A DNA stretch of 64,000 nucleotides from Escherichia coli (GTDB lineage Bacteria; Pseudomonadota; Gammaproteobacteria; Enterobacterales; Enterobacteriaceae), in NCBI RefSeq assembly GCF_044324785.1, contig NZ_CP172127.1; one strand, written 5' to 3'. This document shows positions 1 through 64,000 of the stretch, one piece after another. The translations under genes were made by a program, and so were the position numbers. How positions within the stretch are numbered: position 1 is the first letter of the stretch; every line of letters begins with the position of its first letter. A model generated the notes under the pieces. The model did not search any database. It was not told where the DNA came from and saw only the letters and a list, made by a program, of their open reading frames with translations.

Positions 1-1
1 A

Positions 2-181
2 GCGGTGCATTTAACCGGCACCGGCGTGCCCACGGTGGTGATGGGGCCAGCGACGCGCCACGGACATTGTGCGGCATCGATTGCCGATTGCCGCGACATT
101 TTGCAGATGCAGCAACTTTTATCTGCCCTTATTCAACGTCTTACCCGTGAGACGGTTGTTCAACTGACGGATTTCAGATGA
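2..181 (+). CDS. ypdE: C-terminal fragment of aminopeptidase YpdE (5' end lies outside the window)
   Basis: Stop-free reading frame from window start to TGA at 179-181, immediately upstream of fryA on the same strand as in the K-12 fryBC-ypdFE-fryA cluster; identity inferred from position only. Confidence 0.5.
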   Translation, partial: AVHLTGTGVPTVVMGPATRHGHCAASIADCRDILQMQQLLSALIQRLTRETVVQLTDFR

Positions 182-205
182 TCTCCTGATTAACCCGGAG
201 CGGTT

Positions 206-2701
206 ATGTTAACGATTCAATTTCTCTGTCCTTTGCCTAACGGTATTCATGCTCGTCCGGCGTGGGAACTTAAAGAACAGTGCAGCCAGTGGCAAAGCGA
301 AATCACTTTTATTAACCATCGCCAGAACGCAAAGGCCGATGCGAAAAGTTCGCTGGCGCTGATTGGCACCGGCACTTTATTTAATGACAGTTGCAGCCTG
401 AACATCAGCGGCAGCGATGAAGAACAGGCGCGGCGCGTGCTGGAAGAGTACATCCAGGTGCGCTTTATCGACAGCGACAGCATTCAGCCGACGCAGGCAG
501 AACTGACGGCGCATCCGCTACCGCGTTCATTAAGCCGTCTGAATCCTGATTTACTGTACGGCAATGTGCTGGCAAGCGGTGTCGGCGTGGGTACGCTGAC
601 CCTGTTACAGAGCGACAGCCTCGACAGTTATCGGGCAATCCCGGCCAGTGCGCAAGACTCCACCCGGCTGGAGCACAGCCTGGCAACGCTTGCCGAGCAA
701 CTGAACCAGCAACTGCGCGAGCGTGACGGCGAAAGCAAAACTATCCTCAGCGCCCATTTGTCGCTGATCCAGGATGATGAATTTGCAGGCAATATCCGTC
801 ACCTGATGGCAGAACAGCATCAGGGGCTGGGGGCGGCGATCATCAGCAATATGGAGCAGGTTTGTGCCAAACTTTCTGCTTCTGCCAGCGATTATCTGCG
901 CGAGCGGGTCAGCGACATTCGCGATATCAGCGAACAGTTACTGCATATCACCTGGCCGGAACTAAAACCGCGCAATAATCTGGTGCTTGAAAAACCGACT
1001 ATTCTGGTGGCTGAAGATTTAACCCCAAGCCAGTTTTTGAGCCTCGATTTACAAAATCTTGCGGGCATGATTCTGGAGAAAACCGGGCGCACCTCGCATA
1101 CCCTGATTCTGGCCCGCGCCTCGGCGATCCCGGTTCTTAGCGGCTTGCCGCTGGATGCGATTGCCCGTTATGCCGGGCAACCGGCGGTGCTTGACGCCCA
1201 GTGCGGCGTGCTGGCGATTAACCCGAATGACGCGGTGAGCGGTTATTATCAGGTCGCGCAGACGCTGGCGGATAAACGCCAAAAACAACAGGCGCAGGCC
1301 GCCGCGCAGCTGGCCTATTCCCGTGATAACAAGCGTATTGATATTGCGGCGAATATCGGCACCGCTCTGGAAGCGCCAGGCGCGTTTGCTAACGGCGCGG
1401 AAGGTGTTGGGCTGTTCCGTACCGAAATGCTCTATATGGATCGCGACAGCGCGCCGGACGAGCAGGAGCAATTTGAAGCCTACCAGCAGGTGCTACTGGC
1501 GGCGGGCGACAAGCCGATTATCTTCCGCACGATGGACATCGGCGGCGATAAAAGCATTCCTTATCTGAATATTCCCCAGGAAGAGAACCCGTTCCTCGGC
1601 TATCGCGCGGTACGTATTTACCCGGAATTTGCTGGCCTGTTCCGCACTCAACTGCGGGCCATTTTGCGCGCCGCCAGTTTCGGCAACGCCCAGTTGATGA
1701 TCCCAATGGTTCACAGCCTCGATCAGATCTTATGGGTGAAGGGCGAGATCCAAAAAGCGATCGTTGAGCTTAAGCGCGATGGCCTGCGTCATGCAGAGAT
1801 GATTACGCTGGGTATCATGGTGGAAGTGCCGTCGGTGTGCTACATCATCGACCACTTCTGCGATGAGGTCGATTTCTTCAGTATCGGTTCTAACGATATG
1901 ACCCAGTATCTGTATGCGGTCGATCGTAATAACCCGCGCGTATCGCCGCTGTATAACCCGATTACGCCATCGTTCCTGCGCATGTTGCAGCAAATAGTTA
2001 CCACTGCGCATCAGCGGGGCAAATGGGTAGGCATTTGCGGTGAACTGGGCGGTGAAAGCCGTTATCTGCCGCTACTGCTTGGGCTGGGCCTGGATGAGCT
2101 GAGTATGAGTAGCCCGCGCATTCCGGCGGTGAAAAGCCAGCTTCGTCAACTGGATAGCGAGGCGTGTCGGGAACTGGCACGTCAGGCGTGTGAATGTCGC
2201 AGCGCGCAGGAAATTGAAGCGTTACTCACCGCCTTTACGCCGGAAGAAGACGTTCGCCCGCTGCTGGCGCTGGAGAATATCTTCGTTGATCAGGCCTTTA
2301 GTAATAAAGAGCAGGCGATCCAGTTCCTGTGTGGCAACCTCGGCGTTAACGGGCGCACGGAACATCCGTTTGAGCTGGAAGAGGATGTCTGGCAGCGGGA
2401 AGAGATTGTCACCACCGGCGTTGGTTTTGGCGTGGCGATCCCGCACACCAAATCGCAGTGGATCCGTCATTCCAGTATCAGCATTGCCCGGCTGGCGAAA
2501 CCGGTTGACTGGCAGTCAGAAATGGGCGAAGTCGAACTGGTGATCATGCTGACGCTGGGTGCTAACGAAGGGATGAATCATGTGAAAGTCTTCTCGCAGC
2601 TGGCGCGTAAACTGGTGAATAAAAACTTCCGCCAGTCGTTGTTTGCCGCGCAAGATGCACAAAGTATCCTGACGCTGCTGGAAACAGAATTAACCTTCTG
2701 A
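206..2701 (+). CDS. fryA: PTS multiphosphoryl transfer protein (HPr-EI-EIIA fusion), PtsA paralog
   Basis: 831-aa ORF; recognised as FryA/YpdD from sequence and from position beside ypdCBA. Confidence 0.9.
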   Translation: MLTIQFLCPLPNGIHARPAWELKEQCSQWQSEITFINHRQNAKADAKSSLALIGTGTLFNDSCSLNISGSDEEQARRVLEEYIQVRFIDSDSIQPTQAELTAHPLPRSLSRLNPDLLYGNVLASGVGVGTLTLLQSDSLDSYRAIPASAQDSTRLEHSLATLAEQLNQQLRERDGESKTILSAHLSLIQDDEFAGNIRHLMAEQHQGLGAAIISNMEQVCAKLSASASDYLRERVSDIRDISEQLLHITWPELKPRNNLVLEKPTILVAEDLTPSQFLSLDLQNLAGMILEKTGRTSHTLILARASAIPVLSGLPLDAIARYAGQPAVLDAQCGVLAINPNDAVSGYYQVAQTLADKRQKQQAQAAAQLAYSRDNKRIDIAANIGTALEAPGAFANGAEGVGLFRTEMLYMDRDSAPDEQEQFEAYQQVLLAAGDKPIIFRTMDIGGDKSIPYLNIPQEENPFLGYRAVRIYPEFAGLFRTQLRAILRAASFGNAQLMIPMVHSLDQILWVKGEIQKAIVELKRDGLRHAEMITLGIMVEVPSVCYIIDHFCDEVDFFSIGSNDMTQYLYAVDRNNPRVSPLYNPITPSFLRMLQQIVTTAHQRGKWVGICGELGGESRYLPLLLGLGLDELSMSSPRIPAVKSQLRQLDSEACRELARQACECRSAQEIEALLTAFTPEEDVRPLLALENIFVDQAFSNKEQAIQFLCGNLGVNGRTEHPFELEEDVWQREEIVTTGVGFGVAIPHTKSQWIRHSSISIARLAKPVDWQSEMGEVELVIMLTLGANEGMNHVKVFSQLARKLVNKNFRQSLFAAQDAQSILTLLETELTF

Positions 2702-2703
2702 CG

Positions 2704-3561
2704 TTAGCCCTGAAAACGGGCGCTGTACTCTCCCGGCGTCAGACCAAACTGACGCCGGAAAACGCGACAAAAATAGTCGCTATCCGGAAAACCGCAACGC
2801 TGCGCCACTTCATGAATCGACAGATGATATTTCTGCAAAATCATCCTCGCCTTCGCCATTCGCACCCAACGCACATATTCGATAAAACGCATTGTTCCAT
2901 GCTGCGCAAACAGTTTTGACAGATGATTGGGCGTGATATTAAAAAACAGCGCCACGCTCTCACGGGTGAGCGGCTGGGCATAATTATCCTGAACCCAGTT
3001 ACAAATGCTGTGATAAAGAAAATCGCCGCGCGGCTGCGAATTGCCCGGCGGCATATTCACCACGTTACGGCAAAGATGCAGCAAACTTAACACCAGCGGC
3101 TGAATGATATTCTGCTCCAGCGGCGAACGGCTAAGATGGGTGAGTGCAGTAAGCATTGCTTCACCTTCGCCGCGTTGCAGGCTGGGAAGTTGGATCTGGC
3201 GAGCAGGATGCAACAACGACGTGGTGCGGCTATCGTAAAACGATAACCCAAGCCAGGTCGGTGCGAACACCAGGCTTAACAGCATCACCGGTTTGTTGTT
3301 GATCGGTAAATTAGCCGCGCGCGCTGGAATAAACAGCATTTCTCCTTCAACCATACGTTGCTGCTTTGCTTCCAGCAGATTGCCGTATTCGCCGCGCAGC
3401 ACGATATCCAGACGGGGAAAATCAATACATAAACTGCCCACCGGTAACGAGGCAGGCTGGCTGGCAAACCAGACGCGCCCCAGTAGTTGCGGGTTAAGCA
3501 CCAGGCCGCTGAACAGATCGGCGAAAAATTGTTGATCGGCGGGCAAGCCTGGTGCTTTCAT
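2704..3561 (-). CDS. ypdC: AraC-family transcriptional regulator
   Basis: 285-aa ORF with C-terminal AraC-type HTH region; convergent with fryA as in K-12. Confidence 0.85.
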   Translation of the reverse strand: MKAPGLPADQQFFADLFSGLVLNPQLLGRVWFASQPASLPVGSLCIDFPRLDIVLRGEYGNLLEAKQQRMVEGEMLFIPARAANLPINNKPVMLLSLVFAPTWLGLSFYDSRTTSLLHPARQIQLPSLQRGEGEAMLTALTHLSRSPLEQNIIQPLVLSLLHLCRNVVNMPPGNSQPRGDFLYHSICNWVQDNYAQPLTRESVALFFNITPNHLSKLFAQHGTMRFIEYVRWVRMAKARMILQKYHLSIHEVAQRCGFPDSDYFCRVFRRQFGLTPGEYSARFQG

Positions 3562-3573
3562 GAAAGTTCCCGA

Positions 3574-4326
3574 TTAAAGATGCATTAACTGGCGGAATTC
3601 TTTAACTTTGCTGCGGCTGACCGGCACTTCAAAATCCAGATCTTTCAGCCGCAGAATATAGGTGTTATTAAACCACGGTTCGATCTCGCGGATTTTGTTC
3701 AGATTGACACAAAATGAGCGATGGCAGCGGAAAAAATGCGACGGCGGCAGCTTGCTGCAAAACTCGGTAATGTTCATCGGCATTACGTAGGATTCACGCC
3801 GCGTATAGACAAAGGTCATTTTCTCGTGCGCTTCGGCGTAATAGATATCGTTAATTGGCGTGACAATGATTCGCTCATCTTTCACCAGATTAATGGTGTC
3901 ATTCTCACGCGTTACCGTCGCGGCAGGCGTACTGCTGGTCTGCTGTTGTTGCCAGGCTGCTTCCAGTTTTTGCAGCATCCCGGTAATGCGTGACTCCTGA
4001 TACGGTTTGAGAATGTAGTCAAACGCTTCCAGTTCAAATGCTTCTACCGCATGTTCTTTCCACGCGGTGATGAACACAATAAACGGTTTATGGGCGAACT
4101 GGCTGATGTTTTGCGCCAGCAACACGCCATCCAGCGACGGAATATTGATATCCAGAAAAATGGCGTCGACGCGGTTATGCTGCAAAAACTTCAACACGTC
4201 CAGACCGTCGTCAAAGGTGCCGACAATCTCCATCTGGCTGTGCTCTTTAATTAGCCAGCTCAGTTCCTGTTGTGCCAGGAATTCGTCTTCAACAATGATG
4301 ACTTTCACAATATCACTCCGGCTCAA
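3574..4326 (-). CDS. ypdB: LytTR-family response regulator of the pyruvate-responsive YpdA/YpdB two-component system
   Basis: ORF contains VKVIIVEDE, matching the YpdB N-terminus MKVIIVEDE; true start is probably the GTG at 4308 giving 244 aa, while the ATG at 4326 overlaps the ypdA stop. Confidence 0.88.
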
Positions 4327-6020
4327 AGCAATAACGTAGCCTGTGAGGCGACTGGGGTGCGTTGGTTAGGAATGTAAAACGCAATTTCCGTTCCTGGTTC
4401 CAGGCGGCGGATATGCAGCCCCTCGCCATACAATAACTTCACGCGATGATGGACATTCAGCAGGCCAATTTTATTGCCCGGCATTTCGTTCGCTTCGACC
4501 CGCTCAATGACTTTTGGATCGATGCCGTGCCCGGTATCTCGCACCGCAATGCGTACCCGATTACCGCACTCTGCAACGCTGATGGTGACAACGCCTTTAC
4601 CTTTGCAAGGCTGAATACCGTGGACAATGGCATTCTCCACCAACGGCTGGATCAGCAGGCTGGGAATGCAGCAATTCACCTCTTCATCAATATCATAGAT
4701 AACCGTCAGCTTGTCGCCAAAGCGGGCCTGCTCAATGGCAATATAGTCTTTAATTTGATACAGCTCTTTTTTGATATCGATTTGCTCATCATCTTTTAAT
4801 TCAATGTTATAGCGCAGATAACGCGACAGATTAAAGATCAGCTGGCGAGCGGTATCTGGATTCAGACGGATTGACGATGAAATAGCGTTCAGAGCGTTAA
4901 ACAGAAAATGGGGATTAATTTTGCTTTGCAGAGCGCGAAGCTCTGCCTTATTTGCCATTTCACGTAACTGCTCGGCACGCGAAACCTCCAGTTGCGTGGA
5001 GATGATTTGCGACAGACCGACCGCCATTTCCTGTAATGACGAGGTGATCTGATGCGCGTGGCAGTAGTAAATTTTCAGCGTTCCGGTCACAACGCCTTTC
5101 TCCCACAATGGGATCACCAGCATGGAATGAATCTCTGGTGTGCGGTGGGCTTCATCATTGTTTTTAATGATGATTTTTCCGTAATTCATCGCCTGTCGGG
5201 TAGTCGGACTAATGAAGTCATCGCCATTCTGATAGTTGTGTTCGCCCACGCCGACATAGGCCAGCACATGATCGGTATTAGTAATCGCCACCGCATCGGC
5301 GTGAATATCATCGCGGATAATTTCGCAGACCTTGCGTAATGACTCGCTATTGACATGGCGAAACAGCGGCAGCGTTTTGTTGGCAATATCCAGCGCCAGC
5401 TTGGCCTGCCGCGCGGCGCTGGCCTCTTTTTCGCCCTCAACGCTTTGCACCAGCAGCACAATAAAGCCGATACAGACGCTACCGAGGATCATTGGAATCC
5501 CGATTTTAGAGACGATATCGATCCCCAACGCGGTAGTTGGTGCCCAGACAATCACCAGAATCATGGTCAACGTTTCACACAACATGCCGCCGAGAATACC
5601 GACGCGCCAGCGCTGTGCTTTAGGGATTTTCAGGTTGATCCAGCCCGATATACAACCCGCCAGAATGCTGGTGATAAAGCAGGGGATCGCCGTCACGCCG
5701 CCGATATCAATTAAATAACGGTGAATACCTGCGATCACGCCGGTAATAATGCCTACCCACGGGCCAAACAGTATCCCGCCTGACATCACCGCGATAATAC
5801 GTACGTTCACCAGCGAGCCTTCTACGGGAACGCCGGACCAGGTGCTGAACAGGGCGAACAGCGAGAAAATGGCGGTAACGGCGAGCAGCTCTTTCGGTGA
5901 GTGTGCCGACTTGTGCAACAGTTCGCGAAACAGGCGGATACGGATGAGAAAGAACAGGCAGATAAGCATTAACGCTGCCCGATCGAAGACCGCCAGCAGC
6001 ATGTTGAATATTTCGTGCAC
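4323..6020 (-). CDS. ypdA: LytS-type sensor histidine kinase
   Basis: 565-aa ORF with hydrophobic N-terminal domain, GAF-like region and C-terminal histidine kinase; operon partner of ypdB. Confidence 0.9.
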
Positions 6021-6396
6021 GGGTGACTCTGAATAAGGATTAAACCTCTATGATAGGTAACCTGAAGGCTGATGACCAGCAGGCCGTTTTTGAGGAAAAA
6101 CCACAATTTTAAAAGGGGATTGAAAGATAAATGGTGTATTAGCAATGCATCTCTTGATAATGCATATCTGGTTAGTAAATTTATTGAATTTATAATGTTA
6201 ATAAATTGAGTGGTAATTTTCTTGTTCGCGTAGATAAATTTCCTGTTTTTAAAGTGGAGTTCCTCATTTAAAGCCATTGATAAAAATGTTCTAAAACGCT
6301 GGACAGACAGAAATTAATCAGGCTATTTTCAAAACAGCCACCATCGTGGCAGCGTCGCTCGGACGGTCCGGGCGCTAACGTTAATCTGAGGAAATT

Positions 6397-7635
6397 ATGG
6401 CTGACACTCGCCCTGAACGTCGCTTTACGCGCATTGATCGTCTCCCGCCCTACGTTTTTAATATTACCGCTGAACTGAAAATGGCTGCGCGTCGGCGCGG
6501 CGAAGATATTATCGATTTCAGTATGGGTAACCCGGACGGTGCGACTCCGCCGCACATCGTCGAAAAATTATGTACGGTGGCCCAGCGCCCGGACACGCAT
6601 GGTTACTCTACTTCACGCGGCATTCCGCGGTTACGTCGCGCCATTTCCCGCTGGTATCAGGATCGCTACGACGTTGAAATCGACCCGGAATCAGAAGCCA
6701 TCGTCACCATTGGTTCGAAAGAGGGCCTGGCGCATCTGATGCTGGCGACGCTGGATCATGGCGACACCGTACTGGTGCCTAATCCAAGCTACCCGATTCA
6801 TATTTACGGCGCGGTGATTGCCGGGGCGCAGGTACGCTCAGTGCCGCTGGTGGAAGGTGTCGATTTCTTCAACGAACTGGAACGCGCCATTCGTGAAAGT
6901 TATCCGAAACCGAAGATGATGATCCTCGGCTTCCCGTCGAATCCAACCGCGCAATGCGTGGAACTGGAATTCTTTGAGAAGGTTGTGGCGCTGGCGAAAC
7001 GCTACGATGTGCTGGTGGTCCATGACCTGGCCTATGCCGATATCGTCTACGATGGCTGGAAAGCGCCGTCAATCATGCAGGTGCCGGGTGCACGCGATGT
7101 GGCGGTCGAGTTCTTTACGCTGTCGAAAAGCTACAACATGGCGGGCTGGCGTATCGGCTTTATGGTTGGCAACAAAACGCTGGTTAGTGCGCTGGCACGT
7201 ATTAAAAGCTATCACGATTACGGCACCTTTACGCCGTTGCAGGTGGCGGCGATTGCGGCACTGGAGGGCGATCAACAGTGCGTGCGCGACATTGCCGAAC
7301 AGTACAAACGCCGCCGCGATGTGCTGGTGAAAGGGCTGCATGAAGCGGGCTGGATGGTCGAAATGCCGAAGGCTTCGATGTATGTCTGGGCGAAAATCCC
7401 GGAACCGTATGCTGCCATGGGCTCGCTGGAATTTGCCAAGAAGCTGCTGAACGAAGCGAAGGTCTGTGTCTCTCCGGGGATTGGCTTTGGCGACTACGGC
7501 GACACGCATGTTCGCTTTGCACTGATTGAAAACCGCGACCGTATTCGTCAGGCGATTCGTGGGATTAAAGCGATGTTCCGTGCCGATGGTTTACTACCCG
7601 CCAGCAGCAAACATATTCACGAAAATGCGGAATAA
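6397..7635 (+). CDS. alaC: glutamate-pyruvate aminotransferase
   Basis: 412-aa class I aminotransferase ORF; position between ypdA and lpxP matches alaC (yfdZ). Confidence 0.9.
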
Positions 7636-7654
7636 ACACCGACCTCAAAAATGC

Positions 7655-7687
7655 AAACAGGAGCCTGATGGCTCCTGTTTTTCATTG
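7655..7687 (+). terminator. intrinsic terminator downstream of alaC
   Basis: Stem CAGGAGCC (7658-7665), loop TGAT, stem GGCTCCTG (7670-7677), followed by TTTTTCATTG. Confidence 0.7.
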
Positions 7688-7699
7688 CACAGTTTGCTT

Positions 7700-7771
7700 T
7701 TAGATCATCAGGGCAAAAGTACCGGCCCAAACGATGACCATAAAAGAAATGCCCATAAAGAAATATTTCAC
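7700..7771 (-). CDS. ypdK: small membrane protein YpdK (23 aa)
   Basis: Minus-strand GTG-initiated ORF translating to MKYFFMGISFMVIVWAGTFALMI, which I recognise as YpdK; absent from the ORF track because of its size. Confidence 0.8.
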   Translation of the reverse strand: MKYFFMGISFMVIVWAGTFALMI

Positions 7772-8126
7772 TTTACATCTCTCCGCGTAATTACTGTTAC
7801 GCCTGAATGACTTCATTACACCTGATACAGTGAGTTGACACCGGGCAAAACGACCTTAAAAGTCCTGTATTTTACCGTGGGCATCACCCCAGAATTCTGA
7901 GCTAAACTGCTCCAGACGGCGCTAATGTACGCCTAAAACTGAAACGAGACAAGAGGCATTTTCTTATTTACTTTTAGTAACTTACAGGTGTCTCATATCG
8001 GCGACAGTTTAATTTCTGGCGGTAATAATTAGAGATTCAGCGAAGGAAAAAACCTTAAGAAAAAAGCCATAAAAACCATGAGGTTATTATGGCTGATTTG
8101 AGGAGGGAAAGAGTAAGAGCAGTTTG

Positions 8127-9047
8127 TTAAATGTATAACGACGATTCACCCACCGGGCGCGTTTTAAAGCGACGGTGGATCCAGAGGTACTGCTCCGGCG
8201 CGCGCATGATCTCTTTCTCGATAATCTTGTTCATATAGGCAGCGGCTTGATTTTCATCTGCCGGGTAGCCTTCCATCTCTGGGGTGATGTACAAACGATA
8301 TCCGCTGTAATCCGCTTTTCTTACCATCGTTACGGTTAACATGGCTGCGCCAGAGAGACGTGAAAGGACATACGTACCATTGGTTGTGGCGACATTTTCC
8401 ACCGCAAAGAACGGCGCGAAGGAGCTGCCTTTACGACCATAATCCTGATCGGGAGCAAACCATACCGCTTCACCTTTCTTCAGTGCACCGACAATGCCGC
8501 GTAGATTATTTCTGCCGATCATCGCTTTGTTAGAGCGCATGCGCCCACGGGTCTGCACCCATTCCATCAGCTGATTATTATGTGGACGATAGGTAGCCAT
8601 CATTGGTTGACAAAGTCCCATCACGCGGCCGCCCAGTTCCAGCGACATAAAATGGACGCCGACAACCATTACGCCGCGATTTTGCATTTGTGCGCGTTTA
8701 AGGTTATCCAGTCCTTCAACATCAAACCATTTGCGTACGCGACTGTCGGGCCAGAACCACGCCATGCCGGTTTCTACCAGCGCCATGCCGAGTGAACGAA
8801 AGTTTTCGGCAATCATCTTCTCGCGTTCTTCCGCAGAATGCTGCGGGAAGCAAAGTTCCAGGTTTTTACGGGCGATAGATTCACGCCGTTTCAGGAATGG
8901 TCGCGCCATTGCGCCAATACGCGTGCCGAGAAAGCAGAGAACAGGATAAGGAAGCTGTACCCAAAGCCAGAGTACACCAAGCCCAAACCATGTGAGCCAG
9001 TAGCGAGGATGTAGAAACTCGCGGGAAAATTTGCATTGTGGAAACAT
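8127..9047 (-). CDS. lpxP: lipid A palmitoleoyltransferase (cold-induced)
   Basis: ORF 8127-9113 contains the LpxP sequence; N-terminus MFPQCKFSREFLHPRYW places the start at 9047 (306 aa). Confidence 0.9.
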   Translation of the reverse strand: MFPQCKFSREFLHPRYWLTWFGLGVLWLWVQLPYPVLCFLGTRIGAMARPFLKRRESIARKNLELCFPQHSAEEREKMIAENFRSLGMALVETGMAWFWPDSRVRKWFDVEGLDNLKRAQMQNRGVMVVGVHFMSLELGGRVMGLCQPMMATYRPHNNQLMEWVQTRGRMRSNKAMIGRNNLRGIVGALKKGEAVWFAPDQDYGRKGSSFAPFFAVENVATTNGTYVLSRLSGAAMLTVTMVRKADYSGYRLYITPEMEGYPADENQAAAYMNKIIEKEIMRAPEQYLWIHRRFKTRPVGESSLYI

Positions 9048-9399
9048 AGTTACCTTCTGTAGATACGAATTGTTGTATCGCAGAAGATTCCATGTCGACA
9101 GCGGTACACTCAATTGGTTGGGCCATCATGTACGACAATGGTTCCTGTAAAGAGTGTAAAGACTAGTCAGGACATAACCACGAGGAGCATGAATGCGGTG
9201 GCTCTACTTTATCACTGGCTGACTGCTTTCAGCTACTGATTATTAATCGTGCAAAGTAAATATTTTTCCGCACGCAATAGCGTTGCATTTAACGTGCTGT
9301 TTTCATTGATGCTTAGCAAAAATTGCCAGAGGTTAAGGATTGTCTTACTATTAAAGTGACTGAAGTTACAGGTTTTTTAGCGCGGCAGGAGGTTGAGCT

Positions 9400-9642
9400 A
9401 TGATTTATTTATGGATGTTTCTCGCCCTGTGTATTGTCTGCGTAAGCGGCTACATTGGTCAGGTCCTGAACGTGGTATCGGCGGTCTCTTCTTTCTTCGG
9501 CATGGTGATCCTCGCTGCACTCATTTATTACTTCACCATGTGGTTAACTGGCGGTAATGAACTGGTGACGGGGATATTTATGTTTCTTGCCCCGGCTTGT
9601 GGCTTGATGATTCGCTTTATGGTGGGGTATGGCAGGCGCTAG
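9400..9642 (+). CDS. yfdY: small inner membrane protein YfdY
   Basis: 80-aa hydrophobic ORF in the expected position between lpxP and ypdI. Confidence 0.75.
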   Translation: MIYLWMFLALCIVCVSGYIGQVLNVVSAVSSFFGMVILAALIYYFTMWLTGGNELVTGIFMFLAPACGLMIRFMVGYGRR

Positions 9643-9718
9643 TGGGTCAGGATGGTTCATTTGGGCAGGTGTTCACATCAGCATCAGGCATGATTGTTCA
9701 CCTGCCATGTGACAGACG

Positions 9719-9994
9719 CTATCGCACAGGATGGATAAGATAATTCGCCTTTGTCGGAAAAGGGGGCGGAATTTCTTCTGTGAGGTTTAATGGTGGCGCA
9801 TCTTCTCTCAACTTAAACAAAATCGCCTGTGATGGCTGAAGTTTTGTAGAATGAGTTGTCGTCATCACTGACGTTTTTTCTGTCTCTTTATAGCTCGTCT
9901 CACTTCCACCACCAGAAATAGAAAATGCAAAAACATTGCATGCCATAATAGAGACCAATAAAAATAAGCTAAAAAGCATTAAGTTTACTTTCAT
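9719..9994 (-). CDS. ypdI: lipoprotein YpdI
   Basis: 91-aa ORF with signal peptide and lipobox-like motif (LLVSIMAC); position matches ypdI. Confidence 0.75.
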   Translation of the reverse strand: MKVNLMLFSLFLLVSIMACNVFAFSISGGGSETSYKETEKTSVMTTTHSTKLQPSQAILFKLREDAPPLNLTEEIPPPFPTKANYLIHPVR

Positions 9995-10135
9995 AGAAAG
10001 TTATCCTGAAAATGGTTCACTGAAAACCTACGACGTTATGGCTGTATTTACATATAATTAATCAGTATTTACATCGATATAATAAATGACATCTCTTTTT
10101 GGTATATAAGAATAGTTCTCTGTGACAGGAAGCAT

Positions 10136-10153
10136 ATTCCTACAATTGTAAGA
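10136..10153. promoter_or_regulatory. putative EvgA box upstream of yfdX
   Basis: TTCCTACA-AT-TGTAAGAC matches the 18-bp EvgA inverted-repeat consensus TTCPyTACA-N2-TGTAPuGAA as I recall it; about 135 bp upstream of the yfdX start. Confidence 0.6.
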
Positions 10154-10289
10154 CTAAAATACTTCTTGCGATAATAACTACAGCTGTAAGATAACCCTTT
10201 CAAAATGACCGTTGCTCTCTGATTTCTCATTTCATGCTCACCCAATATGATGGCGGCGTTTTCTAAAACTGTTAAAGAATGAGGTAAGT

Positions 10290-10922
10290 ATGAAACGTTT
10301 AATTATGGCTACGATGGTCACAGCAATTCTGGCATCTTCAACTGTATGGGCGGCTGATAATGCACCGGTAGCGGCACAACAGCAAACTCAGCAAGTTCAG
10401 CAAACCCAGAAAACGGCAGCAGCAGAGCGTATCTCTGAACAAGGTTTATATGCGATGCGTGACGTGCAGGTAGCGCGCCTGGCTCTGTTTCATGGCGATC
10501 CGGAAAAGGCAAAAGAACTGACCAATGAAGCTTCAGCTTTGTTGTCAGATGACAGTACCGAATGGGCAAAGTTCGCTAAGCCAGGTAAAAAGACCAATCT
10601 CAATGATGACCAATATATTGTCATTAATGCATCTGTCGGAATTTCTGAGAGTTATGTAGCGACACCCGAAAAAGAAGCCGCGATAAAAATTGCCAACGAA
10701 AAAATGGCGAAAGGGGATAAAAAGGGCGCAATGGAAGAGCTTCGCCTGGCCGGTGTTGGCGTAATGGAAAACCAATATCTGATGCCGCTTAAACAGACTC
10801 GTAATGCACTTGCTGATGCGCAGAAACTGCTTGATAAAAAGCAATACTACGAGGCAAACCTGGCGCTTAAAGGTGCTGAAGATGGAATCATCGTCGATAG
10901 CGAAGCACTGTTTGTGAACTAA
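10290..10922 (+). CDS. yfdX: periplasmic protein YfdX (EvgA-regulated)
   Basis: 210-aa ORF with N-terminal signal peptide; position and sequence consistent with YfdX. Confidence 0.88.
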
Positions 10923-11165
10923 AGCTGACAGGCAATATATTGAGGTAAAGGATTTAACTCCCTCCAGCCGACAATTTTTTATGACCACAATACGACAGGT
11001 TGTGGTCATAAAATTATTTGGCGCTCGCGGTTCTATAAACTCGCATTTTATCTTCCTCAAAGTAACCCGCAATAATTCCGTGTCATCACAAATCATTTAT
11101 TATGTTATGCTTTATGGTACGCTTTAAAAAGCGTAATCATACCCTTACTTGTAAATCACCGGCGC

Positions 11166-11183
11166 TTCTTACAGTTGTAAGAA
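11166..11183. promoter_or_regulatory. putative EvgA box of the frc-oxc-yfdV-yfdE promoter
   Basis: TTCTTACA-GT-TGTAAGAA is a perfect match to the EvgA inverted-repeat consensus; about 250 bp upstream of the frc start codon at 11435. Confidence 0.65.
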
Positions 11184-11446
11184 TAACATCACAAATGTCG
11201 CGGCTCTCTCTGATTACCGCGAACCAATATTTATCATATTCTTCTTTTCGTCCTCACTACTTACCATGCAGAAAGGAATTGGAAGTGGCGATGAAATGAT
11301 TATCAGCACTTGATACAGGAATTTAAAAATATCGAGTGCAGCTACGACGATATTTTGCGGATTATTTATAGAGAGCGTTATGCCTTAAATAAACGCTAAA
11401 TTAACATATATTTAATTAACTAATAGGTATTGCTATGTCAACTCCA

Positions 11447-11455
11447 CTTCAAGGA
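11447..11455. repeat. 9-bp target site duplication (left copy) of the IS903 insertion
   Basis: CTTCAAGGA immediately left of the IS, identical to 12513-12521. Confidence 0.9.
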
Positions 11456-11473
11456 GGCTTTGTTGAATAAATC
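11456..11473. repeat. IS903 terminal inverted repeat (transposase-distal end)
   Basis: GGCTTTGTTGAATAAATC, perfect reverse complement of 12495-12512. Confidence 0.9.
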
Positions 11474-11511
11474 AGATTTCGGGTAAGTCTCCCCCGTAGC
11501 GGGTTGTGTTT

Positions 11512-12435
11512 TCAGGCAATACGCACGCTTTCAGGCATACCTGCTTTCGTCATTTTGTTCAGCGCTCGTACCAGGGCCATAGCCTCCGCAACCTGACCAT
11601 CGTAGTCACGCAGCGTCAGTGAACCCCCGAACAGCTGTTTTACCCGGTACATCGCCGTTTCCGCTATCGAGCGACGGTTGTAATCTGTTGTCCATTTCCA
11701 CCGCGCATTACTCCCGGTCATTCGCTGATTAGCCACTGCACGGTTACGGTCTGCATATTCACCGGGCCAGTAACCCGCACCTTTTCGGGGAGGGATAAGC
11801 GCGCTGATTTTCTTACGCCGCAGTTCATCGTGACATAGCCGGGTATCGTAAGCGCCATCGGCGGCGGCTGACCTGATTTTCCGGTGGGTTTGCCGGATTA
11901 ACCCGGGGAAGGCCTCTGAGTCCGTAACGTTGTTCAGCGACAGGTCAGCGCAGATGATTTCATGTGTTTTACTGTCAACGGCGAGATGCAGCTTACGCCA
12001 GATACGGCGGCGTTCCTGGCCATGCTTTTTGACTTTCCACTCGCCTTCACCGAAGACCTTCAGCCCGGTGGAATCAATTACCAGGTGTGCGATTTCACCC
12101 CGGGTGGGCGTTTTGAAACTGACATTAACCGACTTTGCCCGCCTGCTGACACAGCTGTAATCCGGGCAGCGTAGCGGAACGTTCATCAGAGAAAAAATGG
12201 AATCAATAAAGCCCTGCGCAGCCCGCAGGGTCAGCCTGAATACGCGTTTAATGACCAGCACAGTAGTGATGGCAAGGTCAGAATAGCGCTGAGGTCTGCC
12301 TCGTGAAGAAGGTGTTGCTGACTCATACCAGGCCTGAATAGCTTCATCATCCAGCCAGAAAGTTATGGAGCCACGGTTGATGAGGGCTTTATTGTAGGTG
12401 GGCCAGTTGGTGATTTTGAACTTTTGCTTTGCCAC
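11512..12435 (-). CDS. IS903 transposase (DDE, IS5 family)
   Basis: Translation ...AKQKFKITNWPTYNKALINRGSITFWLDDEAIQAWYE...MPESVRIA matches the IS903 transposase; likely GTG start at 12435 gives 307 aa, whereas the track ORF begins at an upstream in-frame ATG at 12480. Confidence 0.9.
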   Translation of the reverse strand: MAKQKFKITNWPTYNKALINRGSITFWLDDEAIQAWYESATPSSRGRPQRYSDLAITTVLVIKRVFRLTLRAAQGFIDSIFSLMNVPLRCPDYSCVSRRAKSVNVSFKTPTRGEIAHLVIDSTGLKVFGEGEWKVKKHGQERRRIWRKLHLAVDSKTHEIICADLSLNNVTDSEAFPGLIRQTHRKIRSAAADGAYDTRLCHDELRRKKISALIPPRKGAGYWPGEYADRNRAVANQRMTGSNARWKWTTDYNRRSIAETAMYRVKQLFGGSLTLRDYDGQVAEAMALVRALNKMTKAGMPESVRIA

Positions 12436-12494
12436 GGAACGGTCTGCGTTGTCGGGAAGATACGTGATCTGATCCTTCAACTCAGCAAAAGTTC

Positions 12495-12512
12495 GATTTA
12501 TTCAACAAAGCC
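12495..12512. repeat. IS903 terminal inverted repeat (transposase-proximal end)
   Basis: GATTTATTCAACAAAGCC, reverse complement of 11456-11473. Confidence 0.9.
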
Positions 12513-12521
12513 CTTCAAGGA
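12513..12521. repeat. 9-bp target site duplication (right copy) of the IS903 insertion
   Basis: CTTCAAGGA identical to 11447-11455; a 9-bp duplication is what I recall for IS903. Confidence 0.9.
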
Positions 12522-13804
12522 ATTAAAGTTCTCGATTTCACCGGTGTGCAATCTGGCCCATCTTGTACTCAGATGCTGGCCTGGTTTGGCGCTGACGTCA
12601 TTAAAATTGAACGTCCCGGCGTTGGTGACGTAACGCGTCACCAGCTGCGAGATATTCCTGATATCGATGCGCTTTACTTCACCATGCTTAACAGTAACAA
12701 ACGTTCTATTGAATTAAATACCAAAACAGCGGAAGGCAAAGAGGTAATGGAAAAGCTGATCCGCGAAGCTGATATCTTAGTCGAGAACTTTCATCCAGGG
12801 GCCATTGATCACATGGGCTTCACCTGGGAGCATATTCAAGAAATCAATCCACGTCTGATTTTTGGTTCGATCAAAGGGTTTGATGAGTGTTCGCCTTATG
12901 TGAATGTAAAAGCCTATGAAAACGTTGCTCAGGCAGCGGGTGGTGCGGCATCCACTACAGGTTTTTGGGACGGCCCGCCGCTGGTAAGCGCTGCAGCGTT
13001 GGGTGACAGCAACACCGGAATGCATTTGCTGATCGGTTTACTTGCTGCTTTGCTGCATCGCGAAAAAACGGGGCGTGGGCAACGAGTTACCATGTCAATG
13101 CAGGATGCCGTGTTGAACCTTTGCCGCGTGAAATTACGCGACCAGCAGCGTCTCGATAAGTTGGGGTATCTGGAAGAATACCCGCAGTATCCGAATGGCA
13201 CATTTGGTGATGCAGTTCCCCGCGGTGGTAATGCGGGTGGTGGCGGTCAGCCTGGCTGGATCCTGAAATGTAAAGGCTGGGAAACCGATCCTAATGCCTA
13301 TATTTATTTCACTATTCAGGAGCAAAACTGGGAAAACACCTGTAAAGCTATCGGCAAACCAGAATGGATTACCGATCCGGCATATAGTACAGCTCATGCC
13401 CGACAGCCACATATTTTCGATATTTTTGCTGAAATCGAAAAATACACTGTCACTATTGATAAACATGAAGCGGTGGCCTATTTGACTCAGTTTGATATTC
13501 CTTGTGCACCGGTTTTAAGTATGAAAGAAATTTCACTTGATCCCTCTTTGCGCCAAAGTGGCAGTGTTGTCGAAGTGGAACAACCGTTGCGTGGAAAATA
13601 TCTGACAGTTGGTTGTCCAATGAAATTCTCTGCCTTTACGCCGGATATTAAAGCTGCGCCGCTATTAGGTGAACATACCGCTGCTGTATTGCAGGAGTTG
13701 GGTTATAGCGACGATGAAATTGCTGCAATGAAGCAAAACCACGCCATCTGATATTAACGGGGGCTTCTGGCTCCCAATTTATAAAAATTTCGAGGTTATT
13801 AATC

Positions 13805-15499
13805 ATGTCAGATCAACTTCAAATGACAGATGGTATGCATATCATCGTTGAAGCATTAAAACAGAATAATATTGACACTATTTATGGTGTTGTAGGTATT
13901 CCTGTGACGGATATGGCACGCCATGCCCAGGCGGAAGGCATTCGTTATATTGGTTTTCGTCATGAGCAGTCGGCAGGCTATGCCGCTGCGGCAAGCGGTT
14001 TTCTTACCCAAAAACCAGGGATCTGCCTGACAGTGTCTGCGCCAGGATTCCTCAATGGTTTGACCGCATTGGCCAACGCAACGGTAAATGGTTTTCCGAT
14101 GATCATGATTAGCGGCTCCAGCGACCGCGCGATCGTCGACCTACAGCAAGGTGATTATGAAGAGCTGGACCAAATGAATGCGGCAAAACCGTATGCCAAA
14201 GCAGCATTCCGCGTTAATCAGCCGCAGGATCTTGGCATTGCATTGGCACGCGCTATCCGGGTCTCAGTATCGGGTCGCCCTGGCGGAGTTTATCTTGATT
14301 TGCCTGCAAATGTCCTGGCCGCGACGATGGAAAAAGACGAAGCGTTAACCACGATTGTAAAAGTTGAAAATCCGTCGCCAGCATTATTGCCATGCCCGAA
14401 GTCAGTCACTAGCGCAATTTCGCTTTTAGCAAAAGCTGAACGGCCATTAATTATCCTTGGCAAAGGCGCGGCGTATTCACAAGCTGATGAACAGCTTCGT
14501 GAATTTATTGAAAGTGCTCAGATCCCATTCCTGCCAATGTCTATGGCGAAAGGGATCCTCGAAGATACGCATCCACTTTCTGCGGCAGCTGCGCGTTCGT
14601 TTGCCCTGGCAAATGCTGACGTTGTCATGCTTGTTGGTGCACGACTGAATTGGTTACTGGCGCACGGTAAAAAAGGATGGGCGGCAGATACACAGTTTAT
14701 TCAACTGGAAATTGAACCGCAGGAAATTGACAGCAACCGCCCCATTGCTGTGCCAGTCGTTGGTGATATTGCATCCAGTATGCAAGGTATACTGGCAGAA
14801 TTGAAACAAAACACATTTACGACTCCACTGGTATGGCGCGATATTTTAAATATCCACAAGCAGCAAAATGCACAAAAAATGCATGAAAAATTAAGTACAG
14901 ATACTCAACCATTAAATTACTTTAATGCATTAAGTGCTGTGCGCGACGTATTGCGCGAGAACCAGGATATTTATTTAGTTAATGAAGGGGCAAATACCCT
15001 GGATAATGCACGAAATATTATTGATATGTATAAACCACGTCGTCGTCTGGATTGTGGCACCTGGGGTGTCATGGGCATCGGTATGGGCTATGCCATCGGT
15101 GCTAGCGTGACTTCTGGTTCTCCGGTTGTCGCCATTGAAGGTGATAGTGCTTTTGGTTTCAGTGGGATGGAGATTGAAACGATTTGTCGATATAACCTGC
15201 CGGTGACGATCGTTATTTTTAATAATGGCGGCATTTACAGAGGAGACGGTGTTGATCTCAGTGGCGCTGGTGCACCATCACCAACAGATCTATTGCACCA
15301 TGCAAGGTATGACAAATTAATGGATGCGTTTCGTGGCGTTGGCTATAACGTCACTACGACAGATGAACTTCGTCATGCTTTAACCACCGGTATTCAGTCG
15401 CGCAAACCGACCATTATTAATGTGGTCATCGACCCTGCAGCAGGAACTGAAAGTGGCCATATTACCAAACTTAACCCAAAACAAGTCGCTGGTAATTAA
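13805..15499 (+). CDS. oxc: oxalyl-CoA decarboxylase (thiamine diphosphate-dependent)
   Basis: 564-aa ORF recognised as Oxc; directly downstream of frc. Confidence 0.92.
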
Positions 15500-15567
15500 A
15501 TACTGACATCGTCTCCTCTTGCCAACTCATTATCGATGGTGAGGGGACCCTTATCGGAAATACTATT

Positions 15568-16512
15568 ATGCTAACATTTTTTATTGGCGATTTATTGCCT
15601 ATTATCGTAATCATGCTGTTGGGTTATTTTAGCGGCAGACGAGAAACTTTTTCAGAAGATCAAGCCCGGGCATTTAATAAACTGGTATTAAACTACGCTC
15701 TTCCTGCGGCTCTATTTGTATCTATTACCCGGGCAAACAGGGAAATGATTTTTGCGGACACTCGTCTGACCCTTGTATCACTTGTGGTTATTGTCGGATG
15801 TTTCTTTTTCTCCTGGTTCGGTTGCTACAAATTTTTTAAACGTACTCATGCAGAAGCAGCAGTATGTGCATTAATTGCAGGTTCACCTACCATTGGATTC
15901 CTGGGATTTGCAGTTCTCGATCCTATTTATGGTGATTCCGTATCAACAGGTTTAGTTGTAGCAATTATTTCTATTATTGTTAACGCAATTACTATTCCTA
16001 TTGGTCTGTATTTGCTGAATCCTTCCTCAGGAGCGGATGGTAAGAAGAATAGTAATCTGAGCGCATTAATTTCTGCGGCAAAGGAGCCAGTAGTATGGGC
16101 ACCTGTTCTGGCAACGATCCTGGTGTTGGTTGGGGTAAAAATTCCGTCAGCATGGGACCCAACCTTTAATCTGATTGCGAAGGCTAACTCAGGGGTAGCG
16201 GTATTCGCTGCGGGGTTGACTCTGGCTGCACATAAATTCGAGTTCAGTGCCGAAATTGCTTATAACACCTTCCTGAAGCTGATTCTGATGCCACTGGCGC
16301 TGCTTCTCGTTGGTATGGCATGTCATTTGAACAGCGAACATTTGCAGATGATGGTACTGGCAGGCGCTTTACCGCCGGCATTCTCCGGAATCATTATTGC
16401 CAGCCGGTTTAATGTCTACACCCGCACTGGTACAGCATCATTGGCTGTGAGCGTACTGGGCTTTGTCGTCACGGCTCCCTTGTGGATTTATGTCAGTCGA
16501 CTGGTTTCATAA
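15568..16512 (+). CDS. yfdV: AEC-family membrane transporter
   Basis: 314-aa polytopic membrane ORF between oxc and yfdE. Confidence 0.88.
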
Positions 16513-16585
16513 TTAATCATGTTATTGATTTTACATAAATGCCGAAGTGTCTTTTCACCTTCGGCTTTTTTCAAGGCATAAGCAA

Positions 16586-17731
16586 ATGACAAATAATGAA
16601 TGCAAAGGGCCGTTTGAAGGCTTATTAGTTATCGATATGACACATGTCCTTAATGGACCTTTCGGAACTCAACTTCTTTGTAATATGGGCGCAAGGGTAA
16701 TTAAAGTTGAGCCGCCGGGTCATGGTGATGATACCCGCACATTTGGTCCCTATGTGGATGGGCAGTCACTCTATTACAGTTTTATTAATCATGGCAAAGA
16801 GAGTGTGGTTCTTGATTTAAAGAATGCTCACGATAAAAGTATATTTATAAATATGCTTAAACAAGCTGATGTATTAGCTGAGAATTTTCGCCCAGGTACA
16901 ATGGAAAAACTGGGGTTTTCATGGGAAACGCTACAAGAAATCAACCCGCGTCTCATATATGCTTCATCGTCAGGTTTTGGGCATACCGGCCCGCTAAAAG
17001 ATGCTCCAGCCTACGATACCATCATTCAGGCAATGAGCGGGATAATGATGGAAACAGGGTACCCTGATGCTCCGCCAGTGCGCGTGGGTACCTCTCTTGC
17101 GGATTTATGTGGCGGTGTCTATTTATTCAGCGGAATAGTGAGTGCACTTTATGGCCGCGAAAAGAGCCAGAGAGGGGCGCATGTCGATATAGCGATGTTT
17201 GATGCCACGCTGAGTTTTCTGGAGCATGGTCTGATGGCATATATTGCGACAGGGAAGTCACCACAACGCCTGGGAAATCGCCATCCCTACATGGCACCTT
17301 TTGATGTTTTTGATACTCAGGATAAGCCGATTACGATTTGTTGTGGTAATGACAAGCTTTTTTCTGCGTTATGCCAGGCACTGGAGCTTACGGAACTGGT
17401 TAATGATCCCCGATTTAGCAGCAATATTTTACGCGTACAAAACCAGGCTATTCTTAAACAATATATTGAGCGAACGTTAAAAACACAGGCAGCTGAAGTT
17501 TGGTTAGCCAAAATACATGAAGTTGGTGTGCCCGTCGCGCCGTTATTAAGTGTGGCTGAGGCCATTAATTTGCCACAAACTCAGGCGAGAAATATGTTGA
17601 TTGAAGCCGGGGGAATAATGATGCCAGGTAATCCGATAAAAATCAGCGGCTGCGCGGACCCGCATGTTATGCCGGGAGCGGCAACGCTCGACCAGCATGG
17701 GGAACAAATTCGCCAGGAATTCTCATCGTAA
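16586..17731 (+). CDS. yfdE: CoA-transferase family III protein (acetyl-CoA:oxalate CoA-transferase)
   Basis: Track ORF 16547-17731; the YfdE N-terminus MTNNECKGPFEGLLVIDMTH puts the start at 16586 (381 aa); paralogous to Frc. Confidence 0.88.
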   Translation: MTNNECKGPFEGLLVIDMTHVLNGPFGTQLLCNMGARVIKVEPPGHGDDTRTFGPYVDGQSLYYSFINHGKESVVLDLKNAHDKSIFINMLKQADVLAENFRPGTMEKLGFSWETLQEINPRLIYASSSGFGHTGPLKDAPAYDTIIQAMSGIMMETGYPDAPPVRVGTSLADLCGGVYLFSGIVSALYGREKSQRGAHVDIAMFDATLSFLEHGLMAYIATGKSPQRLGNRHPYMAPFDVFDTQDKPITICCGNDKLFSALCQALELTELVNDPRFSSNILRVQNQAILKQYIERTLKTQAAEVWLAKIHEVGVPVAPLLSVAEAINLPQTQARNMLIEAGGIMMPGNPIKISGCADPHVMPGAATLDQHGEQIRQEFSS

Positions 17732-17753
17732 ATGTTAGATATGCTGGTAAATA

Positions 17754-17780
17754 GCTCCCACATTTGAACATTGTGGGAGC
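17754..17780. terminator. hairpin between convergent yfdE and evgS (probable bidirectional terminator)
   Basis: GCTCCCACA (17754-17762), 9-nt loop, TGTGGGAGC (17772-17780); T-rich sequence on the plus-strand side only moderately convincing. Confidence 0.5.
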
Positions 17781-17786
17781 CGCTAT

Positions 17787-20700
17787 TTAGTCATTTTGTT
17801 GACAGAAAACAGCAATCTCCTGGTCTAACTCTGCAATGTGTTCTTTAACAGAGTTCAGCAACTTAAGAATTTCAGGCTTGCTGTCATCTGAAACGGGCGT
17901 TATTTCTAACTGATGGCTAATATTAATCAACTTTTGCAAATTCAGGATGTTAGCCGCACCGTGGATGCGATGAATACACTGATGGAAAGTTCTGTTGTCG
18001 CCAGCTTCTAGTGCATGAAACGCAGCGGGTAGATCTTTATGCGTTTCATGCTGGAAAGTCATGAGAATCTCCTGCATCAGTTGTAGATCGTTCGCCGTAT
18101 TATTTTTCAGGGCCTCGATATCAAGGTGGCGATACTGAGGTGCAATATGCGCAACCTGGTGTAACTGACTTAAATGTGTTTTCAGTACATCCAGGGTCAA
18201 CGGTTTGAACAAACATAAGTTCATGCCGCAATTTAACCCTTTTTCACGTTCGTTAGCCTGTGCGTTGGCTGTAAGCCCCCAGATGGGTAAGGAAGAATTT
18301 TGCTCACGGAGTTTGCGAGTCAACTCAAAACCATCCATATTCGGCATATTAACGTCAGTAATAAGCAGATCATAATGTTGCATACTGACTTTGTGTAGCG
18401 CTTGCACACCATCAGTTGCTTCATCAACATCATATCCTAATAGGTTTAGCTGGCGTTTGAGTAATAGCCTGTTGGTCGGATGATCATCCGCTATTAATAT
18501 GCTCAACTTTTCAGGGAGTGTCATAGGTTGTTCTGCTTTTGCCTCGACAGTCGCCACTTGTTGGGTAATTTCTACCGGGATTGTGATCGTAAATGTCGTT
18601 CCTATGCCTGGATGACTTTCTAATGATAAATCGCCCTGCATGTTTTTAATTAATTCTTTGCAGATCATTAAGCCTAAACCAGAACCTGTTTGCTGACGAC
18701 CTGCACTTGTTTGGCTATAGCGTTTAAACAGTTGTTGTTGTTCTTCCTGCGATAATCCACTTCCAGAATCCATAATCGTCATTTTGATAACAGCGTGGTT
18801 GTCATCAATGTGACCCAGGGAGGTCGTAATTTTTACTGCCCCCTCGGTAGTAAATTTAAGAGCATTGCTCAGTAAATTAGATAAGACCTGCTTAAACGCC
18901 TGAGGGTCGATCTTAACCTGGTAATGTTCTGGAAACGTACTGCTGCAACTTAATGCGATGGATTTGCTTGCAGCAATCGCACCGAAAGAGTGACAAGTGT
19001 TCTGGACTAAAGTAGGGATGTCGACCCATTGTGGTTGAAGTTGATAGTTACCCGACTCAATTTTGTCGACATCAAGGATTTCACCAATTAAGCCGAGGAG
19101 TGATTGTCCGGTGGCGTAGGCAAGTGAAATCGCCTCCACCCGTTGCTCCTTGCTAAGACCAGAACCCGACAGAAGTTCGAGGAAGCCCATAATGGAGCTT
19201 ATTGGTGTTCTTATTTCGTGACTCATTGTTGCCAGAAACTGGCTTTTTGCGACAGTTGCATTGATCGCTTTATTTCTCTCTACTTCGAGTGCATGAATTA
19301 AATCACGCGTCTCGGTAATATCTTGCCAACCACAAATATAAACAGCATGATCGCTGGCTGGCAGATTGCATAATGTATGCCAGTGATTAATGCATCTTTT
19401 CTCGATGCCATTATCAATTTCAAATACCTGTGTGTATATTGTTCGATTTTCTTTCGTTTCTGCTGTGACTTCATGCGCATTAGAAAAAACATCTTTAAAG
19501 GGTGAGTCACTGTTTTCTAATGGTAACATTGCATTTTTGTAGTAATCCGCAGTGAAATAATGTTCAAAAGCACTATTATGACTAATGACATTACCTTGCC
19601 AGTTTACAACATAAGTTGGATTCGGTAAGGAATCCGAGAGTGCTTTTCGGAATGATATTTGGTTTTCTAAATCACCCTGAATGACTTTACGACGACGAAC
19701 TGAGCGTAACAGGTAGAATCCCCATAAAAGGCTACTGCCAACTAATAAAACGGATAATGTCGTGACAATATAAAATTGCTCGCTATAGAGGTCCCATGTG
19801 TCAATGGTCACATTGGGCATTTTAATCCATTTTTCCGTCAGGCGCAGAACTTCGCTTGGGGGAATTGCATTCAGTGCTTTATTAATAATATCCTTAAGTT
19901 CCGGTTCTCCGCGAGGAAAAGCGAACGAAAGCGATGCATTCTGAACGCCGGGAATAAGAAAATGATAAAGTTCATTAGGATAGTAATGGTCGATCATGTA
20001 ACGCGAATTTAGCTGTGTCGCGACCAGAGCATCAAGTTCACCTTCCTTGACCTTGTGAAATGCAGCACTAGCGTTATCGACTTTTATCCACTCTACCTCC
20101 GGATACATCTCTTTTAATTGCGAATGAAGCTCATAATAATATGGAATGGCAACTTTCATTCCTTTTTTTAATGTTTGTTCACTGTCAGGCGCTTTTTGCA
20201 TGACAAAAACGTAAGGCGTTGTTATGAAGGCTTCAGCAAATGAAACATTATTTTCTCGATCTTCACTATAAATAGCGGCGGGCAATATATCCCATCCACC
20301 GGGGTTAAGCTGTGTCCCCGCATGAATATTGTGTGAAACGGTGATCGGAGAAAAATTTAAACCTGTTTGCAAGGTAATAATATTAAGAATATCACCCATC
20401 ACGCCCCGAACTGAGCCAGTTTCATCTGTCATAGAATAGGGTGGCGAGTAAGGATTTTCCAGCACCTTTAAATCGGGATGCTGCTTAATCCACTGTTTTT
20501 CATGTTCAGTGAGTTCTAATGGTTTGTTCAGAAAGGCCAGGTTTCCTGTATCAAGCCAATTTTGTGATACTTCATAGCGAACTTCATTTGTTAAAGCATC
20601 AACAAACCGATTGAGTACTTCATTAAGAACGACTGAATCTTTTCTGGTTAAGAAAAAGTTATATTGACGCGGCGAGTTATAATATTTCACTACATTTAAG

Positions 20701-21380
20701 GAGTGAGTGAAATAGCGGGAAATCATACTGCTGGTAATAATGTTACTACCAATAAAGTAATCATTCTGTCCGGCTGAGACGGATGCTAATGCCTGATATA
20801 AATTTGTAAAAGAGATAATTGTTGCTTTTGGAAATGATTGATGAATTACCTCGTCTGGAGGGTAATTTGCTACCCGAGCAATATTTACTGGTTTTGATGA
20901 GGTAAGCGGTCTCATTGAATCGTGAAGGGTGGTGACCAGCGCCGGAAAGGTAATTATCAGCGGTTTGGTTGCAGCAATGTCATCATTAAGAGGCGGCGAA
21001 GCAACTAAATGTGATAACACTATATCGACTTCACCTTCTTCCAGCGCGTCCATTGCTTTTTGATGATCGGCGTATTCCCGGAGTGTTAATTTGATATTTA
21101 ACGCTCTTTTTAAAAGATTTAAATAATCAGCATTAATACCACGAACCCGTTGCTGCGAATCGGTATGCAACAACGTAGCCGTTTGGGACTTGTGTACTGC
21201 AATCACAAGATTTTTTTTGCTCGCTAACCAACGTAATTCCTTGTTGCTCAGACGTAGTGGATCAAGTGTGACACGGTTGTTACTACTGATGCCACGATAT
21301 TCGATGTAATCTTCGTCTGCGAAACTTATGGTCGACCAAAGACCACAACAGAGAAGAAAAATATAGGGTAAAAACTTCAT
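17787..21380 (-). CDS. evgS: hybrid sensor histidine kinase EvgS (acid and drug resistance two-component system)
   Basis: 1197-aa ORF with periplasmic binding-protein-like domains, histidine kinase core, receiver and HPt domains; recognised as EvgS. Confidence 0.95.
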   Translation of the reverse strand: MKFLPYIFLLCCGLWSTISFADEDYIEYRGISSNNRVTLDPLRLSNKELRWLASKKNLVIAVHKSQTATLLHTDSQQRVRGINADYLNLLKRALNIKLTLREYADHQKAMDALEEGEVDIVLSHLVASPPLNDDIAATKPLIITFPALVTTLHDSMRPLTSSKPVNIARVANYPPDEVIHQSFPKATIISFTNLYQALASVSAGQNDYFIGSNIITSSMISRYFTHSLNVVKYYNSPRQYNFFLTRKDSVVLNEVLNRFVDALTNEVRYEVSQNWLDTGNLAFLNKPLELTEHEKQWIKQHPDLKVLENPYSPPYSMTDETGSVRGVMGDILNIITLQTGLNFSPITVSHNIHAGTQLNPGGWDILPAAIYSEDRENNVSFAEAFITTPYVFVMQKAPDSEQTLKKGMKVAIPYYYELHSQLKEMYPEVEWIKVDNASAAFHKVKEGELDALVATQLNSRYMIDHYYPNELYHFLIPGVQNASLSFAFPRGEPELKDIINKALNAIPPSEVLRLTEKWIKMPNVTIDTWDLYSEQFYIVTTLSVLLVGSSLLWGFYLLRSVRRRKVIQGDLENQISFRKALSDSLPNPTYVVNWQGNVISHNSAFEHYFTADYYKNAMLPLENSDSPFKDVFSNAHEVTAETKENRTIYTQVFEIDNGIEKRCINHWHTLCNLPASDHAVYICGWQDITETRDLIHALEVERNKAINATVAKSQFLATMSHEIRTPISSIMGFLELLSGSGLSKEQRVEAISLAYATGQSLLGLIGEILDVDKIESGNYQLQPQWVDIPTLVQNTCHSFGAIAASKSIALSCSSTFPEHYQVKIDPQAFKQVLSNLLSNALKFTTEGAVKITTSLGHIDDNHAVIKMTIMDSGSGLSQEEQQQLFKRYSQTSAGRQQTGSGLGLMICKELIKNMQGDLSLESHPGIGTTFTITIPVEITQQVATVEAKAEQPMTLPEKLSILIADDHPTNRLLLKRQLNLLGYDVDEATDGVQALHKVSMQHYDLLITDVNMPNMDGFELTRKLREQNSSLPIWGLTANAQANEREKGLNCGMNLCLFKPLTLDVLKTHLSQLHQVAHIAPQYRHLDIEALKNNTANDLQLMQEILMTFQHETHKDLPAAFHALEAGDNRTFHQCIHRIHGAANILNLQKLINISHQLEITPVSDDSKPEILKLLNSVKEHIAELDQEIAVFCQQND

Positions 21381-21384
21381 GTGG

Positions 21385-21999
21385 TTAGCCGATTTTGTTA
21401 CGTTGTGCGAATGTGTAAAGATCCATCAGTGATTTACATTCTAATTTTTCCATCAGGCGACTTTTATAAGTGCTGACAGTTTTGTTGCTGATGAACATTT
21501 TTTCAGCAATGTCATTATTATCCTTGCCATCAAGAATATATCGCATGACACTAATTTCTTGTTTCGATAAGGAGTCGAGTTTTTGCTGGTCGGACGTTAA
21601 ACTTCCAACAAACCGGTTGAGAGAGAAGGGGAAATAGCAGTAGCCATTTTTTGCAGCTTCAATAGCCGCAATGATATTGTTCATGCCTTCTTTTTTACTC
21701 ACGAATCCATTAGCGCCAGCATCAGCACAATGTTTCCCGTAAAAATGGTCATTTTTAGCGGAGACGATAATAATAATTCCGCTATATTGACGCTTCCTTA
21801 GCGTTTCTAACACCTGGATACCGTTAACTCCGGGGATATCGACATCAATGATGACGATATCAGGCTTAAGTGTTTCCACCCGCTGAACGGCGCTTCCGCC
21901 TTCAGTCAACTCTGCTAAGATTTCAATATCGTTTTTGATCAATAAATTACGAATAGCTGCGATAGCAAGAGGATGGTCATCAATAATTATTGCGTTCAT
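21385..21999 (-). CDS. evgA: response regulator EvgA (LuxR/NarL family)
   Basis: 204-aa ORF MNAIIIDDHPLAIAAIRNLL... recognised as EvgA; directly upstream of evgS on the same strand. Confidence 0.95.
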   Translation of the reverse strand: MNAIIIDDHPLAIAAIRNLLIKNDIEILAELTEGGSAVQRVETLKPDIVIIDVDIPGVNGIQVLETLRKRQYSGIIIIVSAKNDHFYGKHCADAGANGFVSKKEGMNNIIAAIEAAKNGYCYFPFSLNRFVGSLTSDQQKLDSLSKQEISVMRYILDGKDNNDIAEKMFISNKTVSTYKSRLMEKLECKSLMDLYTFAQRNKIG

Positions 22000-22222
22000 A
22001 GATTATTCCCTTTGCAATGAAGCATCTCCCTTCTCCCTGTAGTAATACAGACATAAGGCATCATCTCATTTTCTCAATAAAAATAAGAAAATTTGAGCTT
22101 CCTTTAAGATAATTCGACAAGTATACCATATAAATAGTCGGCATAAATGAAATGTCAACAATAAAATCAGGGATTGTACCGATGATTTATAGTTTCACAT
22201 TAGCACTATAAGTCTTCTCACT

Positions 22223-22240
22223 AATCCTACAGGCGTAAGA
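22223..22240. promoter_or_regulatory. putative EvgA box in the evgA-emrK divergent intergenic region
   Basis: ATCCTACA-GG-CGTAAGAA, 16 of 18 matches to the EvgA consensus inverted repeat; lies between the divergent evgA and emrK genes. Confidence 0.55.
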
Positions 22241-22414
22241 ATTGTATTGCAAAAGCCACGGTTTAGTCCTCTGTTGTTTCTTTTGCACCTCATTTAAATT
22301 AGGCCTCCAACGTTCCTGGGATAATGTGCAACACATGCACTGTGTTTGATATGAAGAATGAATACTCTTTTCATTCAATTCATAAATTTCATCTATGCGA
22401 AATGAGAGATAATA

Positions 22415-33092: not shown

Positions 33093-34433
33093 TCAGAACG
33101 CGTAGTTAAAGTTAGTACCGAACAGCCAGGCTTTACCTTCTGACTCGAAGGAATAAGCTGCCGGTCCTTCACCTTCAGTAAACTTCACATTCTGACCGTG
33201 CATATAAGATGCACCAACGTCAATGGATGCATCTTCATTAAATGCGTAGGTTAACCCAGCACTTAACCACAAGCGATCCTGGTCAGGAATAGAAATAGAA
33301 CGTTTATCGGCCGGAACTGGGCTATCGTCATAGGCGATACCGGTACGGAAGGTCCAGTTTTTATCGTAATAGTAGGTTGTACCCAACGCGATACGATATG
33401 CGTCACGGAATCCTTCATCTTTATAGAACAGAGTCTGACCACTATCGCCTTTCGCTTTCAACTCCTGGAACTGGCTCCAACTGGTATAGGCCATGCTGTA
33501 GTGAATTGCCCACTGTGGCGCAACACGGTTATAACCAGAAATCTCCCACATCTCAGGTAAATTCAGCGTCAAGGACCCATTTTGGGTTGCACCCATTGTG
33601 CCATACGGTAAACCCATGCTACCCAAAATGTTGTTCAGATTTGGGTTAATGGAACTTTTGTAATCCCCTTCGAAGTCGATTTTAACTTCAGAACGATAGG
33701 TTAGGCCCCAACGGTTGTCTTTATCCAGTTCATAAAGAATACCCGCGTTCCAGCCAAAGCCCCATTCGTCACCTTTCAGATGAGCAATTTGAGAGTCCGG
33801 GGTATTAATACCATTGGTTAGTGAAGCGGGTACACCTTGGGCAATCAACTGTTGAGACAACAAAGGCCCCAGCGAACCGGCGTAACGCTCAATTTTTGCC
33901 TTAGCGTATACAGCATCAAAACCAAGACCAAAACTCCAGCTATTGTTAAGGCGATAGGCTCCGCTAAGGTTAAGGTTGATTGTTTGCAGATCGGTTTTAC
34001 CGCCATAGATTCCAGCAGCGTAGTTATCATTAAATTCCGTGGCCAGACCATAGTTCGAGGTAATAGAAGCCCCCCAACCAAACTGATCGTTAATAGGTGC
34101 TACGAAATGTAGATTAGGTACCCACGCAGTTGGTGCAATATTATCTGCATCAGCACGCTGGCCCGTTAAATCGGAACGCCCAGAAATATCTACATCCGGA
34201 TCAATATAAACCGCACCCGCAGAAAATGTCGGGCGGTCAAACATGGTAATCAATGCGGGGTTACGGCTAACGTTACCTGCATCATCGGCAATTGCACCTT
34301 CCCCTGAATAAGCCCGGCCCAGGCCAGAGGAAGAAAATTCGTTTAACTGAAAGCCTGCCGACCAGGCCTGGGTGGAGATAAGTGCCACTGCGACTGCGAG
34401 AGCAGACTTTGTAAACAGGGTTTTCTGGCTCAT
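33093..34433 (-). CDS. fadL: long-chain fatty acid outer membrane transporter
   Basis: Track ORF 33093-34439; the FadL N-terminus [29 protein letters not shown] puts the start at 34433; ends with the beta-barrel C-terminal motif NFNYAF. Confidence 0.95.
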
Positions 34434-34522
34434 GACCATAACCTCAATGATTTATTTTTATACAAACTATGTTACGTGCTGTAACAGGAGCGCGAAGTGT
34501 AGGGTCTGAGGTACATCTTAGA

Positions 34523-34559
34523 AATCAGACCAGTGGCGAGAGTATAGGTCGGACCAGCT
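34523..34559. promoter_or_regulatory. two putative FadR operator sites in the fadL promoter region
   Basis: 34544-34559 reverse complement AGCTGGTCCGACCTAT and 34523-34536 reverse complement CCACTGGTCTGATT resemble the FadR palindrome (CTGGTC-N-GACCAG type). Confidence 0.55.
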
Positions 34560-34804
34560 GGAATGTTGCAAGTATGTTTCTATCTTTTTTCAAATATGAT
34601 CTAAGAAACGCGATCCAGCTGGCAAAATTTGGAGGTGGCGCACTCATGGATTCGGGTGAATTTTGTTTTAGATCATTTTTAAGTGTGATTTCGGTCACTT
34701 ATCCGATTTTGCAGAATTAACAACTGGAGCAGCACTTTCCGGAAGCGTAAAATATCCACAACGTTTATCTGGCACCTTGGGTGCACATACAGAGGAAATC
34801 AACG

Positions 34805-35089
34805 ATGAGTAAATGTAGTGCTGATGAAACCCCGGTTTGCTGCTGTATGGATGTTGGCACCATTATGGACAACTCCGACTGCACCGCGTCTTACAGCCGC
34901 GTGTTTGCAAACCGCGCAGAAGCAGAACAAACGCTGGCGGCGCTGACTGAAAAAGCCCGTAGCGTGGAATCCGAACCGTGCAAAATCACCCCGACTTTCA
35001 CTGAAGAGTCTGACGGTGTGCGCCTGGATATCGATTTCACTTTTGCCTGCGAAGCTGAAATGCTGATCTTCCAGCTGGGTCTGCGTTAA
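34805..35089 (+). CDS. yfcZ: small protein YfcZ (UPF0381)
   Basis: Track ORF 34781-35089; the YfcZ N-terminus MSKCSADETPVCCCMDVGT puts the start at 34805 (94 aa). Confidence 0.88.
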   Translation: MSKCSADETPVCCCMDVGTIMDNSDCTASYSRVFANRAEAEQTLAALTEKARSVESEPCKITPTFTEESDGVRLDIDFTFACEAEMLIFQLGLR

Positions 35090-35106
35090 TTCCTCTCGGG
35101 TGCGTA

Positions 35107-35143
35107 CGCCCCTGTCAGTTGTTGGCAGGGGCGTTTTATTTTC
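35107..35143 (+). terminator. intrinsic terminator downstream of yfcZ
   Basis: CGCCCCTG (35107-35114), 11-nt loop, CAGGGGCG (35126-35133), then TTTTATTTT. Confidence 0.75.
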
Positions 35144-35226
35144 TCTTCTACTTTTCTCTCTGTGTCATAGCTCCCACTTTCCCTTTTCTCCACTTGGCTA
35201 AATGTAAAAAAATGGTTAAGACTATG

Positions 35227-35243
35227 ATCAGGTCAGACCACTT
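35227..35243. promoter_or_regulatory. putative FadR operator upstream of fadIJ
   Basis: Reverse complement AAGTGGTCTGACCTGAT closely matches the FadR operator palindrome; about 30 bp upstream of the fadI start. Confidence 0.6.
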
Positions 35244-35269
35244 TATTTATTATTTTACAGGGGAGTGTT

Positions 35270-36580
35270 ATGGGTCAGGTTTTACCGCTGGTTACCCGCC
35301 AGGGCGATCGTATCGCCATTGTTAGCGGTTTACGTACGCCTTTTGCCCGCCAGGCGACGGCTTTTCATGGCATTCCCGCGGTTGATTTAGGGAAGATGGT
35401 GGTAGGCGAACTGCTGGCACGCGGCGAAATTCCCGCCGAAGTGATTGAACAACTGGTCTTTGGTCAGGTCGTACAAATGCCGGAAGCCCCCAACATTGCG
35501 CGTGAAATTGTTCTCGGCACCGGAATGAATGTGCATACCGATGCTTACAGCGTCAGCCGCGCTTGCGCTACCAGTTTCCAGGCGGTTGCAAACGTCGCAG
35601 AAAGCCTGATGGCGGGAACTATTCGCGCGGGGATTGCCGGTGGGGCCGATTCCTCTTCCGTATTGCCAATTGGCGTCAGTAAAAAACTGGCGCGCGTGCT
35701 GGTTGATGTCAACAAAGCTCGAACCATGAGCCAGCGCCTGAAACTCTTCTCTCGCCTGCGTTTGCGCGACTTAATGCCCGTACCGCCTGCGGTAGCAGAA
35801 TATTCTACTGGCTTACGGATGGGCGACACCGCCGAACAAATGGCGAAAACCTACGGTATTACTCGCGAACAGCAAGATGCATTAGCGCACCGTTCGCATC
35901 AGCGAGCCGCTCAGGCCTGGTCAGACGGTAAACTCAAAGAAGAGGTGATGACTGCCTTTATCCCTCCTTATAAACAACCGCTTGCCGAAGACAACAATAT
36001 TCGCGGTAATTCCTCGCTTGCTGATTACGCAAAGTTGCGTCCGGCGTTTGATCGTAAACACGGGACGGTAACGGCAGCAAACAGTACGCCGCTGACCGAT
36101 GGCGCAGCGGCGGTGATCCTGATGACCGAATCGCGGGCGAAAGAATTAGGGCTGGTACCGCTGGGGTATCTGCGCAGTTACGCATTTACTGCGATAGATG
36201 TCTGGCAGGACATGTTGCTCGGTCCGGCCTGGTCAACGCCGCTGGCGCTGGAACGTGCCGGTTTGACAATGAGCGATCTGACATTGATCGATATGCACGA
36301 AGCCTTTGCAGCTCAGACACTGGCGAATATTCAGTTGCTGGGTAGCGAACGTTTTGCTCGTGATGTACTGGGGCGTGCACATGCCACTGGCGAAGTGGAC
36401 GATAGCAAATTTAACGTGCTTGGCGGTTCGATTGCTTACGGGCATCCCTTCGCGGCGACCGGCGCGCGGATGATTACCCAGACATTGCATGAACTTCGCC
36501 GTCGCGGCGGTGGATTTGGATTAGTGACCGCCTGTGCTGCGGGTGGGCTTGGCGCGGCAATGGTTGTGGAGGCGGAATAA
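35270..36580 (+). CDS. fadI: 3-ketoacyl-CoA thiolase (anaerobic beta-oxidation)
   Basis: 436-aa thiolase ORF recognised as FadI (YfcY). Confidence 0.95.
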
Positions 36581-38724
36581 TGGAAATGGCATCAGCGTTT
36601 ACCCTTAATGTCCGTCTGGACAACATTGCTGTTATCACCATCGACGTACCGGGTGAGAAAATGAATACCCTGAAGGCGGAGTTTGCCTCGCAGGTGCGCG
36701 CCATTATTAAACAACTCCGCGAAAATAAAGATCTGCGCGGTGTGGTGTTTATCTCCGCGAAACCGGACAACTTTATCGCTGGTGCAGACATCAACATGAT
36801 CGGCAACTGCAAAACGGCGCAAGAAGCGGAAGCACTGGCGCGGCAGGGTCAACAGTTAATGGCGGAGATTCATGCTTTGCCCGTTCCGGTTATCGCGGCT
36901 ATTCATGGCGCTTGCCTGGGCGGTGGGCTGGAGTTGGCGCTGGCGTGCCACGGTCGCGTGTGTACTGATGATCCTAAAACGGTGCTCGGTTTGCCTGAAG
37001 TACAACTTGGATTAATACCCGGTTCAGGCGGCACCCAGCGTTTACCGCGCCTGATAGGTGTCAGCACAGCATTAGAGATGATCCTCACTGGAAAACAACT
37101 TCGGGCGAAACAGGCATTAAAGCTGGGGCTGGTGGATGACGTCGTTCCGCAATCAATTTTACTGGAAGCCGCTGTTGAGCTGGCAAAGCAGGATCGTCCA
37201 TCTTCACGCCCTCTACCTGTACGCGAGCGTATTCTGGCGGGGCCGTTAGGTCGTGCGCTGCTGTTCAAAATGGTCGGCAAGAAAACAGAACACAAAACTC
37301 AGGGTAACTATCCGGCGACAGAACGCATCCTGGAGGTTGTCGAAACGGGATTAGCGCAGGGCACCAGTAGCGGCTATGACGCTGAAGCCCGTGCTTTTGG
37401 CGAACTGGCGATGACGCCGCAATCGCAGGCGCTGCGTAGTATCTTTTTTGCCAGTACGGACGTGAAGAAAGATCCTGGCAGTGATGCGCCGCCTGCGCCA
37501 TTAAACAGCGTGGGAATTTTAGGTGGTGGCTTGATGGGCGGCGGTATTGCTTACGTCACTGCTTGTAAAGCGGGGCTTCCGGTCAGAATTAAAGATATCA
37601 ACCCGCAGGGCATAAATCATGCGCTGAAGTACAGTTGGGATCAGCTGGAGGGCAAAGTTCGCCGTCGTCATCTCAAAGCCAGCGAACGTGACAGACAGCT
37701 GGCATTAATCTCCGGAACGACGGACTATCGCGGCTTTGCCCATCGCGATCTGATTATTGAAGCGGTGTTTGAAAATCTCGAATTAAAACAACAGATGGTG
37801 GCGGAAGTGGAGAAAAATTGCGCCGCTCATACCATCTTTGCTTCGAACACGTCATCTTTACCGATTGGCGATATCGCCGCTCACGCCGCGCGACCTGAGC
37901 AAGTTATTGGCCTGCATTTCTTCAGTCCGGTGGAAAAAATGCCGCTGGTGGAGATTATTCCTCATGCGGGGACATCGGCGCAAACCATCGCTACCACAGT
38001 AAAACTGGCGAAAAAACAGGGTAAAACGCCAATTGTCGTGCGTGACAAAGCCGGGTTTTACGTCAATCGCATTTTAGCGCCTTACATTAATGAAGCTATC
38101 CGCATGTTGACCGAAGGTGAACGGGTAGAGCACATTGATGCCGCGCTGGTGAAATTTGGTTTTCCGGTAGGCCCAATCCAACTTTTGGATGAGGTAGGAA
38201 TCGACACCGGGACTAAAATTATTCCTGTACTGGAAGCCGCTTATGGAGAACGTTTTAGCGCGCCTGCAAATGTTGTTTCTTCAATTTTGAACGACGATCG
38301 CAAAGGCAGAAAAAATGGCCGGGGTTTCTATCTTTATGGTCAGAAAGGGCGTAAAAGCAAAAAACAGGTCGATCCCGCCATTTACCCGCTGATTGGCACA
38401 CAAGGGCAGGGGCGACTCTCCGCACCGCAGGTAGCTGAACGGTGTGTGATGTTGATGCTGAATGAAGCAGTACGTTGTCTGGACGAGCAGGTTATCCGTA
38501 GCGTGCGTGACGGAGATATTGGCGCGGTATTTGGCATTGGTTTTCCGCCATTTCTCGGTGGTCCGTTCCGCTACATCGATTCTCTCGGTGCGGGTGAAGT
38601 GGTTGCAATAATGCAACGACTGGCCACGCAGTATGGTTCCCGTTTTACCCCTTGCGAGCGTTTAGTCGAGATGAGCAAGCGTGGGGAAAGTTTTTGGAAA
38701 ACAACTGCAACTGACCTGCAATAA
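36580..38724 (+). CDS. fadJ: fatty acid oxidation complex alpha subunit (enoyl-CoA hydratase / 3-hydroxyacyl-CoA dehydrogenase)
   Basis: 714-aa ORF recognised as FadJ (YfcX); start overlaps the fadI stop. Confidence 0.95.
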
Positions 38725-38926
38725 GAAGGTCAAAGCTATATGAATCCGCGCTGAATGGCGGAGTGTTGCTCAAAATGTAAACGCATATTGACTATACTTA
38801 CGCCATTGAGGTAAAAAACAGCGTTTCATTCGGTGAATGGATAAGGCACAATGCCGGCCACCGTTTTCTTTCTCTGGTTTCAGATGAAAGAAAACGGGCG
38901 AATCTGGTTAACAAAAGCGGTGCAAT

Positions 38927-39412
38927 ATGCAAGTTTTTATCATGCGTCACGGCGACGCAGCCCTCGATGCCGCCAGTGATTCGGTTCGTCCTCTGACTAC
39001 TAACGGTTGTGATGAATCTCGCCTGATGGCGAACTGGCTGAAAGGTCAAAAAGTGGAAATCGAACGCGTTCTGGTGAGCCCGTTCCTGCGAGCCGAGCAA
39101 ACACTGGAAGAAGTAGGGGATTGTCTGAACCTGCCTTCCAGTGCAGAAGTTCTGCCGGAGTTAACGCCCTGCGGCGATGTTGGTCTGGTCAGTGCCTATT
39201 TACAGGCGTTGACCAATGAAGGTGTTGCTTCGGTACTGGTGATCTCCCACTTACCCTTAGTCGGGTATCTGGTTGCTGAGTTATGTCCGGGCGAAACGCC
39301 GCCTATGTTTACCACCTCGGCCATTGCCAGCGTAACGCTTGATGAAAGCGGAAACGGCACATTCAACTGGCAGATGAGCCCATGTAATCTGAAGATGGCA
39401 AAGGCGATTTAA
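38927..39412 (+). CDS. sixA: phosphohistidine phosphatase SixA
   Basis: 161-aa ORF MQVFIMRHGDA... with the RHG phosphatase motif; recognised as SixA. Confidence 0.93.
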   Translation: MQVFIMRHGDAALDAASDSVRPLTTNGCDESRLMANWLKGQKVEIERVLVSPFLRAEQTLEEVGDCLNLPSSAEVLPELTPCGDVGLVSAYLQALTNEGVASVLVISHLPLVGYLVAELCPGETPPMFTTSAIASVTLDESGNGTFNWQMSPCNLKMAKAI

Positions 39413-39423
39413 TACGCATGCAC

Positions 39424-39460
39424 AAGGCCCGCTGGCGTAAGCTATCGGGCCTTTATTTTT
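39424..39460 (+). terminator. intrinsic terminator downstream of sixA
   Basis: AAGGCCCG (39424-39431), loop, CGGGCCTT (39446-39453), then TATTTTT. Confidence 0.75.
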
Positions 39461-40072
39461 CTGGCAATGTTGAATTTATTCAATCTTATTGTACTAATAA
39501 TGATCCGCTTGTGATCGAATGGTCTTTATTTTATACGGCATGACGCTTTTATTCGTGAGAATTTACATATTGAAAGAGAATTTACTTTTATTCATAAATT
39601 ATTTTTTCTGGAAGCATTTTTAGGTAAATAATGACTAAGGTGAAAATATTATTGGGTCTTGATTTTATATTAATTATAGTGTTTTAATATTATATCGTTG
39701 CGAAATTAATATCACAAGATAGTCATTGCCATGTGATTGTTTTTGACTTTGATTTATTCACTGTATTTTTGCATTTGCCGTTTTTTTGAACTCATTCTTC
39801 ATAACTGAGATGAAAAATTTCAGTAATTATTATTCCTGCCTATTAATTAAGTATTTCTAACTTTGAATGTTAGAAAATCTAAATTGCTTCAGTCATATTA
39901 AAATATCAATATGTTCGGCACGCCAAAGAATATTGATTCAAGGGACCTGTTTTTTCAGGATCTGAAAATATGTTCATTGGCTGGTTAAAAGTCGCTGCAA
40001 AAAATTGAAGAAGTTCTGCGTCAATATTTCAGTTGGCTTATATTCTAATTATTTATGATTTAAGGACAAATA

Positions 40073-40639
40073 ATGAGTAAGTTTGTAAAAGCAGCAGTTG
40101 CCACGGCAATGCTTATGGGGGCGCTGACTTCAGCATCAGTCGTTGCCGCAGGGAATAACGGTACAGTGAGATTTTACGGCACAATTGAAGACTCCCCGTG
40201 CTCAATTGTTCCTGACGATCATAAACTGGAAGTGGATATGGGCAGCATCGGTACGGGTTCTTTAACCGGCGGCAAAAAAACCACACCAAAAGATTTCCAG
40301 ATTCGTTTACAGGACTGTAATTTCAATACAGAAACGACAATGTCCACCACATTTACCGGTAATCCATACTCCACTAAAACAGATAACTATTCTTTGTCTA
40401 ACATGGATAATGGAACTGAAATTCCAAACGTTAGCCTGGTTATCGGTGACCAGCACGGTACAGGTTATGCTATGGGAGCAGAGATTAAGCAACCTATCGT
40501 GAAGGACAGTTCAACGGGAAAAGGCAAGCCTAAACAAACTCTGAACTTTAAAGCATGGTTAGTGGGTGAAACGGATGCTGTAACACCAACACCGGCACCG
40601 TTTGAAACGCTGACGACGTTCCAAATCACGTATCTCTAA
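40073..40639 (+). CDS. yfcV: fimbrial major subunit-like protein (Yfc chaperone-usher fimbriae)
   Basis: 188-aa ORF with signal peptide and pilin-like C-terminus; first gene of the yfc operon. Confidence 0.85.
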   Translation: MSKFVKAAVATAMLMGALTSASVVAAGNNGTVRFYGTIEDSPCSIVPDDHKLEVDMGSIGTGSLTGGKKTTPKDFQIRLQDCNFNTETTMSTTFTGNPYSTKTDNYSLSNMDNGTEIPNVSLVIGDQHGTGYAMGAEIKQPIVKDSSTGKGKPKQTLNFKAWLVGETDAVTPTPAPFETLTTFQITYL

Positions 40640-40710
40640 TGTATTTCCCCCATAGCTGCAAAGTTATGGGGTTTATAACTACCAAATAACTAAATTATAA
40701 AAAATCATGG

Positions 40711-43362
40711 ATGGATACGCCGATGCCAGAACATTCTTTTCTCCGTTTACGGGGGCTTTCGTGGTGGATTGCTCTGGCAATTTCTGGAAGTCCATTTAAT
40801 GCCCTGGCAGACGATACCATTCAGTTTGATGGCCGATTTCTTGATTTAAAAGGCAATACCAAAATTGATTTGGGCCGTTTTTCGCAAAAAGGCTATGTAG
40901 AACCGGGAAAATATAACTTACGCGTTCATGTAAATAATCAGCCGTTACCTGACGACTACGATATCTACTGGTACGCAACTGAAAACGATCCGAATAAATC
41001 ATATGCCTGCTTATCGCCAGAGCTGGTTGCCCAGTTTGGTCTGAAGGAAGATATTGCGAAGAATTTGCAATGGATCCGCGATGGTCAGTGTCTGAATACG
41101 GCACTTTTAGCAGGTACAGAAATTAGCGGCGATTTAGGCCAGTCTGCACTCCTTGTTTCTGTACCGCAGGCTTATCTGGAATATACCGACAGCGAGTGGG
41201 ACCCGCCTTCGCGCTGGGATGACGGTATCCCTGGGCTTATTGCCGATTACAGTATCAACGCGCAAACCCGACATGAAAATGGGGGTGATGACACCAACGA
41301 CATCAGCGGTAATGGTACGGTCGGCGTTAACGTTGGGCCGTGGCGCTTACGAGCTGACTGGCAGAGCGATTATCAGCATACCCGCAGTAACGATGACGGC
41401 GACACTGACGATAGCGGTACGCAAAAAAACTGGGAGTGGAGTCGTTACTACGCCTGGCGCGCCTTGCCGTCATTAAAAGCCAAACTTTCGCTGGGCGAAG
41501 ATTACCTCAACTCCGATATTTTTGATGGCTTCAGTTACATTGGCGGCAGCATCAGTACCGATGATCAAATGTTACCGCCAAACCTGCGCGGCTACGCACC
41601 CGATATTTCAGGCGTTGCACACACTACTGCTAAAGTGACTGTAACCCAAATGGGCCGTGTCATTTACGAAACTCAGGTGCCCGCAGGTCCATTCCGCATC
41701 CAGGATATTGGCGACTCCGTCTCTGGCACGCTGCATGTCCGCATTGAAGAACAAAACGGCCAGGTACAGGAATACGACGTCAGCACGGCGTCCATGCCGT
41801 TCCTGACTCGCCCCGGCCAGGTGCGTTACAAAGTGACAATGGGGCGTCCACAAAACTGGGACCATCAGGTTGCAGGTAGCTTCTTCTCGGGCGGCGAGGC
41901 ATCGTGGGGGATTGCCAATGGCTGGTCGCTCTACGGCGGTGCGTTAGCCGATGAAAACTACCAGTCGGCGGCGCTGGGCCTCGGTCGTGACCTGGCGCTG
42001 CTAGGCGCGTTAGCGTTTGATGTCACTCACTCTCGTGTTCAACTCGACGATAACAGCGTGTATGGCAACAAAACGCTGGACGGCAACTCTTATCGCGTCA
42101 GCTATGCCAAAGATTTTGATGAACTCAACAGTCGGGTGACGTTTGCTGGATACCGCTTCTCTGAAAAAAACTACATGACCATGAGCGAGTATCTGGATGC
42201 GAACGACGACGACCGGGCGCGCACCGGTAACGACAAAGAGATGTATACGGTCACCTATAACCAGAACTTCACGGATGCGCGCGTTTCGGTCTATCTCAAC
42301 TATTCCCACCATACCTACTGGGATCGCCAGGATCAGACCAACTACAACATGATGCTTTCTCATTATTTCAATTTAGGAAGCCTTCGCAACCTGAGCGTTT
42401 CTCTGACCGGTTATCGCTACGAATACGATAAAAGTGCCGACAAGGGTGTTTATCTGTCCTTAAGTTTGCCGTGGGGCGACAACAGCACCATCAGTTACAA
42501 CGGCAACTATGGCAGCGGTGCCGACAGCAATCAGGTGAGCCTGTACCACCGCATTGATGACGCCAGCCACTACACGGTAAGCGCCGGAACCAGCGAAAAC
42601 CACAGCAGCGTGGATGGCTACTACAGCCACGATGGTACTCTGGCAAAAGTTGATCTCAGTGCCAACTACCATGAAGGGCAATACACCTCAGCGGGGATCT
42701 CTTTACAGGGCGGGGCAACGTTGACCGCTCACGGCGGGGCGCTGCATCGTACACAAAACATGGGCGGTACACGTCTGTTAATCGACGCTGATGGCGTTGC
42801 TAATGTGCCGGTTGAAGGTAATGGTTCCGCCGTTTATACCAACATGTTCGGCAAAGCGGTGGTGGCTGATGTGAATGATTACTACCGCAACCAGGCTTAT
42901 ATCGATTTGAACAAACTGCCGGAAAACGCCGAAGCCACGAAATCAGTGGTTCAGGCAACGCTGACGGAAGGCGCTATTGGCTACCGTAAATTTGCGGTGA
43001 TCAGCGGTGAGAAGGCGATGGCAGTGCTGCGCTTGCAGGATGGCAGCCATCCGCCATTTGGGGCGGAAGTGAAAAACGATAATCAACAACAAGTTGGATT
43101 AGTTGATGACGAAGGTAATGTTTATCTGGCAGGCGTTAAACCGGGTGAACATATGACCGTTTTCTGGGAGGGTGAATCTCACTGCGATATCAGCCTGCCA
43201 GACCCGTTACCGAATGACCTGTTCAATGGCTTGTTGTTGCCATGCCAGCAAAAGGGGGGAAGTGCTCCCGTCATACCGCATGATATTCAACCCGTCATTC
43301 AGGAGCAGACACAACAGGTGACACCAATGGAACCGCCGATGTCTGTTTCATCGAACCAATAA
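40711..43362 (+). CDS. yfcU: fimbrial outer membrane usher, apparently intact
   Basis: Uninterrupted 883-aa ORF of usher size; true start may be the internal Met at codon 5. Confidence 0.85.
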   Translation: MDTPMPEHSFLRLRGLSWWIALAISGSPFNALADDTIQFDGRFLDLKGNTKIDLGRFSQKGYVEPGKYNLRVHVNNQPLPDDYDIYWYATENDPNKSYACLSPELVAQFGLKEDIAKNLQWIRDGQCLNTALLAGTEISGDLGQSALLVSVPQAYLEYTDSEWDPPSRWDDGIPGLIADYSINAQTRHENGGDDTNDISGNGTVGVNVGPWRLRADWQSDYQHTRSNDDGDTDDSGTQKNWEWSRYYAWRALPSLKAKLSLGEDYLNSDIFDGFSYIGGSISTDDQMLPPNLRGYAPDISGVAHTTAKVTVTQMGRVIYETQVPAGPFRIQDIGDSVSGTLHVRIEEQNGQVQEYDVSTASMPFLTRPGQVRYKVTMGRPQNWDHQVAGSFFSGGEASWGIANGWSLYGGALADENYQSAALGLGRDLALLGALAFDVTHSRVQLDDNSVYGNKTLDGNSYRVSYAKDFDELNSRVTFAGYRFSEKNYMTMSEYLDANDDDRARTGNDKEMYTVTYNQNFTDARVSVYLNYSHHTYWDRQDQTNYNMMLSHYFNLGSLRNLSVSLTGYRYEYDKSADKGVYLSLSLPWGDNSTISYNGNYGSGADSNQVSLYHRIDDASHYTVSAGTSENHSSVDGYYSHDGTLAKVDLSANYHEGQYTSAGISLQGGATLTAHGGALHRTQNMGGTRLLIDADGVANVPVEGNGSAVYTNMFGKAVVADVNDYYRNQAYIDLNKLPENAEATKSVVQATLTEGAIGYRKFAVISGEKAMAVLRLQDGSHPPFGAEVKNDNQQQVGLVDDEGNVYLAGVKPGEHMTVFWEGESHCDISLPDPLPNDLFNGLLLPCQQKGGSAPVIPHDIQPVIQEQTQQVTPMEPPMSVSSNQ

Positions 43363-43381
43363 CGTGATTAAGGAATGATCC

Positions 43382-44131
43382 ATGACTAAATATCTCTCTG
43401 CCAAAACATTGACAACGGTACTGTCGTTACTGGCAGCAACGGTAAGTTTTTCTACCCAGGCGTCAGTAACGCCCGATCGTACTCGCCTGATTTTTAATGA
43501 AAGCGATAAATCCATCAGCGTGACGCTGCGTAATAACGACCCAAAACTGCCTTATCTGGCGCAAAGCTGGATTGAAGATGAAAAGGGCGTCAAAATCAGC
43601 TCGCCGCTGGCGGTATTGCCGCCCGTACAGCGCATTGATGCAATGATGAATGGTCAGGTAAAAATTCAGGGCCTGCCGGATATTCATAAATTACCTGCCG
43701 ATCGGGAATCGATGTTCTATTTCAACGTGCGCGAAATTCCGCCGAAATCGAACAAATCCAACACGCTACAAATCGCTCTTCAGACGCGTATCAAACTTTT
43801 CTGGCGACCGAAAGCTCTGGAAAAAAACACCACGCAAAACCCGTGGCAGCATAAAGTGACCTTAACCCGCAACGGTCAGGAATTTACTGTCAATAACCCG
43901 ACGCCGTATTACGTCATTTTCAGTAATGCCAGCGCACAGAAAAATGGCAATCCGGCAGCCGGTTTCTCGCCAATAGTGATGTCGCCGAAAACCTCTGCAC
44001 CGCTGAATGTGAAGATGGGTAGCGTGCCGGTACTGACCTATGTCAACGACTATGGCGCTCGGATGCCGCTCTTTTTCACCTGCAACGGCAATAGTTGCCA
44101 GGTTGATGAAGAGCAGAGCCGCAAAGGCTGA
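43382..44131 (+). CDS. yfcS: periplasmic fimbrial chaperone (PapD-like)
   Basis: 249-aa ORF with signal peptide; position after the usher gene. Confidence 0.88.
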   Translation: MTKYLSAKTLTTVLSLLAATVSFSTQASVTPDRTRLIFNESDKSISVTLRNNDPKLPYLAQSWIEDEKGVKISSPLAVLPPVQRIDAMMNGQVKIQGLPDIHKLPADRESMFYFNVREIPPKSNKSNTLQIALQTRIKLFWRPKALEKNTTQNPWQHKVTLTRNGQEFTVNNPTPYYVIFSNASAQKNGNPAAGFSPIVMSPKTSAPLNVKMGSVPVLTYVNDYGARMPLFFTCNGNSCQVDEEQSRKG

Positions 44132-44146
44132 GGCCGGGAGTGTGAG

Positions 44147-44638
44147 ATGAAACGACTACTTTTGACCGGGCTGGGAGGAGTGCTGCTTACGGGCAGTGCT
44201 CTTGCCGGTGAAACGAAAAGTGTGCCATTGACATTGCGCGTACTGGTAGACCCACCACCTCCTTGTACCGTAAAAGGCAGTAACGTCGATTTTGGTGATG
44301 TGATCATCAAAAAAATCAATGGTACTGAATATCGCAAAGATGCAGGTTATACCCTGAACTGTGCCAATAGCCTGAGCGATGACCTTCAGATGCAGTTTAA
44401 GGGCACAACCACCACGATCAATGGCGAAACGGTGTTAAGCACGGGAATTACCGGGTTTGGCATTCGTATTGAAAATGCAGCAGATAACTCTCTGTTTGCG
44501 ATTGGCGACAATACCTGGACTCCATTTAGCGTCAGTAGCCAGCCACAACTAAAAGCAGTGCCAGTCAAACAGAATGGCGTGACGCTGACAGGCGCGCAGT
44601 TTAACGCCAGCATGACAATGGTGGTGGATTACCAATGA
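44147..44638 (+). CDS. yfcR: fimbrial minor subunit-like protein
   Basis: 163-aa secreted ORF with C-terminal VDYQ pilin-like strand. Confidence 0.8.
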   Translation: MKRLLLTGLGGVLLTGSALAGETKSVPLTLRVLVDPPPPCTVKGSNVDFGDVIIKKINGTEYRKDAGYTLNCANSLSDDLQMQFKGTTTTINGETVLSTGITGFGIRIENAADNSLFAIGDNTWTPFSVSSQPQLKAVPVKQNGVTLTGAQFNASMTMVVDYQ

Positions 44639-45114
44639 AACGACTCTCGTTAATTTTATTATCCGCTTTTTGCACCATAACGCATGCCGCACCGGAAGAT
44701 ATCACCTTCACGGGTACGCTGATCGAACCTCCGGTCTGCACCGTCAGCAATGGTGATGATATTGAGATCCAGTTTATCGACGTCATTATCGACAATATTG
44801 ACGGGGTTAATTACCGCAAAGATGTTCCGTACCAGATAACGTGTGACCCTGATATTACCGATGACGCCTGGGTAATGACGCTAACCTGGACCGGTACACA
44901 GACCAGCTATAACGATGCGGCGATTCAGACGGATGTGACGGGTTTAGGGATTGAACTCCAGCAAAACGGTCAGCCCTTTAAGCTGAATACCCCGCTTAAC
45001 GTGACACCCGCCAACCTGCCGAAGTTGAAGGCCGCACCTGTAAAAGCTTCCGATGCCACGCTGACTGACGGTAACTTTTCCGCTTACGCCACATTGCAGG
45101 TGGATTATCAATGA
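44635..45114 (+). CDS. yfcQ: fimbrial minor subunit-like protein
   Basis: 159-aa secreted ORF ending in LQVDYQ; 4-bp overlap with yfcR. Confidence 0.8.
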   Translation: MKRLSLILLSAFCTITHAAPEDITFTGTLIEPPVCTVSNGDDIEIQFIDVIIDNIDGVNYRKDVPYQITCDPDITDDAWVMTLTWTGTQTSYNDAAIQTDVTGLGIELQQNGQPFKLNTPLNVTPANLPKLKAAPVKASDATLTDGNFSAYATLQVDYQ

Positions 45115-45656
45115 ACAAACTGAAGAAATATCAACGTATCAGGGTGCATACCCTTCTGTTAGGAGGCGTGCTGGTGCTGGCAAGTCATTCAGCTCTGGCT
45201 GCTAATAATCTGCATTTTTACGGCAACCTGATGAGCAAAACCTGTACTCCGGTGGAACAGGCTGGAACGTTGGCAGAGGTGCAGTTTGCGAATATTAGCC
45301 ACAAAGATTTGATGGTGCGCGGTCAGTCCGAGCGTGTACCGGTGGTTTTTCGCCTGAAAGATTGCCGCGGGCCAGCGCAGTACAGCGTAAAAGTTACCCT
45401 GACCGGAACAGAAGACAGTGGACAACCGGGGTTCCTCGCTCTGGATGGTACCTCTGGCGCACAGGGCGTAGGCATTGGTATGGAAACTACTGATGGTACT
45501 GCTGTTGCTATTAATAACACGACGGGGGTGACCTTTGTGCTGAATGATGGCAATAACAGTCTTAATTTCAGAGCATGGTTACAGGCAAAAGAGGGTCGTG
45601 AAGTAACGCCCGGTGATTTTACCGCCCAGTTAACCGCAACGTTTGAGTATATTTAA
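45111..45656 (+). CDS. yfcP: fimbrial subunit-like protein
   Basis: 181-aa secreted ORF; 4-bp overlap with yfcQ. Confidence 0.8.
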   Translation: MNKLKKYQRIRVHTLLLGGVLVLASHSALAANNLHFYGNLMSKTCTPVEQAGTLAEVQFANISHKDLMVRGQSERVPVVFRLKDCRGPAQYSVKVTLTGTEDSGQPGFLALDGTSGAQGVGIGMETTDGTAVAINNTTGVTFVLNDGNNSLNFRAWLQAKEGREVTPGDFTAQLTATFEYI

Positions 45657-46520
45657 ATGAAAAAAATACGCTATTTTTGGGGCTTGCTGATATTGCTCAT
45701 TGTCAGTACCGGAGCACAGGCGTCGGTTTATGTCGCAACAATGTATACACCGGTAGGGTATGCAGGCCACACTACGAAGGTAGTTTATTATCTTGATGTT
45801 CTTACCCCCGATAGCGTCAATCATGGTATTTATGCGACACCCGGTACCTACGGTGCGGTCATGGGGTGGTTAGATTTGCAAAGCTGGACGGGGCCTGGTC
45901 CTGCACCATCATTAAAGGTCATATCGATGACGGAGATATCCAAATCATCTTGCCCGGGGCTTGCAGAGTATGACAATGGTGCACAAAGGACGATCTGGAC
46001 GTGTTATGAGATGCAAATTGAAGTCTGGAAAGAAGACACTAACGTTCATGGCTGCCCGTGGCTGGTATCGACACATGGAGACAGCATTGATCGTCTTGAT
46101 CCCGGTCCGGGAACCTATTCCGGACGCACAGTCAGTAACTCTTCTTGTCCACCTATACCGTTAGGGCCTTATGATGTCTCCTGGAATGAAAGTCGGGTTG
46201 TGCGTGATAAGACGTTAGCGCTCCAGTCTACCGGCGGGATAATTGAAAAAACGCTCTCCACCTACCTGATGAAAGACGGCAAACTGTGTGACGGCAGCAA
46301 ATTTGGTGATACTGACGATCGTGGTGCTTATTGTCGTTGGGTGTCGCAGATGCTCACCTTCACCTCATCGGGCTGTGACAATGCCAAAGTGACGGTAACA
46401 CCAAATCGTCACCCCATTACCGACAAAGAGCTTCATGATATGGTGCTTCGCGTGGATACCACCTCGCGGCAACCTATTGATTCTACCTGTCGATTCCAGT
46501 ACGTACTGAATATGCTGTAG
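45657..46520 (+). CDS. yfcO: fimbrial tip adhesin-like protein (putative)
   Basis: 287-aa secreted, Cys-containing ORF, last gene of the cluster; adhesin role is inferred from position only. Confidence 0.7.
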   Translation: MKKIRYFWGLLILLIVSTGAQASVYVATMYTPVGYAGHTTKVVYYLDVLTPDSVNHGIYATPGTYGAVMGWLDLQSWTGPGPAPSLKVISMTEISKSSCPGLAEYDNGAQRTIWTCYEMQIEVWKEDTNVHGCPWLVSTHGDSIDRLDPGPGTYSGRTVSNSSCPPIPLGPYDVSWNESRVVRDKTLALQSTGGIIEKTLSTYLMKDGKLCDGSKFGDTDDRGAYCRWVSQMLTFTSSGCDNAKVTVTPNRHPITDKELHDMVLRVDTTSRQPIDSTCRFQYVLNML

Positions 46521-46542
46521 TAGCTCGTCGTTGTGCACTGAT

Positions 46543-46644
46543 GCCTGATGCGACGCTGACGCGTCTTATCAGGCCTAAGAAATGAATCACAATTTATTGA
46601 ATTATCACATTTTATCGGCCGGATAAGGCAACGCCGCATCCGGC
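46543..46644. repeat. REP (repetitive extragenic palindromic) elements between yfcO and smrB
   Basis: GCCTGATGCGACGCTGACGCGTCTTATCAGGCC and GCCGGATAAGGCAACGCCGCATCCGGC are typical E. coli REP palindromic units. Confidence 0.8.
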
Positions 46645-46659
46645 ATTCAATGCCAGCAT

Positions 46660-47211
46660 TCACGGTAATTCCGGCGGCAACCACTCATCCACTTCAATCA
46701 ACACCAGCAATGCCGCATCACCACCGTACTCTTTTGGTGCCTGGTGAAATGCCATCACATGCGGATGCTGCGCCAGCCACAGCGGCGTTTGCTGCTTCAA
46801 AATATGCTTCCCATGACCATGCATCACGCAGGCACAAAACACATGTTCGCGGCGGCAGGCAGCAATCAATGCGCCTAATTCCTGCTTGGCTTGCAGCTGC
46901 GTCAAACCGTGCAAATCCAAAAACAGCTCCGGTGAATAATCGCCACGGCGTAACTTCTTCGCCTCAAAATGGCTTACATCCGGGCGAACATATTTCACCG
47001 GACCTTCGGTATTCAATAACGGCTGAAACTCATCGGAAAAATAATGGCTGGCATCAGCCTGCTCCTGAATCAACCGTTTAACCGGCACTTCGCTGACTTT
47101 TTTACGCTGCGGTCGGTGGACAATCGTGTCCTGCTTAATCTTGCGAGTCCCCGCCATCAACTGGCGAAACAGAGCCTGGTCCTCCTCGCTAAGTGTTGTT
47201 TTCTTTTTCAT
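46660..47211 (-). CDS. smrB: ribosome rescue endonuclease SmrB (Smr domain)
   Basis: 183-aa ORF recognised as YfcN/SmrB. Confidence 0.88.
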
Positions 47212-47364
47212 TTATGTGTCTCTATTTCTAATTTTCCTACAGTTTACCCGACTCGTAGCGCAATCGATCGTTTTAAACGTATTTTTCCTCACTCACCGCG
47301 CGTGAATGCTGATTTATCGTCATCTTCATGGCAAACTAGCCGCCGAAATTATTGCGATCATGCC

Positions 47365-48309
47365 CTGGAGGAATACGTGGATAAAATTTTCGTTGATGAA
47401 GCAGTAAATGAGCTGCAAACCATTCAGGACATGTTGCGCTGGTCGGTGAGCCGCTTCAGCGCGGCAAATATCTGGTACGGTCACGGCACCGATAACCCGT
47501 GGGATGAAGCCGTACAGCTGGTGTTGCCTTCGCTCTACCTGCCGCTGGATATTCCGGAAGACATGCGCACCGCGCGTCTGACCTCCAGCGAAAAACACCG
47601 TATTGTTGAGCGCGTGATCCGCCGCGTCAATGAACGCATTCCGGTGGCTTACCTGACTAACAAAGCGTGGTTCTGCGGTCATGAATTTTACGTCGATGAA
47701 CGTGTGCTGGTGCCGCGCTCGCCGATTGGTGAACTGATCAACAATAAATTTGCCGGACTTATCAGCAAGCAACCGCAGCACATTCTGGATATGTGCACCG
47801 GAAGCGGCTGCATTGCGATTGCCTGTGCTTATGCCTTCCCGGAAGCGGAAGTCGACGCGGTAGATATCTCTCCCGACGCGCTGGTGGTGGCTGAACAGAA
47901 CATCGAAGAACACGGTCTGATCCACAACGTCATCCCGATTCGCTCCGATCTGTTCCGTGATTTGCCGAAAGTACAGTACGACCTGATCGTCACTAACCCG
48001 CCGTACGTCGATGCGGAAGATATGTCCGACCTGCCAAATGAATACCGCCACGAGCCGGAACTGGGCCTGGCATCTGGCACCGACGGCCTGAAACTGACGC
48101 GTCGCATTCTCGGTAACGCGGCAGATTACCTCGCTGATGATGGCGTGCTGATTTGTGAAGTGGGCAACAGCATGGTACATCTTATGGAACAATATCCGGA
48201 TGTTCCGTTCACCTGGCTGGAGTTTGATAACGGCGGCGATGGTGTGTTTATGCTCACCAAAGAGCAACTGCTGGCGGCCCGTGAACATTTCGCGATTTAT
48301 AAAGATTAA
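47365..48309 (+). CDS. prmB: ribosomal protein uL3 glutamine N5-methyltransferase
   Basis: Track ORF 47044-48309 contains PrmB; probable GTG start at 47365 ([14 protein letters not shown]...); methyltransferase motif (D)VTNPPY present; exact start uncertain. Confidence 0.88.
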
Positions 48310-48343
48310 GTAAACACGCAAACACAACAATAACGGAGCCGTG

Positions 48344-49429
48344 ATGGCTGGAAACACAATTGGACAACTCTTTCGCGTAACCACCTTCGGCGAATCGCAC
48401 GGGCTGGCGCTCGGCTGCATCGTCGATGGTGTTCCGCCAGGCATTCCGCTCACGGAAGCGGACCTGCAACATGACCTCGACCGTCGTCGCCCTGGGACAT
48501 CGCGCTATACCACCCAGCGCCGCGAGCCGGATCAGGTCAAAATACTCTCCGGTGTTTTTGAAGGTGTTACTACTGGTACCAGCATTGGCTTGTTGATCGA
48601 AAATACCGACCAGCGTTCTCAGGATTACAGCGCCATTAAAGACGTTTTCCGTCCAGGCCATGCCGATTACACCTACGAACAAAAATACGGCCTGCGAGAT
48701 TATCGCGGCGGTGGACGTTCTTCCGCCCGCGAAACCGCCATGCGCGTGGCGGCGGGGGCGATTGCCAAAAAATATCTCGCCGAGAAATTTGGCATTGAGA
48801 TTCGCGGCTGCCTGACCCAGATGGGCGACATTCCGCTGGAAATCAAAGACTGGTCGCAGGTCGAGCAAAATCCATTCTTCTGCCCGGACCCGGACAAAAT
48901 CGACGCGTTAGATGAACTGATGCGCGCGCTGAAAAAAGAGGGCGACTCCATCGGTGCGAAAGTCACCGTTGTTGCCAGTGGCGTCCCCGCCGGACTTGGC
49001 GAGCCGGTCTTTGACCGCCTGGATGCCGACATCGCCCATGCGCTGATGAGCATCAATGCGGTGAAAGGCGTGGAAATTGGTGATGGTTTTGACGTGGTGG
49101 CGCTGCGCGGCAGCCAGAATCGCGACGAAATCACCAAAGACGGTTTCCAGAGCAACCACGCAGGCGGCATTCTCGGCGGTATCAGCAGCGGGCAGCAAAT
49201 CATTGCTCATATGGCGCTGAAACCGACCTCCAGCATTACCGTGCCGGGGCGTACCATTAACCGCTTTGGCGAAGAAGTTGAGATGATCACCAAAGGCCGT
49301 CACGATCCTTGTGTCGGGATCCGCGCGGTGCCGATCGCTGAAGCGATGCTGGCGATCGTTTTAATGGATCACCTGCTACGGCAGCGGGCGCAAAATGCCG
49401 ATGTGAAGACTGATATTCCACGCTGGTAA
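48344..49429 (+). CDS. aroC: chorismate synthase
   Basis: [23 protein letters not shown]... recognised as AroC (361 aa from the second Met). Confidence 0.95.
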
Positions 49430-49432
49430 AAA

Positions 49433-50257
49433 ATGAACAAAACCGCGATTGCGCTGCTGGCCCTGCTTGCCAGTAGCGCCAGCCTGGCAGCGACGCCGTG
49501 GCAAAAAATAACCCAACCTGTGCTGGGTAGCGCACAATCGATAGGCAGTTTTTCTAATGGTTGTATCGTCGGCGCTGACACGCTGCCGATACAGTCCGAA
49601 CATTATCAGGTCATGCGTACCGATCAGCGTCGCTATTTCGGACACCCGGATCTGGTGATGTTTATCCAGCGTCTGAGTAGCCAGGTGAGCAATCTGGGCA
49701 TGGGGACGGTGCTGATTGGCGATATGGGGATGCCTGCTGGTGGGCGTTTCAACGGCGGTCACGCCAGCCACCAGACCGGACTGGATGTCGATATCTTCCT
49801 GCAACTGCCAAAAACACGCTGGACCTCCGCGCAGCTATTGCGCCCACAAGCGTTAGATTTAGTTTCCCGCGACGGTAAACACGTTGTCTCCACGCTGTGG
49901 AAGCCGGAAATTTTCAGCTTGATCAAACTCGCCGCCCAGGACAAAGACGTCACGCGCATTTTTGTTAATCCGGCGATTAAACAACAACTTTGCCTTGATG
50001 CGGGCACCGATCGCGACTGGTTGCGCAAAGTGCGACCCTGGTTCCAGCATCGTGCGCATATGCATGTACGATTACGTTGTCCTGCCGATAGTCTGGAGTG
50101 TGAAGATCAACCTTTACCGCCACCGGGCGATGGTTGCGGGGCAGAACTGCAAAGCTGGTTTGAACCTCCAAAACCGGGAACAACAAAGCCTGAGAAGAAG
50201 ACACCGCCTCCGTTGCCGCCTTCCTGCCAGGCGCTACTGGATGAGCACGTGATCTAA
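49433..50257 (+). CDS. mepA: penicillin-insensitive murein DD-endopeptidase
   Basis: 274-aa ORF with signal peptide; recognised as MepA. Confidence 0.93.
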
Positions 50258-51066
50258 TGGAAACGTTTAATAGCCTGTTTATGGTTTCCCCGCTGTTGCT
50301 GGGAGTTCTCTTTTTTGTCGCCATGCTGGCGGGATTTATCGACTCGATTGCCGGTGGCGGTGGGTTACTCACTATTCCGGCATTGATGGCGGCGGGGATG
50401 TCTCCCGCTAACGCGCTGGCAACCAATAAACTGCAAGCCTGCGGCGGCTCTATTTCTGCCACTATCTACTTTATTCGCCGCAAAGTGGTTAGTTTAAGCG
50501 ATCAGAAACTCAATATCGCCATGACCTTTGTCGGCTCAATGAGCGGCGCATTGCTGGTGCAATACGTTCAGGCTGATGTCTTACGGCAGATTTTGCCCAT
50601 TCTGGTGATTTGTATCGGCCTCTATTTCTTGCTGATGCCAAAGCTGGGTGAAGAAGATCGCCAGCGCCGGATGTACGGTTTACCCTTCGCGTTAATTGCC
50701 GGTGGCTGCGTCGGTTTTTATGACGGATTCTTTGGCCCGGCTGCCGGATCGTTTTACGCGCTGGCCTTCGTTACGCTGTGCGGATTCAACCTCGCCAAAG
50801 CCACGGCTCATGCCAAATTACTCAACGCAACGTCAAACATTGGCGGTCTGCTGCTGTTTATTCTCGGTGGCAAAGTGATTTGGGCGACGGGCTTTGTCAT
50901 GCTGGTGGGGCAATTCCTCGGCGCGCGCATGGGTTCACGACTGGTGTTGAGCAAAGGACAAAAGCTGATCCGCCCGATGATCGTTATTGTCTCAGCGGTG
51001 ATGAGTGCAAAATTACTTTACGATAGCCACGGACAGGAGATCCTCCACTGGTTGGGGATGAACTAA
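50257..51066 (+). CDS. yfcA: TSUP/TauE-family inner membrane protein
   Basis: 269-aa polytopic ORF; start overlaps the mepA stop. Confidence 0.88.
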   Translation: METFNSLFMVSPLLLGVLFFVAMLAGFIDSIAGGGGLLTIPALMAAGMSPANALATNKLQACGGSISATIYFIRRKVVSLSDQKLNIAMTFVGSMSGALLVQYVQADVLRQILPILVICIGLYFLLMPKLGEEDRQRRMYGLPFALIAGGCVGFYDGFFGPAAGSFYALAFVTLCGFNLAKATAHAKLLNATSNIGGLLLFILGGKVIWATGFVMLVGQFLGARMGSRLVLSKGQKLIRPMIVIVSAVMSAKLLYDSHGQEILHWLGMN

Positions 51067-51614
51067 TGAACAGTACACACCACTATGAGCAGTTGATTGA
51101 GATTTTTAATAGCTGCTTTGCCGATGAATTTAATACCCGTCTGATTAAAGGCGACGACGAACCGATCTATCTTCCTGCTGATGCGGAAGTACCGTATAAC
51201 CGAATCGTCTTTGCTCATGGCTTTTATGCCAGCGCAATTCATGAGATTTCGCACTGGTGTATTGCCGGGAAAGCGCGTCGTGAGCAGATTGATTTCGGGT
51301 ACTGGTATTGCCCGGACGGACGCGATGCCCAGACGCAAAGCCAGTTTGAAGATGTTGAAGTGAAGCCGCAGGCGCTCGACTGGTTGTTCTGTGTGGCGGC
51401 GGGATATCCGTTTAACGTCAGTTGCGACAATCTGGAAGGGGATTTCGAACCGGATCGCGTGGTGTTTCAACGGCGGGTATATGCGCAGGTGATGGATTAT
51501 CTGGAAAACGGCATTCCTGAACGCCCGGCACGCTTCATTAAAGCATTACAAAATTATTATCACACGCCGGAAATTACGGCGGAACAGTTCCCGTGGCCGG
51601 AAGCGCTCAACTGA
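51066..51614 (+). CDS. epmC: elongation factor P hydroxylase
   Basis: 182-aa ORF recognised as YfcM/EpmC. Confidence 0.9.
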   Translation: MNSTHHYEQLIEIFNSCFADEFNTRLIKGDDEPIYLPADAEVPYNRIVFAHGFYASAIHEISHWCIAGKARREQIDFGYWYCPDGRDAQTQSQFEDVEVKPQALDWLFCVAAGYPFNVSCDNLEGDFEPDRVVFQRRVYAQVMDYLENGIPERPARFIKALQNYYHTPEITAEQFPWPEALN

Positions 51615-51647
51615 AGCCGGCGCCACGTTTTACAATGAGGAAAGAAG

Positions 51648-51926
51648 ATGATCGCGGAGTTTGAATCACGCATTCTGGCATTAATCGACGGTATGGTTGA
51701 CCATGCCAGTGATGATGAGTTGTTTGCCAGTGGGTATTTGCGTGGCCACCTGACATTAGCCATCGCAGAACTGGAAAGTGGTGATGACCACTCCGCTCAG
51801 GCGGTACATACAACCGTTAGCCAGAGTCTGGAAAAAGCCATTGGTGCCGGTGAGTTGTCGCCGCGTGACCAGGCGCTGGTGACCGATATGTGGGAAAACC
51901 TGTTTCAGCAGGCGTCACAGCAGTAA
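51648..51926 (+). CDS. yfcL: uncharacterised protein YfcL
   Basis: 92-aa ORF in the conserved position after epmC. Confidence 0.85.
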
Positions 51927-51932
51927 GTAATG

Positions 51933-51964
51933 TGCCGGATAAGGCGTTCACGCCATATCCGGCA
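51933..51964. repeat. REP element between convergent yfcL and mnmC
   Basis: TGCCGGATAAGGCGTTCACGCCATATCCGGCA, a canonical REP palindrome. Confidence 0.8.
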
Positions 51965-51981
51965 AGCAATGCCAGAGCAGA

Positions 51982-54054
<2,073 letters not shown>

Positions 54055-54146
54055 CTATTAATTGGCTGATCGGACTTGTTCGGCGTACAAGTGTACGCTA
54101 TTGTGCATTCGAAACTTACTCTATGTGCGACTTACAGAGGTATTGA

Positions 54147-55367
54147 ATGAAACGTGCAGTGATTACTGGCCTGGGCATTGTTTCCAGCATCGGTAATAAC
54201 CAGCAGGAAGTCCTGGCATCTCTGCGTGAAGGACGTTCAGGGATCACTTTCTCTCAGGAGCTGAAGGATTCCGGCATGCGTAGCCACGTCTGGGGCAACG
54301 TAAAACTGGATACCACTGGCCTCATTGACCGCAAAGTTGTGCGCTTTATGAGCGACGCATCCATTTATGCATTCCTTTCTATGGAGCAGGCAATTGCAGA
54401 TGCTGGCCTCTCCCCGGAAGCTTACCAGAATAACCCGCGCGTTGGCCTGATTGCAGGTTCCGGCGGCGGTTCCCCGCGTTTCCAGGTTTTCGGCGCTGAC
54501 GCAATGCGCGGCCCGCGCGGCCTGAAAGCGGTTGGCCCGTATGTGGTCACCAAAGCGATGGCATCTGGCGTTTCTGCCTGCCTCGCCACGCCGTTTAAAA
54601 TTCACGGCGTTAACTACTCCATCAGCTCCGCGTGTGCGACCTCCGCACACTGTATCGGTAACGCAGTAGAGCAGATCCAACTGGGCAAACAGGACATCGT
54701 GTTTGCTGGTGGCGGCGAAGAATTGTGCTGGGAAATGGCTTGCGAATTCGACGCAATGGGCGCGCTGTCTACCAAATACAACGACACCCCGGAAAAAGCC
54801 TCCCGTACTTATGACGCTCACCGTGACGGTTTCGTTATCGCTGGCGGCGGCGGTATGGTGGTGGTCGAAGAACTGGAACACGCGTTGGCGCGTGGTGCTC
54901 ATATCTACGCTGAAATCGTTGGCTACGGCGCAACGTCTGATGGCGCAGACATGGTTGCTCCGTCTGGCGAAGGCGCAGTGCGTTGCATGAAGATGGCGAT
55001 GCACGGTGTTGATACCCCAATCGACTACCTGAACTCCCACGGTACTTCGACTCCGGTTGGCGACGTGAAAGAGCTGGCGGCTATCCGTGAAGTGTTCGGC
55101 GATAAGAGCCCGGCGATTTCTGCAACCAAAGCCATGACCGGTCACTCTCTGGGCGCTGCTGGCGTACAGGAAGCTATCTACTCTCTGCTGATGCTGGAAC
55201 ACGGCTTTATCGCCCCGAGCATCAACATTGAAGAGCTGGACGAGCAGGCTGCGGGTCTGAACATCGTGACCGAAACGACCGATCGCGAACTGACCACCGT
55301 GATGTCTAACAGCTTCGGCTTCGGCGGCACCAACGCCACGCTGGTAATGCGTAAGCTGAAAGATTAA
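54147..55367 (+). CDS. fabB: 3-oxoacyl-ACP synthase I
   Basis: 406-aa [25 protein letters not shown]... recognised as FabB. Confidence 0.96.
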
Positions 55368-55375
55368 TTCGGAGT

Positions 55376-55410
55376 AGGTCGGATAGGACGCGTCAGCGTC
55401 GCATCCGACG
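55376..55410. repeat. REP-like palindromic element downstream of fabB
   Basis: AGGTCGGATAGGACGCGTCAGCGTCGCATCCGACG, similar to the REP unit at 46543. Confidence 0.65.
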
Positions 55411-55445
55411 ATATGCGGCAATGCTGCCTCCGGTACTAAAGAATA

Positions 55446-55472
55446 AGGGAACCTGATGGTTCCCTTTTTCAC
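55446..55472 (+). terminator. intrinsic terminator downstream of fabB
   Basis: AGGGAACC-TGAT-GGTTCCCT followed by TTTTTC. Confidence 0.85.
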
Positions 55473-55628
55473 ATTATTGACAATCGCCGCCTGTTCCAGG
55501 CAAACTTCCCGCTTTGTCGATTTCCTTCTGAAAAGACGTACGCGTTAAATCCTGCCAACGCACCGTAACCCTGAAACCAGAGAGATGAGACGGGGATACT
55601 CCTCGCCTTGCGCTGCATTCTGGAGTAA

Positions 55629-57802
<2,174 letters not shown>

Positions 57803-57900
57803 TACGTATCCTTATACCTGAAATCTTCGCAAGTATGCCTGGCCGCGAGATTATGGCACACTTGTCCGGTTAACTCTCGTCTCATACAGGTAACACAAAC

Positions 57901-59037
57901 GTGAAAATCCTTGTTGATGAAAATATGCCTTATGCCCGCGACTTATTTAGCCGTTTGGGTGAGGTGACCGCGGTTCCCGGGCGTCCAATCCCCGTCGCTC
58001 AACTGGCAGACGCGGATGCGCTGATGGTGCGTTCGGTCACGAAAGTGAATGAATCTTTGCTGGCAGGAAAACCCATTAAATTTGTTGGCACTGCCACCGC
58101 GGGGACCGACCATGTCGATGAAGCGTGGTTAAAGCAGGCGGGAATTGGTTTTTCCGCGGCACCTGGCTGTAATGCGATTGCGGTGGTGGAATATGTTTTC
58201 TCCTCACTGCTGATGCTTGCCGAACGCGATGGATTTTCACTGCACGAGCGTACCGTGGGGATCGTGGGCGTTGGTAACGTTGGTCGCCGTTTACAGGCGC
58301 GACTGGAAGCGTTAGGGATTACAACCTTGCTTTGCGATCCGCCTCGCGCCGACCGTGGGGATGAGGGGGATTTCCGCTCGCTGGATGAATTAGTTCAGCA
58401 TGCGGATATTCTGACTTTCCATACGCCACTCTTTAAAGATGGTCCGTACAAAACGCTGCATCTGGCGGATGAAAAACTGATCCGCAACCTGAAACCGGGA
58501 GCGATCCTGATTAACGCCTGCCGTGGCGCAGTCGTCGATAATACCGCCCTGCTGACCTGCCTGAACGAAGGCCAGAAGTTAAGCGTAGTGCTGGATGTCT
58601 GGGAAGGCGAACCGGAACTTAACGTGGAATTGCTGAAAAAAGTGGATATCGGCACGCCGCATATCGCAGGCTATACCCTGGAAGGTAAAGCACGCGGAAC
58701 TACGCAAGTGTTTGAAGCTTATAGCAAGTTTATTGGGCATGAACAACACGTTGCGCTGGATACGTTGCTGCCCGCGCCAGAGTTTGGCCGCATTACGCTG
58801 CATGGTCCGCTCGATCAACCGACGCTGAAAAGGCTGGTGCATTTGGTGTATGATGTGCGCCGCGATGACGCACCGCTGCGTAAAGTCGCCGGAATACCGG
58901 GTGAGTTCGATAAGCTGCGCAAAAACTATCTTGAGCGCCGTGAATGGTCATCTCTGTATGTAATTTGTGATGACGCCAGCGCGGCATCATTGCTGTGTAA
59001 ACTGGGTTTTAACGCCGTTCATCATCCGGCACGTTAA
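57901..59037 (+). CDS. pdxB: erythronate-4-phosphate dehydrogenase
   Basis: 378-aa [25 protein letters not shown]... recognised as PdxB. Confidence 0.95.
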
Positions 59038-59102
59038 TCTCTTCTTCATGCTCTCTGCTGTAATATTGGCAGGGAGCTTTGCTATTTCTGGAGTAAACCA
59101 CC

Positions 59103-60116
59103 ATGTCTGAAGGCTGGAACATTGCCGTCCTGGGCGCAACTGGCGCTGTGGGCGAAGCCCTGCTTGAAACGCTGGCTGAACGTCAGTTCCCGGTTGGGGA
59201 AATTTATGCACTGGCACGTAACGAAAGCGCAGGCGAACAACTGCGCTTTGGTGGTAAGACAATCACCGTGCAGGATGCCGCTGAATTCGACTGGACGCAG
59301 GCGCAGCTGGCGTTTTTTGTCGCAGGCAAAGAAGCTACCGCTGCCTGGGTTGAAGAAGCGACCAACTCAGGTTGCCTGGTGATCGACAGCAGCGGATTGT
59401 TTGCTCTCGAACCTGACGTACCGCTGGTGGTGCCGGAAGTAAACCCGTTTGTACTGACCGATTACCGCAACCGGAATGTCATCGCCGTACCGGACAGTCT
59501 GACCAGCCAGCTGCTGGCGGCACTGAAACCGTTAATCGATCAGGGCGGTTTGTCGCGTATCAGCGTTACCAGCCTGATTTCAGCCTCCGCCCAGGGCAAA
59601 AAAGCGGTCGATGCGTTAGCGGGGCAGAGTGCGAAATTGCTCAACGGCATTCCGATTGACGAAGAAGATTTCTTCGGGCGTCAGCTGGCGTTCAACATGC
59701 TGCCGTTACTGCTGGATAGCGAAGGTAGCGTGCGTGAAGAACGTCGTATCGTTGACGAAGTACGCAAAATCCTGCAGGACGAAGGGCTGATGATTTCGGC
59801 AAGCGTCGTCCAGGCACCGGTATTCTACGGTCATGCCCAGATGGTCAACTTTGAAGCACTGCGTCCGCTGGCAGCAGAAGAAGCGCGTGATGCGTTTGCT
59901 CAGGGCGAAGATATTGTGCTCTCTGAAGAGAACGAATTCCCGACTCAGGTGGGGGATGCTTCTGGTACGCCGCATCTTTCCGTTGGCTGCGTACGTAATG
60001 ACTACGGTATGCCGGAGCAAGTTCAGTTCTGGTCGGTGGCCGATAACGTTCGCTTTGGCGGCGCGCTGATGGCAGTAAAAATCGCCGAGAAACTGGTGCA
60101 GGAGTATCTGTACTAA
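59103..60116 (+). CDS. usg: aspartate-semialdehyde dehydrogenase paralog USG-1
   Basis: 337-aa ORF with NAD-binding GATGAVG motif; upstream partner of truA. Confidence 0.92.
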
Positions 60117-60928
60117 TGTCCGACCAGCAACAACCGCCAGTTTATAAAATTGCGCTGGGCATTGAGTACGACGGCAGTAAGTATTACGGCTGGCAACGGC
60201 AGAACGAAGTCCGCAGTGTGCAGGAGAAGCTGGAAAAGGCGCTCTCCCAGGTGGCGAACGAACCGATCACCGTCTTCTGCGCCGGGCGTACTGACGCAGG
60301 TGTACACGGCACCGGGCAGGTTGTGCATTTCGAAACGACCGCGCAGCGCAAAGACGCTGCGTGGACGTTGGGCGTAAATGCGAATTTACCTGGTGACATC
60401 GCCGTGCGTTGGGTTAAAGCTGTACCTGATGATTTTCATGCCCGATTTAGCGCCACGGCTCGCCGTTATCGCTACATCATCTACAATCATCGGCTGCGCC
60501 CGGCGGTACTGAGTAAAGGGGTAACCCATTTTTACGAACCGCTGGACGCTGAACGGATGCATCGGGCTGCGCAATGCTTGCTGGGCGAGAATGATTTCAC
60601 CTCGTTCCGTGCGGTGCAGTGCCAGTCCCGAACCCCGTGGCGCAACGTTATGCATATTAATGTCACGCGTCACGGTCCTTATGTGGTGGTAGATATCAAA
60701 GCGAATGCTTTTGTACATCATATGGTGAGGAATATTGTCGGCAGCCTGATGGAAGTCGGTGCCCACAACCAGCCGGAGAGCTGGATAGCAGAGTTGCTGG
60801 CGGCAAAGGACAGAACGCTGGCGGCAGCAACGGCAAAAGCGGAAGGGCTGTATCTGGTCGCGGTGGATTACCCTGACCGGTTTGATCTTCCAAAACCGCC
60901 AATGGGCCCGCTATTTCTGGCGGACTAA
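60116..60928 (+). CDS. truA: tRNA pseudouridine(38-40) synthase
   Basis: 270-aa ORF recognised as TruA; start overlaps the usg stop. Confidence 0.95.
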
Positions 60929-61010
60929 CAAGAATAATGCTCGGAACATTTCAGGCTGTAGCCAACGTAGTTACAGCCTGAAAGATGACGAGTACAAGGC
61001 ATAGGCTAAT

Positions 61011-64000: not shown

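Follow-up and report, generated by a model that had tools for sequence, protein, structure and literature searches.

We predict, with high confidence, four operator boxes for EvgA, a response regulator of the NarL/FixJ type, in the 64-kb window (the whole stretch of Escherichia coli DNA analysed here, 64,000 nucleotides): two upstream of yfdX, one upstream of frc (yfdW) and one between the divergent evgA and emrK genes. All four lie within intergenic DNA upstream of a unit that is reported to be directly EvgA-dependent. They were searched for as the 18-bp pattern TTCYTACANNTGTARGAA, and their generalised form is an 8-2-8 inverted repeat, TTCYTACA-NN-TGTARGAA.

10137..10154, no strand assigned: predicted EvgA box 1, TTCCTACAATTGTAAGAC, 1 mismatch, distal yfdX site
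10175..10192, no strand assigned: predicted EvgA box 1b, TAACTACAGCTGTAAGAT, 3 mismatches, proximal and weaker yfdX site
11166..11183, no strand assigned: predicted frc (yfdW) EvgA box, TTCTTACAGTTGTAAGAA, 0 mismatches
22224..22241, no strand assigned: predicted evgA-emrK EvgA box in the divergent intergenic region, ATCCTACAGGCGTAAGAA, 2 mismatches

With up to two mismatches to TTCYTACANNTGTARGAA allowed, the 64-kb window holds three matches against 0.04 expected, a number reached in 0 of 100 shuffled windows; with up to three mismatches it holds four against 0.56 expected. A first-pass annotation had described inverted repeats at yfdX, frc and evgA-emrK, and all three are present, but its three-box cluster lacked the fourth box at 10175-10192. 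Two of its intervals, 10136-10153 and 22223-22240, are placed 1 nt too far left of the correct 10137-10154 and 22224-22241. In the correct frame, box 1 is self-complementary at 14/18 positions and the evgA-emrK box at 10/18, against only 4/18 in the earlier frame. The frc interval was correct as given, and the description of this site as a perfect palindrome holds for its two 8-bp arms, which are fully complementary, but not for the central GT, which breaks the symmetry and leaves 16/18. Box 1b lies 38 bp downstream of box 1, and all three of its mismatches fall in the outer parts of the arms, with the inner core CTACA-NN-TGTAAGA intact. Measured from the box centres, box 1 is 144.5 bp from the yfdX ATG, the frc box 260.5 bp from the frc ATG, and the evgA-emrK box 182.5 bp from the emrK start and 233.5 bp from the evgA start. 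A further degenerate box upstream of the frc box (CTTACTTGTAAA, ~11144-11158) was rejected, as it has the wrong spacing and is not conserved in L004, a divergent Escherichia genome.

The boxes are set among the following genes and features; frc itself is described further below.

10290..10922, plus strand: yfdX, EvgA-activated (open reading frame; Pfam YfdX, E=2.9e-44; annotated in syntenic E. coli loci)
10977..11013, plus strand: terminator-like hairpin in the yfdX-frc gap, a 15-bp stem and then a T-rich tail
13805..17731, plus strand: oxc, yfdV and yfdE, which follow frc in its operon (open reading frames; syntenic annotation)
17787..21380, minus strand: evgS, sensor kinase of 1197 aa, intact, with 26 differences from K-12
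21385..21999, minus strand: evgA, response regulator of 204 aa, with a receiver domain and a LuxR/GerE helix-turn-helix
22415..25116, plus strand: emrK and emrY, EvgA-activated efflux pump genes (open reading frames; annotation)

The EvgA encoded in the window matches that of K-12 at 100% identity; its Pfam domains are Response_reg and GerE (GerE E=2.8e-22). The hairpin between yfdX and frc has a folding energy of -19.6 kcal/mol (z = -6.5) and carries a compensatory A-U to G-C change in strain 165. Since this hairpin splits yfdX and frc into separate transcription units, frc-oxc-yfdV-yfdE needs a box of its own. An Rfam scan of 8000-26000, including the long frc and emrK leaders, detected no known RNA elements.

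We found no EvgA consensus or box sequence in print in the literature searched, a body of work that the original site-mapping papers stand outside, and therefore validated the consensus empirically on K-12 safA, ydeP and yegR. The consensus, which came with the first-pass annotation, is borne out by matches upstream of these other direct EvgA targets, with one mismatch at safA, two at ydeP and one at yegR. We then scanned the window with a symmetrised matrix built only from these three K-12 boxes, all of them outside the window. The frc box scores 22.2 bits, the evgA-emrK box 19.1, box 1b 16.1 and box 1 15.1, and these are exactly the top four matches in the window, with the next at 10.5 bits. 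The best score among 50 shuffles was 17.5 bits with this 3-site matrix, above the scores of boxes 1 and 1b, so that each of these two predictions, taken alone, carries less certainty than that of the frc or the emrK box.

In 10 other Escherichia genomes, including one whose EvgS is only 91% identical, the syntenic positions carry these four boxes and no further ones. A search of genome contigs with EvgS gave mostly paralogous hybrid kinases among the matches listed (BarA-like, ~34% identity), and one of these matches, L004, offered a usable true orthologous locus. Footprinting was based on L004 and nine E. coli genomes, and polymorphism was counted in ten genomes, namely the window and the nine E. 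coli. In this set of ten, 0/64 arm positions are polymorphic, compared with 112/1150 flanking intergenic positions (9.7%; p=0.003) and 4/8 positions of the central NN (p=7e-5 against the arms). Judged by these counts, the box arms are under purifying selection. Box 1 varies among the 11 Escherichia genomes at central position 10146 only, its arms being invariant throughout, while in the window and the nine E. coli genomes box 1b has invariant arms and two polymorphic central positions. The frc box is identical across these ten genomes and differs in L004 at a central base only, where TTCTTACAGCTGTAAGAA forms a true 18/18 palindrome. The arms of the evgA-emrK box are likewise invariant in the ten, and in the L004 version, TTCCTACAGGTGTAAGAA, both deviant positions are back at consensus. 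Box 1, the frc box and the emrK box of K-12 are base-for-base those of the window; box 1b differs in its central dinucleotide only, GC in the window versus AC in K-12. Most strains have two yfdX boxes; strain MEI008 and the 0H strains have three, and the three copies of the 38-bp unit in MEI008 mark it as duplication-prone.

A TANNNT hexamer starts 53-54 nt after the box at 6/6 promoters, those of yfdX (counted from box 1b), frc and emrK in the window and of safA, ydeP and yegR in K-12, and 0/5000 shuffles reached 6/6 at a common offset. From this spacing we infer that the box centre lies near -75. The putative promoter elements in the window are as follows.

10246..10251, plus strand: putative -10 of the yfdX promoter, TATGAT, beginning 54 nt after box 1b (promoter scan TTCTCA-16-TATGAT)
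11232..11242, plus strand: candidate -10 region of the frc promoter (TATCAT 11232-11237, TATTCT 11237-11242)
22295..22300, plus strand: putative -10 of the emrK promoter, TAAATT, at the common 53-54 nt offset

Box 1, 38 bp further upstream, is the exception to the common register. We also considered a common register for the evgA-emrK box in the direction of evgA and rejected it, as TANNNT occurs there 55 and 70 nt from the box centre rather than 62-63. The uniform box-to-promoter spacing could sharpen the prediction of EvgA sites.

In this genome, frc is a pseudogene disrupted by an IS903-type element. The insertion, which separates the frc box from most of frc, was absent from the first-pass annotation.

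11435..11455, plus strand: 5' stub of frc, codons 1-7, reading into the element as MSTPLQGGFVE*
11456..12512, minus strand: IS903-type element of 1057 bp interrupting frc, with 97.6% identity to the IS903B annotated in strain 165
11512-12480, minus strand: IS903 transposase (Pfam DDE_Tnp_1_5 and DDE_Tnp_1)
12513..13751, plus strand: rest of frc from residue 5 on, start codon lost, no amino-acid differences from K-12 Frc

The element ends in 18-bp terminal inverted repeats, GGCTTTGTTGAATAAATC, and is flanked by a 9-bp target duplication, CTTCAAGGA, at 11447-11455 and 12513-12521. The break lies 271 bp downstream of the frc box. With IS903 inserted after codon 7, there is no intact gene left for the frc box to drive; a transcript started there cannot yield Frc, and polar effects on oxc-yfdV-yfdE are probable. 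This lineage has therefore probably lost, or altered, the acid tolerance that depends on oxalate and is ascribed to Frc/Oxc. The other outputs, yfdX and emrKY, should be intact. What is predicted to be the strongest EvgA-controlled promoter here now feeds a broken frc. None of 5,426 complete E. coli genomes has the same IS903-frc junction; six apparent full-length junction matches proved to be a different insertion, ~115 bp further into frc.

Published work on K-12 places EvgA directly at these genes. According to PMC3720670, which cites Masuda & Church 2003, EvgA binds inverted repeats in inducing yfdX and yfdWUVE, and PMC5706723, citing Kato 2000, places PemrK and PyfdX under direct EvgA control. 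For K-12, binding of phosphorylated EvgA and loss of activation on box mutation are reported (Kato 2000 and Masuda & Church 2003, as cited in PMC5706723 and PMC3720670). Every directly regulated gene carries an EvgA site, and in an evgS-constitutive strain frc is induced most strongly (PMC4283999). This induction and the top matrix score of the frc box are in keeping with the earlier suggestion that it may be the site of highest affinity. These papers, the safA/ydeP/yegR matrix, the constraint on the arms and the K-12-identical EvgA together support the earlier reading of the repeats as EvgA operators beside evgAS. The accompanying idea that the regulon is clustered around evgAS stands for the boxes described here but does not extend to the whole regulon: in K-12, safA-ydeO/ydeP and yegR lie ~0.9 and 0.3 Mb from evgA (safA/ydeP at 1.58 Mb, yegR at 2.17 Mb, evgA at 2.48 Mb).

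We weighed these predicted EvgA operators against other explanations. Chance similarity, in AT-rich intergenic DNA, to a consensus that may be mistaken, with no regulatory role, draws on a consensus that was not found in print in the literature searched and on a 3-site matrix weak enough for shuffled windows to reach the maximum given above. It is effectively refuted, and we give it almost no weight, as the excess of matches over expectation is set beside the same pattern at three independent known targets, boxes kept in place in 10 other genomes, their arms spared the polymorphism of the flanks, and a -10-like hexamer at a fixed distance in six promoters. It is also very improbable that the boxes are operators of another LuxR/NarL-family regulator (for example RcsB- or BvgA-like) sharing TTCYTA/TARGAA, with EvgA acting only indirectly. 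The TTCCTA/TAAGAA hexamer does resemble the RcsB box as well, and the assignment to EvgA rests here on sequence. The hexamer also makes up the optimal BvgA site, TAAGAAATTTCCTA (PMC7250471), but in the window's boxes the hexamers are outermost in an 8-2-8 arrangement around TACA-NN-TGTA, whereas the paired heptads of BvgA abut, and the boxes stand specifically at reported direct EvgA targets, including the intergenic region of evgA itself (PMC3720670, PMC5706723, PMC4283999).

The remaining alternative concerns box 1b: only the three strong boxes would be EvgA sites, and 10175-10192 would be a decayed, non-functional copy from an old 38-bp tandem duplication. Its three outer-arm mismatches and the duplication-prone 38-bp unit suit such an origin, and the conservation of its arms is not significant when taken alone (0/16 polymorphic versus ~1.6 expected in the window and nine E. 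coli). We nevertheless consider decay unlikely, since box 1b ranks third in the window by the external matrix, above box 1, retains its inner core, is kept in the divergent L004 genome and, instead of box 1, occupies the common 53-54 nt offset from TATGAT.

For four EvgA operators, activation could proceed as follows. Phosphorylation of EvgA by the kinase EvgS at mildly acidic pH, which is established, would be the first step. An EvgA dimer would then occupy each box, one LuxR-type helix-turn-helix domain per arm, as suggested by the domains of EvgA and by the dyad symmetry of the boxes. Centred ~75 bp upstream of the start, the dimer may recruit or stabilise sigma-70 RNA polymerase at promoters with a weak -35, a role to which the fixed spacing between box and -10 points. 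Box 1b, the frc box and the emrK box would act in the common register, and box 1, 38 bp further upstream, is probably a higher-affinity auxiliary site. More tentatively, and with the odds against it, PyfdX may be a modular array of 38-bp units with one EvgA box each, in which box 1b activates in register, box 1 is an upstream helper and copy number tunes the acid response, and several lineages may be in the course of losing the oxalate module that follows the strongest box. That loss is suggested by repeated, independent IS903 insertions in the oxalate module (in the window, strain 165 and the 0H strains) and by a frameshift of yfdE in O157.

That EvgA boxes stand at yfdX, frc (yfdW) and emrK/evgA is already known; they have been textbook annotation of the K-12 regulon since 2000-2003. 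The gain for annotation is the corrected register of two sites and a conserved fourth candidate box at 10175-10192. Compared with the K-12 EvgA boxes (yfdX, yfdW, emrK/evgA, ydeP, safA (b1500) and yegR), those of the window have the same genes, positions and 18-bp sequences and an identical regulator; they differ in that frc is split by IS903 and in the GC, not AC, at the centre of box 1b. BvgA, the closest well-studied EvgA homologue, shares the hexamer TTCCTA/TAAGAA at the primary site of Bordetella Pfha (PMC7250471), and also binds as head-to-head dimers to arrays of strong and weak sites upstream of a promoter. Its arrays have a periodicity of 22 bp, versus 38 bp between the two yfdX boxes, and its hexamers abut at the dyad, whereas those of the EvgA boxes flank the TACA-NN-TGTA core. 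The window's boxes depart from a BvgA-type inverted heptad (TAAGAAA abutting TTTCCTA), with a 6-bp core, ACA-NN-TGT, between their outermost hexamers. NarL operators are '7-2-7' sites, inverted half-sites 2 bp apart bound by a dimer with receiver and GerE/LuxR-type helix-turn-helix domains. The half-site of NarL is TACYYMT, as against TTCYTACA for EvgA, and its sensor and regulon differ too. The window's boxes are also inverted half-sites spaced by 2 bp, EvgA has the same pair of receiver and GerE domains, and this 8-2-8 geometry with the GerE domain agrees with a dimer operator of the NarL/FixJ type.

Scanning the 64-kb window with the pattern TTCYTACANNTGTARGAA, an 18-bp inverted repeat with two 8-bp arms around a central dinucleotide, yields three candidate EvgA operators with two or fewer mismatches; 0.04 are expected, and 0/100 dinucleotide-preserving shuffles reach three. 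At up to three mismatches the window contains four matches versus 0.56 expected, the added one being box 1b, 38 bp downstream of box 1 in front of yfdX.

Candidate EvgA boxes in the window
10137-10154, yfdX box 1, TTCCTACAATTGTAAGAC, 1 mismatch
10175-10192, yfdX box 1b, TAACTACAGCTGTAAGAT, 3 mismatches
11166-11183, frc box, TTCTTACAGTTGTAAGAA, 0 mismatches
22224-22241, evgA-emrK box, ATCCTACAGGCGTAAGAA, 2 mismatches

The first-pass annotation, which had reported the three stronger sites, is confirmed in substance, with small fixes to register and symmetry. All three are present beyond chance, but its first and third intervals lie one base too far left. It had also called the frc box (frc is yfdW) a perfect palindrome, which is incorrect: the 8-bp arms are fully complementary, but the central GT breaks the symmetry, leaving 16/18 positions self-complementary. 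Self-complementarity is 14/18 for box 1 and 10/18 for the evgA-emrK box in the right frame, and only 4/18 in the frame first given.

Open reading frames and annotated syntenic loci give the Escherichia gene order lpxP-yfdY-ypdI-yfdX-frc-oxc-yfdV-yfdE / evgS-evgA / emrK-emrY.

Genes around the boxes
10290-10922, plus strand, yfdX
11435 (ATG), plus strand, frc
13805-15499, plus strand, oxc
15568-16512, plus strand, yfdV
16547-17731, plus strand, yfdE
17787-21380, minus strand, evgS
21385-21999, minus strand, evgA
22415-23578, plus strand, emrK
23578-25116, plus strand, emrY

A 9-codon evgL-type leader ORF (MLHCKGNNL*; 21996-22025, minus strand) overlaps the evgA start by ATGA; its K-12 counterpart is the annotated evgL (b4781), in a region nearly invariant in the alignment. 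Against 5,426 complete E. coli genomes, window 9500-23500 and 30000-42000 reach no more than about 97-99% identity, so the window's lineage (Escherichia, or else Shigella or a cryptic clade) has no close representation among them. A 551-bp contig labelled Terrisporobacter petrolearius (L005) encodes part of an EvgS that matches the window's at 96% identity; Escherichia DNA contaminating this Firmicute assembly is the likeliest source.

Since no printed EvgA consensus was found in the literature searched, the pattern was tried on targets outside the window. It held up in K-12 MG1655, matching 112 bp upstream of safA (TTCTTACAGCTGTAGGCA, one mismatch), 244 bp upstream of ydeP (two mismatches) and 107 bp upstream of yegR (TTCCTACATAAGTAGGAA, one mismatch). 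The weight-matrix scan also bears out the boxes: a symmetrised matrix built from these three sites alone and run over the 64-kb window ranks exactly the four boxes on top (22.2, 19.1, 16.1 and 15.1 bits; fifth, 10.5). Shuffled windows score a median of 12.8 and a maximum of 17.5 bits with this small three-site matrix, so both yfdX boxes are less certain when judged by score only.

Ten other Escherichia genomes, among them K-12, O157:H7, an O25b:H4 strain and the divergent Escherichia L004 (EvgS only 91% identical), carry these four boxes at syntenic positions and no further ones; box 1, the frc box and the emrK box are identical in K-12. Across the window and nine E. coli, 0/64 arm positions are polymorphic, compared with 112/1150 in flanking intergenic DNA (Fisher p=0.003) and 4/8 in the central dinucleotides (p=7e-5 versus arms). 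Including L004, the counts become 3/64, 240/1150 (p=0.0006) and 5/8. Two of the three L004 arm changes make its emrK box a perfect consensus, TTCCTACAGGTGTAAGAA, and its frc box is fully palindromic (18/18). Constraint thus follows the positions that carry the motif's information.

The central dinucleotides (10145-10146, 10183-10184, 11174-11175 and 22232-22233) are themselves unusually polymorphic in the window and nine E. coli (4/8 versus 9.7% of flanking intergenic positions, p=0.005), possibly through absent constraint or recombination between 38-bp units. Strain MEI008 (L089, 12643-12736) has a 38-bp tandem duplication of the box unit, so that three EvgA boxes precede yfdX, one of them the hybrid TAACTACAATTGTAAGAC; strain 0H26 (L090) has three boxes by a 38-bp box-unit duplication too, in a 333-bp ypdI-yfdX spacer. 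The +38 bp allele occurs in about 2/30 evenly spaced E. coli records.

The window's EvgA, with a receiver domain and a LuxR/GerE helix-turn-helix domain, is 100% identical to that of K-12, and its DNA specificity should therefore be the same as in K-12; EvgS has its full length and carries 26 substitutions. In all six box-bearing promoters (yfdX with box 1b, frc and emrK in the window; safA, ydeP and yegR in K-12), a TANNNT hexamer oriented to the regulated gene starts 53-54 nt after the box, a spacing that 0/5000 shuffles reach in six (maximum, four). This fixed spacing suggests a common architecture, with the box centre probably ~75 bp upstream of the transcription start, from where an EvgA~P dimer contacting both arms would activate sigma-70 RNA polymerase. 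At yfdX, the weaker box 1b would hold the common register, with box 1 38 bp further upstream; on the evgA side, the shared evgA-emrK box falls outside it. A stable terminator-like hairpin with a T-rich tail follows yfdX (10977-11013; -19.6 kcal/mol, z = -6.5); in strain 165 an A-U pair of its stem is replaced by G-C, a compensatory change. The hairpin would explain why frc-oxc-yfdV-yfdE has its own box.

That operon is interrupted. A 1057-bp IS903-type element (11456-12512; 97.6% identical to annotated IS903B) with 18-bp terminal inverted repeats, a minus-strand DDE transposase and a 9-bp target duplication (CTTCAAGGA, 11447-11455 and 12513-12521) splits frc after codon 7, leaving the stub MSTPLQGGFVE*. 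The EvgA box with the top score thus has no intact frc left to drive, and the insertion is probably polar on oxc-yfdV-yfdE. Beyond the element, frc encodes the same amino acids as in K-12, which makes the insertion look recent; its junction is absent from the 5,426 complete E. coli genomes. The same small region has taken independent IS903B insertions in other strains: strain 165 has one at the start of yfdX (L001, 2306-3363), and strains 0H15-0H26 have one about 115 bp inside frc (L090, 2712-3680). In O157:H7 strain Z852 (L084, 18030-19171), yfdE is annotated as frameshifted, a further sign that the oxalate operon under EvgA control is decaying in some lineages.

The EvgA-box interpretation is supported, the sites matching published EvgA-regulated yfdX, frc and emrK. 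The Fig. 2 legend of PMC3720670, citing Masuda & Church 2003, states that inverted repeats bound by EvgA induce yfdX and yfdWUVE; PemrK and PyfdX serve as reporters directly regulated by EvgA (PMC5706723, citing Kato 2000 and a further reference); and an EvgA site is present at all directly regulated genes, frc being the most strongly induced in an evgS-constitutive strain (PMC4283999). With EvgA sites published at yfdX, yfdWUVE and emrK, these boxes were already known and are here correctly re-identified. Mildly new are only four points: a fourth box that is conserved, a -10-like hexamer at a uniform distance from the boxes, duplication of the 38-bp box unit in some strains, and a frc gene broken by IS903.

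The proposal that the regulon clusters around its regulator holds for the yfdX, frc and emrK sites near evgAS, but not for K-12 safA-ydeO and ydeP (1.58 Mb) or yegR (2.17 Mb), far from evgA (2.48 Mb). In geometry, the boxes resemble the 7-2-7 sites of NarL. The optimal BvgA site, TAAGAAATTTCCTA, has the hexamer TTCCTA/TAAGAA in common with the EvgA boxes, but its hexamers are arranged the opposite way (PMC7250471).

Follow-up and report, generated by a model that had tools for sequence, protein, structure and literature searches.

Known 3'-end and regulatory palindromes compared with the yfdX hairpin

Intrinsic terminators in Enterobacteria are recognized by a stem-loop located past the gene on the transcribed strand, an adjacent U-rich tract, and a stem that is rich in G+C, above all at the base next to the U-tract. 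REP/BIME elements, whose consensus is G/C-rich, are palindromes of intergenic 3' regions that could stabilize the upstream mRNA. A third kind of structure, the protective 3'-terminal stem-loop of Rho-dependent or processed transcripts, is presented in Dar & Sorek 2018 (PMC6061677) as a stable, conserved hairpin of the 3' UTR for which a U-tract is not needed. The yfdX region itself is also known for regulatory palindromes: according to the YfdE paper (PMC3720670, citing Masuda & Church 2003), EvgA binds inverted repeats located upstream of yfdX as well as of yfdWUVE and induces these genes, a cluster that is named the yfdXWUVE operon in that paper. The EvgA box is an 18-bp inverted repeat, TTCYTACA-N2-TGTARGAA.

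The window (the whole stretch of Escherichia coli DNA that was analyzed, 64 kb in length) carries the lpxP-yfdY-ypdI-yfdX-frc-oxc region in reverse orientation relative to K-12. A palindrome capable of forming a hairpin lies in the spacer between yfdX and frc, and K-12 MG1655 has an identical hairpin. The features of the region, in order of position, are as follows:

10137-10154: EvgA-type box TTCCTACAATTGTAAGAC upstream of yfdX, similar in sequence to the frc box
10290..10922, + strand: yfdX, RefSeq-annotated, 210 aa, YfdX family (PF10938), 99% identical to E. coli YfdX
10977..10990, + strand: 5' arm TTTTATGACCACAA, with 100% complementarity to the 3' arm and including four of the T6
10991..10999, + strand: loop TACGACAGG, the variable part of the hairpin, in which U10991·G10999 can close as a 15th pair
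11000..11013, + strand: 3' arm TTGTGGTCATAAAA, 14 nt, from the repeat finder
11014..11021, + strand: U-rich tail TTATTTGG, directly 3' of the extended stem, 5 T in 8
11166..11183, + strand: EvgA-box palindrome of frc (yfdW), TTCTTACA-GT-TGTAAGAA, a perfect inverted repeat in the yfdX-frc spacer

Like the intrinsic terminators of Enterobacteria, the yfdX hairpin is a coding-strand stem-loop positioned tens of nucleotides past the stop codon, with an adjacent U-rich UUAUUUGG and a strand-specific signal. It departs from the typical case in that its stem is long (14-15 bp) and A/U-rich at the base, with 4-5 G-C pairs and a loop of 7-9 nt, and in that its U-tract is short, interrupted, and not conserved in Yersinia-type relatives or in the metagenomic relative L083. 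As a palindrome of ∼37 nt in an intergenic 3' region that could stabilize the upstream mRNA, it resembles REP/BIME elements; unlike these, it is single-copy and A/T-rich, and it bears no similarity to the REP consensus. The protective stem-loops of PMC6061677 share with it a stable, conserved 3' UTR position and an independence from the U-tract that fits the relatives retaining only a hairpin, but a U-rich tail is present in E. coli. Finally, the palindrome occupies the same spacer as an EvgA box yet differs from it in sequence, arm length, and spacing; the true boxes are those at 11166-11183 and 10137-10154.

A perfect 14-bp inverted repeat downstream of yfdX

In the window sequence, ATGACCACAA (10981-10990) and TTGTGGTCAT (11000-11009) flank the 9-nt spacer TACGACAGG, and the gap between the end of the yfdX stop codon (10922) and the 10-bp arm is 58 nt. 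This is exactly the element described in the initial annotation, a 10-bp inverted repeat with an N9 spacer 58 bp past the yfdX stop, and the coordinates agree in full. The T6 and A4 runs that had been described before and after the repeat are likewise present (10975-10980 and 11010-11013), though four of the T's pair with A4. Because these four T's are complementary to A4, the full perfect inverted repeat is 14 bp rather than 10 and spans 10977-10990 and 11000-11013 with a 9-nt loop. If the closing wobble U10991·G10999 is counted, the stem has 15 pairs and the loop 7 nt.

Among perfect inverted repeats with a loop of 3-12 nt, this one is the longest in the 64-kb window. Arms of at least 14 bp appeared in 0 of 300 dinucleotide-preserving shuffles of the window, where the longest arm averaged 9.6 bp and reached a maximum of 13. 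The palindrome is therefore genuine, and its length well exceeds what chance would give. Folded as RNA, its 71-nt context gives -25.5 kcal/mol on the + strand (z = -4.4) and -25.0 kcal/mol on the - strand (z = -3.8). The hairpin alone, on the + strand, has a folding energy of -18.0 kcal/mol over 14-15 bp and starts 54 nt after the yfdX stop. Four of its 14 pairs are G-C (five in a variant allele), and the six basal pairs are all A-U (UUUUAU/AUAAAA).

RefSeq has no annotation under the hairpin, and an Rfam 15 scan of window positions 9000-13000 on both strands, at E-values up to 1, gave no match. A 48-codon open reading frame that begins at an ATG within the 5' arm (10981) was considered and rejected, as it has no Shine-Dalgarno sequence and the Yersinia frame stops after 4 codons.

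Polarity and terminator scoring

The initial annotation had held that the flanking tracts are the opposite of what a terminator needs on either strand. The reversal of polarity is only apparent, because the T and A runs pair together and the U-rich tail then follows: T4 and A4 are stem, TTATTTGG comes next, and the + strand has a borderline positive score (d = +1.4), so the earlier argument is mistaken. More generally, a T-run before and an A-run after a palindrome represent additional stem, not a reversed terminator. The tail UUAUUUGG has 5 U among its first 8 positions and scores 3.93, but it is interrupted and only marginally long.

A consensus scan reported a terminator-like site on the + (yfdX) strand, whose stem of 15 pairs includes 4 G-C and encloses a 7-nt loop; the scan of the - strand reported no site at the hairpin. 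Scoring employed a discriminant of the d'Aubenton-Carafa type with a threshold of d > 0, in which ViennaRNA energies replaced the original parameters. The values obtained were as follows:

E. coli common allele, + strand: hairpin -18.0 kcal/mol, tail score 3.93, d = +1.4
E. coli G-C allele, + strand: hairpin -20.1 kcal/mol, tail score 3.93, d = +6.9
E. coli common allele, - strand: hairpin -15.7 kcal/mol, tail score 2.16, d = -37

The low tail score of the - strand belongs to AAUUGUCGG. A bidirectional terminator, which requires an A-tract 5' and a U-tract 3' of the stem for both strands to read as a hairpin with a U-tract, was rejected on the basis of this d value, the lack of a - strand site in the scan, and the lack of a convergent gene.

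Of the characteristics by which intrinsic terminators are recognized, a stem-loop past the gene on the transcribed strand and an adjacent U-rich tract are found here; a G+C-rich stem, above all at the base by the U-tract, is not. The A/U-rich base of the stem and its low number of G-C pairs (4-5) make the discriminant borderline. Read on the + strand, then, this long-stemmed element with its A/U-rich base is an intrinsic terminator of borderline quality; on the - strand it is not terminator-like. The suggestion of a "degenerate terminator" in the initial annotation came near this conclusion, but its placement of the hairpin in the frc promoter region is contradicted by the position of the true EvgA palindrome at 11166-11183. 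As this box lies 153 bp downstream of the hairpin, the hairpin is upstream of the frc promoter region and not inside it.

Alleles of the hairpin within E. coli

A 71-nt query centered on the hairpin matched 5,404 of 5,426 complete E. coli genomes, always at the yfdX locus and at a median of one place per genome (5,406 places in the 5,404 records). Because the hairpin is single-copy per genome, its membership in a dispersed repeat family such as REP was rejected. Of the 5,404 records, 4,671 carry an identical 41-nt element, and proteins 91-95% identical to YfdX proved to be ordinary E. coli with identical hairpins. Separately, YfdX varies in length within E. coli from 192 to 222 aa at 91-99% identity (protein matches P0001-P0025); our guess is that this polymorphism resides in a glutamine-rich stretch near residues 29-40.

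Most genomes have A-U at pair 10984:11006, and strains VCSW7 and GPEC1042 (loci L095 and L097) have G-C. The 71-mer carrying both changes matched exactly in 257 records, so at least 257 E. coli genomes have the G-C form. Searches with the two 71-mers that carry a change on only one side of this pair, in the reference background, gave no full-length exact match; the top matches were 98.6% identical, and the one record at ≥99% in each search is presumably a partial alignment. A further variant, G10999A, converts the loop-closing U·G into U-A and occurs in ∼400 E. coli records, as estimated from 3 of 40 evenly spaced ranked matches. Strain N3 (d = -0.2) combines the G-C allele with C10985T, which gives a U·G wobble, and its T-run is one T shorter at a position outside the stem. 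The U-rich tail was unchanged in every E. coli sequence examined.

Conservation of the hairpin outside E. coli

A YfdX alignment used to scan one genome per species yielded 80 loci, in which a single Escherichia record was included. The loci most informative for the hairpin are listed here:

L003, divergent E. coli record: arms identical, two loop changes, loop TACGATAGA; rest of the spacer 81% identical to the window
L004, Yersinia vastinensis: YfdX 86% identical, fourfold-degenerate sites 49% identical; arms identical at 28/28 positions, rest of the spacer 52% identical
L084/L085, contigs resembling Yersinia: A10984G as the sole change, which leaves a G·U pair on the + strand; tail CTCTCTGCAG
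L083, metagenomic relative: 68% identical, hdeA-hdeD-yfdX-frc context; hairpin GGCCACAACC-N7-GGTTGTGGCC, without the TTTT/AAAA extension and without a U-tract

In the alignment of E. coli with Yersinia, only one 37-nt block of the spacer, the one containing the EvgA box and promoter, is more conserved than the hairpin. The loop differs in Y. vastinensis (TATGATTGT), and the hairpin is followed there by CTCTCTGTAG, such that the Yersinia allele has the same stem with a CUCUCUGU tail. Yersinia lacks a U-tract, its scored tail being CUCUCUGUAG with d about -29. The hairpin of L083 has the same core, the G-C form of the covarying pair, and two extra pairs on the loop side; its loop differs, and its tail is AUGUCCUGUC, with d about -9. 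A search for closer relatives of P0031, the L083 protein, found none, and locus L086 was not used because its contig is chimeric or truncated.

The best-conserved spacer block between E. coli and Yersinia-type loci is the frc box together with ∼50 nt after it (TAAGAATAACATCACAAAT.TCGCG..TCTCTCTGATTAC). EvgA-type boxes were also located at ∼3862-3879 of L004 and ∼3364-3381 of L084, and this sharing suggests that the same regulation may travel with the yfdX-frc gene module. A second small palindrome, TACGCTTT-AA-AAAGCGTA, lies at window positions 11118-11135, and the frc EvgA box follows ∼30 nt downstream of it. The L003 counterpart of this palindrome reads TACATTAT..AATGTGTG, with one two-sided change (G-C to A-U), two wobbles, and two mismatches, and the palindrome is not conserved in Yersinia.

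The genomic surroundings of yfdX vary among these relatives. A yfdX-frc-oxc module with 84-86% protein identity sits next to hypF in Y. vastinensis and Y. alsatica, and yfdX has hdeA and hdeD as neighbors in L083 and in Klebsiella. With upstream neighbors that vary, the yfdX-frc-oxc genes resemble an acid-resistance module that moves horizontally. One apparent case of a distant host, the 241-bp scaffold L048 labeled Limosilactobacillus vaginalis DSM 5837, codes for the last 54 residues of YfdX, which match E. coli at 100% identity, and is almost certainly E. coli contamination of the Lactobacillus assembly.

In the window strain, frc is disrupted after codon 7 (MSTPLQG) by a 1,057-bp IS903-type element at 11456-12512. 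The element has terminal inverted repeats GGCTTTGTTGAATAAATC, a 322-aa transposase open reading frame on the - strand (11512-12480), and a 9-bp target duplication, CTTCAAGGA, at 11447-11455 and 12513-12521. Both K-12 and the closest complete genome have an intact frc, and the IS903-frc junction is absent from complete RefSeq E. coli genomes.

Pairing, covariation, and readings other than an RNA hairpin

All stem changes observed keep pairing in the + strand RNA, and the one-sided changes would be mismatches on the - strand. Across nine distinct sequences, 94.8% of pairing cells are compatible with pairing on the + strand, compared with 35-50% after a shift of the 3' partners by 1-3 columns. 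In the same nine sequences, alignment pair 21:45 is AU in five, GC in three, and GU in one, and pair 22:44 is CG in eight and UG in one. The covariation consists of one pair, changed at least twice independently, together with two wobbles that fit the sense strand only. As evidence for pairing in the RNA it is suggestive but falls short of being decisive. Template-switch (quasipalindrome) mutation can also yield symmetric double changes in palindromes without selection on RNA.

This mutational route is one basis for supposing that the palindrome has no function and is kept perfect by template-switch correction or by hitchhiking, with its sole consequence being that it serves as a preferred insertion target for transposable elements. 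In E. coli 730V1 (O19:H7, NZ_CP061764.1, L096 ∼2500-3620), an IS903B has entered the hairpin loop exactly, with all 9 bp of the loop (TACGACAGG, window 10991-10999) duplicated as its target. IS903 reportedly prefers palindromic targets, and the palindrome may be a favored one; the same strain carries an IS5 ∼33 nt past the yfdX stop. A single insertion in ∼5,400 genomes does not, however, indicate function. Identity at 28/28 arm positions against 52% in the spacer would be hard to explain across the E. coli-Yersinia divergence without selection, and the position of the palindrome matches that of hairpins in all homologous loci examined. We regard a functionless palindrome as the least credible of the readings considered, with only a slim chance of being correct.

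The same arm conservation could be read as that of a double-stranded DNA operator, with a dimeric regulator contacting two 14-bp half-sites across an uncontacted 9-bp spacer and affecting transcription of frc or yfdX. In keeping with this, it is the arm sequence itself that is conserved (28/28 between E. coli and Yersinia, against ∼50% neutral identity) around a variable spacer, and the yfdX-frc spacer is a regulatory hub with EvgA boxes. An operator does not readily account for the symmetric change of the same base pair in E. coli and L083, for one-sided variants whose sense-strand pairs are G·U or U·G, or for a loop that varies while pairing is kept. The location is also awkward, as the site follows the yfdX coding sequence and precedes the frc EvgA box by >150 bp, and unrelated structures occupy the same position elsewhere (a palindrome in L092 and hairpins in other genera). 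The half-site is not significantly enriched in the window, with 11 matches at ≤1 mismatch, both arms included, against 4.4 ± 2.2 expected, and we know of no E. coli regulator motif that matches it. The protein-binding palindrome proposed in the initial annotation is accordingly disfavored, given the varying loop with pairing kept, the compensatory and wobble changes, the unrelated L092 hairpin, and an EvgA palindrome that lies elsewhere, and we consider an operator unlikely.

The strict identity of the arms at the E. coli-Yersinia divergence, where neutral sites are near saturation, is the only aspect of the hairpin that is mildly unusual. Because 28/28 arm identity stands against ∼50% neutral identity and only one pair covaries, the arms might be constrained in sequence beyond pairing, as an element of specific recognition that accompanies yfdX-frc-oxc, the mobile acid and oxalate module. 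Such an element could, for example, be bound, as RNA or DNA, by a dedicated regulator or an RNA-binding protein and thereby adjust yfdX expression relative to that of frc-oxc, which would give the hairpin a role beyond that of a generic terminator. We consider this extension doubtful.

Hairpins at the same position in other yfdX loci

A stable hairpin (-13 kcal/mol or stronger) was found 4-90 nt after the stop codon in 33 of the 33 yfdX-homologue loci examined, in a scan that had no shuffled control. The sequences of these hairpins are unrelated to one another. In L092 (66% identical), the yfdX-frc spacer is only 125 nt long, and the hairpin found at the equivalent position, GCCATATGC-N7-GCATATGGC, is a different one. 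Canonical terminators with T-runs follow the yfdX homologues of Edwardsiella, Orbus, and a Pseudomonadaceae MAG, and G/C-rich hairpins shared with a convergent gene were found in Citrobacter, Klebsiella, and Buttiauxella; the hairpin also differs in the Klebsiella-type loci P0081 and P0101. That unrelated hairpins substitute for one another at the same position is an argument that transcript structure matters, rather than a particular DNA sequence.

Possible termination or protection of the yfdX transcript

Taken as an RNA element, the palindrome is best explained as the 3'-end hairpin of the yfdX mRNA, which in E. coli is a borderline, probably leaky intrinsic terminator situated before the EvgA-dependent promoter of frc itself; we judge this explanation to be probable, with appreciable room for doubt. 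According to the proposed mechanism, transcription of yfdX from its EvgA-activated promoter would produce the 14-15 bp hairpin (∼-18 kcal/mol) 54 nt after the stop. The U-rich tail UUAUUUGG directly after the stem would then bring about weak-to-moderate, probably leaky intrinsic termination in E. coli, and most yfdX transcripts are predicted to end near 11019-11021 (MG1655 ∼2493671-2493675, - strand). In this manner yfdX would be separated from frc-oxc-yfdVE, a unit served by a separate EvgA box 153 bp downstream, and the hairpin left at the 3' end may protect the yfdX message from 3' exonucleases. We infer termination at the hairpin, its efficiency, and stabilization of the mRNA from the features described above.

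Published data were surveyed for a corresponding transcript end. No yfdX 3' end was found in the published Term-seq supplements examined, which cover conditions of poor yfdX expression and whose tables are possibly incomplete; the supplements of Adams 2021 contain only an internal TSS in yfdX, and those of TRS and TERMITe make no mention of the gene. A full-text literature search for the hairpin sequence retrieved no papers, and a search for yfdX with Hfq or sRNA retrieved only an unrelated SELEX table.

As the U-tract is absent where the hairpin is kept (Yersinia and L083), the conserved function may not be intrinsic termination. The hairpin could instead act only as a stabilizer and processing barrier, at the mRNA 3' end or between cistrons, with transcription reading through into frc or stopping at a Rho-dependent site further downstream. 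Exonucleases would trim such transcripts back to the hairpin, leaving a stable 3' end and raising yfdX expression relative to the downstream genes. Trimming of Rho-dependent transcripts to a stem-loop is known behavior, as reported in PMC6061677. Retention of the hairpin without a usable U-tract in Yersinia-type loci and L083 agrees with this possibility, as does the different hairpin in the 125-nt spacer of L092, where cotranscription is likely. The operon name yfdXWUVE in the literature (PMC3720670) implies at least some read-through past the hairpin.

The sequence support for a Rho loading region is mixed: the 152 nt past the hairpin have a bias of C over G in E. coli (36 C, 22 G) and in Yersinia (30 C, 19 G) that would be compatible with one, whereas L083 lacks this bias (43 C, 47 G). 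Against a role limited to stabilization, a U-rich tail does follow the stem in E. coli and is invariant in all E. coli sequences examined. The absence of the U-tract in hairpin-bearing relatives and the operon yfdXWUVE of the literature are the reasons why we keep protection and processing under consideration, as a less likely explanation that nevertheless deserves some weight.

Implications for the yfdX-frc locus

The yfdX hairpin is probably an ordinary, unannotated 3'-end hairpin and leaky terminator. Its significance is local, and no new principle is involved. If this assignment is true, the E. coli map would gain an unannotated 3'-end signal. If the hairpin terminates or stabilizes the yfdX transcript, yfdX and frc-oxc-yfdVE would be two EvgA-driven units, rather than one obligatory yfdXWUVE operon, and such a division would affect the reading of expression data for these oxalate-dependent acid-tolerance genes.

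Follow-up and report, generated by a model that had tools for sequence, protein, structure and literature searches.

The classical polar IS insertions, those of IS1, IS2 and others in gal and lac, are known for Rho-dependent polarity, and in Klebsiella the mgrB gene is inactivated by insertion of IS903B. The same element has likewise inactivated rmpA and wcaJ in Klebsiella, as a simple gene-disrupting mutagen (PMC11363291), and this is also how it acts on frc in the Escherichia coli contig NZ_CP172127.1 (assembly GCF_044324785.1), of which a stretch of 64,000 nucleotides, hereafter the window, was analyzed. The Klebsiella cases concern a different host and different targets and are accompanied by clear selected phenotypes (capsule loss, colistin resistance), which the frc insertion is not known to confer. 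With the classical polar insertions, frc::IS903B shares a premature stop, a long untranslated stretch and promoter-less distal genes; it differs in that polarity is here a prediction, and in that the distal genes yfdV-yfdE may have a weak promoter of their own. A third parallel is the capture of IS5-family transposons by H-NS, in which IS903, itself an IS5-family element, favored H-NS-bound DNA (19 of 32 insertions in the wild type; PMC11335895). The insertions compiled here also cluster in an AT-rich, H-NS-marked island; that study does not mention the EvgAS island, however, the H-NS marks come from K-12, and insertions in natural isolates are confounded by clonality and selection.

The EvgA box is said to have been defined by Masuda and Church in 2003 as an 18-bp inverted repeat with the consensus TTCYTACA-NN-TGTARGAA. 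Upstream of frc, the gene that opens an acid-induced operon for oxalate breakdown, positions 11166-11183 of the window (plus strand) read TTCTTACAGTTGTAAGAA, the sole exact match to the consensus TTCYTACANNTGTARGAA in the 64-kb window, and no match at all occurred in 100 shuffled controls. The original prediction had described this site as a perfect consensus palindrome; the match to the consensus is indeed exact, but the 18-mer as a whole is not a perfect palindrome, since its two perfectly complementary 8-nt arms flank a non-palindromic GT center. The frc ATG follows at a distance of 269 nt, and the sequence of the box and this distance are unchanged in K-12, 19KM1831, AR_0019, 0H26, and AH04. 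Near-consensus boxes, all on the plus strand, were confined to the other expected EvgA targets: an inverted repeat with one mismatch (10137-10154) and a weaker one with three mismatches (10175-10192) upstream of yfdX, and a repeat with two mismatches in the evgA-emrK spacer (22224-22241); the consensus scan found no second EvgA-like box between 11184 and 22223. EvgA activates yfdX and yfdWUVE via inverted repeats that precede both, which supports the consensus indirectly (PMC3720670); the genes most strongly induced in evgS-constitutive mutants include frc and oxc (PMC4283999), and acid stress jointly increases frc, oxc, yfdV, and yfdX (PMC10746267). The site at 11166-11183, with the same sequence and position in K-12, is therefore read as the predicted EvgA box of an EvgA-activated promoter.

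The genes around this promoter are preserved. An intact yfdX (10290-10922, plus strand; 99.5% amino acid identity to K-12) is followed by a strong hairpin with a T-rich tail (10977-11013, plus strand; -25.4 kcal/mol, z = -5.46 upon folding), a likely terminator that separates the yfdX and frc transcription units. Downstream of frc, the plus strand carries intact copies of oxc, encoding oxalyl-CoA decarboxylase (13805-15499, with its own Shine-Dalgarno sequence), of yfdV (15568-16512), and of yfdE, encoding acetyl-CoA:oxalate CoA-transferase (16586-17731). On the minus strand follow evgS (17787-21380), full length with 1197 amino acids and 97.8% identity to K-12, and evgA (21385-21999), identical to K-12 at the amino acid level (100%); the neighboring EvgA targets yfdX and emrKY are sequence-intact in the window. 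An Rfam scan of positions 9000-23000 returned nothing relevant.

The inserted element spans positions 11456-12512 (minus strand; 1057 bp) and is complete, with perfect 18-bp terminal inverted repeats, GGCTTTGTTGAATAAATC, at 11456-11473 and 12495-12512; it is flanked by a 9-bp target-site duplication, CTTCAAGGA, whose left copy (11447-11455) corresponds to frc codons 5-7 and whose right copy occupies 12513-12521. Since its full length is 100% identical to many records of the “IS5-like element IS903B family” on Enterobacterales plasmids, the element, a genuine IS that had been taken for a copy of IS903, is assigned by sequence identity to IS903B (IS5 family, IS903 group) and not to IS903 proper. 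Its transposase ORF, encoding a single DDE enzyme of the IS5 family and correctly described earlier as antisense to the operon, is intact on the minus strand (11512-12480; 322 amino acids from TTG in the PGAP annotation, with the classical 307-amino-acid form starting at GTG 12435), is identical or near-identical to annotated IS903B transposases, and matches the NF033579 profile over its full length (357 bits; cutoff 140). The window contains a single IS903B copy.

The IS had been thought to separate the promoter region from the rest of the operon; it does lie downstream of the EvgA box, but it is positioned within the frc coding sequence itself, between codons 7 and 8. What precedes it is a stub ORF on the plus strand (11435-11470) that encodes MSTPLQGGFVE in seven native and four IS-derived codons, with its TAA stop in the IS inverted repeat. 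What follows it is the frc remainder (12522-13751, plus strand; codons 8-416 and the stop), which has neither a start codon nor a ribosome-binding site of its own; within the remainder, no in-frame ATG, GTG or TTG occurs ahead of GTG 12546 (approximately codon 16). The IS-free, reconstructed frc ORF scores 785 bits against the equivalog TIGR03253 (cutoff 504); as it stands in the window, frc is split after codon 7 with no usable start and lacks a full-length TIGR03253 ORF. The frc gene is a pseudogene and null allele, in which a stub of 11 codons is followed by a remainder that lacks a start. Because the IS lies inside frc, this knockout is the first effect of the insertion; the original prediction was silent on it as the primary consequence. 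The oxalate-induced acid tolerance response reportedly depends on Frc (PMC3720670), so that this branch is probably lost irrespective of oxc expression. Once the IS and one copy of the duplication are removed, the locus is gap-free and collinear with IS-free strains (26 mismatches in 1822 positions against 19KM1831, 43 in 1822 against K-12), and Frc residues 5-416, encoded by the duplicated codons 5-7 at 12513-12521 and the remainder, are 100% identical to K-12 Frc; the preservation of the remainder indicates that the insertion is likely recent. As a separate caution for annotation, PGAP labels N-terminally truncated or IS-fused ORFs as “frc: formyl-CoA transferase” in two comparison genomes, with no pseudogene flag.

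For the downstream genes, the relevant distance is the 2335 nt of untranslated sequence between the stub's stop codon (11468-11470) and the oxc start at 13805. Its plus strand includes C-rich, G-poor tracts within the IS (C/G 1.4-1.7 at 11516-11775) and within the frc remainder (C/G about 1.5-1.8 at 12634-12711 and 13284-13465), ratios that serve as a heuristic only. On the plus strand of the IS, where fold z-scores were near zero, the search for intrinsic terminators turned up no convincing candidate; any transcriptional block would therefore need to be Rho-dependent. The premature stop, the approximately 2.3 kb of untranslated RNA and the C-rich tracts together suggest such polarity, and it is plausible that EvgA-driven oxc expression would be lost in this way. 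The predicted polar block of oxc, yfdV, and yfdE is thus borne out in its architecture, whereas the block itself is deduced from sequence, and its extension to yfdV and yfdE needs qualification. In K-12, the oxc-yfdV spacer contains a sigma-70 genomic-SELEX site, CTGACA-19-CATTAT (PMC3946193); this holoenzyme motif is conserved in the window (15503-15533, plus strand), and for this reason yfdV-yfdE may retain a promoter of their own and may be only partly dependent on that of frc. Minor-sigma SELEX peaks were also found in vitro inside frc and oxc (PMC5493296).

Dependence on an outward promoter within the IS, and the counter-case of an independent promoter between the IS and oxc, had both been contemplated at the outset. 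A consensus scan with a threshold of 9 out of 12 matches yielded no plus-strand promoter within the IS or the frc-oxc spacer, and nothing consensus-like in this 53-nt spacer. The one candidate is a hybrid promoter across the right IS junction (12502-12529), where TCAACA (12502), the end of the inverted repeat, could serve as -35 element at a spacing of 16 nt from TAAAGT in the flanking DNA; at 8 of 12 matches it falls below the scan threshold. Together with the sigma-70 and minor-sigma SELEX sites, this weak hybrid could sustain EvgA-independent expression. These observations bear on the alternative that the insertion constitutes a regulatory rewiring, in which oxc-yfdV-yfdE would still be well expressed in the absence of Frc, with transcription either reading efficiently through from the EvgA promoter or starting at an outward promoter of IS or hybrid origin, and Oxc, YfdV and YfdE would be kept under altered control. 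The lack of a convincing intrinsic terminator on the IS plus strand, the hybrid site, and the ribosome-binding site of oxc are compatible with this scenario, as is the fact that YfdE needs no Frc to produce oxalyl-CoA from acetyl-CoA (PMC3720670). Yet the hybrid site is weak, a literature search for outward promoters of the enterobacterial elements IS903 and IS903B returned no report (the only matches concerned IS903-group elements of Paracoccus), and the long untranslated, partly C-rich RNA favors Rho termination; moreover, other IS903B insertions disrupt oxc, yfdV, yfdE, evgS, and evgA and give no sign of selection for expression. On balance, rewiring of this kind is unlikely.

The same conclusion emerges from the distribution of IS903-group insertions across E. 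coli. The exact allele, an insertion at frc position +21, was found in none of 5,426 complete E. coli genomes when both junctions were used as queries, and the exact 37-mer junction was absent from the GTDB species representatives; the allele is new among complete E. coli genomes, and the kind of mutation is ordinary. At least 13 other independent IS903B insertions in the same orientation, each with its own 9-bp duplication, were mapped among the 40 best matches to window positions 1-25000; among these matches all of them fall within ypdI-emrY and none within the adjacent 9.7 kb (p = 0.0012). In the opposite orientation, approximately 15 further IS903-group events were recognized, and an island-wide orientation control, for which a 2.6-kb query combined anchors and IS, detected inverted copies in 33 genomes. 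Counting both orientations, at least about 28 further independent insertions of IS903-group elements have hit ypdI, yfdX, frc, oxc, yfdV, yfdE, evgS, evgA, emrK, and emrY; a 9-bp duplication likewise flanks 14 other copies that were mapped. The island has a GC content of 42.6%, compared to 51% in its flanks, and the enrichment estimate, uncorrected for clonality, sets approximately 70 observed genomes against approximately 14 expected. This island-wide pattern, extending in both orientations to evgS and evgA, lends no support to the proposal that part of the EvgAS regulon has been rewired, and looks like target-biased erosion instead of a specific regulatory innovation.

Within frc, three other sets of genomes provide the closest counterparts: AR_0019 (NZ_CP024889), the 0H15-0H26 series, and the AH02/AH04/CT01 series carry IS903B in the same gene and orientation, with 1-4 nucleotide differences over 1057 bp, and as in the window these are simple insertions with 9-bp duplications. 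Their insertion points (+37, +136, and +696, as opposed to +21 in the window, with that of AR_0019 located 16 bp downstream of the window insertion) and their duplications differ, and the four frc::IS903B alleles are therefore independent events. In all four the transposase is antisense to frc, and the inverted-IS control found no genome with an inverted IS903B within approximately 700 bp of the frc start; since the genome search joined same-strand pieces only, the shared orientation is in part an artifact. An orientation rule for the island as a whole was considered and rejected, as both orientations are common; the 4:0 split in frc is weak.

This recurrence could be taken to reflect adaptive loss, where positive selection in certain niches favors inactivation of frc or, more broadly, of the EvgAS island, accounting both for the repeated events and for the shared orientation in frc. 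In its favor are the four independent alleles with concordant orientation, which contrast with a 10:15 split elsewhere in the island (Fisher p = 0.04), and the origin of several carriers from food-animal or meat-plant sources. Once the index case is left out, however, the orientation signal declines to p = 0.09, and ascertainment is incomplete; insertions in frc show no excess over those elsewhere in the island (P = 0.10-0.45), both orientations are common outside of frc, and the clustering is already explained by H-NS-guided targeting, which leaves adaptive loss with a small chance of being correct. A more elaborate variant, to be regarded as speculative and very improbable, starts from the four antisense frc alleles and the dozens of IS903-group hits in the EvgAS island and would be a selected and possibly reversible switch that removes Frc/EvgAS outputs in particular niches; EvgA-driven antisense RNA would then couple the transposase to acid signaling, or the junction promoter would bring oxc-yfdVE under new control. 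An assembly artifact, in which repeat collapse or chimeric assembly misplaced an IS copy into frc, is hardly credible: IS903B is multi-copy in many genomes and can mislead assemblers, but the junctions are clean, the 9-bp duplication is perfect, removal of the IS restores the empty site exactly, closed genomes contain comparable alleles, each with its own duplication, and the window holds only one IS903B copy.

The recurrence is best read as erosion of the island through H-NS-guided targeting by IS elements, because the insertions recur across an AT-rich region, H-NS marks the yfdX-frc and emrK-evgA spacers in K-12 (PMC3946193), and IS903 prefers H-NS-bound DNA. The insertion in frc is probably the result of a single, recent and simple transposition of IS903B into frc at codons 7/8, with a knockout of frc and inferred polarity downstream, and an instance of this island-wide, H-NS-linked bias. 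Under this explanation, EvgA-activated transcripts of frc would cross the IS antisense to the transposase and continue through the frc remainder, about 2.3 kb without translation, before reaching oxc; Rho-dependent termination would probably remove most of the EvgA-dependent expression of oxc and much of that of yfdV-yfdE, and any residual expression would be owed to read-through or to weak, EvgA-independent promoters beyond the IS. The event itself would be one example of how IS903-group elements in general tend to insert into this AT-rich island, which is, by the K-12 data, partly H-NS-associated, and not a rewiring built for regulation.

For the window strain, the predicted net phenotype is the loss of the Frc/Oxc branch of oxalate-dependent acid tolerance, while evgA, evgS and the neighboring targets yfdX and emrKY are sequence-intact. 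For E. coli in general, the yfdX-frc-oxc-yfdVE-evgSA-emrKY island emerges as a repeated target of IS903-group elements in natural isolates, with evgS and evgA included, a recurrence that agrees with the H-NS “transposon capture” model put forward recently and suggests that carriage of IS903B, often plasmid-borne, can erode an island of acid-resistance and efflux genes.

The IS element splitting frc in the EvgAS-linked oxalate locus of this E. coli occupies 11456-12512 (1057 bp); its 18-bp terminal inverted repeats are perfect, and the 9-bp target site CTTCAAGGA is duplicated on either side. The element is identical over its full length (100%) to many annotated IS903B copies on plasmids of Klebsiella, Escherichia, Enterobacter and others, and is the only IS903B copy in the window. 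Its intact IS5-family transposase ORF (11512-12480) lies on the minus strand, antisense to the operon as originally predicted. The 9-bp duplication corresponds to codons 5-7 of frc, which places the IS inside the coding sequence; the element had been described as an IS903 lying between the promoter and the rest of the operon, and it does lie past the promoter, but as an IS903B within frc itself. Since deletion of the IS and one duplication copy restores gap-free collinearity with IS-free strains, the insertion is evidently a simple and recent transposition; the protein encoded by the frc remainder matches residues 5-416 of K-12 Frc at 100% identity.

The upstream frc stub (MSTPLQGGFVE) ends at a TAA within the IS inverted repeat (11468-11470), and downstream no ATG, GTG or TTG occurs in frame before a GTG at 12546 (approximately codon 16), nor is there a ribosome-binding site, so that frc is, judged from its sequence, a pseudogene. 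A product starting at this GTG would be without the conserved N-terminal strand, and we infer that it is inactive. Frc and Oxc are both reportedly required for the acid tolerance response that oxalate induces (PMC3720670); this branch is probably lost, whatever oxc transcription does. In two loci of other strains with their own frc::IS903B alleles, PGAP names the truncated frc remainders "frc: formyl-CoA transferase" (L001 4261-5496, 411 aa, starting inside the IS end; L002 4360-5496, 378 aa), neither with a pseudogene flag; automated annotation can therefore conceal such knockouts.

The neighbouring genes of frc, which itself lies between yfdX (10290-10922) and oxc (13805-15499), are all intact; yfdV (15568-16512) and yfdE (16586-17731) follow oxc, then evgS and evgA on the strand opposite to yfdX-yfdE, with emrKY beyond. 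EvgS, at 97.8% amino acid identity to K-12, is noticeably more diverged than its neighbours (98.7-100%). The sequence TTCTTACAGTTGTAAGAA, at exactly 11166-11183, is the only one in the 64 kb to fit the EvgA-box consensus TTCYTACANNTGTARGAA without a mismatch; this consensus is reportedly that of Masuda and Church (2003), and it gave matches in 0 of 100 shuffles of the sequence analysed here. The original prediction of a perfect consensus palindrome upstream of the frc start was accurate in position and consensus, but the two perfectly complementary 8-nt arms are separated by a GT centre. The box lies 269 nt before the frc ATG, and the same sequence is found at this distance in K-12 and four other strains. 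Near-matches in the window are confined to the remaining expected EvgA targets, with two upstream of yfdX (10137 and 10175) and one between evgA and emrK (22224); no further EvgA-like box was found between 11166-11183 and 22224. Upstream of yfdX, at 10137-10192, two EvgA-box-like repeats stand in tandem (starts 38 bp apart, one and three mismatches), suggesting a putative double site at the yfdX promoter. According to a published summary, inverted repeats bound by EvgA precede yfdX and yfdWUVE (PMC3720670).

Co-induction of frc, oxc, yfdV and yfdX has been reported with acid (PMC10746267) and with constitutive EvgS (PMC4283999). Since a strong terminator-like hairpin lies 3' of yfdX, the box at 11166 is likely the entry point of EvgA control for frc and the genes downstream. 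The predicted polar block of oxc, yfdV and yfdE is favoured by the missing second box, by the 53-nt frc-oxc spacer, which holds no consensus-like promoter, and by the 2335 nt of untranslated RNA between the premature stop and oxc, in which tracts rich in C and poor in G lie at 11516-11775 and within what remains of frc. Long untranslated RNA with such tracts is the classical setting of Rho-dependent polarity. Other observations speak against a block that is complete: the operon strand of the IS showed no convincing intrinsic terminator, a weak hybrid promoter candidate (TCAACA-16-TAAAGT, 8/12) spans the right junction, a sigma-70 SELEX site reported for K-12 yfdV (PMC3946193) is conserved at 15503-15533, and minor-sigma SELEX peaks are listed within frc and oxc (PMC5493296). 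Loss of EvgA-dependent oxc expression would be the most likely outcome, a reading we hold with moderate confidence, and yfdV-yfdE may retain some independent expression. The spacer also contains a 7-bp GC-rich hairpin (13759-13775, GGGGGCU...GGCUCCC) with an A/U-rich tail; the hairpin is not a canonical terminator (z = -1.0) and may serve in RNA processing or stabilisation, or as a partial frc-oxc attenuator.

The window allele was absent from 5,426 complete E. coli genomes and from GTDB species representatives; the best identity of window positions 1-32000 to these complete genomes was 98.2-98.4% over 11-19 kb, which points to an E. coli lineage that has been sampled sparsely. Beyond this one, frc::IS903B occurs as three more independent alleles, at nucleotide offsets within the frc coding sequence of +37 (AR_0019), +136 (0H series) and +696 (AH02, AH04, CT01); the insertion at +21 is a new allele of an already known kind. 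In all four, the transposase is antisense to frc, and no inverted IS903B was found within ~700 bp of the frc start; this 4:0 orientation is weakly unusual (p = 0.04-0.09), and enrichment of frc relative to the surrounding island was not seen (P = 0.10-0.45). Strains 0H15-0H26 (Alberta) have IS903B twice in the island, at frc +136 and inverted in evgS (L002, H152-H157), so that sensor and oxalate branch are both disrupted.

Searching with the whole 25-kb stretch, same-orientation IS903B was found in or near the region in at least 40 genomes. Among the matches listed, ten further same-orientation insertions of independent origin were mapped, all bearing a 9-bp duplication of their own: three in evgS and the others in ypdI, yfdX, oxc, yfdV, evgA, emrK and emrY. 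The 13 same-orientation events of other genomes among these matches all fall in ypdI-emrY; the neighbouring 9.7 kb has none (p = 0.0012). A control search of the same region with the IS inverted added 33 genomes and about 15 events (yfdX, its terminator, oxc, yfdV, yfdE, evgS, the evgA-emrK region, emrK and emrY); with both orientations common outside frc, no island-wide orientation rule applies. Together, and besides the one in the window, about 28 independent IS903-group insertions in both orientations occur in this island in other genomes (window 9700-25000; L001-L003, L006-L016; matches listed), at least seven of them in evgS; insertions in evgS and evgA would wholly abolish EvgAS signalling. 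Carrier genomes number ~70 vs. ~14 expected under uniform insertion, a rough count that ignores clonality. In strain 730V1 (L016 1374-3603), an IS5 and an inverted IS903B adjoin in the yfdX-frc spacer, the latter within the loop of the hairpin that forms the terminator of yfdX, with TACGACAGG as its duplication; lying upstream of the EvgA box, it leaves the linkage of box and frc intact.

The island has 42.6% GC vs. about 51% in its flanks, and in K-12 H-NS marks lie at the yfdX-frc and emrK-evgA spacers (PMC3946193); IS903 insertion is reported to prefer H-NS-bound DNA, in a study without mention of the ypdI-emrY island (PMC11335895). The insertion in frc is real, and would represent a recent, ordinary IS903B knockout with Rho-dependent polarity on oxc as a probable consequence; it joins many further IS903-group hits in this island, which is AT-rich and, in K-12, marked by H-NS. 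A natural rewiring of the EvgAS regulon as a specific adaptation, as originally proposed, is unsupported; erosion of the island by target-biased transposition fits better, and the island-wide recurrence of IS903-group hits, of modest interest, agrees with the published H-NS "transposon capture" model.

Follow-up and report, generated by a model that had tools for sequence, protein, structure and literature searches.

A recent-looking IS903B insertion predicted to inactivate frc in Escherichia coli, within a low-GC region hit repeatedly by IS903-group elements

The frc gene contained in the window (the whole 64-kb stretch of Escherichia coli DNA that we analysed) is interrupted at codons 5–7 by a complete copy of IS903B. 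The explanation that accounts best for the data, and that we hold with high confidence, is a recent transposition of this element into frc, yielding a null allele, with a low-GC island as the favored target. IS903B is a common enterobacterial element, usually plasmid-borne, that would have transposed into the E. coli chromosome; its transposase would have cut frc codons 5–7 with the 9-bp stagger that characterizes the IS903 group, and repair of this cut would have left CTTCAAGGA duplicated. This is an ordinary and already understood kind of mutation, an insertional knock-out by a well-known element. It implies no new biology, and the frc knock-out is of local interest for the phenotype of the strain and for annotation.

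The element spans 1,057 bp (positions 11456–12512, minus strand), with its transposase gene antisense to frc. A repeat search located the terminal inverted repeats at 11456–11473 (transposase-distal end, GGCTTTGTTGAATAAATC) and 12495–12512 (transposase-proximal end, GATTTATTCAACAAAGCC); they match perfectly, over 18 of 18 bp, and are the same as the ends of IS102 on pSC101. The same search showed that both ends of the element are directly abutted by a copy of the 9-bp target-site duplication CTTCAAGGA, the left one (11447–11455) corresponding to frc codons 5–7 and the right one occupying positions 12513–12521; the chance that a specified 9-mer matches at a fixed position is approximately 4e-6. 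The original prediction of a complete 1057-bp element of the IS903 type, with 18-bp inverted repeats and a perfect 9-bp duplication at codons 5–7 of frc, was therefore borne out in full, and the element can now be given the more precise name of IS903B.

The only long ORF inside IS903B is that of the transposase (11512–12435, minus strand), which codes for 307 aa from a GTG at 12435, the size that had been put forward for an intact IS903-like transposase; the maximal ORF comprises 322 aa from a TTG at 12480, and PGAP annotates this 322-aa form in other genomes. The deduced product scores 357.6 bits against the NCBIfam equivalog of the IS5 family (NF033579, cutoff 140) and matches the Pfam domains DDE_Tnp_1_5 (PF13737) and DDE_Tnp_1 (PF01609). 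Its catalytic residues D121, D193, and E259 are intact, as is the YREK motif (Y252-R255-E259-K266), in positions that we take to follow the IS903 transposase numbering of the papers from the Derbyshire laboratory. The window copy is 100% identical, over positions 1–1057, to plasmid copies annotated as "IS5-like element IS903B family transposase," and the plasmids with identical copies come from Escherichia, Klebsiella, Enterobacter, Citrobacter, and Shigella; a relative of this element is present in at least 5,000 plasmid records. Alignment to the IS903 group, proposed beforehand as a check, thus runs end to end with IS903B and also, at 92.9% identity, with IS102 of pSC101, which has an equal length and aligns without gaps. 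Judged from its sequence, that is, from its length, inverted repeats, 9-bp duplication, DDE transposase and identity to a named member, the element is IS903B, which belongs to the IS903 group of the IS5 family and is a textbook case of it.

Several features bear on the age and state of the insertion. The element shows zero divergence from circulating IS903B, both the inverted repeats and the duplication are perfect, the catalytic motif is intact, and the remnant of frc is free of secondary lesions; restoring the reading frame produces a Frc protein of 416 aa that is 100% identical to the crystallised YfdW from strain K-12 (PDB 1pt5/1pqy). Together, these features suggest that the insertion is recent and that the element looks competent for transposition, in agreement with the earlier proposal of a recent and possibly mobile copy.

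We reconstructed the empty site by deleting the IS and one copy of the repeat, and searched the resulting 600-nt query against 5,426 complete E. coli genomes. The flanking 9-mers had been expected to derive from a single sequence in uninterrupted frc alleles, and this is what we found: 5,393 of the 5,426 genomes carry the reconstructed site, in which CTTCAAGGA is present once, without interruption, and three E. coli genomes match it at 100%. The exact frc::IS903B junction was absent from the complete E. coli genomes, a search with 38 nt of exact junction sequence retrieved no match among the GTDB species representatives, and we found nothing in the literature on frc::IS903B specifically. The flanks of the nearest complete genomes are only 97.2–98.7% identical to the window and, in consequence, the insertion is not datable against a near-clonal relative. 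Along positions 20000–40000 the best complete E. coli genome is around 97% identical to the window, with values of 96.6–98.7% elsewhere; this low identity would fit either an E. coli lineage without a close relative among the complete genomes or an unusually polymorphic region. The preferred target of IS903, WTTYA-N9-TRAAW, is poorly matched at the window site, whose flanks (CTCCA and ATTAA) agree with it in 5 of 10 positions. Ten other insertion sites were scored for the same motif, with nine of them reaching 2–6 and one of them 8 out of 10; IS903 favors this motif but does not require it.

The frequency of insertions in this region was calibrated on the same 5,426 complete genomes using chimeric queries, which consisted of the IS joined to each of seven 300-nt anchors in both orientations; a hit was defined as an IS903-group copy within ~2.1 kb of the anchor. 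The two landing-zone anchors were taken from positions 11306–12671 (frc) and 22050–22349 (evgA-emrK) of the window. Hits were found in 26 genomes for frc, representing ~14 independent events, and in 15 genomes for evgA-emrK (~13 events), vs. two genomes (two events) for the control anchor fadL and none for the controls ypdA, dsdX-dsdC, yfcU, and mepA, with the qualification that these figures depend on a join heuristic and on our own grouping of clonal genomes into events, and that the frc anchor was picked post hoc. Wherever it was checked, each site near frc had its own perfect 9-bp duplication. The GC content is 0.36–0.47 over positions 9800–25400, from yfdX to emrY, as compared to 0.47–0.54 for the control anchors. 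A uniform orientation of the neighboring IS903B insertions was discarded as an ascertainment artefact of same-strand joining, since a query with the IS flipped retrieved opposite cases: the tally of insertions in the orientation of the window vs. the opposite is ~9 (10 with the window) to 5 for frc, and ~10 to 3 for evgA-emrK. Any orientation bias is therefore weak, and we do not claim one.

The simplest reason for the landing of IS903 in the yfdX-emrY island would be the capture of IS5-family elements by AT-rich DNA bound by H-NS. This "transposon capture" has been described for IS5-family elements in AT-rich DNA (Cooper et al., 2024, PMC11335895), and a reanalysis in the same work of the data from Swingle et al. 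(2004) extends H-NS capture in E. coli to IS903 (PMC11335895). Within the island, H-NS directly targets the evgA promoter (PMC2984483), which was the only target there documented in the literature that we found, with no record of H-NS occupancy over yfdX-frc. As in H-NS hotspots, the region is AT-rich and shows an excess of insertions over comparable dispensable loci. The regional pattern thus fits the published capture model, with H-NS as its presumed agent at this locus, and the count of independent IS903B insertions over the yfdX-emrY island would constitute a small corroboration of the model from natural populations, to which the window insertion would add one further data point.

An alternative reading is that the recurrent IS903B insertions in yfdX-frc-oxc and evgAS-emrKY do not result from mere target preference, and that they were retained because losing the oxalate and acid tolerance module under EvgA control is advantageous in some niches. 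The excess of insertions, with ~14 independent events near frc and ~13 near evgA-emrK vs. 0–2 in five equally dispensable controls, is compatible with this possibility, and poultry, livestock, meat plants, or wastewater were the sources of many carriers, including two clones from Alberta beef plants that contain different frc::IS903B alleles. Nevertheless, we consider adaptive loss unlikely, because the excess tracks low GC and the hits are spread over genic and intergenic sites of several genes, some of them upstream of yfdX, where an insertion does not necessarily inactivate anything; moreover, the frc start site is intact in more than 99% of the genomes, and the H-NS-dependent bias in IS903 insertion arises experimentally without selection (PMC11335895). 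It is equally doubtful that the ~27 independent insertions counted among the 5,426 genomes, together with that of the window, reflect a combination of H-NS capture and niche-favored loss of the EvgA-controlled module for oxalate and acid tolerance. If this were true, the window allele would be an example of adaptive gene loss occurring in parallel, with poultry, livestock, food plants, and wastewater as the niches involved.

Under the preferred reading, targeting of the low-GC island, the alleles found near frc would be separate products of the same process. The duplication is TTCTCGATT in AR_0019, at a site 15 bp downstream of that in the window and with the IS in the same orientation; ACGTAACGC in the 0H clone, at around frc codon 46; TATCCGAAT in the AH/CT clone, at frc codon 233; and CTATTTATG in ECGC74, within oxc. 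Further frc/oxc::IS903B alleles were found in ET450 and ECONIH5, whereas EC21Z-137/CT29, the strain-165 group, YJ6, LA3, 730V1, and AW1.7 have insertions in or around yfdX with various duplications. The different insertion points, with their own perfect 9-bp duplications, indicate that these were independent events.

A number of additional observations concern these and other genomes. The 0H and AH/CT clones belong to one Canadian (Alberta) submission series and have different frc::IS903B alleles (codon ~46 vs. 233); a plausible donor in the 0H strains is a 304-kb plasmid on which IS903B is also present. In E. coli O19:H7 730V1, IS5 and IS903B are adjacent in the yfdX-frc intergenic region (331–2504 of the retrieved locus), and in a chicken-farm isolate (NZ_CM188248.1) the island was hit twice, with IS903B upstream of or in yfdX and also in evgS. 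In other lineages, two or more in number and 98.1–98.6% identical to the window, at least 12 draft contigs begin 2–3 nt past the window's duplication; these starts (equivalent to positions 12523/12524, frc codons 8–9) suggest the existence of further repeat or IS insertions within ~10 bp of the window site. Two Logan contigs begin with the Tn5/Nextera mosaic end AGATGTGTATAAGAGACAG joined to frc (positions 1–22 and 1–23, respectively), which indicates adaptor carry-over or reads from a Tn5 mutant library, unrelated to IS903B. A truncated Frc product of 392 aa turned out to be an alternative start call in intact loci, and a 401-aa product occurs in draft contigs of other lineages as well as in two contigs with the Tn5 adaptor.

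The insertion cuts the bulk of frc off from its EvgA-dependent promoter, its ribosome binding site and codons 1–7, and leaves the other 412 codons without promoter, Shine-Dalgarno sequence or native start, which would result in a null allele. Translation agreed with the arrangement described in the original prediction. The truncated frc frame (11435–11470, plus strand) consists of native codons 1–7 (MSTPLQG) followed by four IS-encoded codons and a stop (GFVE*), for a product of 11 residues, MSTPLQGGFVE*. Past the IS, the duplicated CTT CAA GGA rejoins the frc frame, and the remainder (12513–13751, plus strand), devoid of promoter and start, comprises codons 5–416 plus the stop codon. Restored Frc scores 780.9 bits against TIGR03253 (cutoff 504) and 793 bits against NF003809; the equivalog match and the gene context correspond to those of Frc/YfdW, a class III CoA-transferase, but the window does not contain an uninterrupted, translatable gene.

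It is very unlikely, in our view, that the insertion is not inactivating, with a functional, N-terminally shortened Frc made by translational restart or an IS-Frc fusion, and with transcription supplied by read-through or by a promoter at the IS end, whether outward or hybrid. The frc frame is closed upstream of the remainder by a stop at 12465–12467, and the first canonical in-frame start beyond it is a GTG at 12546 (native Val16), from which a frame of 401 codons is open, while the first in-frame ATG is at 12573 (native Met25). This open frame would allow for a restart; however, there is no purine-rich Shine-Dalgarno sequence within the 20 nt preceding either start codon. The lack of such a sequence at 12546 had been correctly anticipated, although the codon had been taken for a Met and is instead a GTG, corresponding to Val16. 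Additionally, Pfam domain CoA_transf_3 extends over residues 5–393 of restored Frc and, as a result, the product of a restart at Val16 would be missing model positions 1–11, including the conserved IKVLDF strand. As for transcription, a consensus scan did not find any promoter-like site at threshold reading out of the IS into frc, and the count of promoter sites in the region was not above that of shuffled controls. A weak hybrid pair over the IS/frc junction, TCAACA-16-TAAAGT, could be argued to drive expression, but it was the best of the candidates under the threshold, with 8 of 12 matches; we found nothing in the literature on an outward promoter in IS903B.

The possibility of a fusion draws on the RefSeq annotation of AR_0019 and 0H26, where "intact" frc CDSs start inside the IS. 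In these two loci (2761–3996 and 2860–3996 of the retrieved sequences, respectively), the RefSeq/PGAP CDS starts at an ATT codon situated 13 nt inside the inverted repeat (IQQS...). This ATT is in frame with frc in AR_0019 and 0H26, but not in the window, where its frame stops after 8 codons and no IS-frc fusion frame exists. The "intact" call in both genomes is an annotation artefact that hides the disruption of the gene, and exemplifies how pipelines can call a frc remnant intact, as RefSeq does for these two sibling alleles. With the lack of a Shine-Dalgarno sequence, of a fusion frame and of a promoter at threshold, and with a domain that starts at residue 5, the inactivation of frc that had been proposed is well supported. 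We thus predict that frc is a null allele and that Frc enzyme activity is lost, and that oxalate-dependent acid tolerance would almost certainly be knocked out; the predicted phenotype of the strain is the absence of formyl-CoA transferase and of oxalate-induced acid tolerance.

The effects of the insertion could extend to the downstream genes, a point that the original prediction did not raise, as it did not raise the clustering of IS903B in the region. The gene order in the window is yfdX, frc, oxc, yfdV, and yfdE, followed by evgS-evgA and emrKY, and all of them are full length except frc. The EvgA-regulated gene yfdX (10290–10922, plus strand, 210 aa), identified from its ORF and the annotation of collinear E. 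coli loci, is intact, and so are oxc (yfdU; 13805–15499, plus strand, 564 aa), a member of the yfdWUVE transcription unit that lies beyond the insertion, yfdV (15568–16512, plus strand, 314 aa) and yfdE, for an acetyl-CoA:oxalate CoA-transferase (16586–17731, plus strand). The start of yfdE was assigned after the 381-aa annotation of its relatives, with its maximal ORF starting at 16547. Both yfdX and the yfdWUVE operon are driven by EvgA-binding repeats, with yfdX and frc-oxc-yfdVE as separate EvgA-driven units (Mullins et al., 2013, PMC3720670). Right after yfdX, positions 10977–11013 contain a strong terminator-like hairpin, with a 15-pair stem and a T-rich tail, which is consistent with this division into two units (PMC3720670). 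From the stop at 11470 to the GTG at 12546 there are 1,075 nt of untranslated sequence, antisense to the transposase gene. Since frc is the first gene of yfdWUVE, this stretch of untranslated RNA probably reduces the expression of oxc, yfdV, and yfdE, a polar effect that we deduce from the sequence, although transcripts that start at the frc promoter and read through the IS could allow the three genes to retain some expression.

The interruption of frc is almost certainly a property of the genome and not of its assembly. The alignment of the window with three relatives halts at 11455 and restarts at 12513, the two aligned blocks overlapping by 9 bp in the subject and, apart from this break, the window is collinear with the E. 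coli reference over positions 4034–53537; the break pattern, the overlap and the collinearity point to genuine transposition and not to misassembly. IS elements are a classic source of misassemblies, and this junction was found in no complete genome, but it is extremely improbable that the IS copy within frc results from a misjoin at repeats, because such a misjoin would not yield a perfect 9-bp direct duplication abutting two perfect inverted repeats, and because this arrangement recurs in ten other genomes that we checked, each with its own site and its own duplication. IS903 was originally described as the arms of Tn903, but there is a negligible probability that the window element is one arm of a similar composite transposon that carried cargo into the locus: the 64-kb window has a single IS903 copy, the duplication directly brackets one element, the collinearity with E. 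coli references is otherwise maintained, and the lack of a second bracketing copy refutes this structure within the window.

Transposition of a single IS903B copy, as the preferred explanation, agrees with what is seen in comparable systems. The alleles of AR_0019, 0H, AH/CT, ECGC74, ET450, and ECONIH5 involve the same element and the same operon as the window, with a perfect 9-bp duplication in each of those inspected. IS903B from plasmids of Klebsiella, Escherichia, and Enterobacter coincides with the window copy in sequence, 18-bp inverted repeats, 9-bp duplication and transposase, and the window copy differs only in its location, in chromosomal frc codons 5–7. IS102 from pSC101 shares with it the length and the inverted repeats, without indels, but diverges in ~7% of the nucleotides. 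Similarly to the capture hotspots of H-NS, the insertions in the region of the window cluster in an AT-rich block that looks horizontally acquired and includes an H-NS target, the evgA promoter; those hotspots, however, were defined with fresh insertion libraries, whereas here we examined natural genomes, after selection and drift. Lastly, IS903B also knocks out mgrB or ompK36 in Klebsiella pneumoniae, again by simple insertion into a chromosomal gene; antibiotics select for those alleles, whereas the frc allele has no evident selective agent.

Follow-up and report, generated by a model that had tools for sequence, protein, structure and literature searches.

The sixA–yfcV spacer of Escherichia coli is long, AT-rich and lies directly upstream of a chaperone–usher fimbrial operon, which raises the question of what this DNA does: does it hold the operon silent, switch it between ON and OFF, encode an RNA or a small protein, or merely fill the space? 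We addressed this question in a 64,000-nt stretch of an E. coli genome (contig NZ_CP172127.1 of assembly GCF_044324785.1), hereafter called the window. Our preferred reading, to which we assign a probability of about 0.7, is that region 39461–40072 controls transcription of the Yfc (π-clade) fimbrial operon, a core-associated operon that is normally silent, and that the region is silenced by H-NS.

Gene order and base composition around the spacer

We identified the locus as the Yfc (π-clade) chaperone–usher operon at sixA–smrB from its synteny, which runs fadJ–sixA–[major subunit, usher, chaperone, three minor subunits, YfcO-family adhesin]–smrB. On the plus strand, fadJ (36580–38724) and sixA (38927–39412; annotated as sixA in strain N3, and 94–100% identical to K-12) precede the spacer. 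It is followed by yfcV (40073–40639), encoding the 188-aa major fimbrial subunit (Pfam Fimbrial, E = 1.6e-17), and by the gene of the 883-aa usher (40711–43362; Pfam Usher/PapC, E = 2.9e-188). The chaperone gene (43382–44131), the three minor subunit genes (44147–45656) and the StfH/YfcO-family adhesin gene (45657–46520), all on the same strand, were assigned from the N3 annotation; smrB lies beyond the adhesin gene on the opposite strand. The set of fimbrial genes downstream of the spacer makes up a complete operon. N3 is the complete genome nearest to the window, with a spacer identity of 99.8%.

Directly past sixA, on the plus strand, we observed an intrinsic terminator (39424–39460), in which a GC-rich hairpin runs into UUUAUUUUU (fold −20.8 kcal/mol, z = −2.98). 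A simple terminator consensus scan missed it; the alignment showed that its stem, GCCCG...CGGGC, is kept in all four allele types of the spacer described below. This terminator probably insulates yfc against read-through from sixA.

The initial annotation had described the sixA–yfcV intergenic region as long and AT-rich, and the measurements agree: the spacer is 660 bp at 29.5% G+C, and the 612 bp that remain past the sixA hairpin and U-run (39461–40072) have 27.8% G+C against 48.9% for the window. Equally low values occurred at just 0.06% of the 612-bp positions of the 64-kb window, every one of which overlaps 39461–40072. Among the genes annotated in the near-identical strain N3, counted from 30.4 kb up to the window end, sixA–yfcV is also the longest spacer. 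As the G+C content is 52.7% in sixA, 44.8% in yfcV and 51.7% in the usher gene, it is the spacer, and not the operon, that is the compositional outlier. What marks an H-NS-silenced region or promoter island by composition is a stretch of 300 bp or more, much poorer in G+C than the genome as a whole, in front of a gene with poor expression. Region 39461–40072 has this composition, the low expression being documented for other alleles only.

Second to it in AT content is region 31113–33000 of the window (∼32% G+C), which covers an mlaA/yfdF-like spacer and a hypothetical gene on the minus strand (31686–32756; 356 aa, Asn/Asp-rich) with ∼140-bp internal repeats (32163–32301 and 32358–32493, ∼78% identical). 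The yfdF/mlaA spacer of K-12 is likewise a listed H-NS-bound promoter island.

Probable silencing, candidate promoter and conserved blocks

For the orthologous spacer of K-12, silencing has already been documented. This spacer is listed, with an island of 489 bp, among the 78 'promoter islands' of MG1655 (Panyukov & Ozoline 2013, PMC3661553). RNA polymerase binds to islands of this kind, little full-length RNA comes from them, and H-NS occupies them; for the sixA/yfcV island, H-NS binding was recorded in the ChIP data of both Kahramanoglou and Oshima (PMC3661553). The K-12 allele has the density that defines an island with PlatProm, namely at least 8 predicted start points per 100 bp over at least 300 bp. 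Genomic SELEX gave K-12 yfcV a constitutive RpoD promoter, TTGAAA-17-TATAGT, assigned by sequence and not from a mapped start site, and H-NS was flagged at the same spacer (Shimada et al. 2014, PMC3946193); an RpoS holoenzyme SELEX peak also lies in the K-12 yfcV spacer (Shimada et al. 2017, PMC5493296). Yfc has been classified as core-associated and cryptic (Wurpel et al., PMC3559732), and the cryptic chaperone–usher fimbriae of commensals are H-NS-repressed (Korea et al. 2010, as cited in PMC3559732). The cryptic operons of Korea et al. 2010 (yad, yeh, sfm, ybg, ycb, yra and yfc), as that work is summarized, are functional, unexpressed core-genome fimbriae that likewise have an AT-rich upstream region.

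Two regulators are known to raise yfcV. Induction of BolA does so in K-12, and overproduction of the PapB-family protein TosR in CFT073 increased yfcV by 5.2 log2, while the other genes of the operon did not rise. Directly past the yfcV stop codon, on the plus strand, we found a hairpin followed by a U-rich stretch (40648–40671; fold −16.5 kcal/mol, z = −3.20), which is probably an intercistronic attenuator or mRNA stabiliser setting the ratio of major subunit to usher. This reading agrees with the rise of yfcV alone under TosR in CFT073.

We then compared the window with the K-12 island. Both occupy the orthologous position upstream of the same operon and in the same gene order, with spacers of similar length (680 bp in K-12 against 660 bp) and G+C content (31.9% against 29.5%), and they have conserved blocks in common, including a TATAGT −10 element and a ribosome-binding-site block. 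However, the window carries another allele type, about 50–67% identical to the K-12 allele (in 300-bp bins), and its −35 element is weaker (TTGGGT instead of TTGAAA). The proposal of the initial annotation that nucleoid proteins such as H-NS hold this operon silent therefore stands from the literature for the K-12 ortholog, the allele to which the published H-NS and RNA polymerase binding and the crypticity refer. For the window's allele, divergent though more AT-rich, we infer the same silencing by analogy, from orthology and conserved composition. Despite being largely unalignable, the four spacer types of E. coli and five further Escherichia/Pseudocitrobacter loci all keep a low G+C content (26–32%).

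Motif counts were of little help in this respect. Matches to the H-NS consensus (TCGATAAATT) were 2.2–2.6-fold denser in the spacer than in the rest of the window, and A/T tracts were also enriched relative to the window, but neither were in excess over dinucleotide-preserving shuffles; TpA counts were above those of the window and not above those of the shuffles. A simple consensus scan returned 5 promoter-like sites, compared with 4.1 ± 2.4 in shuffles. Being equal to the shuffles, the counts of H-NS motifs, A/T tracts and promoter sites add nothing beyond composition.

Within the spacer, the alignment with the K-12 yfcV promoter and a pattern match placed a candidate sigma-70 promoter, TTGGGT-17-TATAGT, at 39652–39680 on the plus strand. 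It is the positional counterpart of the K-12 promoter at the aligned place; its −10 element ends 392 bp before the yfcV ATG, and the K-12 promoter ends 383 bp before it. The candidate −35 is weak (3/6), and the TATAGT −10 is not kept in the alignment of the EDL933 and CFT073 types. The invariant runs among nine window-type alleles are 39651–39726 and 40046–40113; the former, of 76 bp, is the longest and contains the candidate promoter. Over the four allele types, the mean column identity was 0.46, with a peak of 0.65 at 39645–39695 overlapping this invariant block. Two further blocks stood out across types. The first, TTCAnTGGCTGG.TA.AAA at 39966–39998, is common to all four allele types, which do not otherwise align (identity 0.74), and is a candidate for a proximal promoter or for the site of a regulator. 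The second is the 39-bp AAGGA ribosome-binding-site block on the plus strand (40034–40072), which is near-identical in all alleles and in other species (cross-type identity 0.91, with the peak at 40034–40075, and 91–95% identical even in Pseudocitrobacter).

A palindromic cluster at 39857–39881, TTCTAAC-N7-GTTAGAA overlapping TTAGA-N3-TCTAA, was detected as an inverted repeat (fold z = −3.26). Its stem arms are invariant in 9/9 window-type alleles, the sole change being one loop base in W13-16, and the palindrome is only partly kept across allele types. It may act as an operator, or else as a hairpin in the RNA. We also considered TTAGAAAATCTAA as an RcsB-box-like site and set this reading aside; other allele types do not conserve it.

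These elements can be assembled into a working model. Transcription of sixA would end at the 39424–39460 hairpin, leaving an AT-rich tract of ∼610 bp open to RNA polymerase binding. H-NS, probably with StpA, would nucleate on this tract and then polymerise over it, and its coverage would keep the promoter(s) unproductive in laboratory conditions. Expression would then need an anti-silencer competing on the AT-rich DNA, such as BolA or a PapB-family protein like TosR. As far as sequence alone can place the start of yfcV transcription, the main promoter would most likely be TTGGGT-17-TATAGT at 39652–39680, giving a 5′ UTR of ∼385 nt; alternatively, a proximal start may lie near the conserved block 39966–39998.

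A 5′ UTR of this length invites another explanation, that the spacer is an unannotated small RNA or small protein gene, or acts mainly post-transcriptionally as a long structured leader. The position of the candidate promoter would suit such a role, the fold of the putative 404-nt leader is mildly more stable than those of shuffles (z = −2.16), the 39857–39881 hairpin is a local structure of low z score, and small ORFs persist within the allele type. However, searching Rfam 15 at a permissive E-value found no family at its gathering score in the spacer, and the sole match (18.7 bits against a gathering score of 39) fell on the sixA terminator; the hairpin, as noted, is at most partly kept across types. 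The longest mechanical ORFs, of 41, 34, 32 and 25 aa, overlap one another in different frames, and within the allele type they show frameshifts, start-codon loss and mostly non-synonymous substitutions. None was found in other allele types, and none had a Pfam match above threshold. The earlier statement that the region contains no ORF is thus essentially right, and we consider a function as small RNA, small protein or mainly post-transcriptional leader unlikely.

Search for phase variation of the control region

The initial annotation had also suggested that the region may be phase-variable. One form of this idea is a fimS-like promoter flipped by a tyrosine recombinase, which would turn Yfc ON or OFF. 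The elements fimS (type 1 fimbriae) and ipuS (UpaE) are likewise AT-rich, several hundred base pairs long and located upstream of an adhesin gene; the related strain N3 encodes the ipuA/ipuB invertases ∼30 kb away; and imperfect inverted repeats, 75–82% complementary, flank ∼440 bp of the spacer (39587–39617 and 40047–40074). These repeats, however, are AT-rich; the best one spans 17 nt at 82%, and one of the arms runs into the ribosome-binding site. A search for inverted and direct repeats in the spacer found short AT-rich matches only, and tblastn with IpuA and IpuB found no invertase homologue in the 64-kb window, which also lacks the ipu island.

The comparison of the spacer among E. coli genomes was the more direct examination. 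In 633 of 634 genomes with the window allele, one match, collinear throughout, took in 80% or more of the spacer, a coverage that an inversion shorter than ∼130 bp could slip past; the nine aligned window-type sequences were collinear end to end. No invertible-element signature was seen. In comparison with fimS and ipuS, the yfc spacer has no perfect flanking inverted repeats and no adjacent recombinase, and no inverted copies were present in 633 genomes: neither the two orientations nor the near-perfect repeats and nearby tyrosine recombinase of a fimS-type switch were found. We regard such a switch as extremely improbable.

At the ipu site itself, the window has dsdC almost directly joined to tRNA-Arg (29046–29159). 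Between these two genes, N3 has ∼24.6 kb with ipuA/ipuB, a P4-like satellite prophage and the gene of the phase-variable autotransporter UpaE; the window has none of these.

Slipped-strand switching found no basis in the sequence either. Tandem Repeats Finder detected no tandem repeats in the spacer, and no slipped-strand repeat tract was seen in the promoter or 5′ coding region, where just 1–4-nt length differences occur in short A/T runs.

The other form of the idea is an epigenetic switch of the Pap type, in which Dam methylation and Lrp act on two GATC sites together with PapI/PapB-like regulators. Yfc belongs to the π-clade like Pap; the pap regulatory region (papI–papB, GATC-I/II, Lrp, H-NS) is also AT-rich; the yfc spacer has three GATC sites (39502, 39513 and 39959); TosR, of the PapB family, induces yfcV in CFT073; and H-NS silencing with PapB-family anti-silencing is plausible here too. 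But the three sites are 11 bp and 446 bp apart, and not ∼102 bp as in a Pap-type pair. The yfcV-proximal one, 39959, is lost in 6/9 window-type alleles, and the CFT073-type spacer is without any GATC. Nor is there a papI/papB-like ORF upstream of yfcV. With neither the regulator genes nor a conserved GATC pair, a Pap-type switch appears very unlikely. On the collinearity, the missing invertases and tandem repeats, and the GATC pattern, the proposed phase-variable control was not borne out, and we retain H-NS silencing as the preferred reading.

Allele types and exchange of the yfc cassette

To describe the divergence of the spacer, we followed its identity to K-12, EDL933 and CFT073 along the locus. 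Identity falls sharply at ∼39410, past sixA, and recovers at smrB (∼46800). Inside this block it is 50–82%, while the flanks are 94–100% identical to K-12. The usher and chaperone genes are the best-conserved parts of the block, and the spacer, yfcV and the tip-subunit genes diverge most; the YfcV protein is 66–73% identical to the K-12, EDL933 and CFT073 alleles. Judged by this profile, the spacer together with the whole operon is a divergent allelic cassette.

Each spacer type was then searched against 5,426 complete E. coli genomes at a coverage of at least 80%. The K-12 type was present in 3,073 genomes, the CFT073/Nissle/ST131 type in 1,206, the window type, which includes E2348/69 and an ST69 strain, in 633 and the EDL933 type in 429, so that the four types together account for 5,341 genomes (98%). 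All four are 566–680 bp long with 26–32% G+C. Low G+C spacers (28–32%) were also observed in E. whittamii, two Escherichia sp., the divergent 'E. coli' E69 and Pseudocitrobacter, as measured over 600 bp upstream, of which just 167 bp were present in Pseudocitrobacter. This cross-species scan, with one genome per species, covered seven loci, two of them with almost no upstream DNA; it suffices to show conserved composition and exchange of the cassette, but is too small for covariation or fine footprints.

Transfer between lineages was visible in Escherichia sp. E1V33, where fadJ is ∼91% identical to that of EDL933, whereas sixA, the spacer, yfcV and the usher gene are 95–100% identical; its spacer is of the EDL933 type (98.5% identity). 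This difference indicates that the cassette, including the spacer, moves between lineages by recombination. The E. whittamii spacer is a mosaic, with the proximal 168 bp 99.4% identical to the EDL933 type and a distal part that matches at 70–78% in patches and is otherwise unmatched. A 2.2-kb contig of a 'Collinsella sp.' MAG (JAIJJM010000567.1) carries the 3′ end of E. coli sixA, a window-type spacer (95%) and yfcV (97%); it is almost certainly a mis-binned E. coli fragment.

Two other divergent segments were noted in the window. Region 33000–34200, comprising the 3′ end of fadL and the downstream spacer, is 64–82% identical to K-12, EDL933 and N3 and 86–95% to CFT073, which marks it as another recombination mosaic, adjoining the conserved fadI–fadJ. 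A ∼1,057-bp insertion (11456–12512), absent from CFT073, contains a 322-aa transposase ORF on the minus strand (11512–12480), which we take to be IS5/IS903-family-like. It lies in the first codons of frc (formyl-CoA transferase), the 9 bp by which its flanks overlap would fit a target-site duplication, and frc is probably disrupted.

Exchange of whole cassettes allows the view that the spacer is low-G+C filler, brought in by horizontal acquisition and without a dedicated regulatory role. The diversity of the spacer among the nine window-type alleles (π = 0.035), above that of the adjacent coding DNA (0.022 and 0.012), agrees with this view. Yet the operon genes have 45–52% G+C and the spacer alone 28%, every allele keeps the length and the low G+C, and discrete blocks are invariant or conserved across types. 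We find the filler explanation quite improbable.

A further reading goes beyond H-NS silencing: the yfc locus with its control region may be an old multi-allelic cassette. At least four haplotypes, found throughout E. coli and exchanged with other lineages of the genus, would then have kept in common just their composition and a few short islands (39651–39726, 39966–39998 and 40034–40072), and these islands would mark either the site of a dedicated regulator or a long 5′ UTR with a regulatory role. We put this forward tentatively, as possible but doubtful. If it is true, diversifying or balancing selection, both on adhesin specificity and on its expression, would lie behind the diversity of haplotypes.

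Replacement of a regulatory spacer is a known process, in which 'switched' intergenic regions amount to horizontal regulatory switching. At sixA–smrB, E. coli W and O157:H7 have a different π-type cluster (PMC3032704), which resembles the situation described here in that divergent cassettes occupy one chromosomal site and the spacer is replaced along with the genes. To that record the present data add that four spacer types make up 98% of complete genomes and that the transfer extends across Escherichia lineages. The census of the control regions and their exchange across lineages are only mildly new, as an instance of known cassette and regulatory-region replacement. The control region itself is ordinary in kind, being a textbook-type AT-rich fimbrial promoter region with probable H-NS-type silencing, of which the K-12 version has already been catalogued.

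The finding bears on how yfcV is used and studied. This gene is a widely used UPEC marker, and the marker reflects one of four cassette types with wholly different control regions. As the cassette types differ in these regions, what is known of regulation from K-12 or CFT073 may not hold for strains carrying the window allele, such as E2348/69, ST69 and N3. The islands conserved across types offer specific targets for finding what switches Yfc on.

Follow-up and report, generated by a model that had tools for sequence, protein, structure and literature searches.

An intact Yfc-type chaperone–usher operon of a distinct allele class at the sixA–smrB locus of Escherichia coli

The Yfc fimbriae of Escherichia coli are core-associated, and theirs is the only such cluster found intact in all of the genomes surveyed by Wurpel et al. 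(PMC3559732). The survey describes Yfc as cryptic but functional, and as cryptic in K-12. The yfc cluster is of the pi-type, and Archer et al. 2011 reported a different pi-type cluster between sixA and yfcN in E. coli W and O157:H7 (PMC3032704). This cluster, referred to as “eso/epo”, is a precedent for an alternative seven-gene cluster at the site. Ren et al. noted that the yfc genes have an unusually high nucleotide diversity, with phylogenies that are discordant with the MLST-based tree (PMC4850163).

The window analyzed here is a stretch of 64,000 nucleotides from an E. coli genome (NCBI RefSeq assembly GCF_044324785.1, contig NZ_CP172127.1). Positions 40073 to 46520 of its plus strand hold seven consecutive ORFs with no internal stops. 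They occupy the yfc site, between sixA (38927–39412) and the convergent smrB/yfcN gene (46660–47211, minus strand), and the same two genes flank the locus in K-12, UTI89, an O157-type strain and E2348/69. The first four ORFs are separated by gaps of 71, 19 and 15 nt, the next two junctions are 4-nt overlaps, and the last two ORFs abut directly. A prior sequence-only reading had proposed seven uninterrupted yfc ORFs with short gaps or 4-bp overlaps; this is what the coordinates show, and a search of each gene for a frameshift or premature stop found none. The preferred explanation, with a probability of roughly 0.9, is that the window carries an intact pi-class operon orthologous to yfc and stf, that this operon belongs to a distinct allele class, that the K-12 lesion is private to K-12 and that intactness is the usual condition.

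Each of the seven products matches the Pfam family expected of it: Fimbrial in four cases, PapC_N, Usher and PapC_C in one, PapD_N and PapD_C in another, and DUF2544 in the last. The gene lengths are those of the nearest relatives, N3, E2348/69 and W13-16. Signal peptides can be read from all seven translations, and each of the four pilins has an N-terminal extension of alternating hydrophobic residues and a pair of cysteines. In the major pilin, the signal peptide, the extension (GTVRFYGTI) and the Cys pair are all legible. The operon thus encodes a complete chaperone–usher set, comprising a major pilin, a full-length usher, a chaperone, three minor pilins and a tip protein of the StfH/YfcO family (Table 1).

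Table 1. Features of the sixA–smrB cassette in the window, with protein identity to the K-12 counterpart
Feature	Position	Strand	Length	Identity to K-12	Remarks
AT-rich intergenic (regulatory) region	39413..40072	+	660 nt		5′ of the major-pilin gene; specific to the allele type
Major pilin, YfcV/StfA-like	40073..40639	+	188 aa	66%	Pfam Fimbrial, 1.6e-17
Hairpin CCCCAUAGCU/AGUUAUGGGG, followed by UUUAU	40648..40676	+	10-bp stem		Directly after the major-pilin stop codon
Usher, YfcU-type, PapC-like	40723..43362	+	879 aa (probable)	81%	Maximal ORF from 40711, 883 aa
Tyr codon TAT	42451..42453	+			Counterpart of the K-12 yfcU amber codon, from alignment to K-12
Periplasmic chaperone, YfcS-type, PapD-like	43382..44131	+	249 aa	84%	PapD_N and PapD_C
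Minor pilin, YfcR/StfE-like	44147..44638	+	163 aa	64%	Pfam Fimbrial; best NCBIfam model StfE
Minor pilin, YfcQ/StfF-like	44635..45114	+	159 aa	62%	Pfam Fimbrial; best NCBIfam model StfF
Minor pilin, YfcP/StfG-like	45111..45656	+	181 aa	65%	Pfam Fimbrial; best NCBIfam model StfG
Presumed tip adhesin, StfH/YfcO family	45657..46520	+	287 aa	52%	DUF2544, 3e-73
Two inverted REP elements (BIME)	46543..46650				Between the operon end and convergent smrB; read from the sequence

Both marks of the Yfc fimbrial type of Wurpel et al. 2013 are found here, namely the sixA–smrB position and an usher of the YfcU/StfC subfamily. The usher scores 1794 bits against the NCBIfam model of this subfamily, NF011812, for which the curated cut-off is 972, and aligns over residues 5–883. 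Its Pfam domains are covered almost from end to end (PapC_N 1–146 of 146 model positions, Usher 3–549 of 549, PapC_C 3–61 of 66), and the match to the PapC chain 7lhg_C (E = 6.8e-221) covers PapC residues 2–806 of 809. Among solved structures, the usher reaches 739 bits with PapC versus 277 with FimD, and the chaperone 205 bits with PapD versus 94 with FimC. Taking these bit scores as a proxy, the usher would fall in the pi-fimbrial clade of Nuccio and Baumler.

The operon resembles that of the P pili of uropathogenic E. coli in the order of major pilin, usher, chaperone, minor tip pilins and distal adhesin, as well as in its usher and chaperone, for which PapC and PapD are the closest solved structures. 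It differs from the P pilus operon in that it has neither PapI/PapB regulators nor a PapH-like terminator, and its DUF2544 tip protein has no sequence kinship to PapG. The Stf operon of Salmonella enterica (stfACDEFGH) is another relative: StfA, StfD, StfE, StfF and StfG are the best NCBIfam models for the respective products, and the product of the last gene is a member of the StfH/YfcO family. The scores, however, lie far under the equivalog cut-offs (132 bits against 267 for StfA, 339 against 447 for StfD, 153 against 264 for StfE, 168 against 253 for StfF and 150 against 253 for StfG), and the window proteins are therefore homologues of the Stf proteins rather than equivalogs.

Assembly would follow the general scheme of such systems. 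The subunits would be exported through the Sec pathway, and the PapD-like chaperone would then capture them by donor-strand complementation. It would hand them to the PapC-like usher, where donor-strand exchange would polymerize a fibre of the YfcV-like major pilin. The fibre would end in a short tip made up of the three minor pilins, with the DUF2544 protein of the YfcO family as the distal adhesin. In the alignment of the chaperone to PapD (E = 9e-60), Arg8, Lys112 and the C-terminal Cys pair are conserved and the motifs DRTR and IKLF(W/Y)RP are kept; Arg8 and Lys112 are the subunit-anchoring residues.

The sequence-only reading had given the usher as 883 amino acids. The full-length, uninterrupted ORF stands, but its start is probably the second in-frame ATG, at 40723, giving 879 residues. 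This start is likelier because NF011812 aligns from residue 5 of the longer form, because PGAP chose it for the orthologue in N3, E2348/69 and W13-16, and because the reading frame of K-12 yfcU aligns from the same Met.

The same reading had taken the usher gene of K-12 MG1655 to be a disrupted pseudogene. A RefSeq record of MG1655 does flag yfcU as a pseudogene, on account of an “internal stop”; there is no mention of the pseudogene in PMC8174762. Translation of the K-12 gene and its alignment to the window usher place the lesion at codon 579 of an 881-codon frame, where a single amber mutation has changed TAC to TAG, so that the gene is disrupted by a nonsense codon and not by a frameshift. 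The corresponding codon is TAC in BL21, whose usher is intact. In the phylogroup A strain WCHEC050613, YfcV, YfcS and YfcR are identical to those of K-12, yet the codon is TAC and the 881-amino acid usher is intact. A 61-mer centred on the K-12 TAG was found exactly in just 363 of 5,426 complete genomes, with another 2,674 matching it with at least one mismatch; the eight carriers sampled from the 363 were mostly K-12 or laboratory-derived strains. As close relatives are intact and the TAG is confined to this fraction of genomes, the K-12 usher defect reads as a nonsense mutation private to the K-12 lineage, a known peculiarity of a laboratory lineage. Because of the same low count, and because Yfc is generally intact (PMC3559732), the intactness of the window operon is unremarkable. 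E. coli carries a yfc-type operon intact by default, and in this respect the finding is ordinary.

With the genes on either side and the number and order of the operon genes all as in K-12, the proposal implicit in the finding would be that the window carries the yfc operon of K-12 and differs by one repaired gene, its usher being unbroken. This is barely credible in view of the divergence between the two. The window proteins are just 52–84% identical to those of K-12, against 100% for the adjacent SixA. An alignment of the loci over 9.7 kb (MAFFT, fast mode) showed that DNA identity to the K-12, UTI89 and O157-type loci in 200-nt windows falls from 94–100% to 36–60% right after the sixA stop codon (39400), lies at approximately 45–84% across the cassette and returns to at least 87% only within the 3′ end of smrB, near position 46800. 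An origin of the window in a species other than E. coli was considered and rejected, since its flanks match all of the 5,426 E. coli genomes at 96–98% identity; the window is E. coli sensu lato, of a poorly sampled lineage. Synonymous divergence (dS) from K-12 is 1.0–1.9 or saturated within the cassette as opposed to 0.11 in sixA, and megablast fails to align the RQPO half and the upstream region to K-12. A plain K-12 yfc allele is already refuted by the protein identities, the drop in DNA identity and the saturated dS. Near-identity to the K-12 Yfc or the CFT073 “yfcV”-marker allele is likewise not found, YfcV being 66% identical to that of K-12 and 73% to that of UTI89. The O157-type locus represents another allele class, with 52–81% protein identity to the window.

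What the window shares with K-12 yfcOPQRSUV is the sixA–smrB site, the order of the seven genes, the usher subfamily NF011812 and a hairpin after the pilin gene; it differs in its proteins, in an upstream region that cannot be aligned and in having an intact usher in place of TAG579. By its sequence, the window operon is a distinct allelic class in which the whole 7.2-kb cassette is replaced, including the regulatory region, and is not the K-12 allele. The label “yfc” applies to it, on these comparisons, by position and usher family only. Because the proteins are just 52–84% identical, the encoded fimbria is expected to be antigenically, and probably functionally, unlike Yfc of K-12.

Divergent clusters at this site are known in outline from Archer et al. 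and Ren et al., and this allele class is already found in sequenced strains such as EPEC E2348/69. Of the 5,426 genomes, 240 carry the complete window-type operon and 237 its R-Q-P-O half, approximately 4% of complete genomes. The cluster of E2348/69 and about 237 other complete genomes is of this class; compared with the window, its usher is 99.7% identical in protein, its chaperone 99.2%, its R and Q subunits 99.4%, its major pilin 96% and its P subunit 96%. It is set apart by YfcO, which is just 85% identical at a dN/dS of 0.53. Strain N3 is the closest match to the window operon at 99.7% identity, with a major pilin that is 100% identical, and the two form a sub-lineage of their own within the class. 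In SCU-171, a window-like half comprising the promoter, V, U and S (91.5–95% protein identity) is joined to an unrelated R-Q-P-O half (51–60%), a mosaic that indicates modular recombination.

The tip protein is the most divergent of the seven. The window YfcO is 52% identical to that of K-12, 55% to that of UTI89 and 85% to that of E2348/69. The 37 family members compared are hypervariable over the N-terminal half and conserved over the C-terminal half, and they have eight invariant cysteines. The AF2 model of the window protein has two beta-sandwich domains (pLDDT 80.8). When a public protein collection was searched, the StfH/YfcO-family proteins in it fell into 173 distinct clusters at 90% identity, of which the named ones are mostly from Escherichia and a few from Pseudocitrobacter. 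It has been reported, as cited in PMC8069529, that a yfcO mutant of APEC has weaker adhesion. This mutant study, along with the position of the gene in the operon and the pattern of variability, makes it plausible that the DUF2544 protein is a two-domain adhesin.

The depth of the divergence raises the question of where the cassette came from. It could be a recent horizontal import into sixA–smrB from another enterobacterial species instead of an old E. coli allele class. Its dS to the remaining E. coli alleles equals or exceeds that between E. coli and Salmonella, its boundaries are sharp, and proteins of the YfcO family are also found in E. albertii, E. fergusonii, E. ruysiae and Pseudocitrobacter. 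However, the close relatives of the window YfcO, which make up its own class at 79–96% identity, are all from E. coli where a source is named, the rest being metagenome or sequencing-run assemblies. All other relatives are at most 58% identical, with the next tier at 57–58%. Furthermore, the class has diversified within E. coli, where yfcO and the RQPO module span 82.9–99.9% nucleotide identity. It has also recombined in modules, as in SCU-171. This within-species diversity and module recombination suggest long residence in E. coli, and a recent import is considered unlikely.

The region upstream of the major-pilin gene has a GC content of 28% at positions 39500–39999. It cannot be aligned to the K-12, UTI89 or O157-type alleles (36–60% identity) and is 94–98% identical to that of SCU-171 and 100% identical to that of N3. 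The terminator hairpin of sixA is at 39424–39453. Scans with sigma-70 and terminator consensus sequences did not produce more matches than shuffled sequence did, and no promoter was identified. No dedicated regulator gene was found in the region, which has no ORF of more than 41 aa. An Rfam scan of 38800–47400 returned no matches. It is proposed that the operon is probably silent under laboratory conditions through H-NS-type repression acting on the AT-rich region. A phase-variation switch upstream of the operon was also considered. The region has weak AT-rich inverted repeats only (17 nt, 82% match, 443 nt apart), and an invertible switch was rejected because these repeats fit chance and a recombinase is absent nearby.

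The hairpin that follows the major-pilin gene is present in the K-12, O157-type, SCU-171 and E2348/69 alleles as well, despite their divergent surroundings. The 83-nt segment that contains it (40630–40712) folds at −16.6 kcal/mol with a z-score of −2.4. An excess of pilin over usher is usual in chaperone–usher operons. The hairpin is probably a partial terminator or attenuator, or else an mRNA-stability element, that sets the ratio of pilin to usher; acting in this way, it would probably keep the pilin in excess.

Intact reading frames could also belong to an operon that is dead or permanently silent, through loss of a promoter or activator or through a missense defect, such that the fimbriae are never made. 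The scan results and the lack of a dedicated regulator at the locus agree with this, as does the description of Yfc as cryptic in K-12 in PMC3559732. The pattern of selection argues otherwise. Within the allele class, dN/dS is 0.02–0.31 for six of the genes, with 0.02 for the usher versus E2348/69, and 0.30–0.53 for yfcO, the highest of the operon. These values indicate that all seven genes are maintained by strong purifying selection and that the tip protein is evolving the fastest. In addition, the key chaperone residues and the attenuator hairpin are conserved, and a dead operon would be expected to have accumulated lesions, as seen in K-12 yfcU and in copies interrupted by IS1. A dead operon is thus improbable, and a maintained operon of a distinct allele class is preferred.

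A wider reading of these data is that sixA–smrB is a hypervariable locus for fimbrial cassettes, with several ancient allele classes whose dS is saturated and at or above the divergence of E. coli from Salmonella, with reshuffled modules, and with receptor or antigenic specificity under a balancing or diversifying selection that maintains the classes. This is offered tentatively and falls somewhat short of even odds. Each class may have its own regulatory region, and there may be at least two modules, promoter-V-U-S and R-Q-P-O. The fastest-evolving part may be the N-terminal half of the DUF2544 protein, a fold without a solved relative. If the reading is correct, the receptor specificity of the window fimbria would be unlike that of both K-12 Yfc and UPEC Yfc, and the widely used “yfcV” marker of UPEC would detect one allele class of a core locus and not the presence of the operon.

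Mild interest attaches only to the sixA–smrB cassette and its DUF2544 tip protein, whose allelic diversity is deep and modular. Gene names derived from K-12 mask the fact that the subunits and adhesin are only 52–66% identical to those of K-12. Phenotypes, antibodies and PCR markers established for Yfc of K-12 or UPEC should therefore not be assumed valid for this class. The locus offers a clean natural case in which a core fimbrial site has had its whole cassette replaced by another allele, and it could serve as a source for mining receptor diversity.

The two REP elements between the tip-protein gene and smrB are inverted with respect to each other. An exact copy of 36 nt of this BIME sequence occurs elsewhere in E. 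coli.

At the right-hand side of the fimbrial cassette, the last ~250 nt of smrB (46660-46900) show lowered identity to the other allele classes, at 74-91%, whereas deeper inside the gene the identity returns to at least 95%. This dip in the smrB 3′ end places the right-hand recombination boundary of the cassette inside the neighbouring housekeeping gene.

The housekeeping flanks of the window (1-24000 and 46700-58000) have only 96-98% identity to all of the 5,426 complete E. coli genomes that were compared. For the left flank the top match among these genomes stood at 97.9%; for the right flank it was 98.7%, with N3, the window's closest relative. None of the 5,426 had an identity of 99% or more over the whole stretch. 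As the flank identities remain below 99% throughout this set, the window derives from a deep-branching and poorly sampled lineage of E. coli.

Sporadic decay of the Yfc-type operon does occur in other E. coli strains. The major-pilin gene of UTI89 is marked as partial by RefSeq (9048-9611 of that locus, L003), an IS1 resides inside the yfcQ-equivalent gene of WCHEC050613 (5223-6001 of its locus, L008), and one further genome carries an IS1 inserted in the usher gene. In K-12 MG1655, the lesion of the usher gene yfcU is an amber codon at codon 579 (6415-6417 of the K-12 locus, L001). Secondary sources cite the K-12 Yfc fimbriae as “cryptic but functional” on over-expression (PMC3559732, PMC6033998), despite this amber codon; such function might reflect read-through of the amber codon, a suppressor background or a shortened usher.

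Elsewhere in the window, the argW tRNA hotspot and the frc gene were also described, with the coordinates of their features collected in the table below. As only ~100 nt separate the end of dsdC from argW, the integration hotspot is empty in the window. In contrast, the space between dsdC and the same tRNA gene is occupied in N3 by an ipuA/ipuB-upaE island, together with an integrase-bearing P4-like satellite. The two strains also differ in dsdA, which is intact in the window (25221-26552) and frameshifted in N3. The frc gene is disrupted in the window strain through the insertion of an IS903-family element after codon 7, with a 9-bp target duplication, CTTCAAGGA.

Features of the frc and argW regions (window coordinates)
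Feature	Coordinates	Strand	Description
frc, split in two pieces	~11435-11455 and 12513-13751		formyl-CoA transferase, oxalate-dependent acid resistance
IS903-family element	11456-12512		1,057 bp, within frc
Inverted repeats of the element	11456-11473 and 12495-12512		18 nt each
Transposase ORF of the element	11512-12480	minus	
argW	29160-29234		tRNA-Arg(CCU) gene; hotspot region 29060-29234

Follow-up and report, generated by a model that had tools for sequence, protein, structure and literature searches.

The 64,000-nucleotide stretch of Escherichia coli DNA analyzed here (the window) contains the gene order pdxB-usg-truA-dedA-accD. Genes were assigned from open reading frames and from the RefSeq annotation of matching E. 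coli records, which are 99% identical, and both place the hairpin reported by a first-pass annotation between truA and dedA, where it had been described (Table 1). The truA-dedA spacer is 82 nt long in E. coli. No feature is annotated within it in the RefSeq records of E. coli, and a promoter scan identified no plus-strand promoter in the spacer. Upstream, usg (59103-60116) and truA share a single base at 60116, the last of the usg stop codon and the first of the truA start codon, and this tight coupling, typical of this operon, contrasts with the 82-nt gap between truA and dedA. Downstream, the divergence of dedA between E. coli strains is unusually high, with a mean pairwise difference of 20% at fourfold-degenerate sites compared to 6% for the adjacent truA, and the copy in the window differs from that of K-12 at 41 of 660 bases. 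This pattern suggests that dedA alleles are deeply diverged or imported and that a recombination boundary lies near or within the gene.

Table 1. Features of the truA-dedA spacer in the window, and ERIC matches in the same spacer of other species (positions of the latter refer to the extracted truA locus named)
Feature	Position	Strand	Remarks
truA	60116-60928	+	ORF and RefSeq annotation of matching E. coli records
truA stop codon	60926-60928	+	Element begins 8 nt 3' of the stop
Element, probable internally deleted ERIC/IRU	60937-60996	+	60 nt; both arms kept, central 69 model positions replaced by 3 nt
Left arm (probable ERIC left terminal inverted repeat)	60937-60960	+	ATGCTCGGAACATTTCAGGCTGTA, compared to ATACTCTAAATAATTCGAGTTGCA at the left end of ERIC
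Outer helix, 5' half	60938-60943	+	UGCUCG; predicted by RNA folding to pair with 60989-60994
Inner helix and loop	60949-60983	+	14 pairs, 60949-60962 with 60970-60983; 7-nt loop, 60963-60969
Right arm (probable ERIC right terminal inverted repeat)	60957-60996	+	TGTAGCCAACGTAGTTACAGCCTGAAAGATGACGAGTACA
Outer helix, 3' half	60989-60994	+	CGAGUA; predicted by RNA folding to pair with 60938-60943
dedA ribosome-binding region	60997-61013	+	AAGG at 60997-61000, directly after the element; ATG at 61011-61013
dedA	61011-61670	+	ORF and RefSeq annotation of matching E. coli records
Serratia proteamaculans	L102, 1229-1353	+	Full-length ERIC, 88.4 bits; about 6 nt past the stop
Enterobacter sp. 10-1	L053, 2316-2438	-	Diverged full-length ERIC, 42.7 bits; 2-3 nt past the stop
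Raoultella terrigena	L049, 2316-2438	-	Diverged full-length ERIC, 39.6 bits; 2-3 nt past the stop
Raoultella planticola	L038, 2316-2440	-	Diverged full-length ERIC, 25.6 bits; 2-3 nt past the stop
Klebsiella indica	L039, 2314-2433	+	Weak match of about 120 nt, 18.5 bits (E 0.08); 1 nt past the stop

The inverted repeat is composed of TTCAGGCTGTA (60950-60960), GCCAACGTAGT (60961-60971), and TACAGCCTGAA (60972-60982). Reading the sequence recovered the perfect 11-bp stem and 11-nt spacer at 60950-60982 exactly as previously described, together with a twelfth perfect pair, T60949/A60983, that extends the stem to 12 bp (60949-60983). In the inner helix, these 12 perfect Watson-Crick pairs are followed by a G-U and then a C-G pair. 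The full fold (60938-60994) is a 21-pair interrupted hairpin made up of the inner helix, one isolated pair, and a 6-pair outer helix. Its predicted energy is -32.8 kcal/mol, compared to -14.6 +/- 2.8 kcal/mol for dinucleotide shuffles (z -6.46), and none of 200 shuffles folded as stably. Pair probabilities remained between 0.98 and 1.0 when the hairpin was folded within a 276-nt mRNA context. A count of perfect hairpins in the window (stem of 11 bp or more, loop of 3-20 nt) gave eight, against a mean of 0.26 in dinucleotide shuffles; the truA-dedA hairpin is therefore not a product of chance, and it is real.

The other seven hairpins in this count are located at 7655-7680, 10977-11013, 18013-18051, 28720-28752, 31301-31332, 33047-33075, and 38861-38897. 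Two of them, at 7655 (AAACAGGAGCC...GGCTCCTGTTT) and 31301 (AAAAAAGGTGAGT...ACTCACCTTTTTT), are terminator-like, with A/T runs on both sides.

The truA-dedA stem is not followed by a T-run, as the first-pass annotation had stated; its 3' flank reads AAGATGACGAGTACAAGG / AAGAUGACGAG. Lacking a U-tract, the element cannot act as an intrinsic terminator, and a terminator scan identified no terminator-like site at 60930-61010, both of which agree with the earlier view that this is not a canonical terminator. A strong GC-containing stem right after a stop codon could still be read as a terminator (intrinsic or Rho-assisted) or an attenuator at which truA transcripts stop. Against this, no U-tract adjoins the stem on either strand, and dedA belongs to the operon. 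Co-transcription of dedA in E. coli was reportedly established in classical work on the hisT operon. In Salmonella, RT-PCR shows co-transcription across the truA-dedA spacer (PMC6358828). Transcript ends at the hairpin, which had been proposed as a way to check its role, are likewise missing from the Term-seq tables of Adams et al. 2021, which cover limited growth conditions and contain no RNA 3' end in the MG1655 interval 2433xxx-2435xxx. We conclude with high confidence that the element is not a terminator, and consider termination or attenuation of truA transcripts extremely unlikely. Masking of the dedA ribosome-binding site was also considered and rejected, since the ribosome-binding region has a predicted accessibility of 0.52 when the element is present and of 0.47 once it is removed in silico, and the element does not pair with AAGG.

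The spacer was compared across 80 species of Enterobacteriaceae and Erwiniaceae, each represented by one truA locus. In about 70 of the 80 species it is 23-36 nt long (most 23-28 nt) and free of hairpins. The spacer of E. albertii is 26 nt long and differs from that of E. coli by a single 56-nt gap exactly at the hairpin. A dedA ribosome-binding stretch, ACAAGGCATAGGCAAATATG, is common to E. albertii and E. coli, and the stretch is also present in species without the element. Among the 80 loci, the 82-nt spacer with its hairpin was found only in L001, a divergent Escherichia locus labelled E. coli. Removing the element in silico leaves a spacer of ~23-24 nt, as in the relatives. These short, hairpin-free spacers indicate that the hairpin is extra DNA and not a conserved enterobacterial element. 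The proposal to look for conservation and compensatory changes across enterobacterial truA-dedA spacers thus gave a mostly negative answer, as about 70 of the 80 species, including E. albertii, do not have the hairpin.

This lack of conservation weakens the idea of a dedicated regulatory hairpin that evolved for its purpose at the truA-dedA junction, unrelated to mobile DNA. Such a hairpin would account for a stable fold far from chance expectation, for near invariance in E. coli, and for changes in L001 that preserve pairing (described below). It is difficult to reconcile with the absence of the hairpin from the spacers of E. albertii and about 70 other species, with a model of a known repeat family that explains the sequence end to end, and with the absence of a mapped RNA end from the tables of Adams et al. 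2021 and from the available part of those of Gordon et al. 2017. A purpose-evolved hairpin is consequently very unlikely in our judgment.

The repeat family in question is ERIC (also IRU or RU-1), a 127-bp palindromic miniature mobile repeat of Enterobacterales. The right half of the element, which we took to resemble the end of an ERIC, was the first clue to its identity. The family was reportedly described by Sharples & Lloyd in 1990 and Hulton et al. in 1991, and shorter, internally deleted copies are said to have been described by Hulton in 1991, Sharp & Leach in 1996, and Wilson & Sharp in 2006. A 44-mer from the ERIC core was checked against E. coli genomes and had 100% matches at a median of 10 places per genome, showing a multi-copy and dispersed family. 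ERIC copies for comparison were taken from three E. coli loci (pgk-fbaA, cusC-cusF, and ybhI-ybhJ), and further copies came from Proteus, two Citrobacter, Yersinia, Pantoea, Klebsiella, and one E. coli plasmid. In a MAFFT alignment the spacer is collinear with these copies except that it lacks the ERIC middle. The right arm is GTAGCCAACGTAGTTACAGCCTGAAAGATGACGAGTACA compared to CGCAGCCAACGCATCTGCAACTTGAAAGACGACGAGTATA in an ERIC copy, and the left arm of L001 keeps CTCTAAAAATTTC, nearer to the ERIC sequence CTCTAAATAATTC.

A covariance model was constructed from eight ERIC copies trimmed to the element together with their consensus structure. In the 64-kb window it produced a single match, at 60937-60996 on the plus strand (35.3 bits, E 5.5e-7), which runs end to end through model positions 1-126 with 69 central positions replaced by 3 nt. 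As a control, the model was applied to 298 kb of truA loci and produced five matches, all within truA-dedA spacers, indicating that it gives no stray matches. An nhmmer profile of eight ERIC copies, with the window excluded, matched 60957-61008 (22.5 bits, E 2.3e-6), the top match apart from true ERICs. Local alignment with one E. coli ERIC was unconvincing, with a score of 22 that 29 of 2000 shuffles and 14 of 1776 window segments also attained, and a profile of the three E. coli ERICs only was not significant (E 21). The match reached significance only once copies from seven genera were used, so recognition requires diversity at the level of the family; core-less remnants of this kind escape searches with E. 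coli copies alone and call for a family-level structural model. No match to a 22-mer from the ERIC core was identified in the window at up to three mismatches, which indicates a deleted derivative and not a canonical copy.

Structure points to the same family. The consensus fold of eight ERICs (RNAalifold) has compensatory changes in 15 of 38 pairs and contains an outer 6-pair helix (ATACTC/GAGTAT) and an 11-pair inner helix of TTCGAGTTGCA with TGCAACTTGAA. The 11-bp stem of the spacer is this inner helix, corresponding to alignment columns 14-24 paired with 104-114, and substitutions in it are matched on both arms. ERICs are mobile elements with inverted-repeat ends and TA at their termini (PMC3184786, PMC2229807). 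In the canonical register, the dinucleotides flanking the element are AA (60936-60937) and CA (60995-60996), not TA. Two TA dinucleotides occur nearby, at 60935-60936 and 60993-60994; they are out of register with canonical copies and were set aside as evidence for a target-site duplication. An Rfam scan of 59000-63000 returned nothing relevant; the sole overlap, mir-1271 on the minus strand, scored 17.9 bits (E 2.8), below its gathering score of 80.5, and was discarded as noise.

The element and ERICs have in common both terminal arms, the outer helix, the 11-bp inner helix, and a long RNA hairpin, and the location of the element, intergenic, inside an operon, and beside a stop codon, is typical of ERICs. 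It differs from them in being 60 nt long instead of 127, in lacking the conserved core with the ERIC-PCR primer sites (ERIC1R/ERIC2), in having a perfect Watson-Crick inner helix where the family consensus has a G-U pair and mismatches, and in that the truA-dedA variant is single copy in each E. coli genome. The element is filed here as an internally deleted ERIC derivative, whose arms, fold, and location fit the family while its length and core do not. That it derives from an ERIC is very probable, and the fuller reading, a folded, internally deleted ERIC (IRU, RU-1) remnant in the truA-dedA spacer, is likely. The protein-binding palindrome offered earlier as one possibility found no support, because the ERIC terminal inverted repeats fully explain the palindrome: the dyad symmetry that would favor an operator is the symmetry of the ERIC arms. 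Moreover, the site lies inside an operon and downstream of a stop codon, is absent in relatives with the same genes, and has half-sites 11 nt apart that form a stable cruciform or hairpin, as opposed to the 4-8-nt spacing that we regard as typical. We give an operator practically no credence.

As an internally deleted derivative, the element may have originated from an ERIC copy that inserted beside the truA stop codon in the Escherichia lineage, or possibly earlier. A palindrome-associated deletion, either preceding or following the insertion, would have removed the middle of that copy, perhaps by way of short GCAGCCA-like repeats present in both arms, and the shortened copy would then have been fixed in E. 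coli. On timing, the E. coli copy either is younger than the divergence from E. albertii or stems from an older insertion that eroded unequally among lineages.

A search with a 72-nt query identified the element in 5425 of 5426 complete E. coli genomes, at one place in each. Identity was at least 99% in 3895 genomes, 95-99% in 1519, and 90-95% in 11. BLAST of E. coli genomes and plasmids identified no second copy, and the plasmid matches proved to be misfiled E. coli chromosomes. In E. coli HB37 (NZ_CP053080.1; L099, 1738-1797), an ISEcp1-family insertion starts right after the element (...GACGAGTAC|CTAGATTC...) and splits dedA from truA.

Variation was examined in seven sequences: the window, five E. 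coli genomes spanning the identity range, and L001, whose truA is 5% different. Across the six typical strains, the only variable position is 60982 (A, T, or G), one pair above the base of the helix. The element of L001 differs at five positions, with every pair preserved. A G-C pair becomes U-A through G60943U plus C60989A, A60982G converts U-A to U-G, and the changes at 60944 and 60947 fall in internal loops. The 60943-60989 pair is G-C in typical E. coli and U-A in L001, in place of a U/C mismatch in the ERIC consensus, which implies that the two gained a pair at this position through different single substitutions. Changes that preserve structure, the covariation sought by the first-pass annotation, are therefore present within Escherichia and across the ERIC family, though not across enterobacterial spacers. 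Among the six strains, 1 of 60 sites in the element is segregating compared to 16 of 134 fourfold-degenerate sites in truA (Fisher p 0.025), and differences from L001 number 5 of 60 and 31 of 134, respectively (p 0.016). For a sample of seven sequences, the low variation of the element and the changes that preserve its pairs are hints of structural constraint. Variation below that of synonymous sites is common in intergenic DNA anyway. Template-directed correction within a DNA palindrome could likewise yield changes that preserve pairing.

Whether such constraint reflects function bears on a neutral account, in which the ERIC remnant is tolerated without a selected effect on expression and its uniformity in E. 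coli follows from recent shared ancestry together with linkage and palindrome-templated repair. A spacer of 23-28 nt suffices for most relatives, and elsewhere the same spacer accepts different ERIC copies and, in HB37, even an ISEcp1 insertion. Adams et al. 2021 recorded no 3' ends here, and access to the dedA ribosome-binding site is barely changed by the element. The account fits less well with variation below that of fourfold-degenerate sites, with the preservation of structure by all five L001 changes, and with two independent changes that create the same pair. We put the chances of a neutral relic at about even, and a selected RNA function of the element at possible but doubtful.

Any such function would be expected to act on RNA. 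The predicted duplex is about two helical turns long, with 21 pairs in three coaxial segments separated by two small internal loops. Stable REP hairpins between cistrons are known barriers to 3' exonucleases, for example in malE-malF. The proposed mode of action of the truA-dedA element resembles that of REP/BIME sequences in that a stable, repeat-derived hairpin without a U-tract lies between cistrons; the sequence families are unrelated, and stabilization by the truA-dedA element is a proposal. From the operon structure, the element would be transcribed within a pdxB-usg-truA-dedA mRNA in the plus orientation of the ERIC model. Its RNA would fold into the stable hairpin of ~21 pairs, which would neither terminate transcription nor mask the dedA ribosome-binding site. 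By analogy, the hairpin could block 3' exonucleases and shield the upstream pdxB-usg-truA segment; alternatively, and also by analogy, it could be the target of a double-strand or RNase E type cut. By either route of decay, truA and dedA mRNA levels would become uncoupled.

One precedent comes from Yersinia, where co-transcribed ERICs alter the stability of the upstream transcript in an orientation-dependent manner, as refolding uncovers an RNase E site (PMC3184786, PMC2229807, citing De Gregorio et al. 2005). In the left arm of ERIC, the A/U-rich internal loop is UAAAUAAU; it is GGAACAU in typical E. coli, which means that a Yersinia-type RNase E site is not obviously kept, and UAAAAAU is kept in L001. 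On this ERIC analogy, the RNA-level role in processing or stability that the first-pass annotation preferred to a terminator is still the most plausible function, and the most likely effect of the element, if it has one, would be on mRNA decay as a co-transcribed hairpin.

A second precedent is found in the Correia/NEMIS repeats of Neisseria, whose co-transcribed copies form long hairpins that RNase III cuts (PMC3184786). They resemble the element as miniature mobile repeats with these properties, and differ in that they belong to another family and other organisms and that RNase III cleavage is known for the Neisseria repeats. By the same analogy, RNase III might cut the ~21-pair duplex and separate the truA and dedA parts of the transcript. 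A helix of about two turns and the citation of NEMIS-class repeats as RNase III substrates (PMC3184786) would suit this, while the interruption of the duplex by two internal loops and the absence of truA and dedA from the available part of the RNase III tables of Gordon et al. 2017 speak against it. An RNase III processing site at this position is improbable.

ERICs were also identified in the truA-dedA spacers of other species (Table 1). The copy in S. proteamaculans lies in the same orientation and at a similar distance from the truA stop codon as the E. coli element, and its arm motifs, TTTCAAGCTGCAGCC and TTTGAAAGGCGACGGGTA, are closely like those of the E. coli element. It differs in being full length, in a spacer of 207 nt, and in belonging to another family (Yersiniaceae), and is most likely an independent insertion. 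The K. indica spacer probably also holds a copy from the ERIC family. Given the differences in site, orientation, and sequence, several independent insertions are the simplest reading of the ERIC copies in this spacer. At the position of the E. coli element, Salmonella enterica (arizonae, L011, 2324-2346; Infantis, L101, about 1224-1245) and Citrobacter sp. R56 (L008, 2324-2346) have a GC hairpin of 5-6 pairs. By eye, the ends of this mini-hairpin are ERIC-like (ATACCC...GGGTA; GAATATGACGGGGA compared to GAAGTATGACGGGTA), and between the two Salmonella sequences the stem is conserved and the loop differs. The ERIC model scored the Salmonella and R56 mini-hairpins at noise level, 5.7-6.3 bits (E 2-3).

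Repeated arrival of ERICs in one spacer raises the idea that the eroded copy in E. coli was co-opted as a selected intercistronic RNA hairpin that sets the truA:dedA expression ratio, and that across Enterobacterales the junction repeatedly captures or retains ERICs because uncoupling the two genes is advantageous. This would concern E. coli, Serratia, Raoultella, and Enterobacter sp. 10-1, with K. indica a probable further case and Salmonella, through a smaller remnant, a tentative one. We regard this as unlikely. Together with the structure-preserving changes in Escherichia, the repeated ERICs make the spacer a small test case for the effect of remnants on neighboring cistrons. What is new here is limited to the recognition of one more degenerate member of the ERIC family and of a spacer that took up such repeats several times; beyond annotation, where a hairpin in an E. 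coli operon spacer is now labelled as a deleted ERIC copy, the finding matters little. The first-pass annotation was right to set a terminator aside, its RNA-level role remains plausible, and what it missed is the origin of the hairpin in a truncated ERIC/IRU, to which the MAFFT alignment, the nhmmer profile, and the covariance model all point.

In Enterobacter sp. JUb54 (L042, 2313-2412) the spacer is 99 nt long, and the ERIC model finds no match in it. Its start resembles that of the longer Raoultella-type insert (TATACGCTTTATCCTTCGGACTGCC), and it may contain another internally deleted ERIC copy.
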